The position numbers and the translations under genes are program-made. Source: an uncultured Candidatus Saccharibacteria bacterium (GTDB lineage: Bacteria; Patescibacteriota; Minisyncoccia; Phycocordibacterales; UBA2100). Taken from it: a stretch of 64,000 nt of DNA. The stretch is taken from NCBI GenBank assembly GCA_964462785.1, contig CAYWZA010000001.1, positions 1,144-65,143 of the forward strand, given 5' to 3'. The notes below the pieces were generated by a model. The model was not told where the DNA came from, ran no database searches, and was given only the letters and a program-made list of their open reading frames with translations. Of the stretch, positions 1 to 64,000 are shown in pieces. Each line of letters begins with the position of its first letter. Positions within the stretch are counted from its first letter, which is position 1.

Positions 1-822
1 AAATTTTTCGCCGACACGCAGGTGGTAGCGAACCGCGCCCAACGCGGGCGGGCACTTAAGGGGTTCGCTCCGCAGATTGAGGGTGCTCGCGGAAATTTTT
101 ACCGATATCGATTTGTTCCCGGAGAAGTGTACCCGGATGTGGTGAACCCAAAAGACTTCGGACAATTCCTTGACTGGGCACAAAAACATTTTTGGAAAGA
201 GCCCGCGAATAAAATGCCTGCTAGAAAATTCTCACAGATGTGCCGCTCTTTTTATGAAAACAAGACTCGCGCGCGCATTGAAAAATTTTTCCAAGAGAAC
301 GGCATCCGCGACATGGCACACATTATCAACGGCGAATCCGTACCCTCATTGAATGATTTGCTCGAAAAAGTTGATTTCGTTGCGCTCTCCAAAGGTTTGC
401 AGTCGCGTTTTCATGGTGATCTAATACTGGACAACATAATCCGCACCAAAAACGGTTTCAGCCTCGTCGATTGGCGGCAAGACTTTGGCGGGCATCTCAC
501 CATTGGCGACCGCTATTACGATCTTGCCAAACTCAACCACAACCTCACCATCAACCACGCCGTGATTAATAAAAACCTGTTTTCGGTCTCCGTGCAGGAC
601 GCGAATATCCGTTGCGAAATTATGCGCCCGAACACACTGGTTGAATGCCAGGCTGTCTTTGCAGACTTCGTGAAGAGATACGAGTACGACACTCATCGCG
701 TGGACGTGCTAACGGCACTCATCTGGCTCAACATGGCACCTCTCCATCACCACCCATTCAATCTTTTTCTCTACTACTTTGGTAAATTGCATCTATGGCG
801 CGCGCTACAAAAAAACGCATAA
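1..822 (+). CDS. Aminoglycoside-phosphotransferase/choline-kinase-fold protein (kinase-like phosphotransferase), probably 5'-truncated by the window edge
   Basis: ORF 22..822 carries the Brenner catalytic motif HGDLILDNII (HxDxxxxN) followed by LVDWRQDFGG (DFG-like), typical of the APH/ChoK kinase fold. The ORF is open to position 1, so the true start is probably upstream. Confidence 0.6.
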   Translation, partial: KFFADTQVVANRAQRGRALKGFAPQIEGARGNFYRYRFVPGEVYPDVVNPKDFGQFLDWAQKHFWKEPANKMPARKFSQMCRSFYENKTRARIEKFFQENGIRDMAHIINGESVPSLNDLLEKVDFVALSKGLQSRFHGDLILDNIIRTKNGFSLVDWRQDFGGHLTIGDRYYDLAKLNHNLTINHAVINKNLFSVSVQDANIRCEIMRPNTLVECQAVFADFVKRYEYDTHRVDVLTALIWLNMAPLHHHPFNLFLYYFGKLHLWRALQKNA

Positions 823-1328
823 GTCACCTGATTCTCGATGTGGACGGGGTCCTTACCGACGGTACTTTTTGGTATTCGTCGAAGGGCAAGGTCCTCAAGA
901 GATTCGGCCCAGACGACGCCGATGCGATACATCTCATCAAGCCGTATCTCGAGGTCTTGGCTATCTCCGGTGACAAGCGCGGATTTCCCATCACAAAGAA
1001 ACGCGTCGCAGACGATATGGGGCTTCCTCTTTTCCAAGTCAGCACGTTCGAGCGCGCGAATTGGATAGCCAAACGCTTTAAACCCGATGAGGTCGTCTAC
1101 ATGGGCGATGGCATTTTCGATGCAATGGTGTTTGCGAAAGTCGGTTATGCGATTGCACCAGCAAATGCCTCAGCAATGGTGCGCGCGCATGCTGACTTTG
1201 TAACACAGGCAGGTGGTGGTAGCGGTGCAGTCGCGGAAGCATGTTTTCATCTCCTGGAGCTTTTCTTTAAGATGCCCGACGTCTTAAACTTTCGCATCGA
1301 CGGTGGCGAATGGGCGACGAACAAATAG
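795..1328 (+). CDS. HAD-superfamily phosphatase, KdsC-like (sugar-phosphate phosphatase)
   Basis: N-terminal LILDVDGVLTDG (HAD motif I of the KdsC family) and later YMGDGIFD (motif III). The ~175-aa size is typical of the KdsC type. Confidence 0.75.
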   Translation: MARATKKRISHLILDVDGVLTDGTFWYSSKGKVLKRFGPDDADAIHLIKPYLEVLAISGDKRGFPITKKRVADDMGLPLFQVSTFERANWIAKRFKPDEVVYMGDGIFDAMVFAKVGYAIAPANASAMVRAHADFVTQAGGGSGAVAEACFHLLELFFKMPDVLNFRIDGGEWATNK

Positions 1329-1343
1329 CGTCAAGGTGAGGGG

Positions 1344-1769
1344 CTACTTCTTAGCTTGGAGAGTCCAATCCGCGAGCCTTCTCTTGAGCTGCTCGTGCAA
1401 TGGAATCTTAAGGCGGTATGTGTCGCTTTCATAATTGTCTCCTCCGCGAGGTCCATTTACGAAACTCAGAAATGCGCAGTCTTCAAGCGCGATGAACTCG
1501 TGTGCCTCTCCCTTATCCCAGTGCGTAACGTCATTGGGTTTTACGACATACGTTTCAATCTTACTGCTACCTTTTTTGCGACTATATGCGCGCATGGTAC
1601 CCCAGAGCATAAAATCCGTCTGCTGTGATTTTTTATGGAAGTGGTTGCCGCGCACTGACCCTTTCTTCGATTTCACGATGACGCAATGTTGATATGGTTC
1701 AGAGACAAAAATGTCCATGATGGTGCCGCGAGTATCCTTAAAGTCCACCTTTCGTTTTTCACGCTTCAT
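1344..1769 (-). CDS. Cupin-fold protein, FdtA/WxcM-like NDP-sugar 3,4-ketoisomerase candidate
   Basis: VRGNHFHKK...GEAHEF cupin metal motif (GxHxHK...E...H) in a 141-aa protein of the size of FdtA-type ketoisomerases. It lies next to a sugar C-methyltransferase. Confidence 0.5.
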   Translation of the reverse strand: MKREKRKVDFKDTRGTIMDIFVSEPYQHCVIVKSKKGSVRGNHFHKKSQQTDFMLWGTMRAYSRKKGSSKIETYVVKPNDVTHWDKGEAHEFIALEDCAFLSFVNGPRGGDNYESDTYRLKIPLHEQLKRRLADWTLQAKK

Positions 1770-1773
1770 ATAT

Positions 1774-3000
1774 TCATTCTACTACATGCGGGGTAATGAA
1801 CTTGAGGTGTGGATGTTTCGGACCAATCTTGTTTTTGAGAAAATCTGCGATGTTCCAAGCAAGAATGAGTGCGTGCGTCACACTGCTATCTATCGCATCG
1901 TCCGAAAGGATGGGAAGATGTGAGCCCGGCGTATATTTGCCGATCTTTAAGGGCGAGGCATCGGTCGCGAAATCAACAAGCGTCTTGTCGATGCCGCAAT
2001 AATTGAGCAGTGTATTCCCTTTCGCTGCAGCACCAATCGCGACTATTTTGCCCCCCGTAGTTCGCGCTGCAACGAGCTCTTTCAATAGATCAAGTTTGCA
2101 TTGTCGAATCTGCTGTGCAAACACCTTGAACGTTTGTTCACTGAACAACCCTGCGGCTTCTTCCGCGGCAATGTGTGCGGCAACGCTTTCGCTCGCCTGT
2201 CCCCGCCCTATGAAATAGCGCACCGAGCCACTCATATAGTCGTTCTCCTCAACATGCACGAGCGTCAGACCGAATTTCTGTACAAACGTTGCAAGTGATT
2301 TCGCGGCTGGATACGTAACGTGTTCGAGATAGATTGTATCGAAGTGACGCCGCTTCAATAGTTGCAAGAAATACGGGAATTCGATGACGAACACACCGTC
2401 ATCGCGCAGAATAGATGCGATACCCCACATGAATTCATCCGGATAGGCGATGTGATTGAAACAATTTGTTGCCGTTATGACTTTCGCCCTTCCTCGCTTA
2501 AGAATCTCCGTACACGCCTCGAAACCGAAAAAGTTATTTACCGTCGGAACGCCATCCTTTTGCGCAATCGCGGCAATATTCGGCGCTGGCTCGACTCCTT
2601 GAATTTCCGCCCCGTGTGTTTTGAACGCCGAAAGGAGCGTGCCGACATTGCTCCCTATGTCGACAACCAAATCACCTTTCTGGACACCCACGATCGTTGC
2701 GATATCCGCCGCCATGTCGGTAAAGTGCTTGATAGCAATCTTTGAATTACTTGAGTCGTAGCTGTAGTCGTTTTCTTGATAGCGTTCCTCTTTCGACACC
2801 ACATAACTGTTCATTGCAAGGCCACAGTTTTTGCACAAAAGCACCGTGAGTGGATACCGGCGCTCACGTTCGGAAATCTGCTCTTTTTTCAGAAAGAAAT
2901 CGGCCAGCGGGTGAAAGCCCAGATCAAGCACCTCCGAAAGCTCATGGGACCCGCAGAAATGGCACCTCGTGACGTTCATATGTGGGGATGAGTATGGCAT
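1774..3000 (-). CDS. NDP-hexose C-methyltransferase (TylCIII/NovU-like: Zn-ribbon + SAM MTase + C-methyltransferase C-domain)
   Basis: N-terminal CHFCGSHEL...CKNCGL zinc-ribbon, VVDIGSNVG SAM-binding motif, and a ~120-aa C-terminal domain as in sugar C-3 methyltransferases. The ORF extends to 3087; the start is more likely MPYSS at 3000 or MNVTR at 2979, divergent from the gene starting at 3010. Confidence 0.7.
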   Translation of the reverse strand: MPYSSPHMNVTRCHFCGSHELSEVLDLGFHPLADFFLKKEQISERERRYPLTVLLCKNCGLAMNSYVVSKEERYQENDYSYDSSNSKIAIKHFTDMAADIATIVGVQKGDLVVDIGSNVGTLLSAFKTHGAEIQGVEPAPNIAAIAQKDGVPTVNNFFGFEACTEILKRGRAKVITATNCFNHIAYPDEFMWGIASILRDDGVFVIEFPYFLQLLKRRHFDTIYLEHVTYPAAKSLATFVQKFGLTLVHVEENDYMSGSVRYFIGRGQASESVAAHIAAEEAAGLFSEQTFKVFAQQIRQCKLDLLKELVAARTTGGKIVAIGAAAKGNTLLNYCGIDKTLVDFATDASPLKIGKYTPGSHLPILSDDAIDSSVTHALILAWNIADFLKNKIGPKHPHLKFITPHVVE

Positions 3001-3009
3001 ACTTGAGCA

Positions 3010-3654
3010 ATGAAAACAATCCTGATCACCGGCGCGAATGGCGGAATCGGAAAGGCTGTCAACGAGGCGCTTACCGCGGACAAACACGCGGTAAACGGTT
3101 TAACTCGCGCGGATGCAGACCTCTCTGATCCCGCCGCTATCGCCTCGCTCGCCCAACGGGTTAAGAAGGATGCGCCAGTACTCGATTGGATCATTTTTTC
3201 GCACGGGTGGATCGATGCAGAAACTGACATCGAAAAGCAGGCGGTTGAAAACGTGCGCCGCACTTTCGATACCAACACGCTTTCAATCGTGTACCTTTCC
3301 CAACAGTTGCTCTCGTCTCTTTCCTCCGACGGGGGCATCATTGCGATCTCTTCGACTGCTGGCGTCAACGCGAATGGACGTTATGCGGCGTATTCTGCAT
3401 CAAAAGCTGCAGTAAACAGTTTCATGCAGGCACTTGCCAGAAATCGTCCAGAAAAAAAGTTCTTCGCTGTGTGCCCTGGACCAACTGATACTGCGATGTG
3501 GGGAAAAATCGGTGGCGAAATTGGTCGCGCGCAAGACCCACAAGAAGTCGCCGGATTGGTGCGCTCAATCATTAATGGGGATGCGGAGTACCGGAGCGGC
3601 GACATCGTCGTCGTACGCGACGGCATTACCTCAATAGTCTCGCGAATCAGTTAG
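3010..3654 (+). CDS. Short-chain dehydrogenase/reductase (SDR) family oxidoreductase
   Basis: ITGANGGIG Rossmann motif and YAAYSASKAA (catalytic YxxxK). Confidence 0.8.
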   Translation: MKTILITGANGGIGKAVNEALTADKHAVNGLTRADADLSDPAAIASLAQRVKKDAPVLDWIIFSHGWIDAETDIEKQAVENVRRTFDTNTLSIVYLSQQLLSSLSSDGGIIAISSTAGVNANGRYAAYSASKAAVNSFMQALARNRPEKKFFAVCPGPTDTAMWGKIGGEIGRAQDPQEVAGLVRSIINGDAEYRSGDIVVVRDGITSIVSRIS

Positions 3655-4020
3655 AGAGATCTTGTCGGCGACATGTGGTCCCGTTTTGAACTCATAAGCA
3701 AGTGTATCTTTAGTGAAGGTAACTTCATGGCCCCCATCAGCAAGGAAAAGACACTGCCCCGCTCGCACTATATGAACGCCGATCGTTTTCTTCTTCCGAT
3801 CGCATATTAGGACGCGTATTTCCCCCCGCACCACCACCATCGCCTCCTGGGGCTGTGTCGTCGTCTTCTTGATACGCTTATGCATGTGTTTGGGCACCGT
3901 ATGTCCTTTTTGACGATTCATTGTGAGAAGTTGTAATGGCCATGACGGATCGGTGGACGGATGCGCGCCGCGAGGAAAGTGGCGCGCATCAACGATAAGA
4001 CCGATAACCTTTCGGCCCAT
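3631..4020 (-). CDS. Cupin-fold protein (second FdtA/WxcM-like cupin)
   Basis: GHTVPKHMHKR...VVVRGE cupin HxH...E motif. The ORF runs to 4104, but I place the start at internal M (MGRKV) at 4020, which avoids overlap with the gmd stop at 4052. Confidence 0.45.
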   Translation of the reverse strand: MGRKVIGLIVDARHFPRGAHPSTDPSWPLQLLTMNRQKGHTVPKHMHKRIKKTTTQPQEAMVVVRGEIRVLICDRKKKTIGVHIVRAGQCLFLADGGHEVTFTKDTLAYEFKTGPHVADKISLTDSRDY

Positions 4021-4051
4021 CCGAATCTCCTTGATCCCGCGTACCAAGAGT

Positions 4052-5101
4052 CTACCGCTCATGTTCCAGATCGTATTCCACCATCGCGCGCACAATATCC
4101 TCAAATTTCATCTTCGGTTTCCAGCCGGTATGTTTACGCATTTTTGATGCATCACCCAAGAGTAACGGTACCTCATTTGGACGTTTGAGGGCATCGTTTG
4201 TCCTGACATACTTTTTCCAGTCAAGCCCCACAACGCCAAACGCCGCTTCGACGAACTCTTTGATAGAATGAGTCTCACCCGTGGCAACAACGAACACGTC
4301 AGGCTTCTCGAGTTGCATGATCCTATGTATGGCATCAACAAATTCCGGTGCCCAGCCCCAGTCGCGCTTGGCATCAAGATTTCCCAGCATTAGTGAATCT
4401 TGAAGACCCTTTTTGATGCGAGCGACAGCTCTCGTGACTTTCTTTGTCACGAAGTTTTCCCCTCGACGCGGACTCTCGTGGTTGAAGAGAATACCAGTTG
4501 TCGCAAAAAGTCCATACCCATGTCGATACTGCTGGGTCAAATGATATGCGGCGAGTTTGGAAACACCATAGGGGCTCTGCGGAATCATGGGCGTTTGCTC
4601 GTTAAAGGGTGTCGGTACACCGGGCGCACCGAACATTTCTGAACTCGACGCTTGATAGAAGCGTGTATGCGGGGAAAAACGTCGGATTGCGTCAAGAACT
4701 GTCAAGACACCAAGTGTGTTTGTCATCATGGTGTAGCGAGGCACCTCGAAGGAAATCCGCACCTGCGACATCGCGCCGAAATTGTAAAATTCGTCGGGTT
4801 GGATCTCGGCAACAAGGGAAACGATCGACGCATGATCGTCAAGATCGCCATAGTATTTGTGAAAATGCGGATGCTCAAAAAGACGATCAATGCGACTCGA
4901 TGTCCAAGTCGAGGTGCGCCGCATGATGCCATAAACATCGTAACCCTTATCGAGAAGTAGTTCCGCCATGTATGACCCGTCCTGTCCCGTGACTCCTGTA
5001 ATGACGGCCGACTTTCGCTTGCCATGCTTGCCGGGAGTGAAGAGCACCTTCTTTTGTGGTCCGACAATCTTAGGAAGATGGGGTCCTTTCTTCTTTGCCA
5101 T
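4052..5101 (-). CDS. gmd: GDP-mannose 4,6-dehydratase
   Basis: ITGVTGQDGSYMAELLL, YGVSKLAAY (YxxxK) and FNHESPRRG are classical GMD signatures. It carries an unusual ~28-aa Lys-rich N-terminal extension (MAKKKGPHLPKIVGPQKKVLFTPGKHGKRK). An in-frame GTG at ~5047 preceded by AAGAAGG could be the true start. Confidence 0.92.
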   Translation of the reverse strand: MAKKKGPHLPKIVGPQKKVLFTPGKHGKRKSAVITGVTGQDGSYMAELLLDKGYDVYGIMRRTSTWTSSRIDRLFEHPHFHKYYGDLDDHASIVSLVAEIQPDEFYNFGAMSQVRISFEVPRYTMMTNTLGVLTVLDAIRRFSPHTRFYQASSSEMFGAPGVPTPFNEQTPMIPQSPYGVSKLAAYHLTQQYRHGYGLFATTGILFNHESPRRGENFVTKKVTRAVARIKKGLQDSLMLGNLDAKRDWGWAPEFVDAIHRIMQLEKPDVFVVATGETHSIKEFVEAAFGVVGLDWKKYVRTNDALKRPNEVPLLLGDASKMRKHTGWKPKMKFEDIVRAMVEYDLEHER

Positions 5102-5169
5102 AATATTTTTTGCTGTGTGCTAACCATAGCATAAAAAACTTTTTGTGCTACCGTACAAAATATACCCGT

Positions 5170-5712
5170 ATGAGCCCTCTTCGATCGTATCGCGACCCGC
5201 AGGACCCCGACAAGATTATTGGGATTGAGCAACCGCACGTGGACGATGATTTTTACACACGCGTGGTTCGTTCGTTCCCCATCCCCACGGTCGATGTCGT
5301 ATTCACGATGCCGGGAGAAAATGTCCTGCACCTTGCGCGTCGAAGTGTTTTCCCTGCGGCAGAGCCCTGGGTCATCGGCGGGCGCATCTATTTTAACGAC
5401 GACACGCTCGAGGCGGCAATGGTGCGCACGATAAAGCGGGAAACGGGCATTGATATCGATGAGTCACGCCTTGTTTTCGTCATGGTCGCGTATTATTCAT
5501 GGTTGCGCATTGCACAAGGTGGTGCAGGAAAAAATATTTCTTTCACTTTTAAATTGGAGATCACGCCCGAAGAACGTGACCGTGTTGTGAAAGGACTTGT
5601 GCCGAGTGAATATGACGCTGATTTCGGTCTGCAATCGTATGACCGCGATCGCTTGGTGCGCGAAAAATGCCACCCAGTCCTCCTCGATCTATATGATGCG
5701 ATATTTCCATGA
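5170..5712 (+). CDS. Nudix hydrolase, GDP-mannose mannosyl hydrolase-like
   Basis: Degenerate Nudix box (…AAMVRTIKRETGIDID…). It is divergent from gmd and upstream of a fucosyltransferase. The ORF begins at 5110, but I prefer MSPLRSY at 5170. Confidence 0.55.
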   Translation: MSPLRSYRDPQDPDKIIGIEQPHVDDDFYTRVVRSFPIPTVDVVFTMPGENVLHLARRSVFPAAEPWVIGGRIYFNDDTLEAAMVRTIKRETGIDIDESRLVFVMVAYYSWLRIAQGGAGKNISFTFKLEITPEERDRVVKGLVPSEYDADFGLQSYDRDRLVREKCHPVLLDLYDAIFP

Positions 5713-6584
5713 TCATCACTAAAATCGCCGGTGGCCTCGGAAACCAGATGTTCCAATATGCATTTGGACGCGCGCTTGCACAGCGCAACAAAACTGAATT
5801 GCTTCTCGATATCACCATATTCGAGACATACGAATTCCATCTCTATACGATGGACCATCTCAAAATCGCTGCACGTCCCGCAACGCCACATGAACTTAAG
5901 CCATTCTTACGTAAGCGTCCACGCGGCGGTCGCATCGGACGTCGGATTCTTAATCCGCTTTTCCATGATCCGAAGCTCTATGTGCAGGAGCCGCGGTATA
6001 CATTCGTGCCCGAGATGCTTGCATTGAAAGATCCTTGTTATGTCGACGGGTATTGGCAGTCAGAGAAATATTTTTTGGATATCAAAGATACGTTGCAAAA
6101 GGAATTCACTTTAAAAGAGCCTCTGGGAGAGTATTCGCAGGGCATTGCCAAAAAGATCGCTGCCACAGAGCATCCTGTCTCGTTGCATATACGGCGCGGT
6201 GATTTTGCGCATCATCCGCGATTCAAGATCACCCACGGCGCACGTCCCCTCGCCTACTATGAACACGCGATGGACATCGTCCGCGAAAAAGTGTCCGATC
6301 CGCATTATTTCATATTCTCGGACGACATCGCATGGGCGAGGGAGAACATCAAAACCGGATTCCCGACCGAATTCATAGGCCAAGGACCTGCAAAGAATTA
6401 TGAGGATCTGGAGCTGATGCGGCTCTGCACACACCATGTTCTTTCAAACAGCACCTTCGGCTGGTGGGGCGCGTGGTTATCGGAATTCGAAAAAAAAGGA
6501 TTGAAGATAGCGCCGACACATTGGGCGGCAAAATTCGAATCGACCGACCTGGTACCAGGGCGTTGGACCAAACTTCCTTTCTGA
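5709..6584 (+). CDS. GT11 alpha-1,2-fucosyltransferase
   Basis: N-terminal GGLGNQMFQYA and central HIRRGDF motifs are diagnostic for GT11 (FutC/WbsJ-like). Start overlaps the upstream stop (ATGA). Confidence 0.85.
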   Translation: MIITKIAGGLGNQMFQYAFGRALAQRNKTELLLDITIFETYEFHLYTMDHLKIAARPATPHELKPFLRKRPRGGRIGRRILNPLFHDPKLYVQEPRYTFVPEMLALKDPCYVDGYWQSEKYFLDIKDTLQKEFTLKEPLGEYSQGIAKKIAATEHPVSLHIRRGDFAHHPRFKITHGARPLAYYEHAMDIVREKVSDPHYFIFSDDIAWARENIKTGFPTEFIGQGPAKNYEDLELMRLCTHHVLSNSTFGWWGAWLSEFEKKGLKIAPTHWAAKFESTDLVPGRWTKLPF

Positions 6585-6595
6585 TTTTTGATCTC

Positions 6596-7585
6596 TTATT
6601 TCTTTGGATTTTGCAAATACCACGTGAGAGTCTGCTGCAAACCTTTCCTCAGGGGAATTTTTGCTTCCCATCCCGTATCTTTCTTTATTTTTGAAACATC
6701 AGCGAGACGACGCTTTACACTCCCCTTGGGAGATTTTTTTACTGTGCGTTTCTTGGGGTGCCATTGCATCAGTTCAAAAATATCTTCGACAAGATCCCGA
6801 ATCAGTGTTTCTTCTTTCGTACCAATATGATATGTTCCGCCATCGGTCTTTTCTGATTCCATAACACGCTGAATTGCTTCCACCGCATCATCGATGTAGC
6901 AAAATGAGCGAGTGTCATCCGCGCCGAAAATAGTAAACGGATTTGTCTGCGCACTCACACGCCCGATGATCTCTGGAATTACATGCTCATAGCCTGCGCG
7001 CGGACCATAGAAATTGTGCGGACGCACAATCGACATACGGAAGTTGTATGCATTCGCGTAGTGAATGAAGAACAACTCGCCTATCAGTTTCTGTCCGCCA
7101 TATGACCAGCGTGGATTGTAGGTATCCGCGATCACCAACGGCACATTCTCCGGTGTCGGAAGTGGCAGTGTTCCAAATGCCTCAAGAGCGCTGCCATACG
7201 CTTCGTTTGAGGATGTATAGAGAATTTTTGCTCCTTTCTTCTTATTCTGCGTGCGGAACCAATCCAATGCGTTCATTGTCGTCGAGACACCGATACGCAA
7301 CACTTCATGCGGTATCTCGTAAAAAAGTCGCGTACCATTGATCCCGACCAGATGGTACACATGATCATATCCGCCACCGATCTTCTTCCACGAGCGCGGG
7401 TCTGTCAGATCTGCCTTGATGAACGTGACGTTTGGGCGTGCAATAAGTGCTTTGAAATCATCGTCGTGTCTGCCACGGAAAAAGTTATCGGCGATGGTGA
7501 TGTTGTATTTATTCTGATCTGCGAGCCTTTTGCCAAGGTGATACCCGACAAACCCCGCCCCACCAGTAATGAGAACGCGAGTCAT
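6596..7585 (-). CDS. NAD-dependent epimerase/dehydratase (extended SDR), UXS/ArnA-like DNFFxGR motif
   Basis: ITGGAGFVGYHLG Rossmann motif, ADNFFRGR, catalytic YGGQK (YxxxK), and NFYGP...HVIPEII. Family confident; the specific reaction (UDP-GlcA decarboxylase, 4-epimerase or GDP-fucose synthase) cannot be decided. Confidence 0.75.
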   Translation of the reverse strand: MTRVLITGGAGFVGYHLGKRLADQNKYNITIADNFFRGRHDDDFKALIARPNVTFIKADLTDPRSWKKIGGGYDHVYHLVGINGTRLFYEIPHEVLRIGVSTTMNALDWFRTQNKKKGAKILYTSSNEAYGSALEAFGTLPLPTPENVPLVIADTYNPRWSYGGQKLIGELFFIHYANAYNFRMSIVRPHNFYGPRAGYEHVIPEIIGRVSAQTNPFTIFGADDTRSFCYIDDAVEAIQRVMESEKTDGGTYHIGTKEETLIRDLVEDIFELMQWHPKKRTVKKSPKGSVKRRLADVSKIKKDTGWEAKIPLRKGLQQTLTWYLQNPKK

Positions 7586-7591
7586 GACTGT

Positions 7592-8383
7592 TTAAAGTAC
7601 CGTCGTCTTGTAGCGCTGGTTAATCTCAACGATTCCCTCAAAAAGCGACAGCCCCTTATCCTGACCAAGCAGCTTGTTTGCAAGAGCAGCGAAAGCTGCG
7701 GTATCTTTCGGAAGGCATGAGCCGCCAAAACCCCGGAAGTGCTTGTTGCAATCGAGATATACATCCTGCACATTACGGTGCTTAACAATGGCATTCTTGA
7801 TCTTTCTATAGTCCGCTCCTGCAGCCTCGCACACATCATAGAATTGATTCGCATATACCACACGCAACGCATTGAATACATTGAGAAAATATTTCGAAAA
7901 TTCTGCTTCGAGCGGCGTTACGATCGAAAACTGTTTCGGCAGAGGTTCGTGCACTTGTTTCAACATATCCGCATCTTCCGGCGTGTATGCCCCGATGATG
8001 CACACATCGTGATTTTCAATGAAATCGACATACATGGCTCGCTCACGCAAAAACTCTGGACAGAAAGCGAATCGCAGTGCCGGATGCCTTTTCGCCAATC
8101 GGTCGGTCGTACCGGGTTCAACAGTCGATTTAATGGTGACCAAACCGCGATATTTTTCCTGCGCCAAGCTTTCCGCCACTTTTTCCACGATCGACACATC
8201 GCATGCACCATCCTGCCCCAACGGAGTAGGAACACAGATAAAAACCAATTCTGTGCCAAGCACGTCATTAAGAGATGTCTCGGGCATTTTCACATCAAAA
8301 ATAGAGACATCGTGACCTATGCGCGTTATGCCGTGCCGCACAGCTGTCCCCACAAGCCCGACGCCGATGATTCCTACACGCAT
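7592..8383 (-). CDS. UDP-glucose/GDP-mannose 6-dehydrogenase family protein, short form lacking the C-terminal UDP-binding domain
   Basis: N-terminal NAD-binding MRVGIIGVGLVG and the catalytic-Cys motif GFGGSCLPKD. The protein ends ~40 aa after that motif (263 aa versus ~390-440 for canonical enzymes). Confidence 0.65.
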   Translation of the reverse strand: MRVGIIGVGLVGTAVRHGITRIGHDVSIFDVKMPETSLNDVLGTELVFICVPTPLGQDGACDVSIVEKVAESLAQEKYRGLVTIKSTVEPGTTDRLAKRHPALRFAFCPEFLRERAMYVDFIENHDVCIIGAYTPEDADMLKQVHEPLPKQFSIVTPLEAEFSKYFLNVFNALRVVYANQFYDVCEAAGADYRKIKNAIVKHRNVQDVYLDCNKHFRGFGGSCLPKDTAAFAALANKLLGQDKGLSLFEGIVEINQRYKTTVL

Positions 8384-8443
8384 ACGTTCACTTTATACAT
8401 GACCAGACTGCGCCCCGCAATAAGGGTACGGAATGATGCGTCT

Positions 8444-10045
8444 TCATAAATCCTCGGTCCTCGGCACCAATTTCGTAAACAGTCTTTGATTGGGCCGTAA
8501 GATTTTGTTTTCCTGCGCAACAAAGATGTTAAACCACTCATCGAATGCTACGATTTCTTGCGAAAGAAGGGGGCTGCGGGTGTACTGCCGTTGATTTTGA
8601 TATTCCCAGAACCGGAGATTGTAATATTTGTACCAATATATATCGAGCGCCGACCAATCAAGTGCAATGAAGCATTCGCGGTATACCTCCCACCCGTGCG
8701 CTATGGTCCATTTCAGATCCCAACCCCTCTTTTTTAGGAATGCCGTAGGGATGTACATTTCAACCAGGTAATGCTCATATTCTTGTCCCTTGGCGATGGG
8801 TGGGGCGCTATAGTAGTCGACAATATCTTCAGCCGCACCAAATAAGAATTCGCCATACTGATATGGCTGATACGTATTGCTTCCCGTACCGAATAGTATG
8901 CGCGCCTTTTGCTTCGAGCGACTGCTTGGCGGGAAATATTTCAGCAGATTGCACATCGTCTCCATTGCTCGCGCATTATAAATACGGATGTCAGTTCTCT
9001 GCTTCACGATATACTGCGCACCCAATTCTTTCGCTCTCTTAACCCCGGCGAGCCCCGAGGCGAGCTGCATGTTTGTGTTGCCTGGACCACCGTACTCGGG
9101 CTTCCTGCTTGTCACAACCTCCGCTCCGGCATTGCGTAACTGTTCAAGTACCTGCGCGTCTTCATCGTCCCAGGTGGAAACCACAAGCTGAACCTCCGGA
9201 AACACTTTTCGATAGAGGCGGATTGTTTCGAGCGTAAAGTTACGCTTATGCATGATGGGGCCCTGCATCATAATGGCGCACCGTGGGTACTCTTTGAGCA
9301 CATCGGCTTCAAGTGTGTAGTCGCGTGCGTAGAGTGGCCGCATGTGAAGCGATATAAGCTGGCCAGTAATACTCTCGAGCACATAGATGAGCGTGTAGAG
9401 CGGTAGCGTGCGTATCTTGAAGCGCAAAAGGCCGATCCGATTGCGCAGATAGTATATCGGCTTCCAGCGTCGAAAAACGCGCATCCTTGGCTCTTTTTTT
9501 ACAGCATCAACAGCTGTGCGGACCTGCCGTGGACGATCGGTCACAAAAAAATCTGGTTCTAGGGTGAGAATTGCTTGTACCGCTCGCTTGAAGGTTTCGT
9601 CCGGTTCGTGCTGTTGCGTATTATAGGAGACGACGACTTTTTGGTTTTGATGTCTTGCATTTGTAATGGCCTGTTCTAGCTCGGCAAAAAGAGTATCGCT
9701 AGATGCCGTTCTTTCTTCCACCTCAAGCCAAAGACAGGCATCTGTTTTTTCCTTTTCTATAAGTAGCGTTGCTTGGGGGAACAAAGCGAGCATTTCAATT
9801 GCATGCGCACGGACCATTTCAGAAGTGTTTTTTGTTGTATGTACAGCAAAGAACGTATCATACTCCATCCGCCGCCCGAGAAAGTACACGAAAAGCCCCA
9901 TTAGACGATCAAAGGCATCCTCGTCTGTGTCTGGGAGCGGCGCTAGTATCCCATATCCCTCTTTGAGGGCTCTGCCATACCATGCATAAGGATCGTGAGG
10001 TGGCTTCTCTTTTTCTTTTGGGGGACGCGCAAGTACAACAACCAT
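8444..10045 (-). CDS. Two-domain protein of unknown function; C-terminal half resembles WavE-type LPS/polysaccharide biosynthesis proteins
   Basis: 533-aa ORF with no recognisable N-terminal domain. The C-terminal ~280 aa (…IMMQGPIMHKRNFTLETIRLY…VVSTWDDED…GNTNMQLASGLAGV…) matches my memory of the WavE family; this call is low-confidence. Confidence 0.3.
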   Translation of the reverse strand: MVVVLARPPKEKEKPPHDPYAWYGRALKEGYGILAPLPDTDEDAFDRLMGLFVYFLGRRMEYDTFFAVHTTKNTSEMVRAHAIEMLALFPQATLLIEKEKTDACLWLEVEERTASSDTLFAELEQAITNARHQNQKVVVSYNTQQHEPDETFKRAVQAILTLEPDFFVTDRPRQVRTAVDAVKKEPRMRVFRRWKPIYYLRNRIGLLRFKIRTLPLYTLIYVLESITGQLISLHMRPLYARDYTLEADVLKEYPRCAIMMQGPIMHKRNFTLETIRLYRKVFPEVQLVVSTWDDEDAQVLEQLRNAGAEVVTSRKPEYGGPGNTNMQLASGLAGVKRAKELGAQYIVKQRTDIRIYNARAMETMCNLLKYFPPSSRSKQKARILFGTGSNTYQPYQYGEFLFGAAEDIVDYYSAPPIAKGQEYEHYLVEMYIPTAFLKKRGWDLKWTIAHGWEVYRECFIALDWSALDIYWYKYYNLRFWEYQNQRQYTRSPLLSQEIVAFDEWFNIFVAQENKILRPNQRLFTKLVPRTEDL

Positions 10046-10119
10046 AAGTAGGTCACACTATATAGTGCTGGGACCCCGACTTCAAGAGTGAGCGGGGGAA
10101 GTCTGGGCAGTGAGACGAT

Positions 10120-12984
10120 TTATTCTCTACGCCGACCGGTCACGACGAACAAAGCACCCTCTGAAGCAATGTTCCCAAGCCACGAGATCTGGGTCAGGGC
10201 GCGCATGAGACCGGATCCGGAACTGGTTTCCTCAAATAGATTTGCCCCTGTCTTGCTCCCACCAGTGCCGATGATAGCTGGATGTGAATTCAAGTACTCA
10301 ACGTCATTTTCCTTAAACCACTCGAGTACTTCGCCGAGCGAATGCCATGTCTCGTGTGGATTGTAATACTGGTCTTTCACCCAAATATCCGCCTTGCGCG
10401 CATCGCGAATGCGATTGCGAACGACATAGTCGATGCGAGTCCCGAAAACCTTGATCAACTTCGAGCGTATCCAGGTGGGGATTCGCGCGTAGTTGTTGTA
10501 GAGACCAACAACGATGAGGCCGCCTGGTTTCACCTTCTTTACGATCTCCGCAAACGCCACGCGCGCATCGCGCGTGTGATGCAGGACGCCGGTCGATATT
10601 ACAACATCAAAGCTATTGTCCTGTATGCCGAGCTCAAAGATATTCATCTGCACAAAGCCGACACGATTAACGCTGTTTTTCTTCTTATGATCAACGGCTA
10701 GCTTGAGGCTCGAGAGTGAGAGGTCGACTCCGAGCACGTGATTATTGTTGAGAGAAAGGAAGTGCGACATCTGCCCAGTCCCGCATCCACATTCGAGAAT
10801 CAGCTTATTGAAGCCAATGGAGTCCAGGAGCCCTTTCGCAAACGGATTCTTCTCTCCCCGAACGACCAAATCACCGAAATTCTGCACGCCGTCGTAATTC
10901 GGGAACGGATTCTCCTCATAGAATGCTTTTATCTTGCCTGTCACCGGATCCTTTTCTGCCGATTCTACACCCGAGAGAAGAGATGGAACGCCATCTTTAT
11001 CAACGTAGGGTCCCTTCGCGGTCGTAAATGCCCCCTGCGTACGCAACACTGGGATGCTCTTGGATTCGCCTGGAACCTTCAGGCAGTCCAGGAGCGGCGC
11101 GGGTATCATGCCATCGTCTTTGGGTGCTCTCGACGGTTCGATCCTGTACTGCTCACTCTTGAGTAGGAGGACATTGCCAATAACCAGTGCGTCCATTTCC
11201 GTTTTCATAAAGCACTGGTAGGCATCGCTCGGCGTGAGAACTATCGGCTCATCGCGGACATTAAAACTGGTGTTCACGAGAAGTCCGTAGCCAGTCTTTT
11301 TCTTGAATGCGTCGAGTAGACTCCAGAAACGCTCGTTCGTCTTGCGCGAAACCGTCTGCAAACGAGCTGAATAGTCGAGGTGGGTGACCGCCGGGATATC
11401 GGAGCGCACTGCATTGAGACGCTCTTGTATGGTTCCTCTCGCGGGTGCAGCCAATCGTCGCTCTTGCTTGACCGGCGCGGTGAAGAGCATGTAAGGCGAT
11501 GGAGATCCTACTTCGAAATATTCATTCGCATCTTCCTCCAAGACAGCCGGAGCGAATGGACGGAATCCTTCTCGGTATTTTATCTTTAGGTTCAGCTTCT
11601 TTTGCATGACCGGATTACGCGCGTCAGCCAGGATGCTGCGATTACCCAAAGCTCGCGGTCCCCACTCTGCCCTTCCCTGCATCCAACCAACGATGTTACC
11701 TTCACTAAGGAGCTCCGCCGCACGTTCATACAGTTTTTCCATGCTATCGAATTGTGTGTATGATGCACCAAATCGTCGTAAGTCCTTAAGCGTCTCATCG
11801 TCAGAAAAAGAAGGACCGAGATATGAGCCCTGCATGCTGTCTGTCGCATGCCTATCGAGGGTGCGGGCGCCATCGAAATATATGTGATGAGCTACCAGTG
11901 CCGCACCCAGCGCACCCCCAGCATCGCCCGCAGCCGGCTGTACCCACACCCGATCGAATATCTTGGCGTCAAGTATCTTTTCGTTCGCAACGCAATTAAG
12001 TGCGACACCACCAGCCAAAACCAAATTATTAGCGCCCGTAAGCGTCCGTGCAGTGCGGACGAGACGCAGTAACACTTCTTCGGTCACTTCCTGTATGGCA
12101 AGCGCGAGATCCATATACTCGCTCGACAGTTCATCTCCTGCCATGCGGGGTGGGAGACCGAAGAGCTTTGTCCATTTCTCGTCATTCACGGTGCGTAGCG
12201 AGGTCGCGAACAGGAAATAGGACATGTTCAGAAAGAACGAGCCATCTTCCTTGAGATCAATGAGCTCATCGAAAATTTTCTTTTTGTATTCTTTTACGCG
12301 CATGCTTCCTCGGTTTCCATATGGTGCGAGTCCCATGAGTTTGTATTCGCCATCATTGATCGCAAAACCGCAATAGTATGTAAAAGCCGAATATAAAAGT
12401 CCGAGCGAATGCGGAAACTGCATCTCCTTGATGATGGTGACTTCTTTGTCATGCCCGCGCCCGATGGTCGTGGTCGCCCACTCGCCCACACCATCGACCG
12501 TAAGAATCGCGGCCTCTTCGAACGGCGAGGGGTAAAAAGCACTCGCCGCATGCGATATGTGATGTTCGGGAAAGAGAAGTCGTGGTTTTCTGACGAATTT
12601 CTTTCCTTCGATCTTCTCGAGCTCTTTAAGGAGCACGCTACGAATGAAGAGTTTGTCCTTGATCCATATCGGCATCGACCTCGCGAATCCCGCGAGACCT
12701 TTTGGAGCATATCGATGATACGTCTCCAGAAGACGCTCGAACTTCAGAAGCGGCTTGTCATAAAAGACTATGGCATCGAGATCCGACGGCTTGAGACCGC
12801 ACTCGGAGAGCACATAGCGAGTAGCGTGCTCAGGAAAAGAATCGTCATGCTTGCGCCTCGTGAAGCGCTCCTCGTGAGCCGCCGCAACAATCTTTCCATT
12901 TACGAGAAGTGCGGCGGCGGCATCGTGAAAATACGCCGAAACGCCGAGGATCTTCCTACCCCTTTGATCCATATTCCCCGTCAT
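10120..12984 (-). CDS. NodU/CmcH-family carbamoyltransferase fused to a C-terminal class I SAM-dependent methyltransferase
   Basis: The N-terminal ~600 aa has the carbamoyltransferase/Kae1-like architecture (ILGVSAYFHDAAAALL…HHISHAASAF…ALGNRSIL…). The C-terminal ~200 aa has ILECGCGTGQMSHFL (SAM motif I) and VVGLYNNY. Total length 954 aa. Confidence 0.8.
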   Translation of the reverse strand: MTGNMDQRGRKILGVSAYFHDAAAALLVNGKIVAAAHEERFTRRKHDDSFPEHATRYVLSECGLKPSDLDAIVFYDKPLLKFERLLETYHRYAPKGLAGFARSMPIWIKDKLFIRSVLLKELEKIEGKKFVRKPRLLFPEHHISHAASAFYPSPFEEAAILTVDGVGEWATTTIGRGHDKEVTIIKEMQFPHSLGLLYSAFTYYCGFAINDGEYKLMGLAPYGNRGSMRVKEYKKKIFDELIDLKEDGSFFLNMSYFLFATSLRTVNDEKWTKLFGLPPRMAGDELSSEYMDLALAIQEVTEEVLLRLVRTARTLTGANNLVLAGGVALNCVANEKILDAKIFDRVWVQPAAGDAGGALGAALVAHHIYFDGARTLDRHATDSMQGSYLGPSFSDDETLKDLRRFGASYTQFDSMEKLYERAAELLSEGNIVGWMQGRAEWGPRALGNRSILADARNPVMQKKLNLKIKYREGFRPFAPAVLEEDANEYFEVGSPSPYMLFTAPVKQERRLAAPARGTIQERLNAVRSDIPAVTHLDYSARLQTVSRKTNERFWSLLDAFKKKTGYGLLVNTSFNVRDEPIVLTPSDAYQCFMKTEMDALVIGNVLLLKSEQYRIEPSRAPKDDGMIPAPLLDCLKVPGESKSIPVLRTQGAFTTAKGPYVDKDGVPSLLSGVESAEKDPVTGKIKAFYEENPFPNYDGVQNFGDLVVRGEKNPFAKGLLDSIGFNKLILECGCGTGQMSHFLSLNNNHVLGVDLSLSSLKLAVDHKKKNSVNRVGFVQMNIFELGIQDNSFDVVISTGVLHHTRDARVAFAEIVKKVKPGGLIVVGLYNNYARIPTWIRSKLIKVFGTRIDYVVRNRIRDARKADIWVKDQYYNPHETWHSLGEVLEWFKENDVEYLNSHPAIIGTGGSKTGANLFEETSSGSGLMRALTQISWLGNIASEGALFVVTGRRRE

Positions 12985-12985
12985 G

Positions 12986-13135
12986 TCAGAAGATGGTGTA
13001 AATAAAGGGCGAAATGGCGCTTGTGCTACCTGCCACGATCAAGGTGCCCACAGCAAGGATCACGATAAGTGCTGGCAAGAGCCAGAACTTCTTGCGATCC
13101 CGAAGGAAACCCCATATGTCGCGTAAAAATTCCAT
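12986..13135 (-). CDS. DUF5989/SxtK-like small membrane protein (49 aa); not in the supplied ORF track
   Basis: Manual translation of the minus strand gives MEFLRDIWGFLRDRKKFWLLPALIVILAVGTLIVAGSTSAISPFIYTIF. Its stop TGA at 12986 overlaps the carbamoyltransferase ATG at 12984 (TGACATG), and it sits 13 nt downstream of the SxtJ-like gene. Confidence 0.65.
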   Translation of the reverse strand: MEFLRDIWGFLRDRKKFWLLPALIVILAVGTLIVAGSTSAISPFIYTIF

Positions 13136-13148
13136 ACAGGTGAGTATA

Positions 13149-13511
13149 CTAATAGGGACGCTCCATATCCATAGGGTCGATCATTTGATCACGAGTAACG
13201 AAGGCCGTCGAATCTTTGTTGTTGTGTGATTCATATCTCTGATCCCCCACGAGCATTCGACGCAGGTACCCAATGGAAGTGATGACCGTAAAAAATATGA
13301 GCCCAAAAAATACTCGATTCATCACGCTCCCCAGAAGGTCCGCGATCTTCAACCACAGAAACGCCACCGGCTTAAGCGCGCTCGGATAGAACACGAGTGC
13401 GATAAGGAAAAAACCGCACAGCCAAAGAAAAAGTGTATTGCCGTAGGCGCCAAGGAGAAGGAACAATAACGAGAATACAAGACCTGTGTCACGTATCCAC
13501 TTTTCAGTCAT
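13149..13511 (-). CDS. SxtJ-like small polytopic membrane protein
   Basis: ~120-aa hydrophobic protein (MTEKWIRDTGLVFSLLFLLLGAYGN…) directly upstream of the DUF5989-like ORF and the carbamoyltransferase, the arrangement expected for the SxtJ family. The ORF runs to 13607; I prefer the MTEKW start at 13511. Confidence 0.5.
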   Translation of the reverse strand: MTEKWIRDTGLVFSLLFLLLGAYGNTLFLWLCGFFLIALVFYPSALKPVAFLWLKIADLLGSVMNRVFFGLIFFTVITSIGYLRRMLVGDQRYESHNNKDSTAFVTRDQMIDPMDMERPY

Positions 13512-13575
13512 GCGGATCACACTACCACAAAAAATTGGTGTACACAGTAACGAGCATGGGGTATGATGCGAAATT

Positions 13576-14709
13576 ATGTTACAGAGATCGAAAGGTCTTC
13601 TAATCAACGGTGCCGTGCTTCTCAGTACACTCGCCGTCCTTTTCGCCGCAGGAGAGATCTATGTACGGACTATGGGGATGAGGTCTGACAAGATAATAGC
13701 CCTCAACACATGTGTCGGCTTCAAAGATAAGCCGGGGACACAAACTGTCTTCGAAACTCCTGATGGTCCCGTCACTGTTTCTATAAACAGCGCCGGCTAC
13801 CGCGACGTTGAGCATGCGGTCGCAAAAGCTCCGGATACCTATCGCATTCTCATGCTAGGCGATTCGTTTACTGAAGCACTCCAGGTGAATCTTGAGGAAG
13901 CCTTCTGGCGTAAGATGCAGAAGCAGCTGGAAGAAGAGGGTCTTAAAGTCGAGATCATGTCCATGGGCGTGTCGAGTTATGGGACTCATCAAGCGCTCAT
14001 GACATACGAATGCTACGGCCGAGAATTTAAGCCCGACATGGTTATCCTCAATTTCACCAATGCGAATGACCCTGTGGACAACTACTTCAGGCGTGATGCC
14101 TTTTCGCCACAGTTTGAACTTGCAAGCGGAACACTTTCACTTAACGAGGCATTCAGGACGAACATCGCCGCACAGCAGAAGCGCCGCTCATCGCTTCCGT
14201 GGGGACCCATCTATTGGGCGAAGGAGAACTCGAAGGCGCTTCAGTATCTCTACGACCGTGTGCAGACCATACAAGGCGAGCGTCAACTTGGCAGTACGAT
14301 CGTAGAAGGAACCAACAAGATATATCTTAAAGAATACACGCAGGAGTGGCTCAATGCCTGGGATCTGACTGACGCACTGATGCGCAGACTGATCGCCAAC
14401 GTGAAGAGTGACGGCGCGCGTTTCATACTCGTGGATATCCCAGGAGTAGAGGAGCTCGAGCCTGAACGAGTGACCGAGCCGGAAAAATATGACCTGGCAC
14501 AGGCTGACAAGCATCTGCGTACTTTTGCAGAAAAAGAAGACGTCACTTATATAAGCCTGTTCCCCGCCATCTCTGCGGCACACACACAAAAACCCGTACA
14601 CTGGCCATATGACGCGCATTGGAATCCATACGGCCACACGGTCGCCGCGCAAACAATTCTCGAAGAACTGAAGAGATTAGTTCCTCAGTTACAGCAGAAG
14701 ACACCGTAG
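13576..14709 (+). CDS. SGNH/GDSL hydrolase-fold protein with N-terminal TM anchor (AlgJ/AlgX/PatB-like O-acyltransferase partner)
   Basis: N-terminal TM helix, block I LMLGDSFTE (GDS(L) motif), and C-terminal YDAHWN (DxxH catalytic block). It lies immediately upstream of an MBOAT gene. Confidence 0.7.
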   Translation: MLQRSKGLLINGAVLLSTLAVLFAAGEIYVRTMGMRSDKIIALNTCVGFKDKPGTQTVFETPDGPVTVSINSAGYRDVEHAVAKAPDTYRILMLGDSFTEALQVNLEEAFWRKMQKQLEEEGLKVEIMSMGVSSYGTHQALMTYECYGREFKPDMVILNFTNANDPVDNYFRRDAFSPQFELASGTLSLNEAFRTNIAAQQKRRSSLPWGPIYWAKENSKALQYLYDRVQTIQGERQLGSTIVEGTNKIYLKEYTQEWLNAWDLTDALMRRLIANVKSDGARFILVDIPGVEELEPERVTEPEKYDLAQADKHLRTFAEKEDVTYISLFPAISAAHTQKPVHWPYDAHWNPYGHTVAAQTILEELKRLVPQLQQKTP

Positions 14710-14765
14710 GGGCAGCAAATCCCTACCTTTGGAAAAAAGGGGGTACTGTGATATTTTTGAAGCTC

Positions 14766-16280
14766 ATGAGCTTCGCGGATGTACGCTTTCTTGTTTTTTT
14801 TCCCGTCGTCACCGCGCTGTATGTGCTGCTACCGCAACGCTACCGCTGGATGTTTCTGCTCGTTGCAAGTTATTTCTTCTACATGCTGTGGCGCCCAGAA
14901 TATGGGCTCCTTCTCGCTCTCATAACCGTCATAGACTTTACCGCAGCGATTCTTATCGGGCGCGCACACACTGAGGTACAGCGCCGTATATTTCTTATCG
15001 CAAGCCTCGTTGCAAATCTCGGTCTCCTTTTTTACTTTAAATACCTCAATTTTGTCCTCTCTTCGTTCCAGGAAGTGTTGGCGTTTGCGGGCAACGACAT
15101 CTCATTCCCCGTGCTCAACATACTCCTGCCTATAGGTATTTCATTCCACATTTTTCAAAGCATGAGCTACACAATCGATGTGTACCGACGACGCGTCGAA
15201 CCCGTCAGGCATCTTGGTAAATTCGCTCTCTATGTCAGTTTTTTCCCGCAATTGGTCGCTGGTCCTATCGAACGTCCACAAGGGCTTCTAAAGCAGATCA
15301 TGGAAGGTCGTGCATTTGATCTCGCAAAAGCAAAGAGCGGGACCAAACTCATGTTTTGGGGTTTCTTTAAAAAACTTGTAATCGCTGATAATCTAGCGCC
15401 GCTGGTAAACGCTGCGTACGCTTCGCCAGAAAATTTTCCCGGCCCCACGCTCGCGTTCGCAACGGTGCTTTTCGCCTATCAGATCTACTGCGACTTCTCC
15501 GGTTACACCGATATCGCGCGGGGTTCGGCGCGCATACTCGGCTACGATCTCATGCTCAACTTCAATCGTCCTTTTCATGCGACATCCCTCACCGATTTTT
15601 GGAACCGGTGGCATATTTCGCTTTCAACTTGGCTACGCGATTATCTGTATTATCCGCTTGCTCTGCGTGGAAAGAACCATTCGAGGATTCGTATCTATTC
15701 GAGCGTTTTTATCACCCTGGTACTCATTGGTCTCTGGCACGGCGCCAATTGGACGTATGTCCTGTTCGGTGCTATCCACGGAGTGTATCTCGTCGTCGGC
15801 ACGGCGACGCTTGGGATGCGCAACCTCGCCTATCGTAGATTCTGGAAGCCGTTCGGTAGGATGGCGCCTCCAACATTCCTAAAGACTCTGACCGTATTCG
15901 CAATGGTTTGTTTTTCGTATATATTCTTTCGCGCGGAAACAACGGCAGACGCACTATTCATCATCGAGCGGATTCCTCAGGGTGGCGCTGAATTTCTCCA
16001 GGGACTGTGGAGCATCGAGGGGATCAAACACGTACTGGGGATGGATGTGTCCCTTTCAGGACAATGGGGATCGATGCTCTTGCCAGGTATCGTAGTCGCC
16101 ATACTTGGCATCCTGTTCATGGAGTTAATTGAGTGGCTCCACGCACACGGCAATCTCTCGAAACGACTCGCGCTTATCCCATACCGTTGGCGCCTAGTGC
16201 TCTTTGCTGTGGGCGGATTCACTATTATGACTTTCGGCGGATTTGCCACTCCACAGCAATTCATTTATTTCCAATTCTGA
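14766..16280 (+). CDS. MBOAT-family membrane-bound O-acyltransferase (AlgI/DltB/PatA-like)
   Basis: Polytopic membrane protein with the MBOAT N-terminus (MSFADVRFLVFFPVVTALYVLLP) and the conserved-His block LIGLWHGANWTYVLFG. The ORF begins at 14619 inside the upstream gene; I prefer M at 14766. Confidence 0.85.
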   Translation: MSFADVRFLVFFPVVTALYVLLPQRYRWMFLLVASYFFYMLWRPEYGLLLALITVIDFTAAILIGRAHTEVQRRIFLIASLVANLGLLFYFKYLNFVLSSFQEVLAFAGNDISFPVLNILLPIGISFHIFQSMSYTIDVYRRRVEPVRHLGKFALYVSFFPQLVAGPIERPQGLLKQIMEGRAFDLAKAKSGTKLMFWGFFKKLVIADNLAPLVNAAYASPENFPGPTLAFATVLFAYQIYCDFSGYTDIARGSARILGYDLMLNFNRPFHATSLTDFWNRWHISLSTWLRDYLYYPLALRGKNHSRIRIYSSVFITLVLIGLWHGANWTYVLFGAIHGVYLVVGTATLGMRNLAYRRFWKPFGRMAPPTFLKTLTVFAMVCFSYIFFRAETTADALFIIERIPQGGAEFLQGLWSIEGIKHVLGMDVSLSGQWGSMLLPGIVVAILGILFMELIEWLHAHGNLSKRLALIPYRWRLVLFAVGGFTIMTFGGFATPQQFIYFQF

Positions 16281-16287
16281 CAAACCT

Positions 16288-17298
16288 ATGATTACTCCTG
16301 AACAAAAAGAGTTCATGCGCTACGGGCGCGATATAGCGATTTGCGGAGTGATAATCGCACTATTATGCAGCCTCGTGATGTTGCTCAGCTACAATCCCGC
16401 TTCCTACTACAATATGATGGCCAAAGAGGTGCGTCTCGCCGCCGCACCACATCCTCGTCTTTTTGTCATCGGAGGTTCGGGAGCAGGCATCAGCATCGAT
16501 TCGGAACTCATCCAAGAAGAGACTGGGTACAACACGCTAAACATGGGCGTAAGCGCAGGCTTGGGGTTGCGATTCATGTTCAGGTCGATCGAGGATGAAC
16601 TTCGTGATGGAGACGTCGTCCTCTATTTCATGGAATCAACTGTCGTACAGCAACCACTCTACGCCGACGGCGCGGCGCTGTTTGCCACCCTCCACCCCAG
16701 CCCTAGTTATGCGCTCACGATACTCCGTGATGTTGATGTATTTACAGCACACACGATTGTAGACATGGTCCGCAAATTCCCTACATATCTACAACAACAA
16801 ACACGCGGTCTCTATATTCGAAAAATAGAGTCGCTCATATACGAACCGGAGCCCACCTTAAGCGAACGTCTTTATAACGTTTACAACTTCAACGCCTACG
16901 GAGACGTAGACTCCACCGTTGCGGGAGACAAGCACCTCTCCACAGAAGAGGTTCTGAAAAGCGACATTGGTCGTATCGGAGACCGCGGGACTGATCCCCG
17001 TACCCTAAGTCTACTCGCCGAAATGATTAGATCACTTAACGACCGTGGCGTACGTGTATTCGTTTTGTGGCCCGCATATGCGAAGGTGTTTTACGACCAA
17101 AAATTGGATCCTGTGCAGGAACGCAATAAAGAGATTGTTGAGCGACTCGGGCGCGACAACGTAATCGGAAACGTGGACGATTTCATTCTTAATGACGAAC
17201 TGTTTCTTGACCACTCCTCACACCTGACAAGCGCGGGGCGGGATGAATATACAAGGCGTCTCATCCCTTTACTCCTGCCGCATTTGAACGCAAAATAA
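16288..17298 (+). CDS. DltD/AlgJ-like SGNH-type protein with N-terminal TM anchor (third member of the O-acylation triad)
   Basis: N-terminal TM, VIGGSGAGISID block I-like, and C-terminal DHSSHLTSAG (DxxH). It lies downstream of the MBOAT. The ORF begins at 16243; I prefer MITPEQ at 16288. Confidence 0.5.
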   Translation: MITPEQKEFMRYGRDIAICGVIIALLCSLVMLLSYNPASYYNMMAKEVRLAAAPHPRLFVIGGSGAGISIDSELIQEETGYNTLNMGVSAGLGLRFMFRSIEDELRDGDVVLYFMESTVVQQPLYADGAALFATLHPSPSYALTILRDVDVFTAHTIVDMVRKFPTYLQQQTRGLYIRKIESLIYEPEPTLSERLYNVYNFNAYGDVDSTVAGDKHLSTEEVLKSDIGRIGDRGTDPRTLSLLAEMIRSLNDRGVRVFVLWPAYAKVFYDQKLDPVQERNKEIVERLGRDNVIGNVDDFILNDELFLDHSSHLTSAGRDEYTRRLIPLLLPHLNAK

Positions 17299-17302
17299 CG
17301 TC

Positions 17303-17653
17303 ATGGTGAAAGATGACATCAAGGGTGTCGGGGTTGACATGGTTGCTATCTCGCGGATGCGTCGCGTCGTCCGAGAAAAGCGCGAGCGCTTCTTAGCGAA
17401 TACCTTTAGCCCACTGGAGCGCGCATATTGTTTTTCACATAAAGATCCTGCGCCCCACTTTGCCGGGACATTTGCCGCCAAGGAGGCCGTGCGCAAGGCC
17501 ACATCTCACTACCCCGCTTTCGCCGAGCTGGAGGTGCGCCGAAGAAAAGACGGACGACCAGAGATATGGGCCCGTGGCCGTCGCGTATCTTCCATATTGA
17601 TCTCGATCACTCACACGGATACAATCGCCTGCGCGATAGCGCTCGCACAATGA
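17303..17653 (+). CDS. acpS: Holo-ACP synthase (4'-phosphopantetheinyl transferase)
   Basis: GVGVDMVAISRM at the N-terminus and FAGTFAAKEAVRKA, ~116 aa, typical AcpS. Immediately upstream of an FkbH-like gene and an ACP. Confidence 0.75.
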   Translation: MVKDDIKGVGVDMVAISRMRRVVREKRERFLANTFSPLERAYCFSHKDPAPHFAGTFAAKEAVRKATSHYPAFAELEVRRRKDGRPEIWARGRRVSSILISITHTDTIACAIALAQ

Positions 17654-17656
17654 TGT

Positions 17657-18694
17657 ATGAAAAAATGTATTGTTCTTGATTTAGACAACACCCTTTGGGG
17701 CGGCATAATTGGGGAAGATGGGCCTGCTGGCATCGCCCTTTCCCACAAAGGGAAAGGTGCTGATTTCGTCGCTTTCCAACAAGCGCTTCTTGATATGTAT
17801 GACCGCGGGATCATCCTTGCCATTAACAGCAACAACAACCCTGACGACGCACTTGATGTCATTCGCACAAATCCGAACATGATTCTTAAGGAAAAGCATT
17901 TTGCTGCACATCGCATCAATTGGAACGATAAGGCGACAAATATGCGGGAACTCGCAAAAGAGCTGAACATCGGTCTCGATTCAATGGTATTTTTTGACGA
18001 TAGTCCTACAAATCGCCACGCAGTGCGCGGACTCCTGCTGGAAGTCGAGGTTCCGGAATTACCTGAAGATCCAGCCCTCTATACGAAAACTTTGCTTGGG
18101 CTTCCCTATTTCACAGGCAAAGCCATCACCGATGAGGACAAGATGCGTGGCAACCTCTACGTGACTGAGAGGCTCCGCAAAGAAGCGCAGGGAAACTTTT
18201 CAAGTCACGAGGAGTTTTTGAAAAGCCTCGGTCTCGAAGTACATGTCTTTCGCAACGACAACGAATCGCTTGAACGCCTTGCGCAACTCACCGAAAAAAC
18301 GAACCAATTTAATACCAACAAGCGCCCCTTATCTGTTGACGAGGTCCGAACTATCGTCGAGAGCGCCACACATGATGTGTTCCACGCCCGAGTGACCGAT
18401 CGGTTCGGCGACTACGGTATCACGGCAGTCGCATTCATCGAAAAACTTGGAAATCGGTGGCATATCGACACCCTCTTGATGAGTTGTCGAGTCCTCGGGC
18501 GCGGCATCGAACAGTCGTTCATGCGAGCCATTGCCACTGCCGCTGAAAAAGAAGGTGTGCATACTATCACCATCACATTCACGCCCACTGAGAAAAATGC
18601 CCCAGCGCGAACTTTTATTGAAAGCACTTTTACCGATGAAAAATTAATTACTTCGGAGACAGAGCTCCCTCCATGGATTACACTACAAGTATGA
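17657..18694 (+). CDS. FkbH-like HAD-IIIC domain protein (predicted glyceryl/acyl-ACP loading enzyme)
   Basis: N-terminal VLDLDNTLWGG (HAD subfamily IIIC/FkbH signature) plus a ~150-aa C-terminal GNAT-like/acyltransferase region. Confidence 0.7.
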   Translation: MKKCIVLDLDNTLWGGIIGEDGPAGIALSHKGKGADFVAFQQALLDMYDRGIILAINSNNNPDDALDVIRTNPNMILKEKHFAAHRINWNDKATNMRELAKELNIGLDSMVFFDDSPTNRHAVRGLLLEVEVPELPEDPALYTKTLLGLPYFTGKAITDEDKMRGNLYVTERLRKEAQGNFSSHEEFLKSLGLEVHVFRNDNESLERLAQLTEKTNQFNTNKRPLSVDEVRTIVESATHDVFHARVTDRFGDYGITAVAFIEKLGNRWHIDTLLMSCRVLGRGIEQSFMRAIATAAEKEGVHTITITFTPTEKNAPARTFIESTFTDEKLITSETELPPWITLQV

Positions 18695-18921
18695 AAAGCT
18701 TCAACGATATCGTTTTCGAACAACTCCATATCCCCAAGGAGGAGATTCAAGATACTTTGACCCCTAGTGACGTAGAGAATTGGGACTCCATGAATTATCT
18801 ACTCTTCATCGCGGAACTCGAAAAAGAATATAGCATCTCGTTCACAATGGACGAAGTGTTGTCTGCTCAATCATTGGGCGCAGTACGCACCATCGTGCAG
18901 GGAAAAGGAGTGACTGTATGA
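18691..18921 (+). CDS. Acyl carrier protein
   Basis: ~76 aa with the WDSMNYLLFIAELEKEY phosphopantetheine-attachment Ser motif (DSM). Its ATG at 18691 overlaps the FkbH-like stop (ATGA). The ORF track starts it at 18673. Confidence 0.75.
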   Translation: MKSFNDIVFEQLHIPKEEIQDTLTPSDVENWDSMNYLLFIAELEKEYSISFTMDEVLSAQSLGAVRTIVQGKGVTV

Positions 18922-19334
18922 ACGCCGCCGATCGTTCGTTCGAGTCGCTCATGGTCGGAGAGACTCACGCGGAAGAACATCATATAGATGAGCGTATGGT
19001 TGCGGCGTTTGCCGAACTCTCAGGTGATAAAAATCCCCTCCACACCGATGAAAGCTACGCGGCAACGACACCACTCAAGAGACCCGTTGCTCACGGCATG
19101 CTCTTGGGTGCACTGGTTTCCGAGATGGTCGGCATGCACATCCCTGGCAAGCGCTGCCTTATCGTCAAAATGTCACTATCGTTCCACCATCCAATATTCC
19201 CAGGAGATACCGTGCGTATCATAGGTACTATTGTGCACAAAAGCGAGGCGCTCCAGCTCCTTGAGATTAGTGTATCCGCAATGCGCGCGGATGAACTCGT
19301 TGCTGAGGGTATCGTACACACAAAAGTATTATGA
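18918..19334 (+). CDS. MaoC-like (hot-dog fold) dehydratase
   Basis: NPLHTDESYA matches the MaoC/(R)-hydratase motif (NPIHxDxxYA); ~138 aa, hot-dog size. Confidence 0.7.
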   Translation: MNAADRSFESLMVGETHAEEHHIDERMVAAFAELSGDKNPLHTDESYAATTPLKRPVAHGMLLGALVSEMVGMHIPGKRCLIVKMSLSFHHPIFPGDTVRIIGTIVHKSEALQLLEISVSAMRADELVAEGIVHTKVL

Positions 19335-20047
19335 AAAAGGAACGGAAACCGATTGCGCTTCTCACTGGTGGTTCCGGCTATGTCGGCACCGCTATCGCGC
19401 AAGAGCTCATCCGCCGCAACTTTCTTCCTATACTTCTCTCACGAAACCCGATCGCATTCGATGGTGCCGAGACTCGTTCATGTAACATTAGCAATGAGCG
19501 CGCGCTTGAATCGATTATAGAAGGCATCGTGGGTACGCATGGGCACATCGATGCCTGCATACATGCCGCGGTCGCGGCAACAACGAGAACAGCGCTCCTC
19601 GATACGCCTTCGGAAGCATTCGAAAATGAATTTTCCGTCTCGGTGCGTGGCGCATTTTTACTCGCCAAATATGCCGTGCCACACATGCCGAAGGATTCGA
19701 CATTCATCGGTATTACCACAGTGTCGATTGAAAAAGAAAAGCCTGACAGCCGCATCGGCGCATATCTGCCAGCGAAGCAAGCGCTCCGCACCCTGCTACG
19801 TGTACTCGCGACTGAACTCGTCTCGAAACGGATACGTGTCTACGCGGTAGCGCCACCTGTCCTCCCCGGCGGACTCAACAACAGCCTGCCTGAACCCGTC
19901 CGCAATCTCCTTTCAAGACAGAGCGATGGCAGCACTGCTTCAGCGGATGATGTCGCCCACATCGTAGCGGATTTATGCATAGACGCCACCGCTTTCCCGT
20001 CGGGAGTGTCGATTACCTCACCCTCGCGGGCTATCGCCTCATTGTAG
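19331..20047 (+). CDS. SDR-family reductase (ketoacyl-ACP-reductase-like)
   Basis: LLTGGSGYVGTAIA Rossmann motif and YLPAKQA (YxxxK). Confidence 0.7.
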   Translation: MKKERKPIALLTGGSGYVGTAIAQELIRRNFLPILLSRNPIAFDGAETRSCNISNERALESIIEGIVGTHGHIDACIHAAVAATTRTALLDTPSEAFENEFSVSVRGAFLLAKYAVPHMPKDSTFIGITTVSIEKEKPDSRIGAYLPAKQALRTLLRVLATELVSKRIRVYAVAPPVLPGGLNNSLPEPVRNLLSRQSDGSTASADDVAHIVADLCIDATAFPSGVSITSPSRAIASL

Positions 20048-20066
20048 TCAGCGCTATACTGCCTTC

Positions 20067-21833
20067 ATGTGCGGCATTATCGGCCTGATTGGGGGCAATC
20101 CTGAAACGCGCGAGAGTGCCGTCTCCCATGCGCTTTCTGCACTTGCGCGGCGCGGACCTGACGCACACGGCGTGGTTGATTTCCCAAACTCAACACTTGG
20201 TCATACAAGACTTTCTATCATCGACATTTCAACTGGCGGGCAACCGATGAAAGACCGCGCGACCGCAAATACGATCATTTTCAATGGCGAAATCTATAAC
20301 TATAAAGCACTCCGCACTAAACTTGAACATAAAGGGCATGCGTTTGCCACCACTTCTGACACCGAGGTGATTCTCAAGTGCTATGCCGAATACGGGGATA
20401 GTTGTCCGGAACATCTGGATGGTCAGTTTGCGTTTGCCATCTGGGATGATGCGCGACAGCGTCTGTTTATGGCTCGCGACCGCTTCGGAGAAAAACCGCT
20501 TTTCTACAGCCAGAGCGGGAGCATGTTTCTCTTTGCATCTGAGATCAAGGCGCTGCTTGCGACAGGATTGGTCAACACAACGCTCGACCGCACATCGCTC
20601 GACAACTATCTTGCCCTTTATTTCATCCCGCCATGGCGCAGTATCTATCGCGATATCACACCGCTCTTGCCTGCACACCGCGCTGTATACGAAAACGGCA
20701 CATTGAAAATAGAACGCTATTGGAAACTTGAACGCAAACCATTCGCTATTTCCTATGACGACGCGGCATTTCGCGTGCGGGAACTCCTTTCGCAATCCGC
20801 AGAAAGCAGGATGGTCGCTGATGTCGAAGTGGGCGTGTTCCTTTCCGGCGGTATTGATTCGAGTATTGTGACCGCGCTCGCCCAATCACACGCGAAGGGC
20901 AAACTTAAATCATTCTCTGCGGGGTTTGATGAGCATATCAACGAACTGCCCTATGCGCGCGAGGTTGCGGAGCATGTTGGCACCGATCATTACGAACGTA
21001 ATGTGCCCGTCCTCCTCGATGACATCCGCGCTGTCACGCGCTATTACGACGAGCCGATGGGTGATTCATCTAATGTACCAACTGCTCTCATATCAAAACT
21101 TGCGCGCGAAAAAGTGAAGGTCGCACTCTCTGGCGATGGCGGCGATGAATTATTTTTCGGCTACGGTCACTATCGCGCGCACTGGCATTTGCCTAAGATG
21201 AAGAAGCTCTTTGCGCTTCTCCTACGGTATGATCCGCATGCGCTGTATACGAGGAGCGGCATCACGATGTTCCGGCCTGCGGAGCGCGCACGCCTTTTCA
21301 GGGATGCGGGCGCGATTGAGACCGATCCGACAACGCGCGTAGATCTTTCCGCAGCAGAAACTCCTCTTCAGAAAATAAATCTATTGGACATATATTTGAA
21401 ACTTCCTGGCAACATGCTGACGAAAGTGGACCGTTCATCCATGATGCACTCACTTGAAGTGCGCAGTCCGTTTCTGAATCCCGAATTGGCGCAGTTCGCG
21501 TTTAATCTGCCTGATGAGTTCAAAACAGACCGCGGCCGCGGCAAACTCATTCTCGAGAAAGCATGCGGCGACCTCCTACCCCGCCCGGTGTTCCATCGAA
21601 AAAAACAGGGCTTCGGCGCGCCAGTGAAGCATTGGCTCAAAGAACCTGCTCTTGAAAAGTTACTGCGAGAAATGTTCGGAAGCGATGCGCGTGTGGGCGG
21701 TTTTTTGCGAATGGAAGCTGTGCACAGTTATATTAACGCGTTCTATGCGGGGGAGCCGGTTTCGTATAAGCTCTGGGTCCTCTTCGCGCTCGAACTCTGG
21801 ATGCGGGAACATGAAGGTCAGTATTCACTATAA
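20067..21833 (+). CDS. Asparagine synthetase B-like glutamine amidotransferase (WbpS-type sugar/acid amidotransferase candidate)
   Basis: N-terminal MCGIIGLIG (class-II GATase Cys2) and the PP-loop SGGIDSS of the asparagine-synthase domain; 588 aa. Confidence 0.85.
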   Translation: MCGIIGLIGGNPETRESAVSHALSALARRGPDAHGVVDFPNSTLGHTRLSIIDISTGGQPMKDRATANTIIFNGEIYNYKALRTKLEHKGHAFATTSDTEVILKCYAEYGDSCPEHLDGQFAFAIWDDARQRLFMARDRFGEKPLFYSQSGSMFLFASEIKALLATGLVNTTLDRTSLDNYLALYFIPPWRSIYRDITPLLPAHRAVYENGTLKIERYWKLERKPFAISYDDAAFRVRELLSQSAESRMVADVEVGVFLSGGIDSSIVTALAQSHAKGKLKSFSAGFDEHINELPYAREVAEHVGTDHYERNVPVLLDDIRAVTRYYDEPMGDSSNVPTALISKLAREKVKVALSGDGGDELFFGYGHYRAHWHLPKMKKLFALLLRYDPHALYTRSGITMFRPAERARLFRDAGAIETDPTTRVDLSAAETPLQKINLLDIYLKLPGNMLTKVDRSSMMHSLEVRSPFLNPELAQFAFNLPDEFKTDRGRGKLILEKACGDLLPRPVFHRKKQGFGAPVKHWLKEPALEKLLREMFGSDARVGGFLRMEAVHSYINAFYAGEPVSYKLWVLFALELWMREHEGQYSL

Positions 21834-21835
21834 CT

Positions 21836-22990
21836 ATGTTTGATATCCGCTATCTTGTCCGCAGGATCCTCCATGAAATGCGCGGCAATGTTGTACATCT
21901 CTCACCGCAACACGCGCCCCGCGGATCAGTGTTGGTATCCTACACGACGCTTCCCTATATAGATCGGCGGGCTAGGGTCTTGGATGCGCACACCAACCGC
22001 TGGGAATGCATGCAGATGGCACAAACATTTCTCGATCGCGGATATGCGGTCGATGTCATTGATTCAACAGACAAGACGTTCGTGCCCAAAAAAGCATACG
22101 CCTATTTTATTGATGTCGGTACCAATATGGATCGTGTCGCTCCGCATTTGAATTCAGATTGCGTGAAGGTATTTTTCAACACACATTCACACTGGCATTT
22201 CCAAAACGAAGCCGAGCGCGCACGTTTGGACAATATTGAAAAGCGTCGCGGCATTCGCATACCTCCTACACGAGAACTTCCTCCGGAACATGCGATCGAG
22301 TTATGTGACGCCGCGGCTTCACTCGGTAATGACGCTTCGATTGGCACCTATGCATTTGCAGGTAAACCAATCACGTCCATTCCTCTTTCGACCACGCATG
22401 TGTACCCGTCGCCTGAATCGAAGAATTTTGAAAAAGCACGCGCACGTTTCATCTGGTTCGGCGGCGCGGGCCTCGCACACAAAGGACTTGATCTCGTACT
22501 TGAGGCATTTGCCACGATGCCTGAATATCATCTCATGGTGTGCGGCAAAGTAAGCCCGCACGATCCATTCGTACAGACATACATGCACGAACTCTATGAA
22601 CTGCCCAATATACAAACACTCGGCTGGACCGATCCCGGTAGCGTCCAGTTCAAAAAAATCTGCGAGGAATCGCTCGGCATCGTTTATCCCTCATGCGCTG
22701 AGGGGTGTGCTGGTAGTGTCGTATTGTGTATGCATGCGGGCCTCATTCCTATCGTAAGTAAAGAATCAGGCATTGATACCGGATCATTCGGGATAACACT
22801 TCGCGAAAATACGATCCAAGCAATACAAACAGCAGTGCGAGAGCTGTCTTCCACCTCGCCAGAGGCGCTCAAATCGAAAGCGGTGGCGACGTGGACATAT
22901 GCGCGCGAACATCACACCCGTGAAAAATTTACATCTGCATTTGAAGGCTTTGTTGATATGCTGGAGGACGCATACAAAAAACGACCATGA
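21836..22990 (+). CDS. GT-B fold glycosyltransferase (GT4-like)
   Basis: C-terminal SCAEGCAGSVVLCMHAGLIPIVS (EX7E-like motif region of retaining GT4 enzymes); 384 aa. Confidence 0.6.
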   Translation: MFDIRYLVRRILHEMRGNVVHLSPQHAPRGSVLVSYTTLPYIDRRARVLDAHTNRWECMQMAQTFLDRGYAVDVIDSTDKTFVPKKAYAYFIDVGTNMDRVAPHLNSDCVKVFFNTHSHWHFQNEAERARLDNIEKRRGIRIPPTRELPPEHAIELCDAAASLGNDASIGTYAFAGKPITSIPLSTTHVYPSPESKNFEKARARFIWFGGAGLAHKGLDLVLEAFATMPEYHLMVCGKVSPHDPFVQTYMHELYELPNIQTLGWTDPGSVQFKKICEESLGIVYPSCAEGCAGSVVLCMHAGLIPIVSKESGIDTGSFGITLRENTIQAIQTAVRELSSTSPEALKSKAVATWTYAREHHTREKFTSAFEGFVDMLEDAYKKRP

Positions 22991-23844
22991 ACAATCCCCT
23001 CATTTCTGTAGTAATTCCGGTATGGAATGACGAAGAACATATCGCACGGGCAGTGAATTCTATGCGGGTCCAGACATATAAAAATCTGGAGATCATCGTG
23101 GTCGACGACGGTTCAACCGACGGCACAAAAGCCATCATCGAAGCCATCGCCAAAGAAGACCCGCGCGTGCAATATCATTATCACCACGACGTGAAAGAAC
23201 AGCGAAAGAACTGGCGCGGATATGACATCAATGCCGGATATGCCGCGCGCAATTATGGTTTTAAAATTGCAAAAGGTGAGTGGTTAACAACACAGGATTC
23301 CGACGACGCATCATTCCTGAACCGTGTCGAGACACAATACAAACTTGCTGAAAAATACAACGCAACTTTGGTAACCATTCAGTGGTATCAATTGCGTGAC
23401 GAGCTGTTGACGAAGCAACTCCATGTCGAACGCATCTTCAGAGAACGAGGCGAGGAAGCAGTCGTGATACGACCCGAAGAAATCACGAGGCTCGCACACG
23501 ACATCCGCGGGCCGCTGATGATAGAGCCCGTGCATCGACTCATCCCTTTCCCTATCAAATGGTTTCCCTACACGCGAAAACTATTCTATCGTGATACACC
23601 TCCCTATCCGGGCGCAGACAACGCAATGTTCTTCCACAAAAGTGTTCGTGATGCCGGCATCTATCTGCGTCATCGCAATGAACGTACATGGGGGGTACCA
23701 AGTGGACGTGGTAGCGGGCGCGATTTCGTTTTTCGTGTCGCGCATGAACTTAAAAACAGCTGGTCATTCCGTTTGCCGCTTTACTTATGGGACGTTAAAG
23801 CACAAAATGCAGAATATACTGACTACGCGAAATATGTGATATGA
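22987..23844 (+). CDS. GT2 glycosyltransferase
   Basis: ISVVIPVWNDEEHIARAVNS…IIVVDDGSTDGT (GT-A fold, DxD region); overlaps neighbours by 4 nt. Confidence 0.85.
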   Translation: MNNPLISVVIPVWNDEEHIARAVNSMRVQTYKNLEIIVVDDGSTDGTKAIIEAIAKEDPRVQYHYHHDVKEQRKNWRGYDINAGYAARNYGFKIAKGEWLTTQDSDDASFLNRVETQYKLAEKYNATLVTIQWYQLRDELLTKQLHVERIFRERGEEAVVIRPEEITRLAHDIRGPLMIEPVHRLIPFPIKWFPYTRKLFYRDTPPYPGADNAMFFHKSVRDAGIYLRHRNERTWGVPSGRGSGRDFVFRVAHELKNSWSFRLPLYLWDVKAQNAEYTDYAKYVI

Positions 23845-24755
23845 AATTCTCTATCGTTACTCCTGCATACAAAGCCGAACAGTGGGTCGCCGAAACCATT
23901 GAATCAGTGATCTCGCAGGCGGGCGATTTTGAGATCGAATACATCTTTGTCGTCGATCCTTCCGATGATAAAACAGAAGATATCGCAAAAGAATATGAGC
24001 GGCGCGTTCTTTCTGGAACCTATCCTATCCATGCGCAAAAAGTGACGATGCAGGTCTTCCGCCCAGAAACGCGCGCCGGCATGTATACAGCTCTAAATGC
24101 GGGTTTTGCGCGCACTACTGGCGAGATACAAGCGTGGATTCCTGCGGACGATAAGTACGAGCCCGCCTCATTTCAAGCCGTTGCGAACGTCTTTACAGCA
24201 TACCCGCATATTGAATGGCTGCGGGGCAATACGGCAATTATTGACGAAAGCAGCCATGTCATCCATACGGGTCGCTGTCAGTTATTCTATCAACCATGGA
24301 TTCGTGCCGGCATATACGGCATGGAGGCATATCATGTCGACCAGCCAAGCGTTTTCTGGCGTTCATCGCTCTGGAAAAAGGGTGGTCCATTTCCTCCGAC
24401 ATTCAAAAGTATGGGCGACTATTGGCTTTGGACATCGTTCGCAAAATACGCGCAGCTCTGGACAATAGATGCTACTGTAAGTTTGTATCGCAAACAGCCC
24501 GGGCAAGACAGCGTCGTAAACGCTGCACGTTGCCGAAAGCAGATGTGGGAAGTGCGGAGAAACAAACGCCCTCTCATCGCATGGATGCCCCGATTCTACT
24601 TCTATCCGTACTTTCACTTAGTACCCGCAGCGCTGAAACCTTTCATGGAAAAACTCTACCCCGTTTTCTTTCCTCACCACCCGCGCGAATACATCACGTT
24701 CGAAAATGCAAAGCCAGTGAAGCGCGTCATGCAATCTTTCGTGCTGCATCATTAA
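23841..24755 (+). CDS. GT2 glycosyltransferase
   Basis: FSIVTPAYKAEQWVAETIESV…FVVDPSDDKTEDI, GT2 N-terminal architecture. Confidence 0.8.
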   Translation: MKFSIVTPAYKAEQWVAETIESVISQAGDFEIEYIFVVDPSDDKTEDIAKEYERRVLSGTYPIHAQKVTMQVFRPETRAGMYTALNAGFARTTGEIQAWIPADDKYEPASFQAVANVFTAYPHIEWLRGNTAIIDESSHVIHTGRCQLFYQPWIRAGIYGMEAYHVDQPSVFWRSSLWKKGGPFPPTFKSMGDYWLWTSFAKYAQLWTIDATVSLYRKQPGQDSVVNAARCRKQMWEVRRNKRPLIAWMPRFYFYPYFHLVPAALKPFMEKLYPVFFPHHPREYITFENAKPVKRVMQSFVLHH

Positions 24756-24760
24756 CGAAC

Positions 24761-25459
24761 ATGTTCATGCGCATTAAAAAAATCCTACGCTCATTCGGCT
24801 ATGATGTCCGTCGGCATCATTCGCTATATGAAACGGTACTGAGGCATCACCAGATTCAAACCATTCTGGATATCGGTGCAAATGATGGGCACTGGTCGCA
24901 CGACATGCGCATGTTGTTCCCGCGAGCGCAAATTTATGCGTTTGAGCCACTCAAAGACTGTTTTGAGCGTATGGTACAAACATTTGAGGGCGACAAAAAA
25001 TTCTGTGGCTACAATGTCGGCCTCAGTGACACCGACTCGATCACCGATATTGAACGCAGTTCATTTCACCCGAGCTCGTCGATGCTCCAGATGTCGGCAT
25101 TACATAAAGAACTCTATCCAAAAAGCAAACATATCACGCATGAGCGCATTGTGCTGCGCCGCCTCGACTCAGTGCAGGAAGAAATGAATCTCACTCCAGG
25201 TGTTCTCATCAAAATGGACGTACAGGGCTTTGAGGATAAAGTAATTGCCGGCGGATTGGAAACCTTCAAAAGAGCAGAGGTGATTATTTCGGAAACAGCA
25301 TTTGTCACACTCTATGAGCATCAACCTCTCTTCGGCGACATTCACGATCAATTGCGCAAGCTAGGATTCGTCTATCGCGGCAACTGCGGCGAACATTTTT
25401 CCTCGAAAACAGGCGAGCGCATCTACGAAGATTCTATTTTTGTTCGAAGAGACGCTTGA
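24761..25459 (+). CDS. FkbM-family SAM-dependent methyltransferase
   Basis: ILDIGANDGHWS…AFEP is the FkbM (Methyltransf_21) signature. The ORF begins at 24296 inside the upstream GT2; the ATG at 24761 sits 6 nt after that gene's stop. Confidence 0.75.
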   Translation: MFMRIKKILRSFGYDVRRHHSLYETVLRHHQIQTILDIGANDGHWSHDMRMLFPRAQIYAFEPLKDCFERMVQTFEGDKKFCGYNVGLSDTDSITDIERSSFHPSSSMLQMSALHKELYPKSKHITHERIVLRRLDSVQEEMNLTPGVLIKMDVQGFEDKVIAGGLETFKRAEVIISETAFVTLYEHQPLFGDIHDQLRKLGFVYRGNCGEHFSSKTGERIYEDSIFVRRDA

Positions 25460-26504
25460 TATAAGCTGCGAGTTCCCCCGCCATCTTCTCTGCATCAAGA
25501 TGTTCCACGGCATATACCCGCGCTGCTTTTCCAAGCCGAAGGCGTTTCTCGCCATTTGCCAACAATTCTTCGATTGCTGCACGCATTGCTGGGACATCCT
25601 TCTCGGGCACCAGCAATCCTGTCTTTCCGTTTTCGATGAACGAAGCCATCGCGCTCGTGTGCGATGCGACAACGGGCTTTCCCATCGCGAGCGCCTCCTG
25701 AACGACAGAGACCCCCATTGCATCGTTAAGTCCACTCGAAGTGTCGAGCGGGATCGCTACAATCATGGAGCGCGCATATTCGCGCCGCATCTCTTCGTTA
25801 GTTAAGCGCTTGTGCACGACATATGACGGTAGTGGGCCCATGCCTTGCACGCGATGTTCATAGGTAGTGAATCGAACTGTCACATCAAGCCCTTCGCATG
25901 CGGCGAAAAGTGTTCTGTAGTCACGATCTGGATCAGTCCCCGGCACGAATATCTGTTTTATTTCCGGCTCGTCCAATGGTTTGAAAAAATTAGTATCAAG
26001 ACCATACGGGATGAACGCAATGCGCTTCGCGAGATGCGGGAAACGCTTCTTCAGGCGCTCCGCTTCGCCGATATCGAGCGTCACGATACCGCCGCACCGC
26101 GCCACCATGAAGCTGAATATTTTCTGTCGGAGTGTCTCCTCCTTCCCAAGAAGTCCCATGATGCTGAAATCGAACATCACCCATATCGGCCGCCTGAATC
26201 GAAAGACCGACTGTGCCATCGTGAAAAAAAGTTGGCTGCCAAAAGCACCTGCAGTGTAGATGACGTCGTAAGAGAAAAAATTAAAGAAAAACGGTAAGTG
26301 CGCAACATATGAACTCAATACCCATCGACGCAGAAATCGACACAACGGGAGCGGGAGGAACTGCTCAAGCTCGAGAAACTCAGCTTCGACACCGAATTTC
26401 GGTAATCTGAGCATGCCCCAAAAGCCATTCCCAAGATCATCCCCGCGCTTTACAGCCTCGAGTGTCTGCGACCGGGTGCCGGTAAACAGATATAGCACGC
26501 GCAT
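25434..26504 (-). CDS. GT4 glycosyltransferase
   Basis: C-terminal EALAMGKPVVAS…ENGKTGLLV (GT4 E-X7-E region); 356 aa. Confidence 0.8.
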   Translation of the reverse strand: MRVLYLFTGTRSQTLEAVKRGDDLGNGFWGMLRLPKFGVEAEFLELEQFLPLPLCRFLRRWVLSSYVAHLPFFFNFFSYDVIYTAGAFGSQLFFTMAQSVFRFRRPIWVMFDFSIMGLLGKEETLRQKIFSFMVARCGGIVTLDIGEAERLKKRFPHLAKRIAFIPYGLDTNFFKPLDEPEIKQIFVPGTDPDRDYRTLFAACEGLDVTVRFTTYEHRVQGMGPLPSYVVHKRLTNEEMRREYARSMIVAIPLDTSSGLNDAMGVSVVQEALAMGKPVVASHTSAMASFIENGKTGLLVPEKDVPAMRAAIEELLANGEKRLRLGKAARVYAVEHLDAEKMAGELAAYIKRLFEQK

Positions 26505-26550
26505 GCTCGTTATTCTGAATGTTTATCAGACCTTTTGCAACGGACGGAAA

Positions 26551-27477
26551 ATGAGGCACTATATGGATGTGCAATACCCTAAGATTTCCATCGTCACCCA
26601 GTGTTTTAATCGCGAGGAGTATATCGCGGAGACTATTGAGTCTGTGATTTCTCAAGGCTACCCTAATCTCGAATATATCGTTATCGATGACAATTCATCT
26701 GACAGAAGCTGGGAGATCATACAGCGCTATAAGGATAAAATCACACATGCTGAGCGACTCGCAGGAACCCGCTCATCACCTATCGAAGCATATAATTACG
26801 CACTTTCTAAAACGACAGGCGAAATAATGGCAACGCTCAACGACAAGAATAAATACATGCCGAAAAGTCTCTTCGCCGTCGCAAAGGTCTTTTCACGCTT
26901 TCCCGACATTGAGTGGCTCACAGGGATCGGGCTGCTTCTCGATGCAGATGGCATTATCACTGGCGTTCTTCCCGTCCGCCGGGATTTCTATGAGCACATG
27001 ATCAAGGTGCCTTGGAATATGCAGCACGAATCGACATTCTGGCGACGATCACTGTGGGAGCGCACTGGTGCACAATTTGATCCAGAATTTCCCTGGGCAT
27101 TCGACCTTGGCCTTTGGAGAAAGTTCTTCTTTGCGGCTAAACTCTACCATCTCAACACCATCCTCGGCGCGTATCGTAAGCTACCGACCGCACAGAGCAC
27201 CGCCCGGAAAAATGAATTTTATACTTACTGTGATAAGGCGCGTAACGATATGCGCGCGCAAGCAAGCTGGGGCGATCTTTATTACACTGAACTCTACCGC
27301 GCGCTCCGTCCATTCAAACCAATACTTAGAAACATCCCTGACGCCGCCTGGGCACATATACCAATCCTGGAAAAACTTTCGCATGAGGCCATATCCTTTC
27401 AAAATCTGAATCGACCCGATCTGCCACAGTTCAAACGCTACAAACGAAATCCATTCCGGACCATGTTTCCGTGGTAG
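26551..27477 (+). CDS. GT2 glycosyltransferase
   Basis: ISIVTQCFNREEYIAETIESVISQGYPNLEYIVIDDNSSD. The ORF begins at 26413; I prefer MRHYMDV at 26551, divergent from the GT4 that starts at 26504. Confidence 0.8.
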   Translation: MRHYMDVQYPKISIVTQCFNREEYIAETIESVISQGYPNLEYIVIDDNSSDRSWEIIQRYKDKITHAERLAGTRSSPIEAYNYALSKTTGEIMATLNDKNKYMPKSLFAVAKVFSRFPDIEWLTGIGLLLDADGIITGVLPVRRDFYEHMIKVPWNMQHESTFWRRSLWERTGAQFDPEFPWAFDLGLWRKFFFAAKLYHLNTILGAYRKLPTAQSTARKNEFYTYCDKARNDMRAQASWGDLYYTELYRALRPFKPILRNIPDAAWAHIPILEKLSHEAISFQNLNRPDLPQFKRYKRNPFRTMFPW

Positions 27478-27548
27478 ATTTCACTACAAAATATCTAAAA
27501 ATCAAGGATGCATATGGCATCCATTTCGCTTACTATGACCCAACAACT

Positions 27549-28565
27549 ATGAAAAAGGCTCTTGTATGCGGGGGTGGAGGCTTCATTGGCAGCCATCATG
27601 TCAAACGCCTGAAAAAGGAGGGTTGGTGGGTACGTGTGGTGGACCTAAAAAAGCCACTCTTTTCGGAGAGTGCCGCTGATGAATTCGTAATAGGCGACCT
27701 GCGAGATCCCCAGGTAGTTGCGGCTGTTCTCAATGAGCCATTCGACCGCGTCTATCAATATGCTGCCGATATGGGTGGGGCGGGTTTTATTTTTACCGGC
27801 GAGAACGATGCGGACGTAATGCATAATTCCGCAACCATCAATCTCAATATCGCACAGCGCGCTACCGAGGTGGGTGTCGGTGTTCTTTTCTATTCTTCAT
27901 CCGCATGCATCTACCCAGAACGCAATCAGATGGATCCCGATAATCCGAACTGCAGTGAAGAGTCGGCATACCCCGCTGCACCCGACAGTGAATATGGGTG
28001 GGAGAAGATATTTAGCGAGCGTCTGTACAGTGCATTTCACCGAAACAAGGGGTTAGACATCCGTATCGCTCGTTTTCACAATATCTTTGGCCCTGAAGGT
28101 ACGTGGGCTGGCGGTCGCGAAAAGGCTCCAGCCGCAATCTCGCGAAAGGTCGCTGAAGCCAAACACGGTTATTGTATGGAAATGTGGGAAGGAGGTCGTC
28201 AACAAAATCTCCCTTACATTGAAATCTGGGGCGACGGCAAGCAGACACGTTCGTTTTTATACGTCGAGGAGTGCATCGAGGGGGTGGAACGGCTCATTGC
28301 ATCCGATGTCAGGCAGCCAATCAACATTGGCTCTGATGAGATGGTGACCATTAATGATCTTGTGCGGATGGTGCTCGAGATCAGTGGCGTTCCCCGCGCA
28401 GCCATTAATCATGTACCTGGGCCACAGGGTGTGCGCGGACGCAATTCCGACAATCGGCTGATTAGAGAGCAGCTTGGTTGGACGCCGGCGCGACCATTAC
28501 GAGAGGGCATGGAGAAGACATACCTATGGGTAGAACAACAAGTATTAAAGACGAAGCGGCAGTAA
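27549..28565 (+). CDS. GDP-mannose 3,5-epimerase-like NAD-dependent epimerase
   Basis: VCGGGGFIGSH, YGWEK (YxxxK) and especially FHNIFGPEGTWAGGREKAPAAISRK, which closely matches the GME block (GP.GTW.GGREKAPAA). The ORF begins at 27471; I prefer MKKALV at 27549. Confidence 0.7.
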   Translation: MKKALVCGGGGFIGSHHVKRLKKEGWWVRVVDLKKPLFSESAADEFVIGDLRDPQVVAAVLNEPFDRVYQYAADMGGAGFIFTGENDADVMHNSATINLNIAQRATEVGVGVLFYSSSACIYPERNQMDPDNPNCSEESAYPAAPDSEYGWEKIFSERLYSAFHRNKGLDIRIARFHNIFGPEGTWAGGREKAPAAISRKVAEAKHGYCMEMWEGGRQQNLPYIEIWGDGKQTRSFLYVEECIEGVERLIASDVRQPINIGSDEMVTINDLVRMVLEISGVPRAAINHVPGPQGVRGRNSDNRLIREQLGWTPARPLREGMEKTYLWVEQQVLKTKRQ

Positions 28566-29884
28566 CCGTTTCGGTGATCGGGCTGGGAAAGCTCGGCTCA
28601 TGTTACGCCGCGTTCTGCGCGAATCATGGATTCGCCGTTATTGGCACTGATGCAGATGCAAAAAAAGTAGACGCGATTAATAAAGGTCTCGCGCCCGTCG
28701 AGGAGCCCAATCTTCAGTCATATATAGATAAGAACAAAAATCGTTTGCGTGCTGTATATGACACGCAGGAAGCGGTCCGCGCATCAAACGCAACATTCAT
28801 AATCGTGCCCACGCCGAGTGAGGGTACGGGCGCCTTTTCGCTTGCACCGGCCATGACTGCCTGTACCGAAATCGGAAAGTCACTAGCTAAAAAGAATGGT
28901 TATCACCTTGTGGTCTTGGTGTCTACCGTTCTTCCTGAGGACTGCCGCTCAAACCTGATTCCCGCAATCGAACGTGCCTCAGGGAAAAAATGTGGCCCTA
29001 ATTTTGGATTCTGCTATAGCCCGAGCTTAATCGCTATTGGCGATGTACTCCATAATTTGGAGCATCCCGACTTTCTTTTCTTAGGTGCATTCGATAAAAA
29101 ATCCGATGGAATGCTCACGCGGATCTATGCTCAACTCTACCCAAAGCTCACCCCCGAGCACATGTCGATTGAGAGCGGAGAACTTGCAAAGATAGCGCTC
29201 AACTCATATGTAACAATGAAGATCACGTTTGCAAACACACTTGGAATACTCTGTGAGCATATCCCGCACGCCGATGTTGATCAGATTACGACCGCACTTG
29301 GCAAAGACAAGCGCATCGGCTCGCATTACATCAAAAGCGGGCTCGGATTCGGAGGGCCATGCTTTCCGCGAGACAACACCGCTTTTGCACACATGGCCGC
29401 ACGTCGCGGTGTTCACACTCCGCTTGCACGCGCCACGGACGAATTCAACAAAGGTATGCCGAGTAACATAGCCCGCCTTCTCGTCAAACTTGCGAAGATC
29501 CGCAAAACAAAATGTATCGGCTTTCTAGGTATCAGTTACAAGCCGAATACGACGCTTACGGAAGATTCCCAAGCGTTCCTCATAGCAAAAGAGATGGTGC
29601 AACGCGGATATAAGCTATCAATATATGAGCCTCTTAACAGTCGCGAGGCTGAGGCGCGTTTCGATAAGAAAGCCCGGTACTCAGCGACATTAAAAGACCT
29701 GCTTAGTTCGAGTGACATCATCTTTATCTCGAACAGAGACGAGCATTTCCGCACTCTGCCTGCCCTTCTGCGCAAGGTGTCGGGAAAAAAGATCATCGTC
29801 GACCCCTGGAGGATGTTCGCTCCAAAAGAATTCAATCCCGCGATTACCTATCATGCCATCGGCCGTTCACACTCTTCTCGCTAG
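28526..29884 (+). CDS. Nucleotide-sugar 6-dehydrogenase (UDP-glucose/GDP-mannose dehydrogenase family, full length)
   Basis: VIGLGKLGS NAD-binding motif, catalytic GFGGPCFPRD, and the complete C-terminal UDP-binding domain (GISYKPNTTL). The start is uncertain: MGRTT at 28526 overlaps the upstream gene, with an alternative GTG at ~28577. Confidence 0.85.
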   Translation: MGRTTSIKDEAAVTVSVIGLGKLGSCYAAFCANHGFAVIGTDADAKKVDAINKGLAPVEEPNLQSYIDKNKNRLRAVYDTQEAVRASNATFIIVPTPSEGTGAFSLAPAMTACTEIGKSLAKKNGYHLVVLVSTVLPEDCRSNLIPAIERASGKKCGPNFGFCYSPSLIAIGDVLHNLEHPDFLFLGAFDKKSDGMLTRIYAQLYPKLTPEHMSIESGELAKIALNSYVTMKITFANTLGILCEHIPHADVDQITTALGKDKRIGSHYIKSGLGFGGPCFPRDNTAFAHMAARRGVHTPLARATDEFNKGMPSNIARLLVKLAKIRKTKCIGFLGISYKPNTTLTEDSQAFLIAKEMVQRGYKLSIYEPLNSREAEARFDKKARYSATLKDLLSSSDIIFISNRDEHFRTLPALLRKVSGKKIIVDPWRMFAPKEFNPAITYHAIGRSHSSR

Positions 29885-29891
29885 CCTACGT

Positions 29892-30827
29892 ATGCATCGA
29901 AAACGTGTTCTGGTGACAGGAGCGACCGGGTTTCTCGGGAAAAATCTTGTTCCGATGCTCCTAAAAAATAAATATCGAGTAACTGTTGTGGGGCGCTCGG
30001 CACAGCGCACCTTTGGCAACGAGATATCTTACTACACTGCTGACCTTCTGAAAGAACTGCCTGCTGGGGCAGTACATGCGGCTGATGCCATCATTCACCT
30101 TGCGGGCGAAATCGCAATCGGACCGTCACTCAACGTCCCACGTGAACGCATCGATCACAATGTGGGAATGACACTCTCGGTGCTTGAAGCAGCGAGACTT
30201 TCAGGAAAAAAACCCCTCGTTATCTTCATCTCAACGACCCAGCTCTACGGTCACACTAAAAAGCGTATCGCGACTGAAGAGGAGCGGCCCTTCCCACTCG
30301 AGCCATATAGTGCCTCAAAGATGATGTGCGAGACACTTTGCGTTATGTATCACGCACTCTATGGCATCCCGTATATCATTCTTCGGTCAGAAAGTTTTTA
30401 TGGACCGCATCAACGCTCAGGCATGTTCATTTCTGATACTGTTGCCAAAATGTCTGCAAACAATCACATAACAACCGGGTCGCTTTCGACTCGTCGCAAC
30501 TTCAGCTATACGGGCGATGTTGTTGATGCAATTCTCAAGGCACTAAACGCACCCGCGCGCGCAGAAAATCAGATCTACAATATTACGGGAACACCACTGA
30601 GCATGAAGAAGGTGGTGTCCACACTCGCACAGATCATCGGAAAACAGCGCGGTACAAAAATCCGTATTACCGAGACGCAAAACAATGCGAAGCCAGCAGT
30701 CAGTGTCAATGAGTTTGCTACCTCGACTAAAAAGGCGGCACGGCTACTTAAGTGGCGCGCACGGACAAAACTGAAGACTGGCTTACAAAAGACCGTTGAC
30801 TCACTCAACCAAGCCAATGGCGCCTGA
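29892..30827 (+). CDS. NAD-dependent epimerase/dehydratase (extended SDR)
   Basis: VLVTGATGFLGKNL and YSASKMMCE (YxxxK). The ORF begins at 29712; I prefer MHRKRV at 29892, just after the upstream stop at 29884. Confidence 0.8.
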   Translation: MHRKRVLVTGATGFLGKNLVPMLLKNKYRVTVVGRSAQRTFGNEISYYTADLLKELPAGAVHAADAIIHLAGEIAIGPSLNVPRERIDHNVGMTLSVLEAARLSGKKPLVIFISTTQLYGHTKKRIATEEERPFPLEPYSASKMMCETLCVMYHALYGIPYIILRSESFYGPHQRSGMFISDTVAKMSANNHITTGSLSTRRNFSYTGDVVDAILKALNAPARAENQIYNITGTPLSMKKVVSTLAQIIGKQRGTKIRITETQNNAKPAVSVNEFATSTKKAARLLKWRARTKLKTGLQKTVDSLNQANGA

Positions 30828-31515
30828 TGCCATACAGATACCAGCGCAGATACGCTGGAATCCACGCAAGTACTTTAAAGCGCGATGTGCCGATGGTGCG
30901 CTCACGCCAAATCGTCGGTATTTCAATAATTTTTCCACCTGAAAAATACGCCTTCAACGTGAGCTCGAGTGTAAACTCAAACCCCTTCTTTGAGAGGATC
31001 GGCGTCACATCCAAGAATGACTTTCTATACATCCGCGTTGCGTTCGTCGCATCATGTACCGGAATACGGATCAGCATGTGCATGGTTACGCCCGCGAGCC
31101 ACGAAAGAAAACCTTTGATCGCTTGTGTTTGCGAAGCTACACCGCCCTTCACATAGCGTGAGGGCGCAACTATGACCGCGTTTTCTCTGTAGAAAAGCTC
31201 AATCATGTGATCTATACTCTGAATGACTTCGGAGGAATCATCCACCATAAGTACGAGGACCGCGGGAGCTTTTGTCTCCTTGAAGCCGGTCTTTATTGCC
31301 TGAAGTGCTCCCCTGCCTTCATTGCGGATCAATCGCACGCGCGGATCACTGTGTGCGATTGGCTTTGCCGTCTCAAGGGTCGTATCTTCAGGAAAATCAT
31401 AAATGAGCAGTATATTCCAATCCGATCGCACACTTGCAACAACGTGCTTATATGTGTGCGAAAAATTTTCCCTTTCATTGTAAACAGGAATGACTATGTC
31501 GAGACGATGTGCCAT
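30805..31515 (-). CDS. GT2 polyprenol-phosphate sugar synthase (GtrB/DPM1-like)
   Basis: LDIVIPVYNERENF…VLVLMVDDSSEV… followed by a C-terminal amphipathic region typical of Dol-P/Und-P-hexose synthases. Start at MAHRL (31515) or MVLFS (31539). Confidence 0.75.
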   Translation of the reverse strand: MAHRLDIVIPVYNERENFSHTYKHVVASVRSDWNILLIYDFPEDTTLETAKPIAHSDPRVRLIRNEGRGALQAIKTGFKETKAPAVLVLMVDDSSEVIQSIDHMIELFYRENAVIVAPSRYVKGGVASQTQAIKGFLSWLAGVTMHMLIRIPVHDATNATRMYRKSFLDVTPILSKKGFEFTLELTLKAYFSGGKIIEIPTIWRERTIGTSRFKVLAWIPAYLRWYLYGIRRHWLG

Positions 31516-31608
31516 GGTGCGGATGCTAAATAGTACCATGGCCACGTGTTCTGGACACCTCATACAATTCCCCCTTATACTCACCTCGTGGGTCTTTTTA
31601 TCTCTTTG

Positions 31609-33756
31609 ATGCTTGCTGCGATAGGCTGTGCCACCCTCAGTGCCTCCATAGTACTCGCCTCTTATGGTGCCAACGAAAGCCCTCTCGCAACGCTCTTTAT
31701 CGAGGGAGCGCGTGGGACACTATTCGAGACTAGTATCTTTCTCTTCGTGTGCGCAACTCTGTTTCTCGCATATGCCCTTTCGGCAAGCTTTCGACGCACA
31801 GTGCGCGCGGTATTTGGAAAAACTGATCACCTTTACCAATCCCTGCCGCCCAACACTCGTCTCATTCTGCTATTTTCCTGCGCTCTAGGATTGCTATTTT
31901 CATTGAATGCGGCGGGGATTGTCTATGGATATTTCCATTCAGACGATTTTTCTATGACCGCGCGCGTCGCTATGCATTCATGGGGAGAGCTTATTTGGAT
32001 GCCCTACAGTCAACATGCAATGCCTTTAAACTGGGTCGAGACGTCTTTGTTTTACCACATATTCGGGACGAATCCGCTGCCTTACAACCTATTCCTACTG
32101 CTTATCATCGCATCTCTGCCTTTTGCAGGATTCCTATTCTTGAGGGAACTTGGCTACGGTCGCACGTCATTCTGTATTCTATTTTCTTTATTTGGAACAT
32201 CCGTTATCGCGAGTGAATTTCTTGCTGGGTTTTATGCTCTAGCCATATACCCGCAGGTACTTCTGTTTTTCCTAATCGCACTGTGGACGTATGTCCGCTC
32301 ATACACTTCAGCGAAATATAGACGGCTGCTCCTTTTTATATCGTTACTCTTCATTTTCGCCGCAACATTTTTTGATATCTCAGGCATTTGGACTTCTGGC
32401 GCTTACGTATTGTTCGCATACACACATTGGGTCGCCCGAGGTGGTCAGTGGTCACCCGCAACATTCATCCGTGGCAATACAATTGCAACCACGGGCGCTT
32501 TTTTGATATTTATCACGTATGGACTGTACCTTGTCCAGCTTGCCACAATACAACCCGAGCAATTTCTTGGCAGTGGACAGCCTCTATCCCTGGGGTTGTT
32601 TAAGCAAATGTATGATGTGTATACCGCCGGCACAATCGCCCAACTTTTCCTGCCAAGCGCAGGACTGATTGTAAGTCAACCGCGCTTCCTGCCCTTTTTA
32701 TCCTTGTGGACAATTCTCATGGTGTTTTTGTTTGTTTGTTTTGCAATTCTTTTTTATACGTTTGTACGCCACGCTAATCCCAAAACCCGTGCATACGGGA
32801 TTTTCGTTCTACTTCTTATGCTTGGGACCGGCTTGCTCACGGCACTTGGCCGACCGACAACGCATCCTGCCGCTTTTTTTCCTGTACAACAAATCATTAT
32901 GCCGTTCTTTTGGCTGTGCGTACTCCTCACCATAATGGCGTGCGAGTATGTCCATACCGGTATAGGGGAGGAGCGCACTAAGCGCATTATGGCGGTGCTC
33001 TTGAGTATCATCTTGATCGTATCCGCACAGCATGTATTTGCTTTCTACAAAAACCAAAATGTGCAGGAGGTGTTGGACAGTAAACACAATGTGGAACGAT
33101 TGCAGAATCTGCTTGTACCCGCCCTCAATGAACTCGCCGCGCAAACGAATGATGTGGTCTTTGTGCCGGATGTACGCGGATCGTATATTAATCCGTTTTT
33201 ATTTGGCAAAGACGCCTCCCAGTATCGAGCGTTTCTGAATCTCAGCGACAATATAGCATTCACCGATGTGCGCCACGGTCCGTATGCAGCCTCGACAAGT
33301 CATTATTTTACTGAAGCATTGCAGACGGATGACCGCCTCCGTTCAATATACCTCGCTAATGCTGAAATAGAGGTTGGGTACGGCACTGAACGCATTCAGG
33401 GCACGCAGATACAATTTATCAGTGACGGGACCCGCACTATCGTATTGCAACCACGGACGGTCGACCCACTCAAACAGTATTGGCTCGCTATCGATGTGAG
33501 TGTTCCTGTAGAGCATGAAAAAACCTACCTCCAAATCGGCTTTGGCAATCCCATTAGCAAAGACGCTATGGTTACCATACGACTCGACCAATACAGCAAA
33601 CCACTCCCTGGCGTCACGAAACGCTACACAATTCTTATTGATCTTAATCAAAGTTATGCATTTGCCCTCTCACCACGCGTCACTGATGTAACAATTACTT
33701 TTGCAACTCCGGGGGGGTATACTGTGCACGGATATCGCTTTGCGGAAGTGTTGTAG
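31609..33756 (+). CDS. Polytopic GT-C-type membrane glycosyltransferase candidate (ArnT/PMT/GtrC-like) with large C-terminal extracytoplasmic domain
   Basis: ~12 predicted TM helices in the first ~480 aa followed by a ~250-aa soluble domain. It is divergent from a GtrB-like gene and convergent with a GtrA-like gene. The start is either 31546 (ORF) or the internal M at 31609. Confidence 0.5.
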   Translation: MLAAIGCATLSASIVLASYGANESPLATLFIEGARGTLFETSIFLFVCATLFLAYALSASFRRTVRAVFGKTDHLYQSLPPNTRLILLFSCALGLLFSLNAAGIVYGYFHSDDFSMTARVAMHSWGELIWMPYSQHAMPLNWVETSLFYHIFGTNPLPYNLFLLLIIASLPFAGFLFLRELGYGRTSFCILFSLFGTSVIASEFLAGFYALAIYPQVLLFFLIALWTYVRSYTSAKYRRLLLFISLLFIFAATFFDISGIWTSGAYVLFAYTHWVARGGQWSPATFIRGNTIATTGAFLIFITYGLYLVQLATIQPEQFLGSGQPLSLGLFKQMYDVYTAGTIAQLFLPSAGLIVSQPRFLPFLSLWTILMVFLFVCFAILFYTFVRHANPKTRAYGIFVLLLMLGTGLLTALGRPTTHPAAFFPVQQIIMPFFWLCVLLTIMACEYVHTGIGEERTKRIMAVLLSIILIVSAQHVFAFYKNQNVQEVLDSKHNVERLQNLLVPALNELAAQTNDVVFVPDVRGSYINPFLFGKDASQYRAFLNLSDNIAFTDVRHGPYAASTSHYFTEALQTDDRLRSIYLANAEIEVGYGTERIQGTQIQFISDGTRTIVLQPRTVDPLKQYWLAIDVSVPVEHEKTYLQIGFGNPISKDAMVTIRLDQYSKPLPGVTKRYTILIDLNQSYAFALSPRVTDVTITFATPGGYTVHGYRFAEVL

Positions 33757-34153
33757 CATGCACTCGGAACACGATGTGTTGATAGGCAAAAAAACTCCAC
33801 ACGGCAATGGCGCCGCTTACCACAATTTGTGCCACTAGATACGAAATACCAACACCACCCACCAGTACCCACATGAAACTTAGGTTGAGCAGAATATTGA
33901 ACCCGAGCAAGCCCAGGTACAGAGATATTTGGAGCGGTATTCGCTCGGTTCGCGTGTCCTGGTATGTCACTAGTTTGTGCAACGTGAAGCTCACAAGGAA
34001 CGCGACGAAAAATGCCGCCCCTGACGCTACCAAATAATGCACGCCCACAAACCGAACCAGAACATGCAGTACAGTGAGATTCACGAGTGCGGCGATGCCT
34101 CCTGAAAACAAATACCGGACGATCTGCAGCTTGAAAAGCATGGAGAATGTCAT
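33695..34153 (-). CDS. GtrA-family small membrane protein (polyprenol-P-sugar flippase-like)
   Basis: ~150 aa with 4 TM helices and an N-terminal QIVRYLFSGGIAALVNLTVLHVL pattern typical of GtrA-like proteins. Confidence 0.7.
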   Translation of the reverse strand: MTFSMLFKLQIVRYLFSGGIAALVNLTVLHVLVRFVGVHYLVASGAAFFVAFLVSFTLHKLVTYQDTRTERIPLQISLYLGLLGFNILLNLSFMWVLVGGVGISYLVAQIVVSGAIAVWSFFAYQHIVFRVHATTLPQSDIRAQYTPPELQK

Positions 34154-34210
34154 TTTAATCCATTGCATACTTGAGAAACGAGATTGTGCGCTCTGAGCGC
34201 TTGTTCAAGC

Positions 34211-35335
34211 TTAATCAGCAACGCATATCCGCGCAACCCCTTCAATGAAGCAAGCGATCTTCTCGACACGCTGAGTCCAACTGAGCGATTGAGCGCGGGC
34301 GGCAGCGAGGGAGACGAGCTGTTCACTTTCCGTGGGGCTCATAAGCGCGTGCTCGATTTCGTGCGCGAGTGCACGCGGATCGTCGGGGCGGACGAAGAAA
34401 GCCGCGCCATCGGCAAGCCAACGCGTGCTGGGGAGATCAGAAACAACAACGGGGCGCCCAGATGCCATGTGAGCAATCAATTTGAGTGGGGAAGTGAAGC
34501 GTACGGAAATTGGATCCTTCGCCGTGTTGGGTACAACGAGCACGTCAGCCGCTGCCTGATTGTTTGGAAGCTCGGTGAACGGTTTGAATCCTAGAAAAAT
34601 AACATGCGGATATTTTTCTGAAAGCTCTACGCCCTGCGCATCGGTGCCCCCGATAATGCACACGCGTACCGTCTTCATCAACTTTGACGCTTCAAGTAAT
34701 GTGTCCACACCCTTCCAACCATCGAGCTTGCCGATATAGAGCGCAATCTTTGCATCTTGCGGCAAGCCGAGCCGCGCACGTGACTGCGATTTTGATTCGG
34801 GGTGAGCAAAATCATCGAGATCAATGCCATTCGATACGGCAAGCAATTTCTCTTCAGGAATTCCCTGCTCTGTATAAAAATCGATTGCGCCCTGTGTGAC
34901 GACCACGATGCCGTTTACTCGCTTCGCGACAAATCGCGCCCACTTATTCCACATACCATCGTGCGATTCCCATATCATTTTCTTGCGTGTGAGCAGCGAG
35001 ACCATAGCGAGCACTATTTCATCGCGTCCATAAATCACATCGACACCGCGTCCGCGCGCATACAGACCCGCGCGCAATCCAAACATCACTGATTGAAATG
35101 TGTAGCCTAAACTTCCCCATCCTACCGTATCAATCGTAAATAGCTTCGTGAGGGGGAAACGATGCTGTATGCCGTAGTATGAAAAAGGATCGTCGGGAAT
35201 GGGGCTGTGCCTATCCGGCACGACGAGCTCGAGTGAGTGCCCGCCACGCGCAAACGCCTCGCATGCCTTCATTATTTGAATGCCATGCGCCTTTTCAGTC
35301 GGCAAGCGCACGTTGGCGATATATATGATCTTCAT
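34211..35335 (-). CDS. GT4 glycosyltransferase
   Basis: N-terminal KIIYIANVRLPTEKAHGIQIMKACEAFA (Glyco_trans_4-like N domain) and a C-terminal GT-B catalytic domain. Confidence 0.8.
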   Translation of the reverse strand: MKIIYIANVRLPTEKAHGIQIMKACEAFARGGHSLELVVPDRHSPIPDDPFSYYGIQHRFPLTKLFTIDTVGWGSLGYTFQSVMFGLRAGLYARGRGVDVIYGRDEIVLAMVSLLTRKKMIWESHDGMWNKWARFVAKRVNGIVVVTQGAIDFYTEQGIPEEKLLAVSNGIDLDDFAHPESKSQSRARLGLPQDAKIALYIGKLDGWKGVDTLLEASKLMKTVRVCIIGGTDAQGVELSEKYPHVIFLGFKPFTELPNNQAAADVLVVPNTAKDPISVRFTSPLKLIAHMASGRPVVVSDLPSTRWLADGAAFFVRPDDPRALAHEIEHALMSPTESEQLVSLAAARAQSLSWTQRVEKIACFIEGVARICVAD

Positions 35336-35357
35336 ACATTACCTTATAAGGTAAAAA

Positions 35358-35987
35358 TTAATTGAGCGGGGTGAGCACGAAAAAGTGGTGGTACTGATTT
35401 TCAAACGGGATATACTCTTTCTCAATCACAAACAGCTTTTCGAGGTGCCGCCGCATACGCGCGACTGTACATCCGCGCTTCCCAAGTTCCCAATAATGCT
35501 GACCGTTCCATTCGTGCTGCTTCGGATAGGGGATTTTGAACGCTATTTTTATTTCGGGCAGGAAGGGAAGTTTCAGGAGGAATTTGAGCGGGGGACCGAA
35601 GTGGGGGACAGATATAATGACTTTTTTCCGTGCAACACGAGCGAGCTCAGAGAGGGAAGTGTCGAGCTTCTCAAATGGCAAATGCTCCAATACTTCAAAC
35701 GCGCACACCACATCAAACGATTTGTCTGCAAACGGCAGTGCTGTAATGGAGCCGATGACATCGGCTCCCACGTCGTCTGCGATATCGACGGTCGTGTATG
35801 CGATCTCGGTGTTCCGAGAAAGATATCCACAGGTCACTCCATCCCCCACCCCAACCTCGAGAACCGAACTCGGTTTGACAGAAAGTATTTCTGTAATTTG
35901 GTAATGGTAACTCGCCCATCGATCCAATCCGCAATAGCGGAAGAAATCGTACGCACTGCGGTCTACTTGTTTCCGTTCAGAATCCAT
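35358..35987 (-). CDS. Class I SAM-dependent methyltransferase
   Basis: VLEVGVGDGV (motif I) and DVVCAFEVLEHL (motif II/post-I). Confidence 0.8.
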   Translation of the reverse strand: MDSERKQVDRSAYDFFRYCGLDRWASYHYQITEILSVKPSSVLEVGVGDGVTCGYLSRNTEIAYTTVDIADDVGADVIGSITALPFADKSFDVVCAFEVLEHLPFEKLDTSLSELARVARKKVIISVPHFGPPLKFLLKLPFLPEIKIAFKIPYPKQHEWNGQHYWELGKRGCTVARMRRHLEKLFVIEKEYIPFENQYHHFFVLTPLN

Positions 35988-37021
35988 ATGAGTTTCTCTA
36001 TCAATTTTGTAAGTGAGTGCTCCTGCTCCACAAGCACACGAGACCGCTCCCCTATCTTTATCCGTGCATCGATACCCATTTCATACACCCGTGTGATGGC
36101 ACGCGCAAATAATTCCGGATCTGTCTTCTCCACCGCAAGCCCATCTTGCACGGCATTTAGAATCGGCTTCGCTGCGTCGTTTGAAGAAATGACAACGCAC
36201 CGCTCGCTCATCGCCTCAAGCATTGCTTTGTCTAAACTCCCTGTGTCGCTCGCGTGTAGAAAAATATCCGATGCCGCGAGAATATCCGGAATCTCACTCG
36301 CCTCTTTGGGACCGGCAAACCCTGAGAAGTCTCCGATGTGGAGTTCCTCGATTTTGTCCCACAATTCTTGCTGGTATTTTTGATCATCGGCAGTGATGGG
36401 AGTACCAACAATCGTGAATCGATACGCAACACCATTTTTAGGCAACAGCGGCATTGCTTTGAGCATCGTGCCTATTTTCTTTGAACGCGACACGCGACCC
36501 ACCGTTACGATGCGCATGAAATCCACGGGCTTTGCGCGCGGTGCTGAAAAAACTTCTGTGTCGATGCCATGCCCCGTGACGACCACGTTCTCCCGCTTGA
36601 GGCGGAAACTCTCTGCGGATGCCGTGCAGATGGTATCGACTATGCGGCTTGCGAGGCGAAGTAAAAGCGGCGTGCTTTTATGCGTATACCACAGCACGCG
36701 GCGCTTGCCCGCAAGCTTCCAAATAAGCCATCCCAGGACGGCGTATTCGTGATTCATGTGGATGAACACCGCTTTGTAACTGAAGAGATGCCGGAGGCAG
36801 AAATACCAAAATTTGAGCACGTATACGACGCGTGATCTCCTTCCCTTCTCCTTCCCGAGCGAGCGCACCCGCACATTTGGAGGCAGCTCATGCTTTCCTT
36901 CTCGCAGGCATATTACCGTCACCGCTTCACAATGCTTGGCAAATTCCTTTATCCAATTGTGAAAGAATCCGAGCACCGGATCATTTTTGTCGACTGTTTG
37001 TGTGCAAATGAGGATGTTCAT
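35963..37021 (-). CDS. GT4 glycosyltransferase
   Basis: GT-B two-domain architecture; the C-terminal region …FLHASDTGSLDKAMLEAMSERCVVISS… matches the EX7E neighbourhood. Confidence 0.75.
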   Translation of the reverse strand: MNILICTQTVDKNDPVLGFFHNWIKEFAKHCEAVTVICLREGKHELPPNVRVRSLGKEKGRRSRVVYVLKFWYFCLRHLFSYKAVFIHMNHEYAVLGWLIWKLAGKRRVLWYTHKSTPLLLRLASRIVDTICTASAESFRLKRENVVVTGHGIDTEVFSAPRAKPVDFMRIVTVGRVSRSKKIGTMLKAMPLLPKNGVAYRFTIVGTPITADDQKYQQELWDKIEELHIGDFSGFAGPKEASEIPDILAASDIFLHASDTGSLDKAMLEAMSERCVVISSNDAAKPILNAVQDGLAVEKTDPELFARAITRVYEMGIDARIKIGERSRVLVEQEHSLTKLIEKLIWILNGNK

Positions 37022-37038
37022 ACGTACCGATTCTTACA

Positions 37039-45893: not shown

Positions 45894-46433
45894 ATGCGCA
45901 TTCTCATTTGCACGCCACTCTACCCACCAGACACTGAGCCGTCTGCGCGCTACGTGCAAGAACTCGCCACCCGGCTCACCTCTCGTGGACATACGATCAC
46001 TGTGCTCGCCTACGGTGCACTTCTGGAACCAACGGTAGGGGTTGTATTGCATCCAATACCAAAGGAAGCCCCTTTATCGATAAGATTGATGCACTATGCA
46101 CGTGCACTGCTGCAATTGCAACAACACGTGGATGTGATCATGTGTGAGAATGGGCCCTCGGTCGAGCTTCCGTTTTTTCTCACATCTTTCTTTACTCATG
46201 TGAAAAGAATCCTACATGACAGTGACGTTCGGGCACGTGCAGTTCGCAAGCGCCATATCATTTTCGATACAATTCACCGAGCTGCGCGTTTGCGCGCTGA
46301 TTCAGTGTTCGTAGGCACCCCGCTCCCACGACCGGAACTTCTGCCATTCACCCCGCATCCCGCGGAGGCGTTCACACAGTATGAGGTATCGTGGGTGCGC
46401 CATCTTGACGCGTTGACACGATGCGTCATATGA
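45894..46433 (+). CDS. GT4 N-terminal-domain-only protein (truncated glycosyltransferase; possible gene remnant)
   Basis: MRILICTPLYPPDTEPSARYVQELATRL is a typical Glyco_trans_4 N-domain start. The 179-aa ORF lacks the C-terminal catalytic E-X7-E domain and its end overlaps the next gene's start. Confidence 0.4.
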   Translation: MRILICTPLYPPDTEPSARYVQELATRLTSRGHTITVLAYGALLEPTVGVVLHPIPKEAPLSIRLMHYARALLQLQQHVDVIMCENGPSVELPFFLTSFFTHVKRILHDSDVRARAVRKRHIIFDTIHRAARLRADSVFVGTPLPRPELLPFTPHPAEAFTQYEVSWVRHLDALTRCVI

Positions 46434-47527
46434 AGAATCTCGAAGCAAAAGCAGAGTGGAAAATGTACGTAGCGCATGAGCACGCTGCGCTCGTACCCGT
46501 GCTCAAACACTACGGCTATGAACTTGAGCCGGAACAGCCGCACGTCATGGGCGAACGATATGTGATGAATGCAATGACCACCGCAAGCGGTCAGAAGCTT
46601 GTCTTCGTGGGGCGGACGGCGAGTAATGAGCGCGTCATTATTAAGTCGAGCGTAGACCCAGACGGGCGAGAAGAGCTCGAGCATGAGCGTCGCGCGAGAA
46701 GCGCAATCGCCACATTGCGATTCGCATACGAAATATTCGCCACACCTCGCGAGCTTCTGTTCGTGCGAGACGGAACCCGTACGATCGTAGTGTACGAATT
46801 TATTGAGCAGGAGAAGACATTTTTGGAACGCCCCCTCGCAGAGCAATTTGACTTTGCGCTGTGTGCGTTCAAAGCTCAGGAGGGAGCCCGCGCCACGACA
46901 CACAAACACCAACGCCTCATTCGCAATGTGTTCGAAGTTGCTGACGCCTCGTGGTATTTCGCACATCTTAAGAAATTCGAAACGCATCTCGCACAGAGCA
47001 CATCCACTGAGCGCGAAATATGGGTGCGTGTGCAGGCTCTATTCATGGACCATGCGGAAGTGATTAATCGCTATGGTTCATTCCTTACCCATACAGACTT
47101 CGTACCCCACAACTTCCGCATCAAAGATCGGATCATCTATTTGCTTGATTTTTCATCGCTTCGTTTCGGGAACAAGTATGATGGCTGGGCTCGTTTCCTA
47201 AACTTCATGGCACTCTATAATCCCCCACTCGAGCAGGCGCTGACTGAATATGTATCACTCAATCGATCTGAAGGAGAGCAACAATCGCTTCGACTCATGC
47301 GTCTCTACCGACTCACTGAGCTTGCCTCATTTTACGCGGTCACGCTTGATCGAGCGGGAGAACCGCTTCGTCAGCTCAACACCGTCCGTATGCATTTTTG
47401 GCTCCGCATGCTTGCGGAAATGCTCGAAGGTCGGCGTATGTCTGATGACGTACGCACTGAATATATGCGCACACGCGATGCGCTCCGCAGTGACGACGAG
47501 AAGAAACGCCAGCAGGGACTGCACTAA
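46421..47527 (+). CDS. Kinase-fold phosphotransferase (APH/CotS/choline-kinase-like)
   Basis: HTDFVPHNFRI (HxDxxxxN catalytic loop) followed by LLDFSSLRFG (DFG-equivalent). Confidence 0.6.
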   Translation: MRHMKNLEAKAEWKMYVAHEHAALVPVLKHYGYELEPEQPHVMGERYVMNAMTTASGQKLVFVGRTASNERVIIKSSVDPDGREELEHERRARSAIATLRFAYEIFATPRELLFVRDGTRTIVVYEFIEQEKTFLERPLAEQFDFALCAFKAQEGARATTHKHQRLIRNVFEVADASWYFAHLKKFETHLAQSTSTEREIWVRVQALFMDHAEVINRYGSFLTHTDFVPHNFRIKDRIIYLLDFSSLRFGNKYDGWARFLNFMALYNPPLEQALTEYVSLNRSEGEQQSLRLMRLYRLTELASFYAVTLDRAGEPLRQLNTVRMHFWLRMLAEMLEGRRMSDDVRTEYMRTRDALRSDDEKKRQQGLH

Positions 47528-48081
47528 TCCAGCATCCTCATTTGGCTAATCGCACTCTCATACTCATTGATCAATGGGTGCTGCCATGATTTCTTAAACA
47601 CAGCGAGCATATGCTCTTCGTTACGAAGTTTTGTTTCTTTGTCACGATTGAACGATTCCCAAATCGAATTACCCATAGTTTTATGGCTGGCAATAATTGA
47701 TTGTGCGTTGTGAATTTTATCCGCAATTGAGACGGCTTTCACCGCGTCCGAGCCACGACGTACCGATTCCGCATATGCCTCTTTGCGCGCCTCCCAGGGA
47801 AGTTCCTTATCTTCCGAGACAGCTTTTACAATGTCGGTGACTTCGTCACCTAACTCGCTGCGTAATGTTTCTTCCGAGACATCAGTATCTTCGACCACAT
47901 CATGCGCGAGTGCTGCAGCAACAATAATTTCTCCAAAGCCCTGCCCAGCGAGCATGCGCGCTACCGCAATCGGATGATTAATATAGGGAGTCTTATCGGT
48001 TTTACGCACCTGTCCCTCATGTGCCGCTGTTGCGATGGCAAGAGCCTTTTGAACGAGCGGGTGTTCAAATATGGTATGCAT
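47524..48081 (-). CDS. Small HD-domain (p)ppGpp hydrolase-like protein (SpoT/RelA hydrolase-domain homolog)
   Basis: YINHPIAVARML…AALAHDVVEDT reproduces the RelA/SpoT HD block (HP…HDxxED). ~185 aa with no synthetase domain. I prefer the MHTIF start at 48081, which avoids overlap with the upstream gene. Confidence 0.6.
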   Translation of the reverse strand: MHTIFEHPLVQKALAIATAAHEGQVRKTDKTPYINHPIAVARMLAGQGFGEIIVAAALAHDVVEDTDVSEETLRSELGDEVTDIVKAVSEDKELPWEARKEAYAESVRRGSDAVKAVSIADKIHNAQSIIASHKTMGNSIWESFNRDKETKLRNEEHMLAVFKKSWQHPLINEYESAISQMRMLD

Positions 48082-48083
48082 GA

Positions 48084-50207
48084 TTATTCCAAGACCTTTC
48101 CAAAGACTTTCGTTTGCATATCTTTCGCGATCATATCCCAATCATAGTCCCGCTCCACCACCTTGCGAGCATTCTCAGAAATGAGCCTGGCTTTTTCTGG
48201 ATTCATTATTATTTCTTTTACTTTCTTAGCAATCGCTTGCGGATCGTCTGGTGGTACAATCCAGGCAGTCTCCCCATCTACAGCATAATCGGCGATGCCT
48301 CCGACGCCGGACGTGACAAGTGGCAATCGTGATGCCAGTGCCGATACAAACGCATTACCAAGTCCCTCTGAGCGCGACGGGGCTACGAAGATATCACTGG
48401 CTTTGCGATAGAGCGTAACGACAGATCGATCAACACGACCCGTGAAAATCACTCGGTCCTTGAGATTCAAAATGCGAGCAAGGTCTTTGAGCTTCGCTTC
48501 ATCTTCTCCATCACCTACAGCGACGAAAGTGATGTTTTTGGGTAAGTGCTCAAGCGCACGGATGATGGTGTCAAAGCCTTTCTGGTGCACCAGGCGCGAC
48601 GTATTCACGAGGAAGATGTCTCCCTCTTTCTTTCCGAGTTCTTTCTTCATCTCATCGATCTGATGTTGCGTGAAAGTCTCTTTGAGATCATTCGGGTTGG
48701 CGCCGTTCTTCACGAGAACGATTTCACCTGTATATCCCATCGAGCGCGCCCAACCGCTTAAATAGTTCGAGATACTCTGCACTATGTCGGCACTCGTGAA
48801 CGCGCGTTTAAAAAGTGGCCACGCTGGACGCATCACCCGCTCAATGTGCTCGATCGGATCACCCTCCTGAAGGGTAAGAACATACGGGGTGCGCGGCGAG
48901 AACAGTTTAAAAATTGCTGCAGGAATGCCTGCTGAGTGTGCCATCATGGACCAGATGCCGTCGTAGCGGTATCTCGCATGGAGCTGAAGCCCTTTCAACC
49001 CGCCAAGGATCTGAAACAGGTACTTGTTCATCTTGAGAATGAATTTTCCGCCATAATCCCTGAATGCTGGGTCAGGCACCCCAAAACCAATTCGATGCAC
49101 CAGCACATTCCCATATCGCTCCACACGCGGAATGTTCGAATTCCACCAGCACGTCACCATATGAAACTCGATATCCTGCGGTGAAATACGATCGGTGATC
49201 TCCTTGATTGCCGGCTCTGCACCGCCGTGAAAATTCGGATAATACGCGAGCGAAAAAATGAGTACTCGTTTCTTGGGTTTAAGGTTTACGAATTCAGTCA
49301 TATCCTGACGTCGTGTGTGTGCCTCAGTAGTTTTGAGCATTTTCACATACTCTGCAAGTGTGTGGTGTTGTCGCCAGCCAAGCGCTTCGAGCTTGGAAGT
49401 GTCTACAGATTCGGACGACCGCGTTGATTTTGTGGGTGATGAATATTCCAAATGTCCGCCGAACATGCGTGCAACATCGAGCAGGCTGAGTGTCTCCTTG
49501 GCACAAATACCGAACTCATCGTTCTGCCCTTTGTTTCCCGCGAGCACGATTCCCTCGACCGTGTCGAGAACGTGTGTGAAAGCCCGCTTTTGGTTTCCCG
49601 AACCTGCAATACGATGCGGTGTTCCATGGAGCCAGTTCTGATGTAATATTTCGATGAGCGTGCCATACTGATCTCCCCGCTCTCGTGGACCGTATACATT
49701 GTAGAAATAGACAATCGCGTACGGCAGCTCAAACCACCGCGCATACTGCACCACAAGCTCACTCATTGCCGCCTTGGACCACGTGTACGGCGCAAGATTT
49801 CTTCCCTCAATGCCATCCTCATCCCGAAAAGTGAACTTGGTCGAGGAACCCGCATAGACAAACTTACAACGCTTTTCACGCCAATACTCAAGTACACCGA
49901 GGGTGCCAAGGAGATTCAGATCGAATGTCACCTGTGGCTCGGTGAGCGAATGCCGCACCCGAGAATATTCCCCTAGGTGGTAGATGATATCCGGATCTTC
50001 CGGGATGAGCTTTGCAATATCTTTTGTATGCCCGCGCCGATACTCCACACCCTCTACATGATTGCTTTCCGACCCGGTGAAATAGTTGTCGAGAGAAATA
50101 ACACGATGACCGTCCTTTGCTAGACGTTCACAAAGATGGGAGCCAATAAACCCAGCTCCGCCTGTCACGACGACTGTCTTTCTAGGCTGCACCAAAATAT
50201 AATACAA
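48084..50207 (-). CDS. Fusion protein: N-terminal UXS/ArnA-like NAD-dependent epimerase/dehydratase + C-terminal GT4 glycosyltransferase
   Basis: N-terminal VVVTGGAGFIGSHLCERL, DNYFTGS and YTWSKAA (YxxxK) over ~300 aa. Then a GT-B domain with …SRSEGLGNAFVSALASRLPLVTSGVGG… (E-X7-E-like). Total 707 aa. Confidence 0.8.
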   Translation of the reverse strand: MYYILVQPRKTVVVTGGAGFIGSHLCERLAKDGHRVISLDNYFTGSESNHVEGVEYRRGHTKDIAKLIPEDPDIIYHLGEYSRVRHSLTEPQVTFDLNLLGTLGVLEYWREKRCKFVYAGSSTKFTFRDEDGIEGRNLAPYTWSKAAMSELVVQYARWFELPYAIVYFYNVYGPRERGDQYGTLIEILHQNWLHGTPHRIAGSGNQKRAFTHVLDTVEGIVLAGNKGQNDEFGICAKETLSLLDVARMFGGHLEYSSPTKSTRSSESVDTSKLEALGWRQHHTLAEYVKMLKTTEAHTRRQDMTEFVNLKPKKRVLIFSLAYYPNFHGGAEPAIKEITDRISPQDIEFHMVTCWWNSNIPRVERYGNVLVHRIGFGVPDPAFRDYGGKFILKMNKYLFQILGGLKGLQLHARYRYDGIWSMMAHSAGIPAAIFKLFSPRTPYVLTLQEGDPIEHIERVMRPAWPLFKRAFTSADIVQSISNYLSGWARSMGYTGEIVLVKNGANPNDLKETFTQHQIDEMKKELGKKEGDIFLVNTSRLVHQKGFDTIIRALEHLPKNITFVAVGDGEDEAKLKDLARILNLKDRVIFTGRVDRSVVTLYRKASDIFVAPSRSEGLGNAFVSALASRLPLVTSGVGGIADYAVDGETAWIVPPDDPQAIAKKVKEIIMNPEKARLISENARKVVERDYDWDMIAKDMQTKVFGKVLE

Positions 50208-50241
50208 TAATTAGCCTGCCTCTTCAATGGTCGTCAATACT

Positions 50242-51690
50242 TCATGCAATTTCCTGAATATCCCATTCTTTGTTGCCGGCGGTGCCGCTGGTGCGGGAGG
50301 CGAAGTATGCACCGGTGGCACCGATCGCTATGAGAGCGACGAGGGCAATCGTCCACATGTTGATAATCCCGTCTTCTTGCGCCTGAATCGGGGTTGCAGC
50401 CGCTGCGGCAGCGCGGAGTTGTAGCTCAGGTTCTTCAACTGGTTCTGTTTCGACAACAGACGCCGGGGCAGATGGCACAGCGCGCGGTGCTTCTTTTGCT
50501 TGTGCAGATGCCTTTGGCTGCGCAGCTGGCGCATGAATGATCGCGGGCTTTGCTGGTAAGGTGGCGATAGCCACCGAGCCGTTTGGATATAGTAGTGCGA
50601 ACCCTGCCACCGCCTCAAATCCGAGTGACGCGGGTGGAATGATAATTCGCTCATTCGTGAGCACGACAGTATCTTCTGGAATGTGAAAAATATGTTCGCT
50701 ACTCTTTATCATCCACAGCGACAGATCGAGGTCGGTCGAGTCAGTATTTTCAATCACCGCGCTGCCGTCAGGAAGTGTGGCGAGCGCGAATGCCGCAGGC
50801 TTGGCTGTGACGATTACGCGATCCGTCGCGGAGTGTGTATCTGCCGATGCATTGAGGGTGACCACATAGCGCCCCGGATGCGCAAACGCATGCAGCACAC
50901 GTGATCCCTCAATGGCTTTTCCATCACCAAAGTTCCACACAAAGCGCACGCCGAGAGGACCCATCGGCTCCCCCGCTTTCGTTGCCGCCTTAGCTTCAAA
51001 TATCGTATCTGCTCCCACGATCACTGCGCGATCCTCGCCGGCAAATGCGAGCATGTTGGATTCAAAGGTATAGCCAGAGCTCGAACTTTGCGTTTGTGTT
51101 TGTTGCGAAGTGGTAGTGGCGCTCTGCGCTGTGCTTGTGTTGCTCGATGCACTTGCAACAAGCGTGCCGGTACTGGGCGTGGGCGATGCAGGAATTAGTG
51201 TGCCGCTCCCCGCACTCCCGCGATGCAAGCTATTACCATCACCCGCAGCGCCGCTGCTTTCGATGTAGCTCACGGTATCAACAGTTGTTCCATCAGCATT
51301 GACGAGCGAGACAGTGTCGCCGGTGTTGTTCATCGCAAGCACGGTATCGATAACATTCGACGCGGATGGGTATGCGTTTGCAAATAAGGATGCATCTGAC
51401 GCGAGGATCAGATACCCACCACTGGGAATACTCATTGAGCCTTTGCTCCCATTTTCCGGCGGCTCGTTGAATACGTGATTCGAGCCGTCATTAATTTTCC
51501 ATCCAGTGATATCGACTGCTGATCCGCTGGCATTAAAAATTTCCACCCATTCATTGCCGGTATCCGTACCGGCGGGGTCGTACATGATTTCGCTGATGAC
51601 TACCTGCGCAAAGGCGCTCGTGGGAGAAAAAAGCAGTGCCCCAACAAGAAGACTGATATAGGATCCTATGCTAATCGAGCGCTCCATCAT
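50242..51690 (-). CDS. Membrane-anchored surface protein with lamin-tail domain (LTD) and PKD domain
   Basis: Signal peptide (ISLLVGALLFSPTSAFA); LTD core VVISEIMYDPAGTDTGNEWVEIFNASGSAVDITGWKINDG; PKD-like VRFVWNFGDGKAIEGSRVLHAFAHPGRYVVTLNA; C-terminal TM (WTIALVALIAIGATGAYF). The ORF track extends it to 52338 by reading an alternative frame across the neighbouring gene's low-complexity tail; I place the start at MMERS 51690. Confidence 0.6.
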   Translation of the reverse strand: MMERSISIGSYISLLVGALLFSPTSAFAQVVISEIMYDPAGTDTGNEWVEIFNASGSAVDITGWKINDGSNHVFNEPPENGSKGSMSIPSGGYLILASDASLFANAYPSASNVIDTVLAMNNTGDTVSLVNADGTTVDTVSYIESSGAAGDGNSLHRGSAGSGTLIPASPTPSTGTLVASASSNTSTAQSATTTSQQTQTQSSSSGYTFESNMLAFAGEDRAVIVGADTIFEAKAATKAGEPMGPLGVRFVWNFGDGKAIEGSRVLHAFAHPGRYVVTLNASADTHSATDRVIVTAKPAAFALATLPDGSAVIENTDSTDLDLSLWMIKSSEHIFHIPEDTVVLTNERIIIPPASLGFEAVAGFALLYPNGSVAIATLPAKPAIIHAPAAQPKASAQAKEAPRAVPSAPASVVETEPVEEPELQLRAAAAAATPIQAQEDGIINMWTIALVALIAIGATGAYFASRTSGTAGNKEWDIQEIA

Positions 51691-53674
51691 CGCCGTAGAG
51701 TACTTTACGCAACTCCGCAGGGTCAACTCCACGCGTTGGTTGCTGTGTGTTCTGTTGTGGGGACTGCGGGTTTTGTGGGGGTTGAGGTTTTGATGGAGGA
51801 GGTTGAGTTGGTTGGCTTTGGTGTTGTGGGGCGGATTGGCGCTGTGCCGGTGCTGTATGCTGCTGCGGAGCTGGTGCGGGGCGGGGCGTTGGCGGTGTGG
51901 GCTGTTCCACAAACTGCCGTGCGTGCTGCAAACCATTTGATTTGTTTTGCTGTGGTGCCGCAGGATTGGAACGAGCAGAGGCAATCGCGTCTTTGAGTGC
52001 ACTGCGCGCATCTGGCTGAGCTGTCGATGGACGTTGTTGTTGAGGCTTGGTGTGCATCGTGCGTAAAATATCAGCGGGGCTTTTTTGCTGATGTATCTCG
52101 GGCAATATTTCGTGTTTACGCTCAGGAGGGCGCGGAGCAGTGGGCGCCGAGCGCGCCGCAATGGGCGCTGGTTGCGGCTGCCCCTCGGGGCGAGGTGGGC
52201 GCGCGTCGCGCTGTACATCCGGACGCGGAAACTGTGCCGCGGGAGCAAGCGGCACGGGTGGTGGTGGCGCCTCATCTCTCGGTCGCGTGCCATATGTTGT
52301 TCCGACGCTTTTTGTTGCCGGCTTTTGTCCTTTGGCACTGTCTACCTTGTGCTTTTCTTTCGCCGCCACCTGCCACTTTTCACCCGCCTCATTCACCTCT
52401 CGCTCAACTACCTCGCGCGCTCTGCCGTAGCGATGGCGCGTCCAGTGCATGATGTCTTCACGATACGATTCACTCGGCGCCTCGACGGGCGAGAGCGTGT
52501 GCGCAGAAAACGGCGCGGAGCCGACGCCATCAATCATAAGATTGAGATAAATATCACCGCGTCCAAGACCCACCATGTCTTCAGGTAAAAATGTGGGCCC
52601 GAAGACCGGTTCCAGGAATTGCGCGTCCATAGGACCGACGCGGAAAATGATAGTTGTGCCCACGTTGCCGAATACAGCGTTTCGTACCTCCTCTTCCATC
52701 TGTTCGATGTATTGATTTGCAATGGTGAGACACAGTTTATATTTGCGCGATTCTGAAAGAATATTTTCAAACGCGCGATTGGAAACGTTTTGAAATTCGT
52801 CGACGTAGAAATAGCAGTTCGGGAGCTTAGCCATGGTCGCCGGAGACTCTTCGGCGCGCGAAAGCGCGGCAAGATATATTTTGATCACGAGCATGCTTCC
52901 CAACAGTGCGGAGTTTGCCTCACCCATACGCCCCTTTGAAAGATTCACGATGATGATTTTTCGATCGTCCATCATTTGCCGGAAATCGAATGTTGATTTC
53001 GCCTGACCGAGAATGTTGCGAATGAGCGGGTTTGATACAAACTGCCCGATTTTATTTTGAATCGCGGGCGTCGCGTCCTGTGTATATTTATCCGAATAGC
53101 CGGCAAACTCTTCTTTCCAAAACATCGCAACGATTGGGTCGGTCACATGCTTCACGACTTCCTCGCGAAACGCTTTGTTTACGAGCATACGATTCACGTC
53201 GATGATGGTCGCGCCCGGGTATTCGAGCAATGCAAACAGTGTGTTTTGCAAAATATATTGCATGCGTGCGCTCCACGCGTCCGCCCAGATGCGCTCAAAG
53301 ACTCCCATGAGCCCCGCCACGACTTTGTGGCGGTTGTCGTAGCCGACATCTTCGAGAATGTTGAAGCCAATGGGGTATTCGGTATCAAAGGGCGCAAAAT
53401 ACATCACGTCTTTGACGCGATCCTGCGGCACGAAATCGAGCAGCTTTTCCGCGGTGCTGCCGTGCGGGTCGATAAAGATCATGCTCTCCCCGTTCTGAAT
53501 GTCCTGAATTGCCATGTTTTCGAGCAGGGTGGATTTACCCATACCGCTCTTGCCGATCACATACATGTGTTTATCCCTATCCTTGGCGCGTATGCCAAAC
53601 GCCACGTGCTTCCCGCGCGTGTGTGTTGCCGCCAAAAACGTGATCCGTTCAGGATCCGGAGTCCACTGGTTCAT
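51671..53674 (-). CDS. VirD4/TraG/TraD-like (type IV coupling-protein-like) P-loop ATPase without N-terminal TM segments, with ~230-aa Gln/Pro-rich disordered C-terminal tail
   Basis: MYVIGKSGMGKSTLLENM (Walker A) then IFIDPHGS (DPxG block as in T4CPs); FYVDEFQNV (Walker B); SRKYKLCLTIANQYIEQ resembles the TraG-D_C block. The first ~40 aa are hydrophilic. The C-terminal tail is dominated by P, Q, A repeats. Confidence 0.5.
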   Translation of the reverse strand: MNQWTPDPERITFLAATHTRGKHVAFGIRAKDRDKHMYVIGKSGMGKSTLLENMAIQDIQNGESMIFIDPHGSTAEKLLDFVPQDRVKDVMYFAPFDTEYPIGFNILEDVGYDNRHKVVAGLMGVFERIWADAWSARMQYILQNTLFALLEYPGATIIDVNRMLVNKAFREEVVKHVTDPIVAMFWKEEFAGYSDKYTQDATPAIQNKIGQFVSNPLIRNILGQAKSTFDFRQMMDDRKIIIVNLSKGRMGEANSALLGSMLVIKIYLAALSRAEESPATMAKLPNCYFYVDEFQNVSNRAFENILSESRKYKLCLTIANQYIEQMEEEVRNAVFGNVGTTIIFRVGPMDAQFLEPVFGPTFLPEDMVGLGRGDIYLNLMIDGVGSAPFSAHTLSPVEAPSESYREDIMHWTRHRYGRAREVVEREVNEAGEKWQVAAKEKHKVDSAKGQKPATKSVGTTYGTRPRDEAPPPPVPLAPAAQFPRPDVQRDARPPRPEGQPQPAPIAARSAPTAPRPPERKHEILPEIHQQKSPADILRTMHTKPQQQRPSTAQPDARSALKDAIASARSNPAAPQQNKSNGLQHARQFVEQPTPPTPRPAPAPQQHTAPAQRQSAPQHQSQPTQPPPSKPQPPQNPQSPQQNTQQPTRGVDPAELRKVLYGDDGALD

Positions 53675-53694
53675 GCCCTCATTCTACCACTTCG

Positions 53695-54939
53695 TCAATG
53701 AGTTGCATCTGTAGTACTCGCCAATTCAAGCGCCGCCTTTGTGTATCGATTTGATGGCGCCCAGAGCATCCACGAGGTGAGACCGACATCGTACGTGGCT
53801 TGGATTTGAGCACGCACTTCGACGGGTCCGTAGTCGCCGCCGTAATCAAAATCCTGCAGCCACGGGCGCATCATCGTGCGCGGATATGCTTTTTTAGTAT
53901 AGAGTTGCGGAGTTGTCGTTGGAATTTTTTCACCGCCAAACCACGCGATAGGAGTCGTCGTCGCCTCGGCGCGCCTCACCGCCTCCCCCATCGAGTAATT
54001 CACGACCCCGTACACTTCTTTATTGGGATTGGGATATCCATGGAACTTTGGCGGATAGTGCGACGGATACACCATTGGTGCAATGTAATCAAAATACGGC
54101 ATCGCACGCTCCAAGACCTGCCCAATATTTAAATCATCAGTATTTGTTGTCGTCATGCCAAACAGATCTGCTGAGAGTATGGGTGTGTGTTTATCCTGTT
54201 CTACGCGCACTGCGCGGGAGAGATGCACGAAAAATCGCTCGAGATTTTCTTGGTATGATCCGCGCGAATGCGTGTACGCCACATCTTTCATCGGACCGTC
54301 AGACGGATAGCGAATGTAATCGAAATTGAGCTCATCAACACCGAGTGCATGCGCCTCGTGTGCTATGCCTTCTATATATTTCCAAAACGGCTCGGCGCCG
54401 ACATCGACAAACGCAAGACCTTTGTGATCATGCCACGTCGAGCCGTCGCTTGCTTTTTTCACCGCGTATTCGGGATGTGTTTTTGTATACAGTGGATCTT
54501 GGAACACGGTGATGCGCCCGATGACATAGATGCCGTGGCGATGCATTTCTTTCACCAATTCACGAAATGTTGAGGTGGTACACCCCTTCCCTCCTGCGAT
54601 AGCCACCGTGGATGGAAAAAACACCGTCCCTGTGTAATCTTTCACATCGACAACAATTGCGTTTATTTCCGTTTCGTCTGCGAGCTTAAATAGACTGTCG
54701 CGCAACTCAGACGAGCTGGCGGCACATTGCGACATGTACACCGCTTTCACCGCGTCCGGTGTCGCTACGTGTTCAACCGCAGGCGGTGGCGGAGGCAGAT
54801 CAACCGGCGTCTCTTCTCGTGTAAACGATGCGGGCGCAGACCCAAGACCAACGAGGTGCGCATAATTTGGTGCGAAAAAAGCAACCGCGGCAATCCCCGC
54901 AAACAGCGTTGTCGCAGCGAGCGGCGCTGCGCGTTTCAT
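53695..54939 (-). CDS. Secreted putative glycoside-hydrolase-like TIM-barrel protein (DUF4015/GHL-type), hypothetical
   Basis: Signal peptide, PPPPP linker, then a ~330-aa domain with FDYIRYP and acidic/aromatic blocks reminiscent of DUF4015-type putative glycosyl hydrolases. Low confidence. Confidence 0.35.
   Translation of the reverse strand: MKRAAPLAATTLFAGIAAVAFFAPNYAHLVGLGSAPASFTREETPVDLPPPPPAVEHVATPDAVKAVYMSQCAASSSELRDSLFKLADETEINAIVVDVKDYTGTVFFPSTVAIAGGKGCTTSTFRELVKEMHRHGIYVIGRITVFQDPLYTKTHPEYAVKKASDGSTWHDHKGLAFVDVGAEPFWKYIEGIAHEAHALGVDELNFDYIRYPSDGPMKDVAYTHSRGSYQENLERFFVHLSRAVRVEQDKHTPILSADLFGMTTTNTDDLNIGQVLERAMPYFDYIAPMVYPSHYPPKFHGYPNPNKEVYGVVNYSMGEAVRRAEATTTPIAWFGGEKIPTTTPQLYTKKAYPRTMMRPWLQDFDYGGDYGPVEVRAQIQATYDVGLTSWMLWAPSNRYTKAALELASTTDATH

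Positions 54940-64000: not shown

Follow-up and report, generated by a model that had tools for sequence, protein, structure and literature searches.

The window, i.e. the whole 64-kb stretch of DNA analyzed here, encodes two short homologues of NDP-sugar dehydrogenases, termed ORF A and ORF B, together with a full-length paralogue. The genes and motifs referred to below are the following, in order of position.

6596..7585, minus strand: extended SDR (NAD-dependent epimerase/dehydratase family), 329 aa, PF01370 and PF16363, 6 nt downstream of A.
7592..8383, minus strand: ORF A, NDP-sugar dehydrogenase homologue, 263 aa, with a compact N domain and a central domain but no C domain.
7703..7735, minus strand: active-site motif of A, R217-G-F-G-G-S-C223-L-P-K-D227, with the catalytic Cys codon at 7715..7717.
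8294..8296, minus strand: codon of Asp30 of A, at the end of β2.
8348..8365, minus strand: GxGxxG dinucleotide-binding motif of A, G7-V-G9-L-V-G12.
8444..10045, minus strand: WavE-like protein, 533 aa, PF07507 (E 1e-11), directly upstream of A.
28526..29884, plus strand: full-length three-domain paralogue, 452 aa, PF03721, PF00984 and PF03720.
42269..43156, minus strand: ORF B, second short dehydrogenase paralogue, 295 aa, with a longer pre-Cys loop.
42452..42484, minus strand: active-site motif of B, R225-G-A-G-G-H-C231-F-I-K-D235.
43511..44581 and 44499..45587, minus strand: two GT4 glycosyltransferase genes upstream of B (PF00534, PF13692, PF13439).

In Pfam searches, A matched PF03721 at E 4e-19 (69.3 bits against a cut-off of 27), over profile positions 76–186 only, and PF00984 at E 2e-17 (63.9 bits, cut-off 25.4; positions 2–93 of 94). 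The corresponding values for B were E 3e-14 for PF03721 (53.4 bits, cut-off 27; positions 68–182) and E 8e-16 for PF00984 (58.4 bits, cut-off 25.4), the latter with near-full profile coverage, while PF03720 was matched by neither protein. These data bear out the sequence-only reading of the two ORFs as UGDH/GMD-family paralogues in which the catalytic Cys is preserved but the C-terminal domain is missing. Its statement that both proteins end about 40–50 aa after the Cys motif holds for A, which terminates 40 aa past the catalytic Cys, but not for B, which extends for 64 aa and has a conserved C-terminal helical stretch of about 30 aa. Against the nucleotide sugar dehydrogenase model TIGR03026 (NCBIfam), A scored 154.0 and B 122.2 bits, both below the cut-off of 189.8. 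The two proteins share 27% identity (E 2e-21), and B also contains the G7xG9xxG12 motif. Asp30 of A is equivalent to Asp36 of human UGDH (hUGDH), which sets NAD+ specificity (PMC3129169), whereas B has R28 and Y29 and no acidic residue at the matching position 30; judged from sequence, the two may differ in their cofactor, with A being of the NAD type.

The full-length paralogue reached 295.5 bits against TIGR03026, above the same cut-off. Its description as a complete family member is correct with respect to its three domains, but its active-site segment is atypical, reading YSPSLIAIG versus NPEFLREG in the family. Among its homologues (n = 118) the second Glu was never present, and the position of the first Glu was occupied by Ser in 57, Glu in 53, Leu in 7 and Gly in 1. 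As this paralogue is encoded in the same genome, the short forms need not provide the canonical activity.

Short ORFs of this kind could be remnants of full-length genes, either decayed into truncated pseudogenes or cut short by assembly or frameshift errors, a reading for which we found nothing in favour except the shorter length itself. The TAA stop of A lies 6 nt ahead of the ATG at which the SDR gene begins, and the stop of B overlaps the start of the next gene as ATGA. Searching the window in all six frames, with its own C domain as the query, retrieved the full-length gene only, and so did an HMM built from 7 canonical C domains, which in addition matched no short protein. Thus, the C domain cannot be restored by a frameshift, a possibility raised in the sequence-only reading, and no separately encoded C domain was found within the 64-kb window. 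Together with thousands of independent homologues of the same length and AF2 models that are complete and confident, these data already refute the artefact reading. We also considered the ~140-aa downstream ORFs of Poseidoniales as a C domain encoded in a separate next ORF; these turned out to be GtrA/DPMS membrane proteins.

Homologues of A number more than 1,000, with lengths of 254–272 aa (median 263 aa), and those of B 4,686, with lengths of about 280–300 aa (median 294 aa). A search of 1.84 billion representatives yielded 186 matches at E ≤ 1e-30, the top 150 of which were nearly all 250–290 aa long. The short ORF was encoded at each of the 80 best GTDB loci, and the short form is present in at least 578 GTDB species, among them members of the Patescibacteria, Acidobacteriota, Nitrosopumilaceae, Poseidoniales and Woesearchaeota; it also occurs in phages. 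Its carriers include a 784-kb Patescibacteria contig (JALNYW010000001.1) and Nitrosopumilus OZ242220.1. PF03720 was absent from all 240 close homologues according to precomputed Pfam annotation. Long 'fusions' at four loci (L020, L039, L040, L065) were rejected, as their start codons had been called too far upstream in GC-rich DNA. The short architecture is genuine and maintained by selection, and A and B belong to a large branch of the UDP-glucose dehydrogenase family found in many bacteria, archaea and phages, rather than representing an architecture peculiar to this genome. The claim that this architecture is not a described one therefore stands only in part: literature searches for a UGDH devoid of the C domain retrieved no paper describing or testing the short form, but databases hold thousands of such sequences from many phyla and from phages. 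JGI and phage records commonly label them 'UDP-glucose dehydrogenase', and across thousands of metagenomic genomes they appear as 'UDP-glucose 6-dehydrogenase' or 'hypothetical protein'.

Alignment with canonical enzymes showed the missing C domain and, in addition, a deletion that the sequence-only reading had not mentioned: the N domain of both short forms lacks about 32 aa after strand β2, which accounts for the partial PF03721 coverage. The spacing from GxGxxG to PEF is about 103 versus 146 residues, as determined with a strict regular expression that left 79 of 150 representatives without a match. The loop preceding the catalytic Cys carries an insertion of 7–10 aa in the short forms; neither R217 nor G218 varies across the two families, and this Arg was not present in the canonical enzymes compared. 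The N-domain deletion, the lengthened loop with its Arg and the loss of the C domain are derived traits common to the short forms. An NJ tree united the short forms in a single clan at 60% bootstrap support, a monophyly resting on just 7 canonical sequences.

The AF2 models were obtained with pLDDT values of 94.4 for A and 95.1 for B, and a pTM of 0.91. Foldseek placed both models on the N and central domains of UGDHs with TMq values of 0.70–0.88 and E-values down to 1e-18, where the best matches were 3vtf and 3gg2 for A (TMq 0.85–0.88) and 1dli, 3pid and hUGDH for B. All of the top-50 PDB matches of A and B were 377–467 residues long. The predicted fold of A and B is the UGDH fold. The UGDH/Ugd/HasB enzymes (3vtf, 3gg2, 1dli and human 2q3e) thus share the N and central fold with the short forms at 22–28% identity, and have in common with them the catalytic set, the GGxCxxKD motif and the partner-subunit Arg of 'D.RIG', whereas their UDP-binding Rossmann-like C domain (PF03720, ~100–130 aa) is entirely missing from the short forms.

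No other Rossmann family provided a better fit for either protein in Pfam or Foldseek, an alternative that the sequence-only reading had put forward for checking. Matches of A to PF03446, PF02737 and PF03807 remained below the cut-offs (E ≥ 0.017). B reached 23.5 bits against PF03807 (F420_oxidored; cut-off 21.6), the sole match of this kind to attain its cut-off, and 19.7 bits against PF03446, over residues 2–57 only, matches that reflect the shared Rossmann start. Other Rossmann families were rejected on these weak N-terminal Pfam and NCBIfam matches and on the top Foldseek matches, which were all UGDHs. The 6PGDH-like enzymes (3-hydroxyisobutyrate, 6-phosphogluconate and 3-hydroxyacyl-CoA dehydrogenases) follow the same plan of a Rossmann plus a helical dimerisation domain, and the trimmed N domain of the short forms resembles their minimal Rossmann fold; however, these families are devoid of the catalytic Cys motif and were not among the top structural matches of A and B.

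Proteins of the same two-domain architecture and length class are encoded by phages, where they are annotated as 'UDP-glucose dehydrogenase': gp019 of Campylobacter phage CP220 (256 aa), F379 (256 aa), Microbacterium phage Fireman (262 aa) and C48C1 (319 aa). The CP220 and C48C1 forms fell into the same NJ clan as A and B, and the BFVD models of the F379 and Fireman forms showed the same fold (TMt 0.75–0.81). The phage proteins are only 26–30% identical, are annotated by homology only, and that of CP220 adjoins QueE-like radical-SAM genes, unlike A and B. A further UGDH homologue that ends soon after the central domain is GdhgA of Mycobacterium avium (AAD44217, 346 aa), from the glycopeptidolipid cluster. 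Its N domain is, however, of full length, and it contains neither the Arg nor the loop insertion. Since the tree places GdhgA among the full-length enzymes, its loss of the C domain was probably independent of the short clade.

The catalytic set comprises T87, E110, E114, K164, N168, C223 and D227 in A, and T84, E107, E111, K164, N168, C231 and D235 in B. These residues align to Thr124, Glu157, Glu161, Lys210, Asn214, Cys268 and Asp272 of the GDP-mannose 6-dehydrogenase AlgD (1mfz), which matched A over residues 41–238 at E 4e-21 with all catalytic residues paired. AlgD is a three-domain enzyme, and the genomic context of the short forms gives no pointer to GDP-mannuronate or alginate. Residue roles are described for Thr131, Glu161/165, Lys220 and Asn224 of hUGDH (PMC3129169). 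Across 118 A-family and 117 B-family sequences the catalytic residues were invariant or nearly so, the exceptions being one E114A (A) and one K164R (B), and the set was also kept in alignments spanning both families. For the Cys motif itself, C223, K226 and D227 were invariant in the A family (n = 118), C231, K234 and D235 were found in 117 of 117 B-family sequences, and R225, G226, G228, G229, C231, K234 and D235 did not vary in alignment A4. Likewise, the dinucleotide-binding motif was well preserved: G12 and D30 were invariant in the A family (118/118), with G7 in 109/118 and G9 in 110/118 and gaps in the rest, and the B family showed all three Gly residues of GxGxxG in 117/117. The partner-subunit Arg of 'D.RIG' was retained as R203 in 92/118 sequences of the A family and as R204 in 116/117 of the B family. 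Several members carry LAGLIDADG-endonuclease inteins inserted at the GGxC site; inteins usually occupy functionally essential sites.

This conservation bears on the suggestion that the truncated proteins could be regulators, i.e. non-catalytic sensors of NAD or sugars descended from dehydrogenases. An N-terminal LexA-type DNA-binding domain is indeed present on some members (P0316, L055, L085), but the seven catalytic residues are (near-)invariant in about 235 sequences, these LexA fusions included, the inteins target the catalytic Cys site, and Pfam detected no DNA-binding or signalling domain in A or B. We consider a regulatory role very improbable.

The genomic surroundings of the short forms consist of sugar-modifying genes, as had been noted from the sequence, with the extended SDR following A and the GT4 genes preceding B. 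The SDR is a probable operon partner of A. It contains the motifs S-x-x-E (SSNE) and YxxxK, and is about equally close to the GDP-sugar 4-epimerase 8rdg (E 6.5e-29), the dTDP-glucose 4,6-dehydratase 8du1 (E 1e-26) and the UXS 4lk3 (E 4e-25); its NCBIfam matches, of which dTDP-glucose 4,6-dehydratase and LegB were the best, all remained below the cut-offs, so that none of the UXS, epimerase or dehydratase classes could be assigned. Among the GTDB loci, the same-strand gene directly upstream of the short dehydrogenase was most commonly a sugar-1-phosphate nucleotidyltransferase (NTP_transferase, RmlA-long/GlmU-like; 32 of 61 loci), and the downstream gene was an extended SDR in 15 of 57. The order dehydrogenase-then-SDR recurred at L001 and L003, and B-family genes at L005–L008 were set among GT4/GT2 genes. 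Natural fusions connect the short dehydrogenase to a GalU-like transferase (P0317, with the dehydrogenase part reaching the TIGR03026 cut-off), to an SDR (P0385), to a GT4 (P0243) and to a GT2 (P0352). As to the different substrate that the sequence-only reading had suggested as a further option, linkage and fusion to nucleotidyltransferases, SDRs and glycosyltransferases point to an NDP-sugar.

The same associations might be read as a sign that the short proteins are catalytic cores in need of a nucleotide-binding partner, be it the SDR, a glycosyltransferase, a nucleotidyltransferase or the full-length paralogue, with which they would pair as a heterodimer by way of the central domain. The tight gene coupling with a 6-nt gap to the SDR, the recurrence of NTP_transferase and SDR neighbours, the fusions to these very partners, and the retained dimerisation domain with a full-length paralogue in the same window would all fit. 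On the other hand, PF03720 was neither among the 25 commonest neighbour families of the 80 loci nor in any fusion, nor was an additional copy found in the window, arguing against the partner domain in trans that the sequence-only reading had proposed. Moreover, the partners vary by clade (SDR, GT, NTP_transferase, GtrA), so that no single one is obligate, many loci are without any adjacent candidate partner (as at L002 and L006), and A is only 27% identical to the full-length paralogue. We regard dependence on such a partner as decidedly unlikely.

We favour the reading that A and B represent a functional, compact branch of UDP-glucose/GDP-mannose dehydrogenases, old and widespread, whose members are active NDP-hexose 6-dehydrogenases, because the architecture is conserved, the fold is that of UGDH, the catalytic set is intact and the genes are linked and fused to those of sugar metabolism; we assign it a probability of roughly 0.6. 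Such an enzyme would be built from two domains, a Rossmann domain of reduced size that binds NAD(P) and the helical central domain, the latter probably mediating dimerisation as in the canonical enzymes. It would convert the C6 alcohol of the sugar to the acid in a two-step oxidation, passing through a thiohemiacetal and then a thioester, both formed with the conserved Cys (C223 of A and C231 of B), with the conserved Thr, both Glu, Lys, Asn and Asp residues taking part in catalysis. The substrate would most likely be an NDP-hexose, above all UDP-glucose or dTDP-glucose, and the product would be handed to the neighbouring SDR in the case of A, or to the glycosyltransferases in the case of B, for cell-surface glycan synthesis. 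In canonical enzymes the UMP moiety is anchored by the C-terminal domain (PMC3129169). The short forms might bind the nucleotide less tightly, or grip it with the extended pre-Cys loop and its Arg (R217/R225).

The missing UMP-anchoring domain also leaves room for active C6 oxidases working on a non-nucleotide sugar, such as one already linked to a glycan, to a polyprenyl phosphate or to some other small carrier, so that uronic acids would arise only once the sugar has been transferred. The remodelled substrate loop, the known GT4 and GT2 fusions and a GtrA/DPMS-type membrane protein encoded immediately downstream at 15 of 57 loci, with one near the A homologue in L003, are in line with this idea. 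It is nevertheless unlikely in our view: the nucleotidyltransferase is the commonest upstream neighbour, the fusion of a GalU-like transferase to the short dehydrogenase argues for an NDP-sugar made in place, the sugar-contacting residues are retained, including the partner-subunit Arg, and the compact, soluble AF2 models exhibit no membrane segment or lipid-binding feature.

The C domain has been lost from a large, conserved clade in which the catalytic residues are all retained, which challenges the view of this domain as indispensable. Knowing the true product would correct glycan-pathway reconstructions in Patescibacteria, the abundant marine archaea of the Poseidoniales, Nitrosopumilaceae and several phages, and an enzyme of ~260 aa could offer a minimal scaffold on which to engineer the synthesis of uronic acids. 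There is, finally, a small but real chance that the clade as a whole has no need of the nucleotide-binding domain it lacks, either by acting on sugars that are not nucleotide-activated (polyprenyl-phosphate-linked or already transferred) or through a new, minimal mode of NDP-sugar recognition by the Arg loop. If true, Patescibacteria, marine group II archaea, ammonia-oxidising archaea and phages would possess a way of making uronic acids that has so far gone unrecognised, or would illustrate a new principle of substrate recognition.

Both ORFs that the sequence-only reading had described as 'half' dehydrogenases were present in the window, together with a full-length family member:

7592..8383, minus strand: ORF A, short dehydrogenase homologue, 263 aa
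42269..43156, minus strand: ORF B, short dehydrogenase homologue, 295 aa
28526..29884, plus strand: full-length paralogue, three domains

Pfam placed A and B in the UDP-glucose/GDP-mannose dehydrogenase family, both matching the NAD-binding (PF03721) and central (PF00984) domains with no match to the C-terminal UDP-binding domain (PF03720), and all three domains were matched in the full-length paralogue, as had been read from the sequence. The nearest NCBIfam model for both is TIGR03026 (nucleotide sugar dehydrogenase), on which A (154 bits) and B (122 bits) score under the cut-off of 189.8 bits, with alignments ending near profile position 300 of 413. As A and B thus lack PF03720 and fall short on TIGR03026, two criteria of UGDH/GMD membership, we class these homologues as structural variants within the family rather than as ordinary members. 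They share 27% identity end to end (E 2e-21), and the full-length paralogue is more distant from either than they are from each other.

A frameshift hiding a downstream C-terminal domain, which the earlier reading had considered, was not found. The next gene, an extended SDR, starts 6 nt after the stop of A, the stop of B is overlapped as ATGA by the start of a PIF1-like helicase gene, and six-frame searches of the window, one using its own C-terminal domain and the other an HMM built from seven canonical ones, matched the full-length gene only. A restored C-terminal domain is therefore excluded for both ORFs.

Alignment of A to the GMD structure 1mfz matched Thr124, Glu157, Glu161, Lys210, Asn214, Cys268 and Asp272, all seven catalytic residues.

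Catalytic residues of the family in ORFs A and B
Thr: A T87, B T84
Glu (first): A E110, B E107
Glu (second): A E114, B E111
Lys: A K164, B K164
Asn: A N168, B N168
Cys: A C223, B C231
Asp: A D227, B D235

The catalytic Cys is thus kept in both short proteins, as anticipated, but B ends 64 residues after it and not the 40–50 given before. The seven residues show no or almost no variation among 118 sequences of the A family and 117 of the B family, also across both families, and given this conservation the earlier suggestion that the short forms are regulators is unlikely. The Arg of the 'D.RIG' motif, which in hUGDH binds O2/O3 of the sugar in the partner subunit (PMC3129169), is largely retained in both families. 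An acidic residue at the end of β2 sets NAD+ specificity in hUGDH (PMC3129169); the A family has an invariant NAD-type Asp here (D30), whereas the B family shows invariant R28 and Y29 followed by A/S/T30, with no acidic residue aligned to D30. Cofactor preference of B may therefore differ from that of A, with NADP+ or both cofactors being possible.

In this segment the active site is, as judged from residue patterns, more canonical in A and B than in the full-length paralogue, which carries YSPSLIAIG where the family has NPEFLREG. Among 118 homologues of the paralogue the second Glu of this catalytic region occurs in none, and the position of the first is occupied by Ser (57), Glu (53), Leu (7) or Gly (1). 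The subgroup also includes gp227 of Synechococcus phage Bellamy (NPYLIAMG). The paralogue may differ from UGDH in chemistry or substrate.

AlphaFold2 models of A and B reached pLDDT values of 94.4 and 95.1, respectively, with a pTM of 0.91. Foldseek matched the N-terminal and central part of 3vtf, 3gg2 and hUGDH for A (TMq 0.85–0.88) and of 1dli, 3pid and hUGDH for B (TMq 0.70–0.78). As the top 50 PDB matches are all three-domain enzymes of 377–467 residues, no solved short form is among them. A mixed alignment revealed three characters that every short form shares and canonical enzymes lack: the loss of about 32 N-domain residues after β2, which the sequence-only reading had not mentioned for A and B; an insertion of 7–10 aa with an Arg directly before GGxC, giving RG[FA]GGxC; and an end 8–25 aa past the conserved Asn closing the central domain, extended to 41 aa in the longer tail of B. 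In a neighbour-joining tree with limited canonical sampling, the short forms formed one clan against seven full-length sequences and Mycobacterium avium GdhgA (bootstrap 60%). GdhgA (AF143772, glycopeptidolipid cluster, 346 aa) likewise lacks the C-terminal domain, but it retains the canonical N-terminal domain and loop and therefore looks like a second, independent loss. Two locus pairs with 100% bootstrap, L042/L058 (Spirochaetia with Woesebacteria labels) and L035/L053 (Pseudobdellovibrionaceae with Poseidoniales MAG labels), suggest recent horizontal transfer or mis-binned contigs.

Short forms are widespread. A collection of 5.8 billion proteins yielded >1,000 homologues of A and >4,600 of B, those listed being almost all of the same short length (median 263 and 294 aa), mostly from Patescibacteria (Paceibacteria, Kaiserbacteria, Adlerbacteria), and labelled 'UDPglucose 6-dehydrogenase' by JGI and 'hypothetical protein' by NCBI. 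Among 1.84 billion representatives searched exhaustively with HMMER, 11,777 matched (186 at E<=1e-30), the best 150 being nearly all 250–290 aa. The motif RG[FA]GGxC[LF][PI]K occurred in at least 578 loci of GTDB, scanned at one genome per species, and the best 80 were all short ORFs after discounting over-extended starts. These loci span bacteria (Patescibacteria, Acidobacteriota, gammaproteobacterial MAGs, Pelagibacteraceae, Spirochaetia) and archaea (Nitrosopumilaceae, many Poseidoniales of marine group II, Woesearchaeota, Nanoarchaeota). The architecture is neither an artefact, a reading that is refuted, nor peculiar to this genome. Phages also encode short forms, labelled 'UDP-glucose dehydrogenase' by homology: Campylobacter phage CP220 gp019 (256 aa), phage C48C1 (319 aa) and Microbacterium phage Fireman (262 aa, BFVD model). 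CP220, whose phage group is known to have modified bases in its DNA, carries gp019 (record 14033..14803) between QueE-like and other radical-SAM genes. Databases contain thousands of short forms, and among open-access papers and preprints we found no description or characterisation of the form.

In the window, a WavE-like gene lies upstream of A, and its dehydrogenase-then-SDR order recurs in loci L001 and L003. An SDR is the same-strand downstream neighbour in 15 of 57 GTDB loci, those of the closest relatives (Patescibacteria, Acidobacteriota, Nitrosopumilaceae), and a GtrA/DPMS membrane protein takes this place likewise in 15/57. Upstream on the same strand, sugar-1-phosphate nucleotidyltransferase genes (PF00483) are the commonest neighbours (32/61 loci); the four sampled, all from marine group II archaea, are RmlA-long/GlmU-like. 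Loci L027–L087, many from Poseidoniales, show a conserved, recurrent unit of three genes, in the order nucleotidyltransferase (sugar-1-phosphate type), short dehydrogenase and GtrA/DPMS-type membrane protein of ~140 aa. GT4 and GT2 genes surround B-family genes. Other genes of the window include:

10120..12984, minus strand: NodU/CmcH-type carbamoyltransferase (PF02543 + PF16861) fused with a SAM-dependent methyltransferase domain, 954 aa
40593..42272, minus strand: PIF1-like helicase ending in an HTH_40 domain, its start overlapping the B stop, amid otherwise glycan-related genes
48084..50207, minus strand: extended SDR (epimerase/dehydratase) fused with a GT4 glycosyltransferase, 707 aa, a further pathway fusion in the glycan region

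Alternatively, the short forms might depend on a partner protein. The separately encoded C-terminal domain that the earlier reading had envisaged did not appear, as PF03720, among the 25 commonest neighbour families of the GTDB loci. The downstream GtrA/DPMS gene was rejected as such a domain, the one inspected (marine group II) encoding a membrane protein.

Short dehydrogenases also occur in natural fusions, none with a C-terminal domain.

Fusions of short dehydrogenases (homologous proteins, P; loci, L)
P0317: GalU-like transferase; dehydrogenase part 194 bits on TIGR03026, over the cut-off
P0385: SDR
P0243: GT4
P0352: GT2
P0355: N-terminal adenylylsulfate (APS) kinase
P0316, L055, L085: N-terminal LexA-type DNA-binding domain, in frame

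The LexA-type domain matched PF01726 in P0316 (E 2e-13) and L055 (E 6e-11) and was judged from sequence alone in L085; with catalytic motifs intact, these proteins may act as regulators that sense a metabolite, or as moonlighting enzymes. The APS kinase fusion suggests a possible connection with sulfated glycans. Inteins with LAGLIDADG homing endonucleases occupy the GGxC site in four short-form representatives; the intein-bearing proteins are P0250, P0256, P0265, P0343 and P0260, the last an intein fragment beginning exactly at the Cys.

These fusions speak for a role in the metabolism of nucleotide sugars, and A and B are best read as active, compact NDP-hexose 6-dehydrogenases, probably dimeric. 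The analysis demonstrates the architecture and how well it is conserved, the fold, the complete catalytic set, and the linkage and fusions of the genes; activity, dimerisation and substrate are inferred. They would use the Cys-thioester chemistry of the family, passing the product of A to the adjacent SDR and that of B to glycosyltransferases. The main difficulty is the missing C-terminal domain, since canonical enzymes hold UMP chiefly through it (PMC3129169); the Arg-bearing inserted loop might compensate for this nucleotide anchor. Oxidation of a non-nucleotide substrate would fit the GtrA neighbours and glycosyltransferase fusions, but linkage and fusion to nucleotidyltransferases argue against it. 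The short form of the UDP-glucose/GDP-mannose dehydrogenase family is a real and tidy observation, and its function is testable by simple enzymology.

Follow-up and report, generated by a model that had tools for sequence, protein, structure and literature searches.

A carbamoyltransferase–methyltransferase fusion protein with SxtJ-like and DUF5989 membrane partners in a Saccharibacteria glycan locus: a variant of the sxtI/J/K-like module

A glycan locus of an uncultured Candidatus Saccharibacteria bacterium encodes a two-enzyme fusion protein next to two very small membrane proteins, which raises the question of what this assembly acts on and what the small proteins contribute to it. We analyzed the 64,000-nucleotide stretch of contig CAYWZA010000001.1 that carries these genes (hereafter the window). 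The initial annotation had described a unit of three open reading frames, which encode an SxtJ-like protein (J), a DUF5989-like protein (K), and a carbamoyltransferase (CT) fused to a methyltransferase (MT), and all three are present where it had placed them on the minus strand (Table 1). The overlap it had reported between the K stop codon and the CT::MT start codon does not exist. Sequence inspection showed that the TGA (12988..12986) and the ATG (12984..12982) are separated by the single spacer base 12985, and the two genes thus abut with a 1-nt spacer. A promoter scan of the 64-bp region between J and the divergent SGNH gene yielded nothing above shuffle expectation.

Table 1 Features of the module and its divergent neighbor in the window.
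Feature	Coordinates	Strand	Basis
SxtJ-family small polytopic membrane protein (J)	13149..13511	minus	ORF, 120 aa
DUF5989 single-pass membrane protein (K)	12986..13135	minus	ORF, 49 aa; PF19451
Carbamoyltransferase (CT)::methyltransferase (MT) fusion protein	10120..12984	minus	954 aa; Pfam
CT portion, aa 11–608 (Kae1-like N domain 11–363, YrdC-like C domain 423–608)	11161..12954	minus	Pfam
Linker aa 609–725 (Trm112-like remnant) and MT with conserved C-terminal extension aa 726–954	10123..11160	minus	Pfam, alignment
Membrane-anchored SGNH/GDSL (AlgX-like) hydrolase or transferase	13576..14709	plus	Lipase_GDSL_2, ALGX matches
Intergenic region between divergent J and SGNH gene, 64 bp	13512..13575	no strand	

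Pfam searches bore out both enzyme assignments for the 954-aa protein. A match to Carbam_trans_N (aa 11–363, E = 5.7e-90, 302.6 bits with a cut-off of 24) is followed by one to Carbam_trans_C (aa 423–608, E = 1e-71, 240.4 bits with a cut-off of 27), and these two domains, both above the gathering score and in this order, place the protein in the NodU/CmcH/TobZ family. Its relatives in the PDB are NovN, GdmN, and TobZ (E = 1e-90 to 1e-79), and these closest solved relatives are true O-carbamoyltransferases. In an alignment of 17 sequences, H20, D21, H141, H142, H145, D164, D354, and all positions from G442 to S450 except N448 were invariant; the latter stretch is the GPRALGNRS motif (aa 442–450) of the window CT. 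Judged from this alignment, the catalytic-type residues of the CT (His/Asp residues of the metal-site type and GPRALGxRS) are intact. We take the His and Asp residues to correspond to the metal site of TobZ, an assignment made from family knowledge and not by superposition. The GPRALGxRS motif has been cited as the putative catalytic site of SxtI (bioRxiv 10.64898/2026.06.11.731795). The best NCBIfam match of the CT was NodU (NF041651, E = 5e-48), at 164 bits versus an equivalog cut-off of 1000; orthology to NodU was therefore rejected, and the window CT is a family relative. Compared with NovN and GdmN, it contains two extra segments (aa 103–114 and 509–523), which are common to all 80 J/K-linked CTs surveyed below. 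Neither segment was amphipathic, and no membrane- or partner-docking surface was identified in them.

The C-terminal part of the protein is a class I SAM-dependent MT, as indicated by a Methyltransf_11 match (aa 730–826, E = 3.8e-23, 82.4 bits versus a cut-off of 21.2) and SAM motif I (LECGCGTGQ, aa 730–738). Identity with the N-methyltransferase NodS was rejected at 17.6 bits versus a gathering score of 24 (PF05401). The linker between the two enzymes (aa 609–725) is degenerate Trm112-like, and PF03966 (Trm112p) is recorded for the homologues P0089 and P0108. The AF2 model of the full protein had a pLDDT of 76 and a pTM of 0.73.

Pfam already has families for both small proteins (PF19588 and PF19451), and SxtJ and SxtK have been entered as “unknown” since the saxitoxin cluster papers of 2009–2010. 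J of the window had no Pfam or NCBIfam match, and none to PF19588 even at E = 10. Its SxtJ assignment holds through its homologues, since all eight that were scanned (47–69% identity) matched PF19588 (SxtJ), with a best E of 4e-6. In keeping with this family, it is small and polytopic in the membrane, and its gene lies next to that of a NodU-type CT. AF2 predicted an all-helical protein (helices 3–22, 26–41, and 43–88) with a disordered tail that ends with a conserved C-terminal motif, and the model had no fold match. The J family comprises 5134 representatives at 50% clustering; the best 150 of these were all 79–188 aa long, with no larger fusion proteins among those listed. For K, the DUF5989 assignment was confirmed by a match to PF19451 from end to end (positions 1–49 of 49, E = 8.4e-23, 80.6 bits versus a cut-off of 27). 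The N-terminus of the protein is charged (RDRKK), a single hydrophobic helix is present, and PFIYT(I/L)F is conserved at the C-terminus; for a 49-aa membrane peptide, its conservation across phyla is unusually strong. The claim that annotation had missed the gene was also correct: the Logan copy of the window contig has no gene call for K, and a collection of 5.8 billion protein clusters contained no match to its exact sequence.

The linkage of the three genes was surveyed in 80 CT loci from species-representative genomes of many phyla. J adjoins the CT in 78 of these loci and K in 76, so that the triad, for which a neighborhood comparison had been proposed, is indeed kept across genomes. Carriers span the Acidobacteriota, Bacteroidota, SAR11, Nitrospirota, Cyanobacteria, and Planctomycetota, and in most loci the J/K-linked CT shares 55–63% identity with the window protein. 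Counting the window together with the 80 loci, J and K share the direction of the CT in 80 of 81 sources, while gene order varies between J-K-CT, CT-J-K, CT-K-J, and K-J-CT. This permutation indicates that selection, and not shared operon ancestry, keeps the genes together. One highly conserved CT subfamily thus has J and K as near-universal partners, and the adjacent, co-directional, and conserved CT, SxtJ-like, and DUF5989 genes form a module of the sxtI-J-K type.

The fusion with the MT also recurs, as the initial annotation had asked: the CT::MT architecture occurs in 45 of the 120 top-scoring relatives listed from the database. Full-length fusion relatives (932–1003 aa, 46–80% identity) come from many independent assemblies, and the 49-aa ORF is intact in relatives at 61–84% identity and was called as a gene in the two closest ones (loci L082 and L083). 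The probability that faulty assembly or a frameshift created the fusion or the small ORF is therefore negligible; this reading is refuted by the relatives, and no point in its favor was found. In four other genomes (loci L011, L024, L047, and L065) the same MT subfamily is encoded by a separate gene adjoining the module. CT and MT are thus joined by a link of the Rosetta-stone type, fused in some relatives and adjacent as separate genes in others, and the MT is a facultative partner of the module. The CT domain of the window clade is 63–70% identical to stand-alone CTs but only 53–62% identical to that of the other fusion group, and the gene order is J-K-CT::MT in one group versus CT::MT-J-K in the other. 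Based on these identities and gene orders, the fusion probably arose at least twice, and in the window lineage the CT has captured a class I SAM MT as its C-terminal domain.

Only one other gene family recurs as a neighbor of the module. The divergent SGNH gene of the window matched Lipase_GDSL_2 (E = 2.5e-12) and ALGX (E = 4.3e-8), and homologues adjoin the module or lie within it in about 34–37 of the 80 loci as well as in L082 and L083. By clustering, this family was found in 32 loci versus 10 for the next family. In some loci the gene is embedded in the module (CT-SGNH-K-J, J-SGNH-K-CT), and in the window and its two closest relatives it is divergent from J. The family conserves the catalytic residues Ser97, Asp346, and His348, and in 44 of 46 members the N-terminus carries a hydrophobic anchor that faces outward. 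In 36 of the 80 loci, the 6-kb flanks contain no copy of the gene. Taken together, the SGNH protein is a facultative partner of the CT/J/K genes and, judged from gene neighborhoods, probably a fourth member of the module. The initial annotation had filed it with a neighboring MBOAT system. In the window, the SGNH and MBOAT genes do run in the same direction, with a gap of about 57 bp according to the Logan gene calls, and are followed by an ACP, a PPTase, and an FkbH-like enzyme; pairs of MBOAT and SGNH proteins are a known design. However, single-sequence phmmer searches detected no MBOAT homologue in the 80 CT loci, and L082 and L083 keep the divergent SGNH gene with no MBOAT in their gene listings. 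The MBOAT–SGNH pairing is thus not conserved in relatives and the two genes are adjacent only in the window, which makes it quite unlikely that the window SGNH serves only the downstream MBOAT/ACP acylation system and lies beside J by coincidence. Against a role in the module, SGNH genes adjoin it in under half of the loci, and the window protein could serve the co-directional MBOAT system instead.

A comparison with described systems shows what is new here. [quoted passage not shown] The putative equivalence of DUF5989 with SxtK draws on size (165 bp, PMC2679770) and on position beside an sxtJ-like gene. The GDSL lipase gene sxtL stands beside sxtK in the gene tables (PMC2679770, PMC2684587), and in the cluster of Lyngbya wollei sxtI is truncated and sxtL missing (PMC3037375). 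With its adjacent SGNH gene the window also resembles the sxtI-J-K(-L) arrangement, a likeness to SxtL in class and position. The gene order differs (J-K-CT in the window versus I-J-K in saxitoxin clusters), as do the context and the enzyme, namely a glycan locus and a CT with a fused MT as opposed to an alkaloid pathway. The CT/J/K module was thus first seen in saxitoxin clusters and is found across many bacterial phyla, and the window module is of this known kind, with the MT fusion as the variant. The view that fusion and small partners together were undescribed does not stand for the trio, which has been in print since 2009–2010 and whose two small proteins have Pfam families.

Other relatives share single features. 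NovN (with NovP), TobZ, and GdmN belong to the same two-domain CT fold family, and in novobiocin biosynthesis NovP O-methylates and NovN O-carbamoylates the same sugar. Unlike the window protein, NovN, TobZ, and GdmN are soluble, stand-alone enzymes without J/K partners, and the MT is a separate protein. In rhizobial Nod-factor synthesis, the CT NodU and the SAM MT NodS decorate the same end of an oligosaccharide, without membrane partners. To our knowledge, NovN, TobZ, and NodU work without J/K-like proteins. WapO (PA5005) of Pseudomonas aeruginosa is a NodU-family putative LPS-core CT that is presumed to decorate a cell-envelope glycan; its operon wapO-wapH-mig14-dnpA contains no SxtJ, DUF5989, or MT fusion, and WapO works without J/K-like partners (PMC13552734).

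We consider it about an even chance (roughly 0.5) that the window trio, one copy of a pan-bacterial sxtI/J/K-like module in its MT-fusion variant, modifies a glycan intermediate on the cytoplasmic side of the membrane. The glycan context proposed earlier is borne out by glycan genes on both sides of the module, and the window and the relatives L082 and L083 encode glycosyltransferases, sugar-nucleotide enzymes, GtrA, and PMT_2. Most likely, the module carbamoylates and methylates such an intermediate; O-carbamoylation and methylation of a surface polysaccharide are inferred. The CT, an O-carbamoyltransferase of the NodU/CmcH/TobZ family, would work in the cytoplasm with ATP and carbamoyl phosphate, make carbamoyl-AMP, and move the carbamoyl group onto a sugar hydroxyl. 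J and K may hold or activate this soluble enzyme at the cytoplasmic membrane face, where the acceptor would be a glycan intermediate that the window locus builds and that is bound to the membrane (polyprenyl-linked or nascent). The fused MT would methylate the same or a neighboring residue; as a SAM-dependent domain works only in the cytoplasm, an acceptor common to both enzymes must be accessible from that side. After export, the periplasmic, membrane-anchored SGNH protein would most likely edit (remove or relocate) the carbamoyl group or another ester.

The saxitoxin acceptor is a soluble small molecule, and a lipid-linked acceptor is thus no general requirement of the module; this weighs against the preferred reading, as do the CTs that work without J/K-like partners and the lack of amphipathic character in the two extra CT segments. 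A soluble acceptor also fits an enzyme whose substrate is soluble (a nucleotide sugar or small secondary metabolite), with J and K as regulators, stabilizers, or export-related accessories, as does the action of the characterized relatives NovN, GdmN, and TobZ on soluble molecules; one saxitoxin review tabulates sxtJ and sxtK as “Regulatory” (PMC7073992). Still, we regard this reading as unlikely, because the window and its relatives consistently point to glycan assembly, the co-directional linkage in permuted order fits subunits better than regulators, and J and K both lack domains for binding DNA or ligands.

A different role for the SGNH protein would be that of the final enzyme in a trans-membrane relay, in which the cytoplasmic CT activates carbamate and the carbamoyl group then passes through J and K to the periplasmic SGNH, which carbamoylates the exported polysaccharide. 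The standing of this family as the only recurrent and often embedded neighbor, its AlgX-type matches, conserved Ser/Asp/His, and outward-facing anchor, and a near-invariant PFIYT(I/L)F in K with the Tyr on the predicted outer side are consistent with such a relay. Against it, SGNH is missing from the flanks of those 36 loci while J and K are nearly universal, and J and K together offer only about 4–5 helices with no recognizable catalytic residues, with no fold match for J. Moreover, carbamoyl-serine enzymes are typically long-lived dead ends, as in the carbamate inhibition of serine hydrolases, and the fused cytoplasmic SAM MT argues for an acceptor on the cytoplasmic side. The relay is thus very unlikely, and we give just as little credence to the wider proposal that CT, SxtJ, DUF5989, and SGNH together span the envelope as a four-part machine for carbamoylation, which was later recruited to saxitoxin synthesis as sxtI/J/K/L. 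If true, the relay machine would be the carbamoyl counterpart of the MBOAT/AT3–SGNH O-acetylation systems (AlgI/AlgJ/AlgX, PatA/PatB, OatA, DltB/DltD), which likewise combine a cytoplasmic donor, integral membrane part(s), and an anchored periplasmic SGNH protein; J and K are unrelated to their membrane parts and much smaller, the transferred group would be carbamoyl, and SGNH is facultative.

The consequences extend beyond this organism. Since J and K are near-universal partners across phyla, their function can be studied in culturable bacteria that make no toxin. Gene callers easily overlook DUF5989 genes, as on the window contig. The links to SGNH and MT provide concrete hypotheses for the carbamoylation of surface glycans, a little-studied modification with possible effects on charge, on recognition by phages or the immune system, and on polymyxin resistance (compare WapO).

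Three co-directional ORFs on the minus strand make up the module, as the initial annotation had stated: a membrane protein of the SxtJ family (J), a single-pass DUF5989 membrane protein (K), and a NodU/CmcH/TobZ-type carbamoyltransferase (CT) fused to a class I SAM methyltransferase (MT). The start codon of J is the one found in all homologues compared. Direct reading of the DNA gave a spacing of 13 nt between J and K, and placed one spacer base between the K stop codon (TGA, 12988..12986) and the fusion ATG at 12984. These two genes thus abut and do not share bases, contrary to the overlap proposed earlier. K had rightly been described as missing from the annotation, since it is uncalled on the copy of the contig in the Logan assembly collection and its exact sequence has no match in the protein collection. 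Relatives with 61–84% identity exist in that collection, and K is called as a gene in the closest long contigs (L082 and L083). A promoter and terminator scan yielded nothing above shuffles, and the window has no RNA genes recognized by Rfam.

Features of the module and of the surrounding glycan locus
Feature	Position (nt)	Strand	Position in fusion (aa)	Basis and remarks
J	13149..13511	-		ORF scan; ATG at 13511, 120 aa, N-terminus MTEKW
K	12986..13135	-		ORF scan; 49 aa
CT::MT fusion	10120..12984	-		ORF scan; 954 aa
Carbam_trans_N			11-363	Pfam, E 5.7e-90
Carbam_trans_C			423-608	Pfam, E 1e-71
Methyltransf_11			730-826	Pfam, E 3.8e-23
Fusion linker	about 10945..11097		630-680	Degenerate Trm112-like zinc ribbon
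First segment absent from NovN and GdmN	about 12643..12678		103-114	
Second segment absent from NovN and GdmN	about 11416..11460		509-523	
SGNH gene	13576..14709	+		Divergent from J
Seven-gene co-directional set	14619..20047	+		Downstream of SGNH; includes MBOAT, unknown 351-aa protein, MaoC dehydratase, SDR
PPTase (holo-ACP synthase)	17303..17653	+		
FkbH-like HAD phosphatase	17657..18694	+		
ACP	18673..18921	+		82 aa; PP-binding match
UDP-glucose/GDP-mannose dehydrogenase-like ORF	7592..8383	-		263 aa
Large ORF	31546..33756	+		736 aa; no Pfam match
Large ORF	37039..40011	-		990 aa; weak Ig-like and lamin-tail matches only

The proposed CT, MT and DUF5989 assignments were confirmed by direct Pfam matches; the DUF5989 match spans all of K (80.6 bits versus a cut-off of 27). 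The SxtJ assignment held through homologues only: J itself had no direct match in Pfam or NCBIfam, the latter having no model for either J or K, and PF19588 (SxtJ) was matched by all eight J homologues scanned (47–69% identical). J is therefore best regarded as a somewhat divergent member of the SxtJ family. The nearest named relatives are proteins from Patescibacteria/Paceibacterota MAGs, with identities of 69% for CT and 48% for J.

At least 592 CT relatives were retrieved when one genome per GTDB species was scanned, and the best 80 loci were kept. These span Acidobacteriota, Bacteroidota, Nitrospirota, Alpha-, Beta-, Gamma- and deltaproteobacteria (including SAR11), Cyanobacteria, Verrucomicrobia, Planctomycetota, Fibrobacterota, Ignavibacteriota, Bacillota and others. 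Culturable carriers among them are Lacibacter sp. MH-610 (L019, order CT-SGNH-K-J), Pseudodesulfovibrio pelocollis (L012), Reyranella aquatilis (L048), Magnetospirillum sp. UT-4 (L064) and Melioribacter sp. (L066). Using HMMs built from J and K relatives against the six-frame ORFs of these 80 loci, J was detected in 78 loci and K in 76, each time adjoining CT, and their strand was that of CT in 80 of 81 sources. Gene order varied (J-K-CT, CT-J-K, CT-K-J and K-J-CT, among others), and the persistence of the linkage through such rearrangement indicates that the conserved triad is a functional unit. In two loci, a second, far more divergent CT paralogue adjoins the J/K-linked CT (L006, 6004..7683; L055, 9512..11314; E about 1e-100 to 1e-92 versus the profile). 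Contrary to the earlier suggestion, the trio as such is not undescribed: sxtI, sxtJ and sxtK of the saxitoxin clusters, which encode a carbamoyltransferase and two small proteins, have been known since 2009–2010 and are presumed to act jointly (PMC2679770, PMC2885083, PMC7073992), and both small proteins are already Pfam families. The module in the window is of this kind, here with an MT fusion.

K is strikingly conserved, with the consensus M.FLKDLW.FLKERKKFWLLPIIIVLLL.G.LIVL..GSA.APFIYTLF. J is less conserved than K and comprises three to four hydrophobic helices, a cytoplasmic-looking basic stretch (RR..GKD) and a disordered tail with a conserved aromatic residue at its end. The J family counts 5134 representatives at 50% clustering; among the 150 of them listed, all of 79–188 aa, there were no larger J fusion proteins. 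A natural K::CT fusion was likewise not found, the longer homologues carrying N-terminal extensions only. The J model had no Foldseek match in the PDB, and a literature search found no paper mentioning DUF5989.

The CT::MT fusion is genuine and not a frameshift artefact, since full-length relatives of 932–1003 aa with the same domain set and 46–80% identity recur in many independent assemblies; the fusion architecture occurs in 45 of the 120 best-scoring relatives listed. Together with its Trm112-like linker and a conserved C-terminal extension, the MT subfamily is found both in fusions and as a separate gene, which lies between J and K in L011, directly after CT in L024 and L047, and directly before CT in L065. 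The MT domain of the window is 32–45% identical to the MTs of distant fusions and to the separate MTs of these four loci. The CT domain of the window clade shares 63–70% identity with stand-alone CTs versus 53–62% with the other, larger fusion group, and in a neighbour-joining tree this clade (seven members) is nested among stand-alone CTs. The gene order also differs between the fusion groups (J-K-CT::MT versus CT::MT-J-K), and together these data argue for at least two fusion events or for repeated fission, a classic sign of functional coupling. AlphaFold2, run on a 17-sequence alignment, modeled the fusion as one folded chain (pLDDT 76, pTM 0.73). In the linker, distant fusions retain CxxCG...DGIPxL in their consensus; the cysteines are gone from the window clade (FTTAKGPYVDKDGVPSLL). 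The fusion is listed in databases under generic names, and we found no description of it.

As a whole, the window is a large glycan locus, with genes for a GDP-mannose dehydratase, epimerases, sugar dehydrogenases, an AsnB-type amidotransferase, a WavE-like protein, GT2, GT4 and GT11 glycosyltransferases, and FkbM- and C-methyltransferases. The seven-gene set with the MBOAT looks like an O-acylation system for a glycan, Dlt-like and dependent on a carrier protein, which possibly adds a hydroxyacyl or glyceryl group. In the dehydrogenase-like ORF, about 75 positions at the start of the NAD-binding profile and the entire UDP-binding domain are missing, and the ORF may be truncated, frameshifted or mis-started; L082 and L083 have a 651-aa dehydrogenase-GT4 fusion in its place. 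For the 736-aa product, a polymerase or GT-C-like membrane protein is a possibility, and the 990-aa product may be a surface protein. Genes for GtrA-like, PMT_2 (ArnT-like GT-C) and UbiA proteins adjoin the module in L082 and L083, which hints at a polyprenyl-phosphate-sugar route; no such matches were found among the window ORFs scanned.

The initial annotation had assigned the SGNH gene to the MBOAT system, and in the window the MBOAT is indeed the next gene in the same direction. Several of the 80 loci, however, have about 1.1 kb between CT and K-J, filled by a membrane-anchored GDSL/SGNH gene related to the window ORF; loci in which the gene neighbours the module include L019, L020, L025, L034, L036, L060 and L073. 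Single-sequence phmmer recovered 31 SGNH-family ORFs across the 80 loci and no homologue of the window MBOAT in any of them. An iterated profile detected the family in 44 of the 80 loci, in 37 of them inside the module or no more than 300 bp away; about 34 loci were left after long or weak matches, which may represent other SGNH classes, had been discarded. When all ORFs around the modules were clustered without bias, SGNH alone emerged as a recurrent neighbour family (32 loci), with a GT4 glycosyltransferase next (10 loci). The gene divergent from J also belongs to the SGNH family in L082 and L083 (fusions 73–75% identical; profile E about 1e-37), whose gene listings contain no MBOAT, and SGNH is adjacent in nine of the 12 MT-containing loci. 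Exclusive service to the MBOAT system is thus improbable for this gene, which we reassign to the module.

Members of the SGNH family keep the GDS serine (100%), the block III Asn/Asp and the Asp-x-His pair, and 44 of 46 have an N-terminal hydrophobic anchor. Pfam matches were to Lipase_GDSL_2 and AlgX-type families, and a PDB sequence search returned marginal esterase and AlgJ matches only. The position of the gene beside CT, J and K resembles that of sxtL, a GDSL lipase with a proposed role in decarbamoylation that is listed directly after sxtI, sxtJ and sxtK (PMC2679770, PMC2684587); in the Lyngbya wollei cluster, sxtI is truncated and sxtL absent (PMC3037375). Given this parallel and the recurrence of SGNH, the conserved unit is better described as CT, J and K with facultative SGNH and MT.

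The closest solved proteins to CT are NovN, GdmN and TobZ, all true O-carbamoyltransferases, and the expected metal-site residues and the GPRALGNRS motif are conserved, from which carbamoyl-phosphate/ATP-dependent O-carbamoylation can safely be inferred as the predicted activity. Because SAM chemistry is cytoplasmic and a CT-fused domain should share its substrate, access to the acceptor is most likely from the cytoplasm. A trans-membrane relay that passes the carbamoyl group to the SGNH enzyme, a reading to which the anchored neighbour lends itself, appears quite unlikely beside this argument. The dedicated membrane partners further suggest a membrane-bound acceptor, for example a glycan that is polyprenyl-linked or still nascent. 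That the acceptor is soluble and that J and K are accessories without a catalytic role seems doubtful, if somewhat less so than a relay. We consider it about an even chance (roughly 0.5) that J and K would recruit or activate CT::MT at the membrane, that CT and MT would act on a shared glycan acceptor there from the cytoplasmic side, and that, once export has taken place, an outward-facing SGNH enzyme would edit the ester or carbamate. All 80 J/K-linked CTs contain the segments at fusion aa 103–114 and 509–523, with partial conservation (P.W..K motif); the segments are not amphipathic and are candidate partner-contact sites. For the first, an amphipathic membrane helix was rejected (hydrophobic moment only 0.08–0.20).

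To what is known of the trio, this study adds cross-phylum linkage statistics and Rosetta-stone evidence for MT, and it moves the SGNH gene from the MBOAT system to the module. The role of SxtJ and SxtK, a long-standing small question, is thereby made testable in ordinary bacteria.

Follow-up and report, generated by a model that had tools for sequence, protein, structure and literature searches.

The window, a stretch of 64,000 nucleotides from an uncultured Candidatus Saccharibacteria bacterium, carries at positions 17303–21833 six plus-strand genes, for which a preliminary description proposed an ACP-based route to an acyl group within a glycan locus. All six open reading frames were confirmed with their coordinates, and Pfam and NCBIfam profile matches bore out all six domain identities. 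The first gene (17303–17653, 116 aa) encodes an AcpS-type phosphopantetheinyl transferase, that is, a dedicated holo-ACP synthase (PF01648, 53 bits; TIGR00556, 64.5 bits), followed by an FkbH-family loader (17657–18694, 345 aa) that combines a HAD-IIIC phosphatase with a GNAT-like domain housing Cys277 (TIGR01686, 306.5 bits against a cut-off of 146.65, with the HAD-IIIC profile TIGR01681 also matching). The stand-alone ACP (18691–18921; PF00550, 23 bits against a cut-off of 20.8) has 76 aa when read from the ATG overlapping the FkbH stop, as first described, while its longest open reading frame starts at 18673. It is followed by a MaoC-type (R)-hydratase/dehydratase of the hot-dog fold (18918–19334; PF01575, 69 bits), a FabG/KR-like SDR reductase (19331–20047; adh_short_C2, 98.7 bits; KR, 28.5 bits) and an AsnB-type glutamine-dependent amidotransferase with the N-terminal Cys2 present (20067–21833; TIGR01536, 468 bits against a cut-off of 267). 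The 4-nt overlaps attributed to the whole run hold at three of the five junctions only, where an ATGA joins FkbH to ACP, ACP to MaoC and MaoC to SDR; AcpS and FkbH are instead separated by 3 nt, and SDR and AsnB by 19 nt.

The catalytic residues of these proteins are intact. In the FkbH-like protein, the HAD residues D8/D10, S58, K92 and D114-D115 and the S276-C277-R278 motif, which precedes a GNAT-type RxxGxG, are invariant across 26 homologs, and its AF2 model (pLDDT 88) has the expected HAD and GNAT folds. The GNAT-like domain had earlier been suggested as the enzyme that transfers the acyl group to sugar; the domain is indeed present in the model, but this C-terminal half with its conserved Cys is a standard, integral part of the FkbH domain and need not acylate a sugar. 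The phosphopantetheine site of the ACP is Ser33 (codon 18787–18789), in a W-D-S-M motif, and conservation of the W-D-S serine is 90% or more across 127 sequences; the best PDB match, the putative ACP 2lml, aligns across the WDS motif. MaoC keeps the hydratase-2 motif G-D37-x-N-P-x-H42 (GDxNPxH), conserved in 78 homologs, and the GGxGxxG and YxxxK motifs of the SDR are conserved.

Where the preliminary description saw no obvious acyltransferase, genes for an MBOAT and two SGNH proteins lie directly upstream on the same strand, and they travel with the cassette in most relatives. The MBOAT (14766–16280, 504 aa from the ATG at 14766, with a longest reading frame from a TTG at 14619) matches PF03062 with 79 bits and the DltB profile TIGR04091 with 150 bits, which is far under the equivalog cut-off of 375. 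The best match among solved structures is DltB (8jem/6bug, E 2e-27), and its FWNRWH and WHG motifs conserve the equivalents of DltB His289 and His336. We propose that it takes the acyl group off the carrier protein and then across the membrane. Its translation ends in the hexapeptide FIYFQF (16260–16277), which matches the FxYxxF ‘acyl shuttle’ motif, the Tyr of which hands the acyl group to an SGNH partner (PMC12148441); the motif is found in 44 of 47 collected MBOATs, including every full-length cassette-linked one. Between the MBOAT and AcpS lies a gene for a membrane-anchored protein (16288–17298, 336 aa) with no match in Pfam or NCBIfam, which folds as an SGNH protein and has its longest structural alignment with DltD; we propose this DltD-like protein as the last transferase onto the polymer, or as an acceptor from the shuttle. 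The other SGNH/GDSL protein (13576–14709, 377 aa), AlgX-like and also membrane-anchored, has an N-terminal hydrophobic anchor and a C-terminal D-A-H-W block (PF13472, 48 bits; PF16822 ALGX, 33.6 bits against a cut-off of 26.5), and is a candidate extracytoplasmic acyl-transfer partner for the MBOAT. A homolog is placed between SDR and MBOAT in two related loci (L099, L104).

Linkage was assessed in Patescibacteria (CPR) relatives, using the 30 related loci whose flanks reach at least 2.5 kb upstream and 4.5 kb downstream. In this set, whose members are not independent, include several near-duplicates and come from one superphylum, AcpS adjoins FkbH in every locus and MaoC is likewise found in 30, ACP in 29, a detected SDR in 26 and an MBOAT in 19; AcpS–FkbH–ACP–MaoC(–SDR) is thus the invariant core of the cassette. 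The MBOAT lies 5′ of AcpS in the window, L001 and L085, and 2–6 nt after SDR in L083, L084, L107, L113, L161, L164 and others, usually with a membrane protein of about 374 aa next, so adjacency to the cassette is kept while gene order varies. An AAC(3)-family N-acyltransferase occurs in 7 of the 11 loci lacking an MBOAT, usually with NeuB/PseB, and the other four have neither; MBOAT and AAC(3)-type enzyme occur together in only one locus of the 30. This near-exclusive distribution is the pattern expected for alternative outlets of one acyl-ACP, and in the AAC(3)-type sub-type with NeuB/PseB the cassette is likely to serve amino-sugar N-acylation.

It is this other sub-type that fits the N-acyl substituent on an amino sugar first suggested for the window. 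On that earlier model, the six genes including AsnB would form one cytoplasmic cassette, the acyl group being transferred by the GNAT-like domain of FkbH or another enzyme, and AsnB would place an amide on the acyl chain or on a uronic acid. Such a reading can draw on the seven loci in which an AAC(3)-family enzyme and nonulosonic-acid genes (NeuB, PseB-like) accompany the cassette, and on a co-directional AsnB close downstream. We consider it quite improbable here: no aminotransferase, NeuB or N-acyltransferase was matched among the window ORFs scanned (about 1–47 kb, up to 47.5 kb), the Cys-bearing GNAT-like half belongs to every FkbH domain, and AsnB is missing from 25 of the 30 cassettes.

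AsnB does not hold as a cassette member. Besides being confined to five of the related cassettes, it has orthologs of 70–74% identity in four loci without the cassette (L170–L173), two of which (L170, L172) share the AsnB–GT1a–GT2a–GT2b–FkbM synteny of the window and have no FkbH, ACP or MBOAT, and it therefore belongs with the glycan genes. AsnB is a co-transcribed neighbour outside the acyl module, at the start of a conserved glycan-backbone block, and probably amidates a carboxylate, a uronic acid being one putative substrate; UDP-glucose dehydrogenase genes, found in the window at 28478–29884, also adjoin AsnB in L170. The observation made in the preliminary description is confirmed and its interpretation partly supported, with the boundaries of the unit drawn wrongly. 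Its placing of the cassette in a glycan locus is supported; homologous cassettes are not consistently outside such loci. The L083 module stands alone amid housekeeping genes.

The same association reaches distant lineages. On Sinorhizobium meliloti pSymB, genes for an MBOAT, a 409-aa SGNH-like membrane protein (GGS...DPGH motifs), an ACP and a long FkbH adjoin the rkp capsule export genes, and comparable sets occur in Micrarchaeota (L012), Nitrosopelagicus (L025), Leptospiraceae (L068) and Reyranella (L078). Further afield, in a set of about 76 FkbH–ACP loci, only about eight have an MBOAT nearby. AcpS accompanies FkbH in several DPANN/Asgard archaeal loci as well, and not in most other bacterial loci.

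From this gene context we infer, with about even confidence, an eight-gene surface-polymer acylation module (13576–20047) in which the cassette is coupled to the MBOAT and a C3 hydroxy-acid, most likely lactyl, passes from ACP through the MBOAT to a polymer; the module is placed 5′ of the glycan-backbone block that begins with AsnB. No ketosynthase or further acyltransferase was found within it in the ORF list or profile matches, so the simplest reading is a C3 acyl group that leaves through the MBOAT. We found no published description of an FkbH–ACP cassette paired with an MBOAT.

The locus might instead simply combine two unrelated neighbours: an acetyl-CoA-fed O-acetylation system of the PatAB/AlgIJX type, made up of the MBOAT and two SGNH proteins, and an ACP cassette whose acyl group exits elsewhere. 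A fused FxYxxF without a separate DltX is typical of acyl-CoA-using MBOATs, PatA having been shown to use acetyl-CoA (PMC12148441), and we found no feature in the MBOAT sequence that tells an acyl-ACP from an acyl-CoA donor. Moreover, the closest homologs from cultured bacteria, in Leptospira and Parabacteroides (34–38% identity over a trimmed alignment), have SGNH/DUF1574 partners and no ACP. Against the module reading, too, are the low DltB profile score, the absence of an MBOAT near 11 of the 30 cassettes and the frequency of MBOAT–SGNH pairs in glycan loci, with L085 and L128 each carrying a second MBOAT. We nevertheless regard coincidental neighbourhood as unlikely, since the adjacency recurs in 19 of 30 loci in two gene orders and extends to the non-glycan L083, S. 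meliloti and archaeal loci, the MBOAT and the N-acyltransferase sub-type nearly exclude one another, and the scanned ORFs of the window (about 1–47 kb) include no further acyl-ACP outlet enzyme.

In the module that we favour, AcpS would first turn the 76-aa ACP into holo-ACP, in keeping with the dedicated, self-primed ACP pathway originally proposed. Patescibacteria/CPR are widely regarded as lacking fatty-acid synthesis; this would account for a module that carries its own phosphopantetheinyl transferase. The HAD domain of FkbH would strip the 3-phosphate of 1,3-bisphosphoglycerate and Cys277 would load the glyceryl group, giving the predicted glyceryl-S-ACP; MaoC is predicted to remove the C3 hydroxyl by dehydration, yielding enol-pyruvoyl-ACP that would tautomerise to pyruvoyl-ACP, and the SDR to reduce the 2-keto group to lactyl (2-hydroxypropanoyl)-ACP. 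This order, and the lactyl/pyruvoyl-type C3 thioester to which it would lead, had been anticipated and remain a reasonable reading. On the cytoplasmic side the MBOAT would dock the acyl-ACP, much as DltB docks D-alanyl-DltC, and its FIYFQF Tyr would then receive the acyl group at the outer face, from where either membrane-anchored SGNH protein, via its catalytic Ser, would esterify an extracytoplasmic glycopolymer.

The lactyl product is modelled on the DH-KR-FkbH-ACP loading modules of polyketide synthases, for which work on bryostatin and FR901464 reportedly proposed a conversion of glyceryl to lactyl starter units, and the SDR may act otherwise. It could oxidise glyceryl-ACP toward a hydroxymalonyl-type product that AsnB amidates to hydroxymalonamyl, for which the malonamyl starter of OxyD would be an analogue, or glyceryl or pyruvoyl could be transferred as such. 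Some related loci have no SDR (L110, L128) and others neither MaoC nor SDR (L122, S. meliloti), which makes glyceryl or pyruvoyl variants probable, and dehydrogenases that take glyceryl-ACP to hydroxymalonyl-ACP are known from methoxymalonate pathways (PMC7489565). For the window a non-lactyl group is nonetheless most improbable: the O-methyltransferase and the two dehydrogenases (FkbK/FkbI types) specific to that pathway are lacking, MaoC has no place in it, and AsnB is unlinked to the cassette.

Several known systems share parts of this arrangement. Like WbpS-type AsnB proteins, the window AsnB is full-length, glutamine-dependent and found among glycosyltransferases and UDP-sugar dehydrogenases, but as a putative amidotransferase neighbouring the acyl module rather than a component of it. 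With the FkbH/glyceryl-ACP pathways of polyketide and non-ribosomal peptide synthesis (methoxymalonyl-ACP, tetronates, loading modules) the acyl module shares an FkbH enzyme and a dedicated ACP, and the adjoining dehydratase and ketoreductase-type enzyme complete the activity set of DH-KR-FkbH-ACP loading modules; OocJ contains a documented DH-MT-FkbH-ACP module (PMC4552970). Here, however, each activity resides in a small protein of its own, a MaoC hot-dog protein takes the place of the PKS DH domain, ketosynthase, acyltransferase domain, FabH-like tetronate enzyme, FkbK/FkbI and FkbG are absent, and the context is a cell-envelope glycan locus of an ultra-small bacterium. PatAB, AlgIJFX and WssGHI O-acetylation systems have in common with the locus an MBOAT with invariant His and C-terminal FxYxxF, extracytoplasmic SGNH partners (one here matching the AlgX SGNH domain) and a surface-glycan setting. 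Those systems are described as acetyl-CoA-fed and without a carrier protein (PMC12148441), whereas here a carrier protein, loader, phosphopantetheinyl transferase and two tailoring enzymes are co-inherited in the same operon. In Dlt D-alanylation of Gram-positive teichoic acids (DltA, DltB, DltC, DltD, DltX), the established route runs from carrier protein to MBOAT, Tyr shuttle, SGNH protein and polymer (PMC12148441, PMC11035591), and the same flow is proposed here, with a small carrier protein that bears phosphopantetheine, an MBOAT closest to DltB among solved structures that keeps both active-site His, and a membrane-anchored SGNH-fold protein aligning structurally with DltD. The differences are that an FkbH-family HAD/GNAT enzyme replaces the DltA-type adenylating ligase, two tailoring enzymes act on the carrier-bound acyl group, a C3 hydroxy-acid would take the place of D-alanine, FxYxxF is fused to the MBOAT rather than borne by the DltX microprotein, and the module has its own AcpS. 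If true, the overall logic would be that of a Dlt-like system with an FkbH loader.

The preliminary description of this region had proposed a cassette of six plus-strand genes for the N-acylation of amino sugars, and the six ORFs are found where it had placed them, encoding AcpS (17303-17653), an FkbH-like protein (17657-18694), an acyl carrier protein (ACP; 18691-18921), a MaoC hot-dog protein (18918-19334), an SDR (19331-20047) and AsnB (20067-21833). Profile searches bear out all of the domain calls, with matches to PF01648 for AcpS, TIGR01686 and HAD-IIIC for the FkbH protein, PF00550 for the ACP, PF01575 for MaoC, adh_short_C2 for the SDR and TIGR01536 for AsnB. The ATGA overlaps hold at the FkbH/ACP, ACP/MaoC and MaoC/SDR junctions, but AcpS and FkbH are separated by a 3-nt gap and the SDR and AsnB by a 19-nt gap.

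Members of the FkbH family load a dedicated ACP with a glyceryl group drawn from 1,3-bisphosphoglycerate (PMC7489565), and by analogy the FkbH protein of the window is predicted to form glyceryl-S-ACP from the same substrate. It clears the TIGR01686 cut-off of 146.65 with 306.5 bits, aligned over model positions 3-316 of 323, and its structure model is that of a HAD plus a GNAT domain; the only solved relative is 3slr, which covers part of a Bacteroides homolog of unknown function. Across 26 sequences D8, D10, S58, K92, D114-D115 and S276-C277-R278 are invariant, with a GNAT-type RxxGxG following the S-C-R, and C277 is probably the catalytic Cys. The stand-alone ACP, a 76-aa carrier protein, overlaps the stop codon of FkbH, adjoins FkbH in 29 of the 30 close loci and in most distant loci, and carries a W-D-S serine that is at least 90% conserved (127 sequences). 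The residues whose absence would have counted against the preliminary description are all there; MaoC keeps its hydratase-2 motif and the SDR its YxxxK.

No acyl-transferase had seemed obvious from the preliminary description, a statement that passes over the three same-strand genes directly upstream, which encode an SGNH protein, an MBOAT and a 336-aa protein. The SGNH protein (13576-14709, plus strand) carries an anchor at its N-terminus and scores above the cut-offs of PF13472 and of PF16822, the AlgX SGNH domain. The MBOAT (14766-16280, plus strand) has the DltB model as its sole NCBIfam match, scoring 150 bits on TIGR04091 against an equivalog cut-off of 375, and does not rank as a DltB ortholog. 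Among solved structures its best relative is DltB (E 2e-27), and its FWNRWH and WHG motifs align with DltB His289 and His336, so that both active-site histidines are kept. The final six residues, FIYFQF, match the FxYxxF 'acyl shuttle' motif, which is present in 44 of 47 collected MBOATs, including that of Sinorhizobium meliloti (FLYQGF). The Tyr of this motif is the acyl carrier from MBOAT to SGNH in PatAB, while in Dlt the motif is found on the DltX microprotein (PMC12148441). The 336-aa protein (16288-17298, plus strand) has no family match in profile searches of Pfam and NCBIfam and is an SGNH protein by fold; Gly64-Ser65, Asn86 and His313 are invariant, only nine homologs are detectable, and hhalign relates it to a ~374-aa membrane protein that lies downstream of the MBOAT in other loci. 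The ACP, with its conserved Ser33, is encoded 2.4 kb downstream of the MBOAT in the same operon. A tree of the MBOATs was considered as evidence of donor specificity and set aside, the cassette-linked clade of Patescibacteria (CPR) lying apart from Leptospira/Parabacteroides in a way that is inseparable from organismal phylogeny.

We consider the chances evenly balanced that the MBOAT and the ACP cassette work together, a coupling read from gene context alone. In the proposed mechanism, MaoC would dehydrate glyceryl-ACP across C2-C3 to enol-pyruvoyl/pyruvoyl-ACP, which the SDR would reduce to lactyl-ACP; the acyl group would then pass from the ACP to the MBOAT, which on the basis of gene linkage may accept it from the carrier protein, and an SGNH protein would esterify an extracytoplasmic polymer. 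With no ketosynthase present, the acyl chain is expected to remain a three-carbon one. Work on bryostatin and FR901464 reportedly found these activities combined in the DH-KR-FkbH-ACP loading modules of some polyketide synthases. A DH-MT-FkbH-ACP module is documented (PMC4552970), and the later steps resemble those of Dlt, in which the acyl group moves from carrier protein to MBOAT, to Tyr, to the SGNH Ser and on to the polymer (PMC12148441, PMC11035591). A role in lipid or fatty-acid metabolism was ruled out, there being no ketosynthase or chain-extension enzyme in the module or in the scanned ORFs of the window.

Relatives of the FkbH protein were collected from species-representative genomes (80 loci), from metagenomes (80 loci, close relatives) and by gene-context look-ups, and their ORFs were annotated with the window proteins as queries. 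Linkage was counted in those 30 loci of the close family whose flanks reach at least 2.5 kb upstream and 4.5 kb downstream. AcpS is present in 30 of 30, the ACP in 29, MaoC in 30 and the SDR in 26; these counts mark the five-gene ACP core as the conserved unit. An MBOAT is encoded in 19 of the 30 loci, an AAC(3)-family (PF02522) N-acyltransferase in seven and AsnB in five. The MBOAT gene takes one of two placements, either upstream of AcpS (the window and two further loci, L001 and L085) or starting 2-6 nt past the SDR stop (L083, L084, L004, L107, L113, L161, L164 and others), and its adjacency to the cassette outlasts this change of gene order. One locus of the second kind, L083, holds AcpS-FkbH-ACP-MaoC-SDR-MBOAT-374aa amid housekeeping genes (uvrC, ddl, yceG, pyrF), outside any glycan locus. 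The association of MBOAT, FkbH and ACP also occurs in distant lineages, on S. meliloti pSymB and in loci from Micrarchaeota, Nitrosopelagicus, Leptospiraceae and Reyranella.

That the MBOAT-SGNH pair and the ACP cassette are instead two independent systems lying side by side seems to us unlikely, and we keep it as a serious reading because of several weaknesses in the case for coupling: its basis is gene context; the MBOAT belongs to the type with a fused shuttle motif, whose sole characterised member, PatA, uses acetyl-CoA (PMC12148441); the nearest cultured relatives of the MBOAT have SGNH partners and no ACP; and the loci sampled cluster by phylogeny and are in part redundant. Glycan loci also commonly hold MBOAT-SGNH pairs. 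As a separate observation, two MBOAT paralogs, each ending in FIYFQF, lie near one ACP cassette in three loci (L085, at 1256-2734 and 4379-5869, L128 and L137), raising the question of whether one acyl-ACP pool serves two transferases or one of the two uses acetyl-CoA.

Among the 11 loci that lack an MBOAT, seven encode an AAC(3)-type N-acyltransferase beside AcpS, and most of these seven also have PseB-like and NeuB genes; the other four have neither outlet. Both outlets occur together in one locus only. This pattern fits alternative outlets for one acyl-ACP. In the loci of the AAC(3) sub-type (L003, at 1185-7046, L089, L090, L092, L095, L115 and L154) the PF02522 gene takes the place of the MBOAT, upstream of AcpS, and PseB-like and NeuB genes come after it in most of them, which suggests a nonulosonic acid N-acylated with the same C3 acyl group. 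The N-acyl substituent proposed in the preliminary description suits this sister sub-type but does not fit the window locus, for which we consider it improbable.

The position of AsnB within the cassette was likewise not sustained, as it accompanies so few of the 30 cassettes and its orthologs occur without one. Four of the five loci with AsnB belong to the same synteny block as the window, and the AsnB orthologs (70-74% identity) of the CPR glycan loci L170/L171, L172 and L173 lack any FkbH, ACP or MBOAT gene within 8 kb. One of these, L172, shares with the window the order AsnB-GT1-GT2-GT2-FkbM-GT1(-)-GT2-epimerase, and compared with it the window has the acylation module set ahead of AsnB. 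The protein is of the full-length, glutamine-dependent type, begins MCGI with an N-terminal Cys, scores 468 bits on TIGR01536 against a cut-off of 267 and falls outside the XrtA-associated TIGR03108 family (461 against 817). Most likely it amidates a glycan carboxylate; UDP-sugar dehydrogenases are encoded nearby in both the window and L170. Action on the acyl chain, as for OxyD, was ruled out by the co-occurrence data.

The gene content of the window does confirm that the cassette sits in a large surface-glycan locus, which encodes a GDP-mannose dehydratase, a GT11 fucosyltransferase-like protein, epimerases, UDP-sugar dehydrogenases, WavE, a carbamoyltransferase-methyltransferase fusion, many GT1 and GT2 proteins and an FkbM-type methyltransferase. 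The nearest homologs of FkbH and AsnB are from Patescibacteria/CPR metagenome bins (Paceibacterota, Adlerbacteria, Kaiserbacteria). Several further features of the locus deserve mention. The fusion protein, of 954 aa (10120-12984, minus strand), is encoded divergently from the acylation module and joins a carbamoyltransferase (PF02543, PF16861) to a class I methyltransferase, implying that the same glycan is O-carbamoylated and methylated. Two short UDP-glucose/GDP-mannose dehydrogenase-like ORFs of 263 and 295 aa (7592-8383 and 42269-43156, both minus strand) lack the C-terminal UDP-binding domain, perhaps because the genes are split, have become pseudogenes or had their starts called wrongly; a full-length copy lies at 28478-29884, and L170 has a comparable split (343 aa plus 136 aa). 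Three CPR glycan loci (window 31546-33756, plus strand; L170 2336-4519; L172 4603-6777) share a ~730-aa protein with no Pfam match, encoded each time beside a minus-strand GT2; it may serve the glycan pathway as a polymerase or as a membrane component. A 990-aa protein with weak Ig-like and lamin-tail matches (37039-40011, minus strand) is likely a surface protein, and the glycan genes are immediately followed by a PIF1-like helicase that has HTH_40 at its C-terminus (40593-42272, minus strand).

Beyond the close family, AcpS is found beside FkbH-ACP in CPR bacteria and in DPANN/Asgard archaeal bins (L008, L009, L012, L014, L015, L059), and is missing from the FkbH-ACP loci of Acidobacteriota, Bacteroidota and Proteobacteria. 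The lineages that carry the cassette AcpS are generally held to be without a housekeeping ACP system or fatty-acid synthase, and the distribution fits a module that brings its own phosphopantetheinyl transferase into lineages without fatty-acid synthase. Some variants have no SDR (L110, L128) and others neither MaoC nor the SDR (L122, S. meliloti), which suggests that forms of the module making pyruvoyl or glyceryl groups exist. On S. meliloti pSymB the set comprises the MBOAT, a 409-aa membrane protein, the ACP and a 628-aa FkbH, and adjoins rkp capsule-export genes. The 409-aa protein, annotated as a 'TonB-dependent receptor', has GGS and DPGH motifs and an N-terminal anchor and looks like a DltD/SGNH-type partner. 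These four genes (L167 5042-10077, which is CP140955.1 1048481-1053516; also NC_020560.1 at ~631-632 kb) lie between an lsr (AI-2 uptake) operon and the rkp genes, in a region that for several RefSeq records is unannotated in the supplied table.

Taken more broadly, and tentatively, somewhat short of an even chance, these loci may represent an undescribed and widespread class of envelope modification, in which an MBOAT-SGNH pair would draw not on acyl-CoA but on a dedicated carrier protein, loaded by FkbH straight from the glycolytic 1,3-bisphosphoglycerate, and would esterify surface polymers with glyceryl, pyruvoyl or lactyl groups, extending across CPR bacteria and DPANN/Asgard archaea with their own AcpS and, in a shorter form, to S. 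meliloti pSymB. Ultra-small CPR bacteria are generally regarded as lacking fatty-acid synthesis, and such a class, if real, would explain why ACP and AcpS are kept in these cells all the same, would add a new surface modification to organisms that live attached to other cells, and would give a function to many genes for the 'HAD-IIIC family phosphatase' (FkbH-like) in bacterial and archaeal glycan loci. In the literature searched (FkbH with MBOAT, polysaccharide, lactyl-ACP or bryostatin/D-lactate) nothing tied FkbH to glycans; 'FkbH-like' referred to natural products throughout, and FkbH and MBOAT were named together for cyanobacterial peptides. The module lends itself to direct tests in vitro and, by genetics, in the cultivable S. 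meliloti.

Set against known systems, the module shares its loader chemistry with the polyketide FkbH pathways but lacks their synthase. In the methoxymalonyl-ACP pathway (FkbG-K type), two dehydrogenases and an O-methyltransferase act on glyceryl-ACP (PMC7489565), whereas the module has one MaoC and one SDR after the ACP, and profile searches found no FkbK- or FkbI-type dehydrogenase or O-methyltransferase among the genes that follow it. With PatAB and AlgIJX it has in common an MBOAT with the invariant His (WHG), a C-terminal FxYxxF and an extracytoplasmic SGNH partner, but its operon also encodes a co-inherited carrier protein, loader and phosphopantetheinyl transferase, and MBOAT/SGNH systems other than Dlt have been described as being without a carrier protein (PMC12148441, 2025). 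With Dlt it shares a carrier protein, an MBOAT and a membrane-anchored DltD-like SGNH protein, and differs from it in two respects: the shuttle motif, which in Dlt is on the separate DltX, is fused here to the MBOAT C-terminus, and FkbH takes the place of the missing DltA-type adenylating ligase, with no AMP-binding enzyme in the module or the scanned ORFs of the window. Should the coupling hold, the module would join Dlt as a second MBOAT-SGNH system that depends on a carrier protein, with another loader and another acyl group, and its D-lactyl form would give the uncharged hydroxy analogue of Dlt's D-alanyl ester.

Follow-up and report, generated by a model that had tools for sequence, protein, structure and literature searches.

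A type IV coupling protein-like ATPase coupled to an anchored lamin-tail surface protein suggests a DNA-handling module in Patescibacteria

We found that an ATPase encoded in a 64-kb stretch of DNA from an uncultured Candidatus Saccharibacteria bacterium (the whole analysed stretch of 64,000 nucleotides, here called the window) is a type IV coupling protein (T4CP)-like protein with a predicted T4CP fold, and is not HerA/FtsK-like by profile or model. It is a member of a very large, highly conserved, chromosomal, near-universal and vertically inherited Patescibacteria family derived from T4CPs. Its gene overlaps that of an anchored surface protein whose N-terminal module is a lamin-tail domain (LTD) or, in sister species, a ComEA-type helix-hairpin-helix (HhH) domain. 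Judged from gene order and domain content, the pair suggests a DNA-handling module that would work without a classical type IV secretion system (T4SS).

Family profiles and predicted structure both placed the ATPase among the coupling proteins, to which the first-pass annotation had likened it. Pfam reported TrwB_AAD_bind at 47.3 bits (GA 20.5), T4SS-DNA_transf at 38.5 bits (GA 20.1) and TraG-D_C at 30.5 bits (GA 22; aa 287-353), and TrwB was the sole match in a PDB sequence search. The AF2 model (pLDDT 77.6, pTM 0.81) carries an all-alpha insertion of eight helices (aa 112-236) set between strands of the core, and its best Foldseek matches were Cagbeta (8dol), DotL (6sz9) and TrwB (1gl6), with E values of 3e-8 to 1e-6 and a TM-score of ~0.5 at only 12-13% sequence identity to solved T4CPs; DndH and HerA ranked behind these three. 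The comparison of T4SS-DNA_transf, TraG-D_C and HerA/FtsK by profile and structure, which the same annotation had proposed, was thus run and came out with T4CPs ahead. A HerA/FtsK-SpoIIIE translocase was rejected as an assignment, with DUF87 at 22.8 bits falling below its GA of 23.2 and HerA folds ranking below T4CPs; FtsK_SpoIIIE gave no Pfam match above threshold and an FtsK gamma-like domain is absent. The named NCBIfam T4CP equivalogs (TraD, CD1115-type VirD4 and CedD) were likewise rejected, all scoring below cut-off (at best 45.6 bits against 366 and 45.5 against 250, in local matches around the P-loop), as was a VirB4 motor, for which 4ag5 reached only E 0.9 by profile and VirB4 lay outside the top 50 fold matches. 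The protein thus combines a P-loop nucleotide-binding domain (NBD), Walker A and B motifs and T4CP family profiles with an inserted all-alpha domain in a TrwB-like fold. It has no N-terminal TM domain, which does not exclude it from the T4CP superfamily because TM-less T4CPs, such as TraJ of pIP501, are a recognised subfamily (PMC7434980).

The motor domain is catalytically intact as judged by its invariant motifs. Walker A (GKSGMGKS, aa 41-48), a DPxG block (IDPHGS, aa 68-73) and Walker B (YFYVDEF, aa 288-294) were read from the sequence, and K47/S48 of Walker A, D292/E293 of Walker B, R310, K311 and Q321 are all invariant across 50 aligned homologues; the core holds ~190 invariant columns (alignments A1 and A2). 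A Kyte-Doolittle scan peaked at 1.61 in a core helix (aa 253-271) and found no TM helix and no hydrophobic segment beyond the NBD core, and since only 20 nt separate the end of the DUF4015 gene from the ATPase ATG, there is no space for a missed N-terminal extension. In the tail of 230 aa (aa 438-667), Pro accounts for 20% of the residues, Gln for 13.5% and Ala for 13%, compared with 4%, 4% and 8% in the core. Three short motifs are conserved within it in an alignment of 22 homologues (A1), namely RSPADILR (aa 532-539), R-x-ALK-x-AI (aa 557-564) and the C-terminal [ED][VI][SPD]PExLRxVL (aa 650-659). The last is retained in nearly all of 80 loci, those without the surface-protein gene included, which means that it has another partner. 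The first-pass description of a 667-aa protein with Walker A, DPxG, Walker B and TraG-D_C-like blocks, lacking N-terminal TM helices and ending in a long P/Q/A low-complexity tail, is therefore accurate in each of these respects.

Table 1 Features of the ATPase locus in the window, with strand and basis or size
Feature	Coordinates	Strand	Basis or size
ATPase ORF	51671-53674	-	667 aa
ATPase core, aa 1-437: T4CP-type nucleotide-binding domain and inserted all-alpha domain	52364..53674	-	
ATPase C-terminal tail, aa 438-667, Pro/Gln/Ala-rich, disordered, and stop codon	51671..52363	-	
Anchored surface protein, 482 aa	50242..51690	-	Pfam LTD, PKD_4
NAD-dependent sugar epimerase/dehydratase-GT4 glycosyltransferase fusion, 707 aa	48084..50207	-	Pfam
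DUF4015 putative glycoside hydrolase, N-terminal signal-anchor	53695..54939	-	Pfam 277.9 bits
Small membrane protein, 66 aa, two TM helices, loop motif PFLGFPxxW	54936..55136	-	Translation
rsmI-like methyltransferase (TP_methylase)	55459..56139	-	Pfam TP_methylase 130 bits
murC	56555-58051		

The ATPase stop codon (TAG, 51671-51673) overlaps the surface-protein start (ATGATGG, 51690) by 20 nt, or by 17 nt with the second ATG that the gene caller took, and start/stop overlaps of 11-47 nt were present in all four gene-called loci (4/4). This arrangement indicates that the two genes are translationally coupled. The surface protein belongs to the LTD surface proteins, with an LTD profile score of 98.7 bits (GA 34.3) over aa 24-143, a signal peptide and a TM helix close to the C-terminus. 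It consists of a signal peptide (aa 1-27, ..SPTSAFA/Q), the LTD, a Ser/Thr linker, a PKD domain (aa 217-293; PKD_4 42 bits, aa 217-290), a second LTD-like domain that is degenerate (aa ~295-400), an Ala/Pro linker, a membrane anchor of one TM helix (aa 445-464) and a cytoplasmic tail of 18 aa ending ..NKEWDIQEIA (aa 465-482); signal peptide, TM helix and tail were read by eye. The second LTD is placed by the equivalent region of an orthologue (P0477, aa 220-265), whose LTD score of 22 bits lies below the 34.3-bit cut-off, and in NCBIfam aa 11-157 weakly match the N-terminal part of ExeM, an extracellular nuclease. The tail motif [KR]xEW[DN]I[IV]EE is conserved and confined to this surface-protein family across ~1.2 Mb of loci, and the tail is missing in 28/52 loci carrying the gene (L001-L085, duplicate contigs included). 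Pfam and NCBIfam found no HhH domain in the window protein, which is accordingly not a member of ComEA and may work like ComEA without being one.

Among relatives of the same CPR class, the anchored surface-protein gene follows the ATPase gene in 49 of 73 species-level loci, an adjacency that persists while the flanks vary, and is missing in the other 24. In these 49 loci the N-terminal module of the surface protein is an LTD in 32, a ComEA-type HhH domain in 13 and an Ig-like, non-DNA-type domain in 4. In the orthologues P0419 and P0477 the ComEA HhH domain replaces the first LTD; HHH_3 scores 74.8 bits in the HhH-type surface protein, and TIGR00426 (cut-off 53.1) scores 67.9 bits in P0419, 66.5 bits in P0477 and 63.4 bits in the protein of L055. 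One HhH-bearing sister species has an ATPase 72% identical to that of the window, and on the ATPase tree the HhH variants are interspersed with LTD variants at several distinct positions. Three of the HhH surface proteins are minimal, ComEA-like combinations of HhH and anchor, and a PLD nuclease or an OB fold is present in LTD-only relatives. These sequence comparisons lend support to a DNA-binding role of bacterial lamin-tail domains, which has long been suspected. Of what the first-pass annotation had said about this gene pair, the 20-nt overlap and the signal peptide, LTD, PKD domain and C-terminal anchor were all recovered, and its view of the LTD as a DNA-related ectodomain gains real support from the HhH replacement in 13 species. 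The co-occurrence of ATPase and LTD proteins, whose analysis it had proposed, was confirmed in part: the pairing is absent from 24/73 loci and from long-form relatives in other CPR classes, and is therefore not obligatory.

The genes around the pair are largely devoted to the cell envelope. The 66-aa protein is predicted to be a hairpin with both ends cytoplasmic; its gene overlaps the DUF4015 start by 4 nt and was recovered with an ad hoc HMM upstream of the ATPase in 64/68 loci (those with at least 3 kb of upstream DNA), directly adjoining it (12-160 nt) in 14 and lying one gene away in most others. It has no match in Pfam or NCBIfam and, by analogy with TraI of pIP501, could tether the TM-less ATPase to the membrane. 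The DUF4015 protein is extracytoplasmic given its N-terminal signal-anchor, and its gene precedes that of the ATPase in 36/74 related loci, or about half. The syntenic block opens with a conserved rsmI gene, which lies upstream of the ATPase in most of 80 related loci and is probably functionally unrelated to it; because so unrelated a gene is equally conserved in the block, synteny alone is weak evidence of function. At the conserved downstream end is the epimerase-GT4 fusion (Epimerase 147 bits, Glycos_transf_1 139 bits), which is two separate genes in relatives and directly follows the ATPase in those without the surface-protein gene. In Pfam scans of 48 ORFs across the window, all assignable genes were for sugars, glycans, the cell wall or surface proteins, apart from a PIF1 helicase, with no relaxase and, as previously noted, no T4SS gene other than the ATPase. 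T4SS and relaxase genes were likewise absent from the annotated flanks of five loci (L001-L004 and L089), and comEC, dprA and comF were not found in the 64-kb window.

The ATPase had been regarded as an isolated orphan, a view that does not hold, as it has more than 20,000 relatives among representative clusters, in a near-universal Patescibacteria family. According to a recent census (Quinonero-Coronel et al. 2025, PMC12102498), only 148 (2.6%) of 5,713 Patescibacteria T4CP homologues lie near virB4, and VirD4-type homologues occur in 2,918/3,035 CPR genomes, compared with VirB4 in 2,417 (~80%); 97% of the homologues are located away from virB4. In S. epibionticum the T4CP homologue is dispensable and the T4SS essential, and the census suggested possible exaptation and left the function unassigned (PMC12102498). 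That T4CP homologues lie far from virB4 in Patescibacteria is thus previously known; the census appears to describe neither the architecture nor the neighbours of the homologues, and new here are a split into long and short forms, the VirB4-NTD-like fold of DUF8128 and an association of the ATPase with an LTD/ComEA-type surface protein. The window ATPase is a Paceibacteria-type short form (motor and disordered tail), and relatives in other CPR classes are long forms, with an N-terminal TM helix, DUF8128 and the motor. DUF8128 folds like the VirB4 N-terminal domain (Foldseek E 4e-6), which bears on the divergence of VirB4 and coupling proteins. The short form has lost the TM helix and the VirB4-NTD-like DUF8128, both kept in relatives, and has gained a long disordered tail with a conserved docking peptide at its end. 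In four loci from two other CPR classes, the long forms follow (dprA)-topA-HARE-HTH/sigma70_r4 (dprA in 2/4); these neighbours are DNA-related. As nearly every Patescibacteria genome has one or two coupling-protein homologues, the surface-protein link bears on their role.

We tentatively favour, while giving it less than an even chance, a T4CP-derived motor that works with a surface DNA receptor without a VirB-type channel. The ATPase would act as a membrane-associated hexamer. Its tether would be the 2-TM protein, in the way that TraI holds the TM-less T4CP TraJ of pIP501, or, alternatively or in addition, the conserved cytoplasmic tail of the receptor or the C-terminal peptide of the ATPase itself. 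The LTD/HhH ectodomain would catch extracellular DNA at the cell surface, and the ATPase would power or gate DNA movement across the membrane, for which no VirB-type channel would be needed. Purely by inference, the most likely direction would be import through a ComEC encoded elsewhere, with the ATPase in a ComFA-like role, and export would be less likely. We count against this reading the 24/73 loci without the surface-protein gene, the Ig-like N-terminal modules in 4 more, the retention of the C-terminal ATPase motif irrespective of that gene and the absence of comEC, dprA and comF from the window, and the adjacency may be inherited synteny within one class, as rsmI and the glycan genes are also conserved. 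More doubtful is the fuller claim that a conjugative coupling protein has turned into a housekeeping, T4SS-free DNA-transport motor composed, in Paceibacteria, of a soluble hexamer, a 2-TM dock and an LTD/ComEA-type receptor, and serving to import or release DNA. Patescibacteria account for a large part of the diversity of bacteria; they do not synthesise nucleotides and are believed to subsist on material from their hosts. If true, the motor would represent a novel type of DNA-uptake machinery that takes the place of ComFA in a radiation unable to make its own nucleotides. The LTD/ComEA-type link offers a concrete, testable direction for what the coupling-protein homologues do and for how DNA or nucleotides pass the Patescibacteria envelope.

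The main rival of a motor with a DNA receptor is that the ATPase is the coupling protein of a Patescibacteria T4SS (VirB4/B3/B6/B8 and pilins) encoded at another chromosomal site, recruiting protein or DNA, with the LTD adjacency being inherited gene order; we consider this possible, if somewhat unlikely. The T4CP fold and profiles fit it, the equally syntenic rsmI illustrates that synteny need not mean function, and the P/Q-rich tail with its conserved end peptide recalls the C-terminal tail of F TraD, which binds TraM. TM-less T4CPs acting with a T4SS are known (PMC7434980), and T4CP genes often lie far from virB4, with VirB4 itself in most of the genomes (PMC12102498). However, the rarity of homologues near virB4 (148/5,713), their occurrence in more genomes than VirB4 (2,918 versus 2,417) and the dispensability of the S. 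epibionticum homologue beside an essential T4SS argue for independence of the T4SS (PMC12102498). Moreover, the short form lacks exactly the TM and VirB4-NTD-like parts for inner-membrane docking, ~190 invariant positions are extreme for a substrate receptor, and a start/stop overlap with a ComEA-like gene maintained through repeated swaps is hard to credit to chance.

SftA of Bacillus subtilis is a TM-less FtsK-like protein, and a similar soluble, chromosome-handling DNA translocase for division or DNA processing, unrelated to the surface protein, is an improbable alternative. It would accommodate membership in the FtsK/HerA/T4CP superfamily of DNA pumps, the housekeeping-like character of the family (near-universal, chromosomal, highly conserved), the mur/dcw genes near both forms (murC in the window, murD/murC/murA in L002 and a dcw cluster in L086) and the position of long forms after topA, and dprA where present, but not the dispensability in S. 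epibionticum (PMC12102498), the lack of FtsK-type domains noted above or the membrane anchor and VirB4-like N-domain of long forms, atypical for a segregation motor. We think it quite improbable that the ATPase serves envelope assembly or protein export by placing, extracting or secreting the surface protein, through its acidic C-terminal tail, or a glycan-related cargo. T4CPs recognise C-terminal signals of protein substrates (T4SS effectors), the conserved cytoplasmic tail EWDIxEE resembles such a recognition peptide, and the neighbours are all envelope genes (DUF4015 hydrolase, surface protein, epimerase, GT4), yet an ordinary Sec signal peptide means that the surface protein needs no special exporter, the ATPase stays invariant where that tail or the whole gene is missing, and we know of no T4CP that acts on glycans. 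Scarcely credible, finally, is an ATPase of anti-phage defence or of a mobile element, of the HerA or MADS mad8 type: the weak PADLOC matches to mad8 (40.8 bits) and HerA models, a phrog_5156 match of 204.6 bits and relatives on seven IMG/VR contigs are set against the absence of partner defence genes, integrase and mobile-element signatures around the ATPase, a chromosomal position fixed across 80 species, extreme rather than diversifying conservation, and only those 7 viral matches in 2.9 million contigs.

The T4CP-derived motor and its putative receptor can be placed among known systems. The ATPase shares with the VirD4/TrwB/TraD T4CPs the NBD, the inserted all-alpha domain and the Pfam families, and with F TraD a Gln/Pro-rich C-terminal extension with a conserved short end peptide; it differs from them in having no N-terminal TM domain and no T4SS or relaxase genes nearby, and from plasmid T4CPs in its chromosomal location, vertical inheritance and much stronger conservation. 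T4CPs have a common ancestry with VirB4, and the N-terminal domain fold of VirB4 (TrwK) is shared with DUF8128 of the long forms, a domain that the window ATPase lacks. Like the window ATPase, TraJ of pIP501 is a TM-less T4CP with a small membrane protein (TraI) encoded close by (PMC7434980), whereas TraJ is encoded within a full conjugative tra operon, the window ATPase has no T4SS operon, and the candidate 2-TM tether has no detectable similarity to any family. The Patescibacteria T4CP homologues of the census are the same gene population (PMC12102498). Compared with Gram-positive natural transformation, comEC and comF are not near the ATPase; the window surface protein has an LTD and a C-terminal anchor where ComEA has HhH and an N-terminal one, and the motor is a candidate RecA-fold, T4CP-type hexamer where ComFA is a DEAD-box helicase. 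The proposed likeness to ComEA and ComFA lies in the combination of a membrane-anchored extracellular DNA-binding protein with a cytoplasmic ATP-driven motor (PMC9747964; bioRxiv 10.1101/2021.10.29.466550), and on the ComEA side it extends to the bona fide ComEA HhH domain carried by the surface protein of the 13 sister species.

The ATPase is predicted, from its sequence, to be a soluble motor of the type IV coupling protein (T4CP) type with intact catalytic motifs. Three Pfam T4CP models match it, each above its gathering score (TrwB_AAD_bind, 47.3 bits; T4SS-DNA_transf, 38.5 bits; TraG-D_C, 30.5 bits at aa 287–353), and the named coupling-protein models of NCBIfam give local matches only, far under cut-off. 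The Walker A (GKSGMGKS, aa 41–48), DPHG block, Walker B (YFYVDEF) and TraG-D_C block described in the first-pass annotation are present, and its other observations on this protein hold as well: a hydropathy scan found no transmembrane (TM) helix, N-terminal or otherwise, the sole peak (1.61) being a buried core helix and the ATG lying 20 nt past the end of the upstream gene, and residues 438–667 form a P/Q/A tail (20% Pro, 13.5% Gln and 13% Ala). The AF2 model of the core (pLDDT 77.6, pTM 0.81) shows a RecA-like domain into which eight helices are inserted (aa 112–236). By searching this model against the PDB with Foldseek, we found that Cagbeta, DotL and TrwB rank first (E 3e-8 to 1e-6, TM-score ~0.5) and that VirB4 is not among the top 50 matches; by PDB sequence search TrwB is the only solved relative.

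Conservation of the core is extraordinary, with ~190 invariant columns over aa 1–430 across 22–50 sequences. Within the tail, which is variable and of low complexity, three short stretches are conserved: RSPADILR, RxALKxAI and, at the C-terminus, E[VI][PS]ExxLRxxL (C-terminal peptide of the window's protein: VDPAELRKVLYGDD). We rejected the idea that the C-terminal motif tracks the surface-protein gene or the cytoplasmic tail of its product, as their presence does not co-vary, and the motif therefore probably binds some other partner.

The family is large and occurs in two forms. Going by the names of its homologues, the window belongs to Patescibacteria, close to Kaiserbacteria. A word-indexed homologue search gave at least 8,000 matches, and phmmer against 1.84 billion representatives gave 20,995 relatives, 5,497 of them with E < 1e-30. 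The 74 clusters sharing at least 52% identity with the window's core are all short forms (motor N-terminal, long tail, no TM helix); short forms reach down to ~47% identity, mixed in with long forms, which make up many of the relatives at 41–51% identity. Long forms (750–1,130 aa; among our relatives, P0176–P0270 and P0271–P0390) carry one or two TM helices at the N-terminus, followed by a ~350-aa domain and the motor; their sources are Saccharibacteria, Microgenomates, Berkelbacteria, WWE3 and Dojkabacteria. Southlakia epibionticum ML1 and Nanosynbacter lyticus TM7x are cultivable relatives with this form. Precomputed annotation assigns the middle domain to Pfam DUF8128 (PF26449), for which our literature search found no papers. 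An AF2 model of this domain (pLDDT 87.9) matched only the VirB4/TrwK N-terminal domain in Foldseek (E 4e-6 to 7e-5, TM-score ~0.4; next match at E 1e-3). From this match we infer that the long form consists of TM helices, a VirB4-NTD-like domain and a T4CP-like motor; as modelled, long forms look like VirB3/VirB4-style N-termini fused to a coupling-protein motor. The window's ATPase is the long-form motor without the portion expected to hold it at a membrane complex, and an HMM made with six long-form sequences detected no standalone DUF8128 gene in the window or in 80 related loci.

Long forms also have their own neighbours. In four loci (L086, L088, L097 and L099; Saccharibacteria-type contigs and one from Microgenomates) the order is (dprA)–topA–sigma70_r4/HARE-HTH protein (~350 aa)–long-form ATPase, with dprA in two of the four and no T4SS or LTD (lamin-tail domain) gene near the ATPase in any of them. 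The end of the HARE-HTH gene abuts or overlaps the ATPase start in L097, and a prepilin (N_methyl) gene lies directly downstream in L099. A Berkelbacteria locus (L098) has two tandem DUF8128 paralogues, with pilN and pilO a few kilobases away. The DNA-related neighbours of the long form are only suggestive, because the dprA–topA pairing is widespread in bacteria.

To describe the surroundings of the short form, we searched GTDB species representatives and used the best 80 of more than 568 loci; these bear the labels Kaiser-, Adler-, Zambryski-, Nomura-, Taylorbacteria or Paceibacterota, and some are titled 'uncultured Candidatus Saccharibacteria'. The counts are for a single CPR class and rely on stop-to-stop ORFs and ad hoc HMMs, within at most 10 kb of flanking sequence. 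Throughout, rsmI comes first, then the small 2-TM protein, DUF4015 (where present, in about half of the loci), the ATPase, the anchored surface protein (again where present), the epimerase and GT4. The small membrane protein upstream is near-universal and the most constant neighbour of the ATPase (64 of 68 loci with sufficient upstream DNA), directly adjoining it in 14 loci and standing one gene off in most of the remaining ones. Where downstream DNA is sufficient, a surface-protein gene comes immediately after the ATPase in 49 of 73 loci, so that the pairing proposed by the first-pass annotation stands for these and fails for the other 24. In the window, as first described, the end of the ATPase gene (stop TAG) and the beginning of the gene that follows (start ATGATGG) share 20 nt, and overlaps of 11–47 nt occur in all four gene-called loci; the two genes are translationally coupled.

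The layout first given for the surface protein (signal peptide, LTD, PKD domain and C-terminal TM helix) was likewise borne out, and a homology search with it recovered positional orthologues in which a helix-hairpin-helix (HhH) domain replaces the first LTD. One of these, P0419, is encoded directly after an ATPase of 72% identity to the window's (locus L089). Over the stretch running from PKD domain into cytoplasmic tail it is 53% identical to the surface protein of the window, and its N-terminal domain matches Pfam HHH_3 (74.8 bits) and the NCBIfam ComEA HhH model (67.9 bits, cut-off 53.1). Among the 73 loci the N-terminal module is an LTD in 32, a ComEA-type HhH in 13 and another Ig-like domain in four; three of the LTD cases and three of the HhH cases are minimal proteins made of the domain plus an anchor. 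In a neighbour-joining tree computed from the ATPase core, which carries no support values, HhH variants fall at several separate positions among LTD variants. The ectodomain is interchangeable with a ComEA DNA-binding domain. That a known extracellular DNA-binding domain has repeatedly taken the place of the LTD within this protein, at this one locus, is the best available evidence for the LTD being a DNA-binding ectodomain. Distant LTD relatives bear a PLD-type nuclease or an OB fold. Many family members (including orthologues in L006–L084) carry an acidic-aromatic cytoplasmic C-terminal motif, [KR]xEW[DN]I[IV]EE, after the TM anchor; the tail of the window's protein ends in ..GNKEWDIQEIA. 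A role of this motif as a generic sorting signal was rejected, as no other ORF in ~1.2 Mb of loci has it. One clade of surface proteins lacks it and ends at the TM helix (..AFIFL).

Features of the window and of two long-form loci (positions are those of the window unless a locus is named)
Feature	Positions	Strand	Remarks
Carbamoyltransferase-methyltransferase fusion, 954 aa	10120-12984		
ORF, 736 aa	31546-33756	+	no family
990-aa protein	37039-40011	-	weak LTD and bacterial Ig matches
PIF1-family helicase, 559 aa	40593-42272	-	C-terminal HTH_40; amid glycan-biosynthesis genes
Epimerase/dehydratase-GT4 ORF, 707 aa	48084-50207	-	fused as one ORF
Surface protein	50242-51690	-	signal peptide, LTD 98.7 bits, PKD 42 bits, C-terminal TM, 18-aa cytoplasmic tail
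Cytoplasmic tail of surface protein	50245-50298		
ATPase ORF, 667 aa	51671-53674	-	translation
Small 2-TM protein, 66 aa	54936-55136		conserved upstream neighbour
Fn3/purple-acid-phosphatase-N protein, 476 aa	58206-59636	-	
DUF2341 protein, 1,072 aa	60740-63958	-	
DUF8128 model source, long-form relative P0389 (m09521954ae98)	L087 10001-11107		
Tandem DUF8128 paralogues, Berkelbacteria	L098 4700-7207 and 8001-9484		

By Pfam, 48 ORFs from all over the window yielded only nucleotide-sugar, glycosyltransferase, Mur-ligase and surface-protein genes and the PIF1 helicase, with no pilus or competence gene and, as originally noted, no T4SS gene; Rfam and tRNA scans of the 64 kb gave no matches. Genes for nucleotide sugars and glycosyltransferases dominate the window, a glycan island of unusual size for a genome that probably measures ~1 Mb. 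In relatives the epimerase and GT4 are separate genes (492 and 412 aa in L002; 282 and 398 aa in L004), and the 707-aa ORF may be due to genuine fusion or to loss of a stop codon. The 736-, 990-, 476- and 1,072-aa products add to the large proteins predicted to be at the surface or of no known kind. With its weak LTD match, the 990-aa protein is therefore a second LTD-bearing protein, 10 kb away.

We tentatively interpret the ATPase and the surface protein as a DNA-handling motor and its receptor. The ATPase would be recruited to the membrane via the 2-TM protein and/or short motifs, the ectodomain may capture DNA, and ATP could drive DNA passage, in the simplest version as import through ComEC in a ComFA-like role. 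The fold matches reach TM-scores of only ~0.4–0.5. This DNA-related hypothesis is specific, and is grounded better now than in the first-pass annotation. The main rival is in our view only slightly less likely: the ATPase would serve as the ordinary coupling protein for a T4SS whose genes lie elsewhere, and the adjacency would be inherited synteny. In its favour, rsmI is equally syntenic and the surface-protein gene is missing in one third of species.

A soluble, SftA-like chromosome translocase seems unlikely. The DUF87/HerA score is slightly under the Pfam cut-off, and DndH-C and HerA rank below the coupling proteins in the Foldseek list. Given the Pfam, fold (Cagbeta, DotL, TrwB) and TrwB sequence matches, the ATPase therefore does not classify robustly with HerA/FtsK, the alternative named at the outset. 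In the 24 loci that lack the surface-protein gene, glycosyltransferase genes come straight after the ATPase. A function as an envelope or protein-handling ATPase is in our view distinctly improbable. A defence role is highly improbable, and we dropped defence or phage origin since the PADLOC and PHROGs matches are weak or context-free: the match to PADLOC mad8 (MADS defence system ATPase; aa 13–347) is weak at 40.8 bits, similar in strength to the T4CP Pfam matches, no other defence genes lie near the ATPase, and phrog_5156 (204.6 bits) is a profile of unknown function whose 824 positions correspond to the long-form length. Seven IMG/VR 'viral' contigs (L090–L096) carry relatives of 29–58% identity, and one of these, L093, a prophage-like locus that stems from a prophage call in an isolate genome, matched nothing in the phage collection.

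The feature is real and was described correctly at first reading, and it belongs to a known, functionally unexplained family. A survey of 3,035 Patescibacteria genomes reported 5,713 VirD4-type homologues in 2,918 of them, only 148 near virB4, with VirB4 in 2,417 genomes; the homologue of S. epibionticum lies far from virB4 and is non-essential, whereas the T4SS is essential, and the authors state that exaptation of VirD4-type homologues cannot be ruled out (Quinonero-Coronel et al. 2025; PMC12102498). Under the names looked for, the ATPase homologue does not feature in the Tn-seq paper on S. epibionticum. T4CPs without a TM domain are a recognised subfamily, exemplified by TraJ of pIP501, which acts with the small membrane protein TraI (PMC7434980). 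Thus neither being 'orphan' nor being 'TM-less' is a novelty on its own. Judged by our literature search, what is new compared with these systems is the short/long architecture, the VirB4-like fold predicted for DUF8128, the conserved 2-TM neighbour and the LTD/ComEA-type surface partner.
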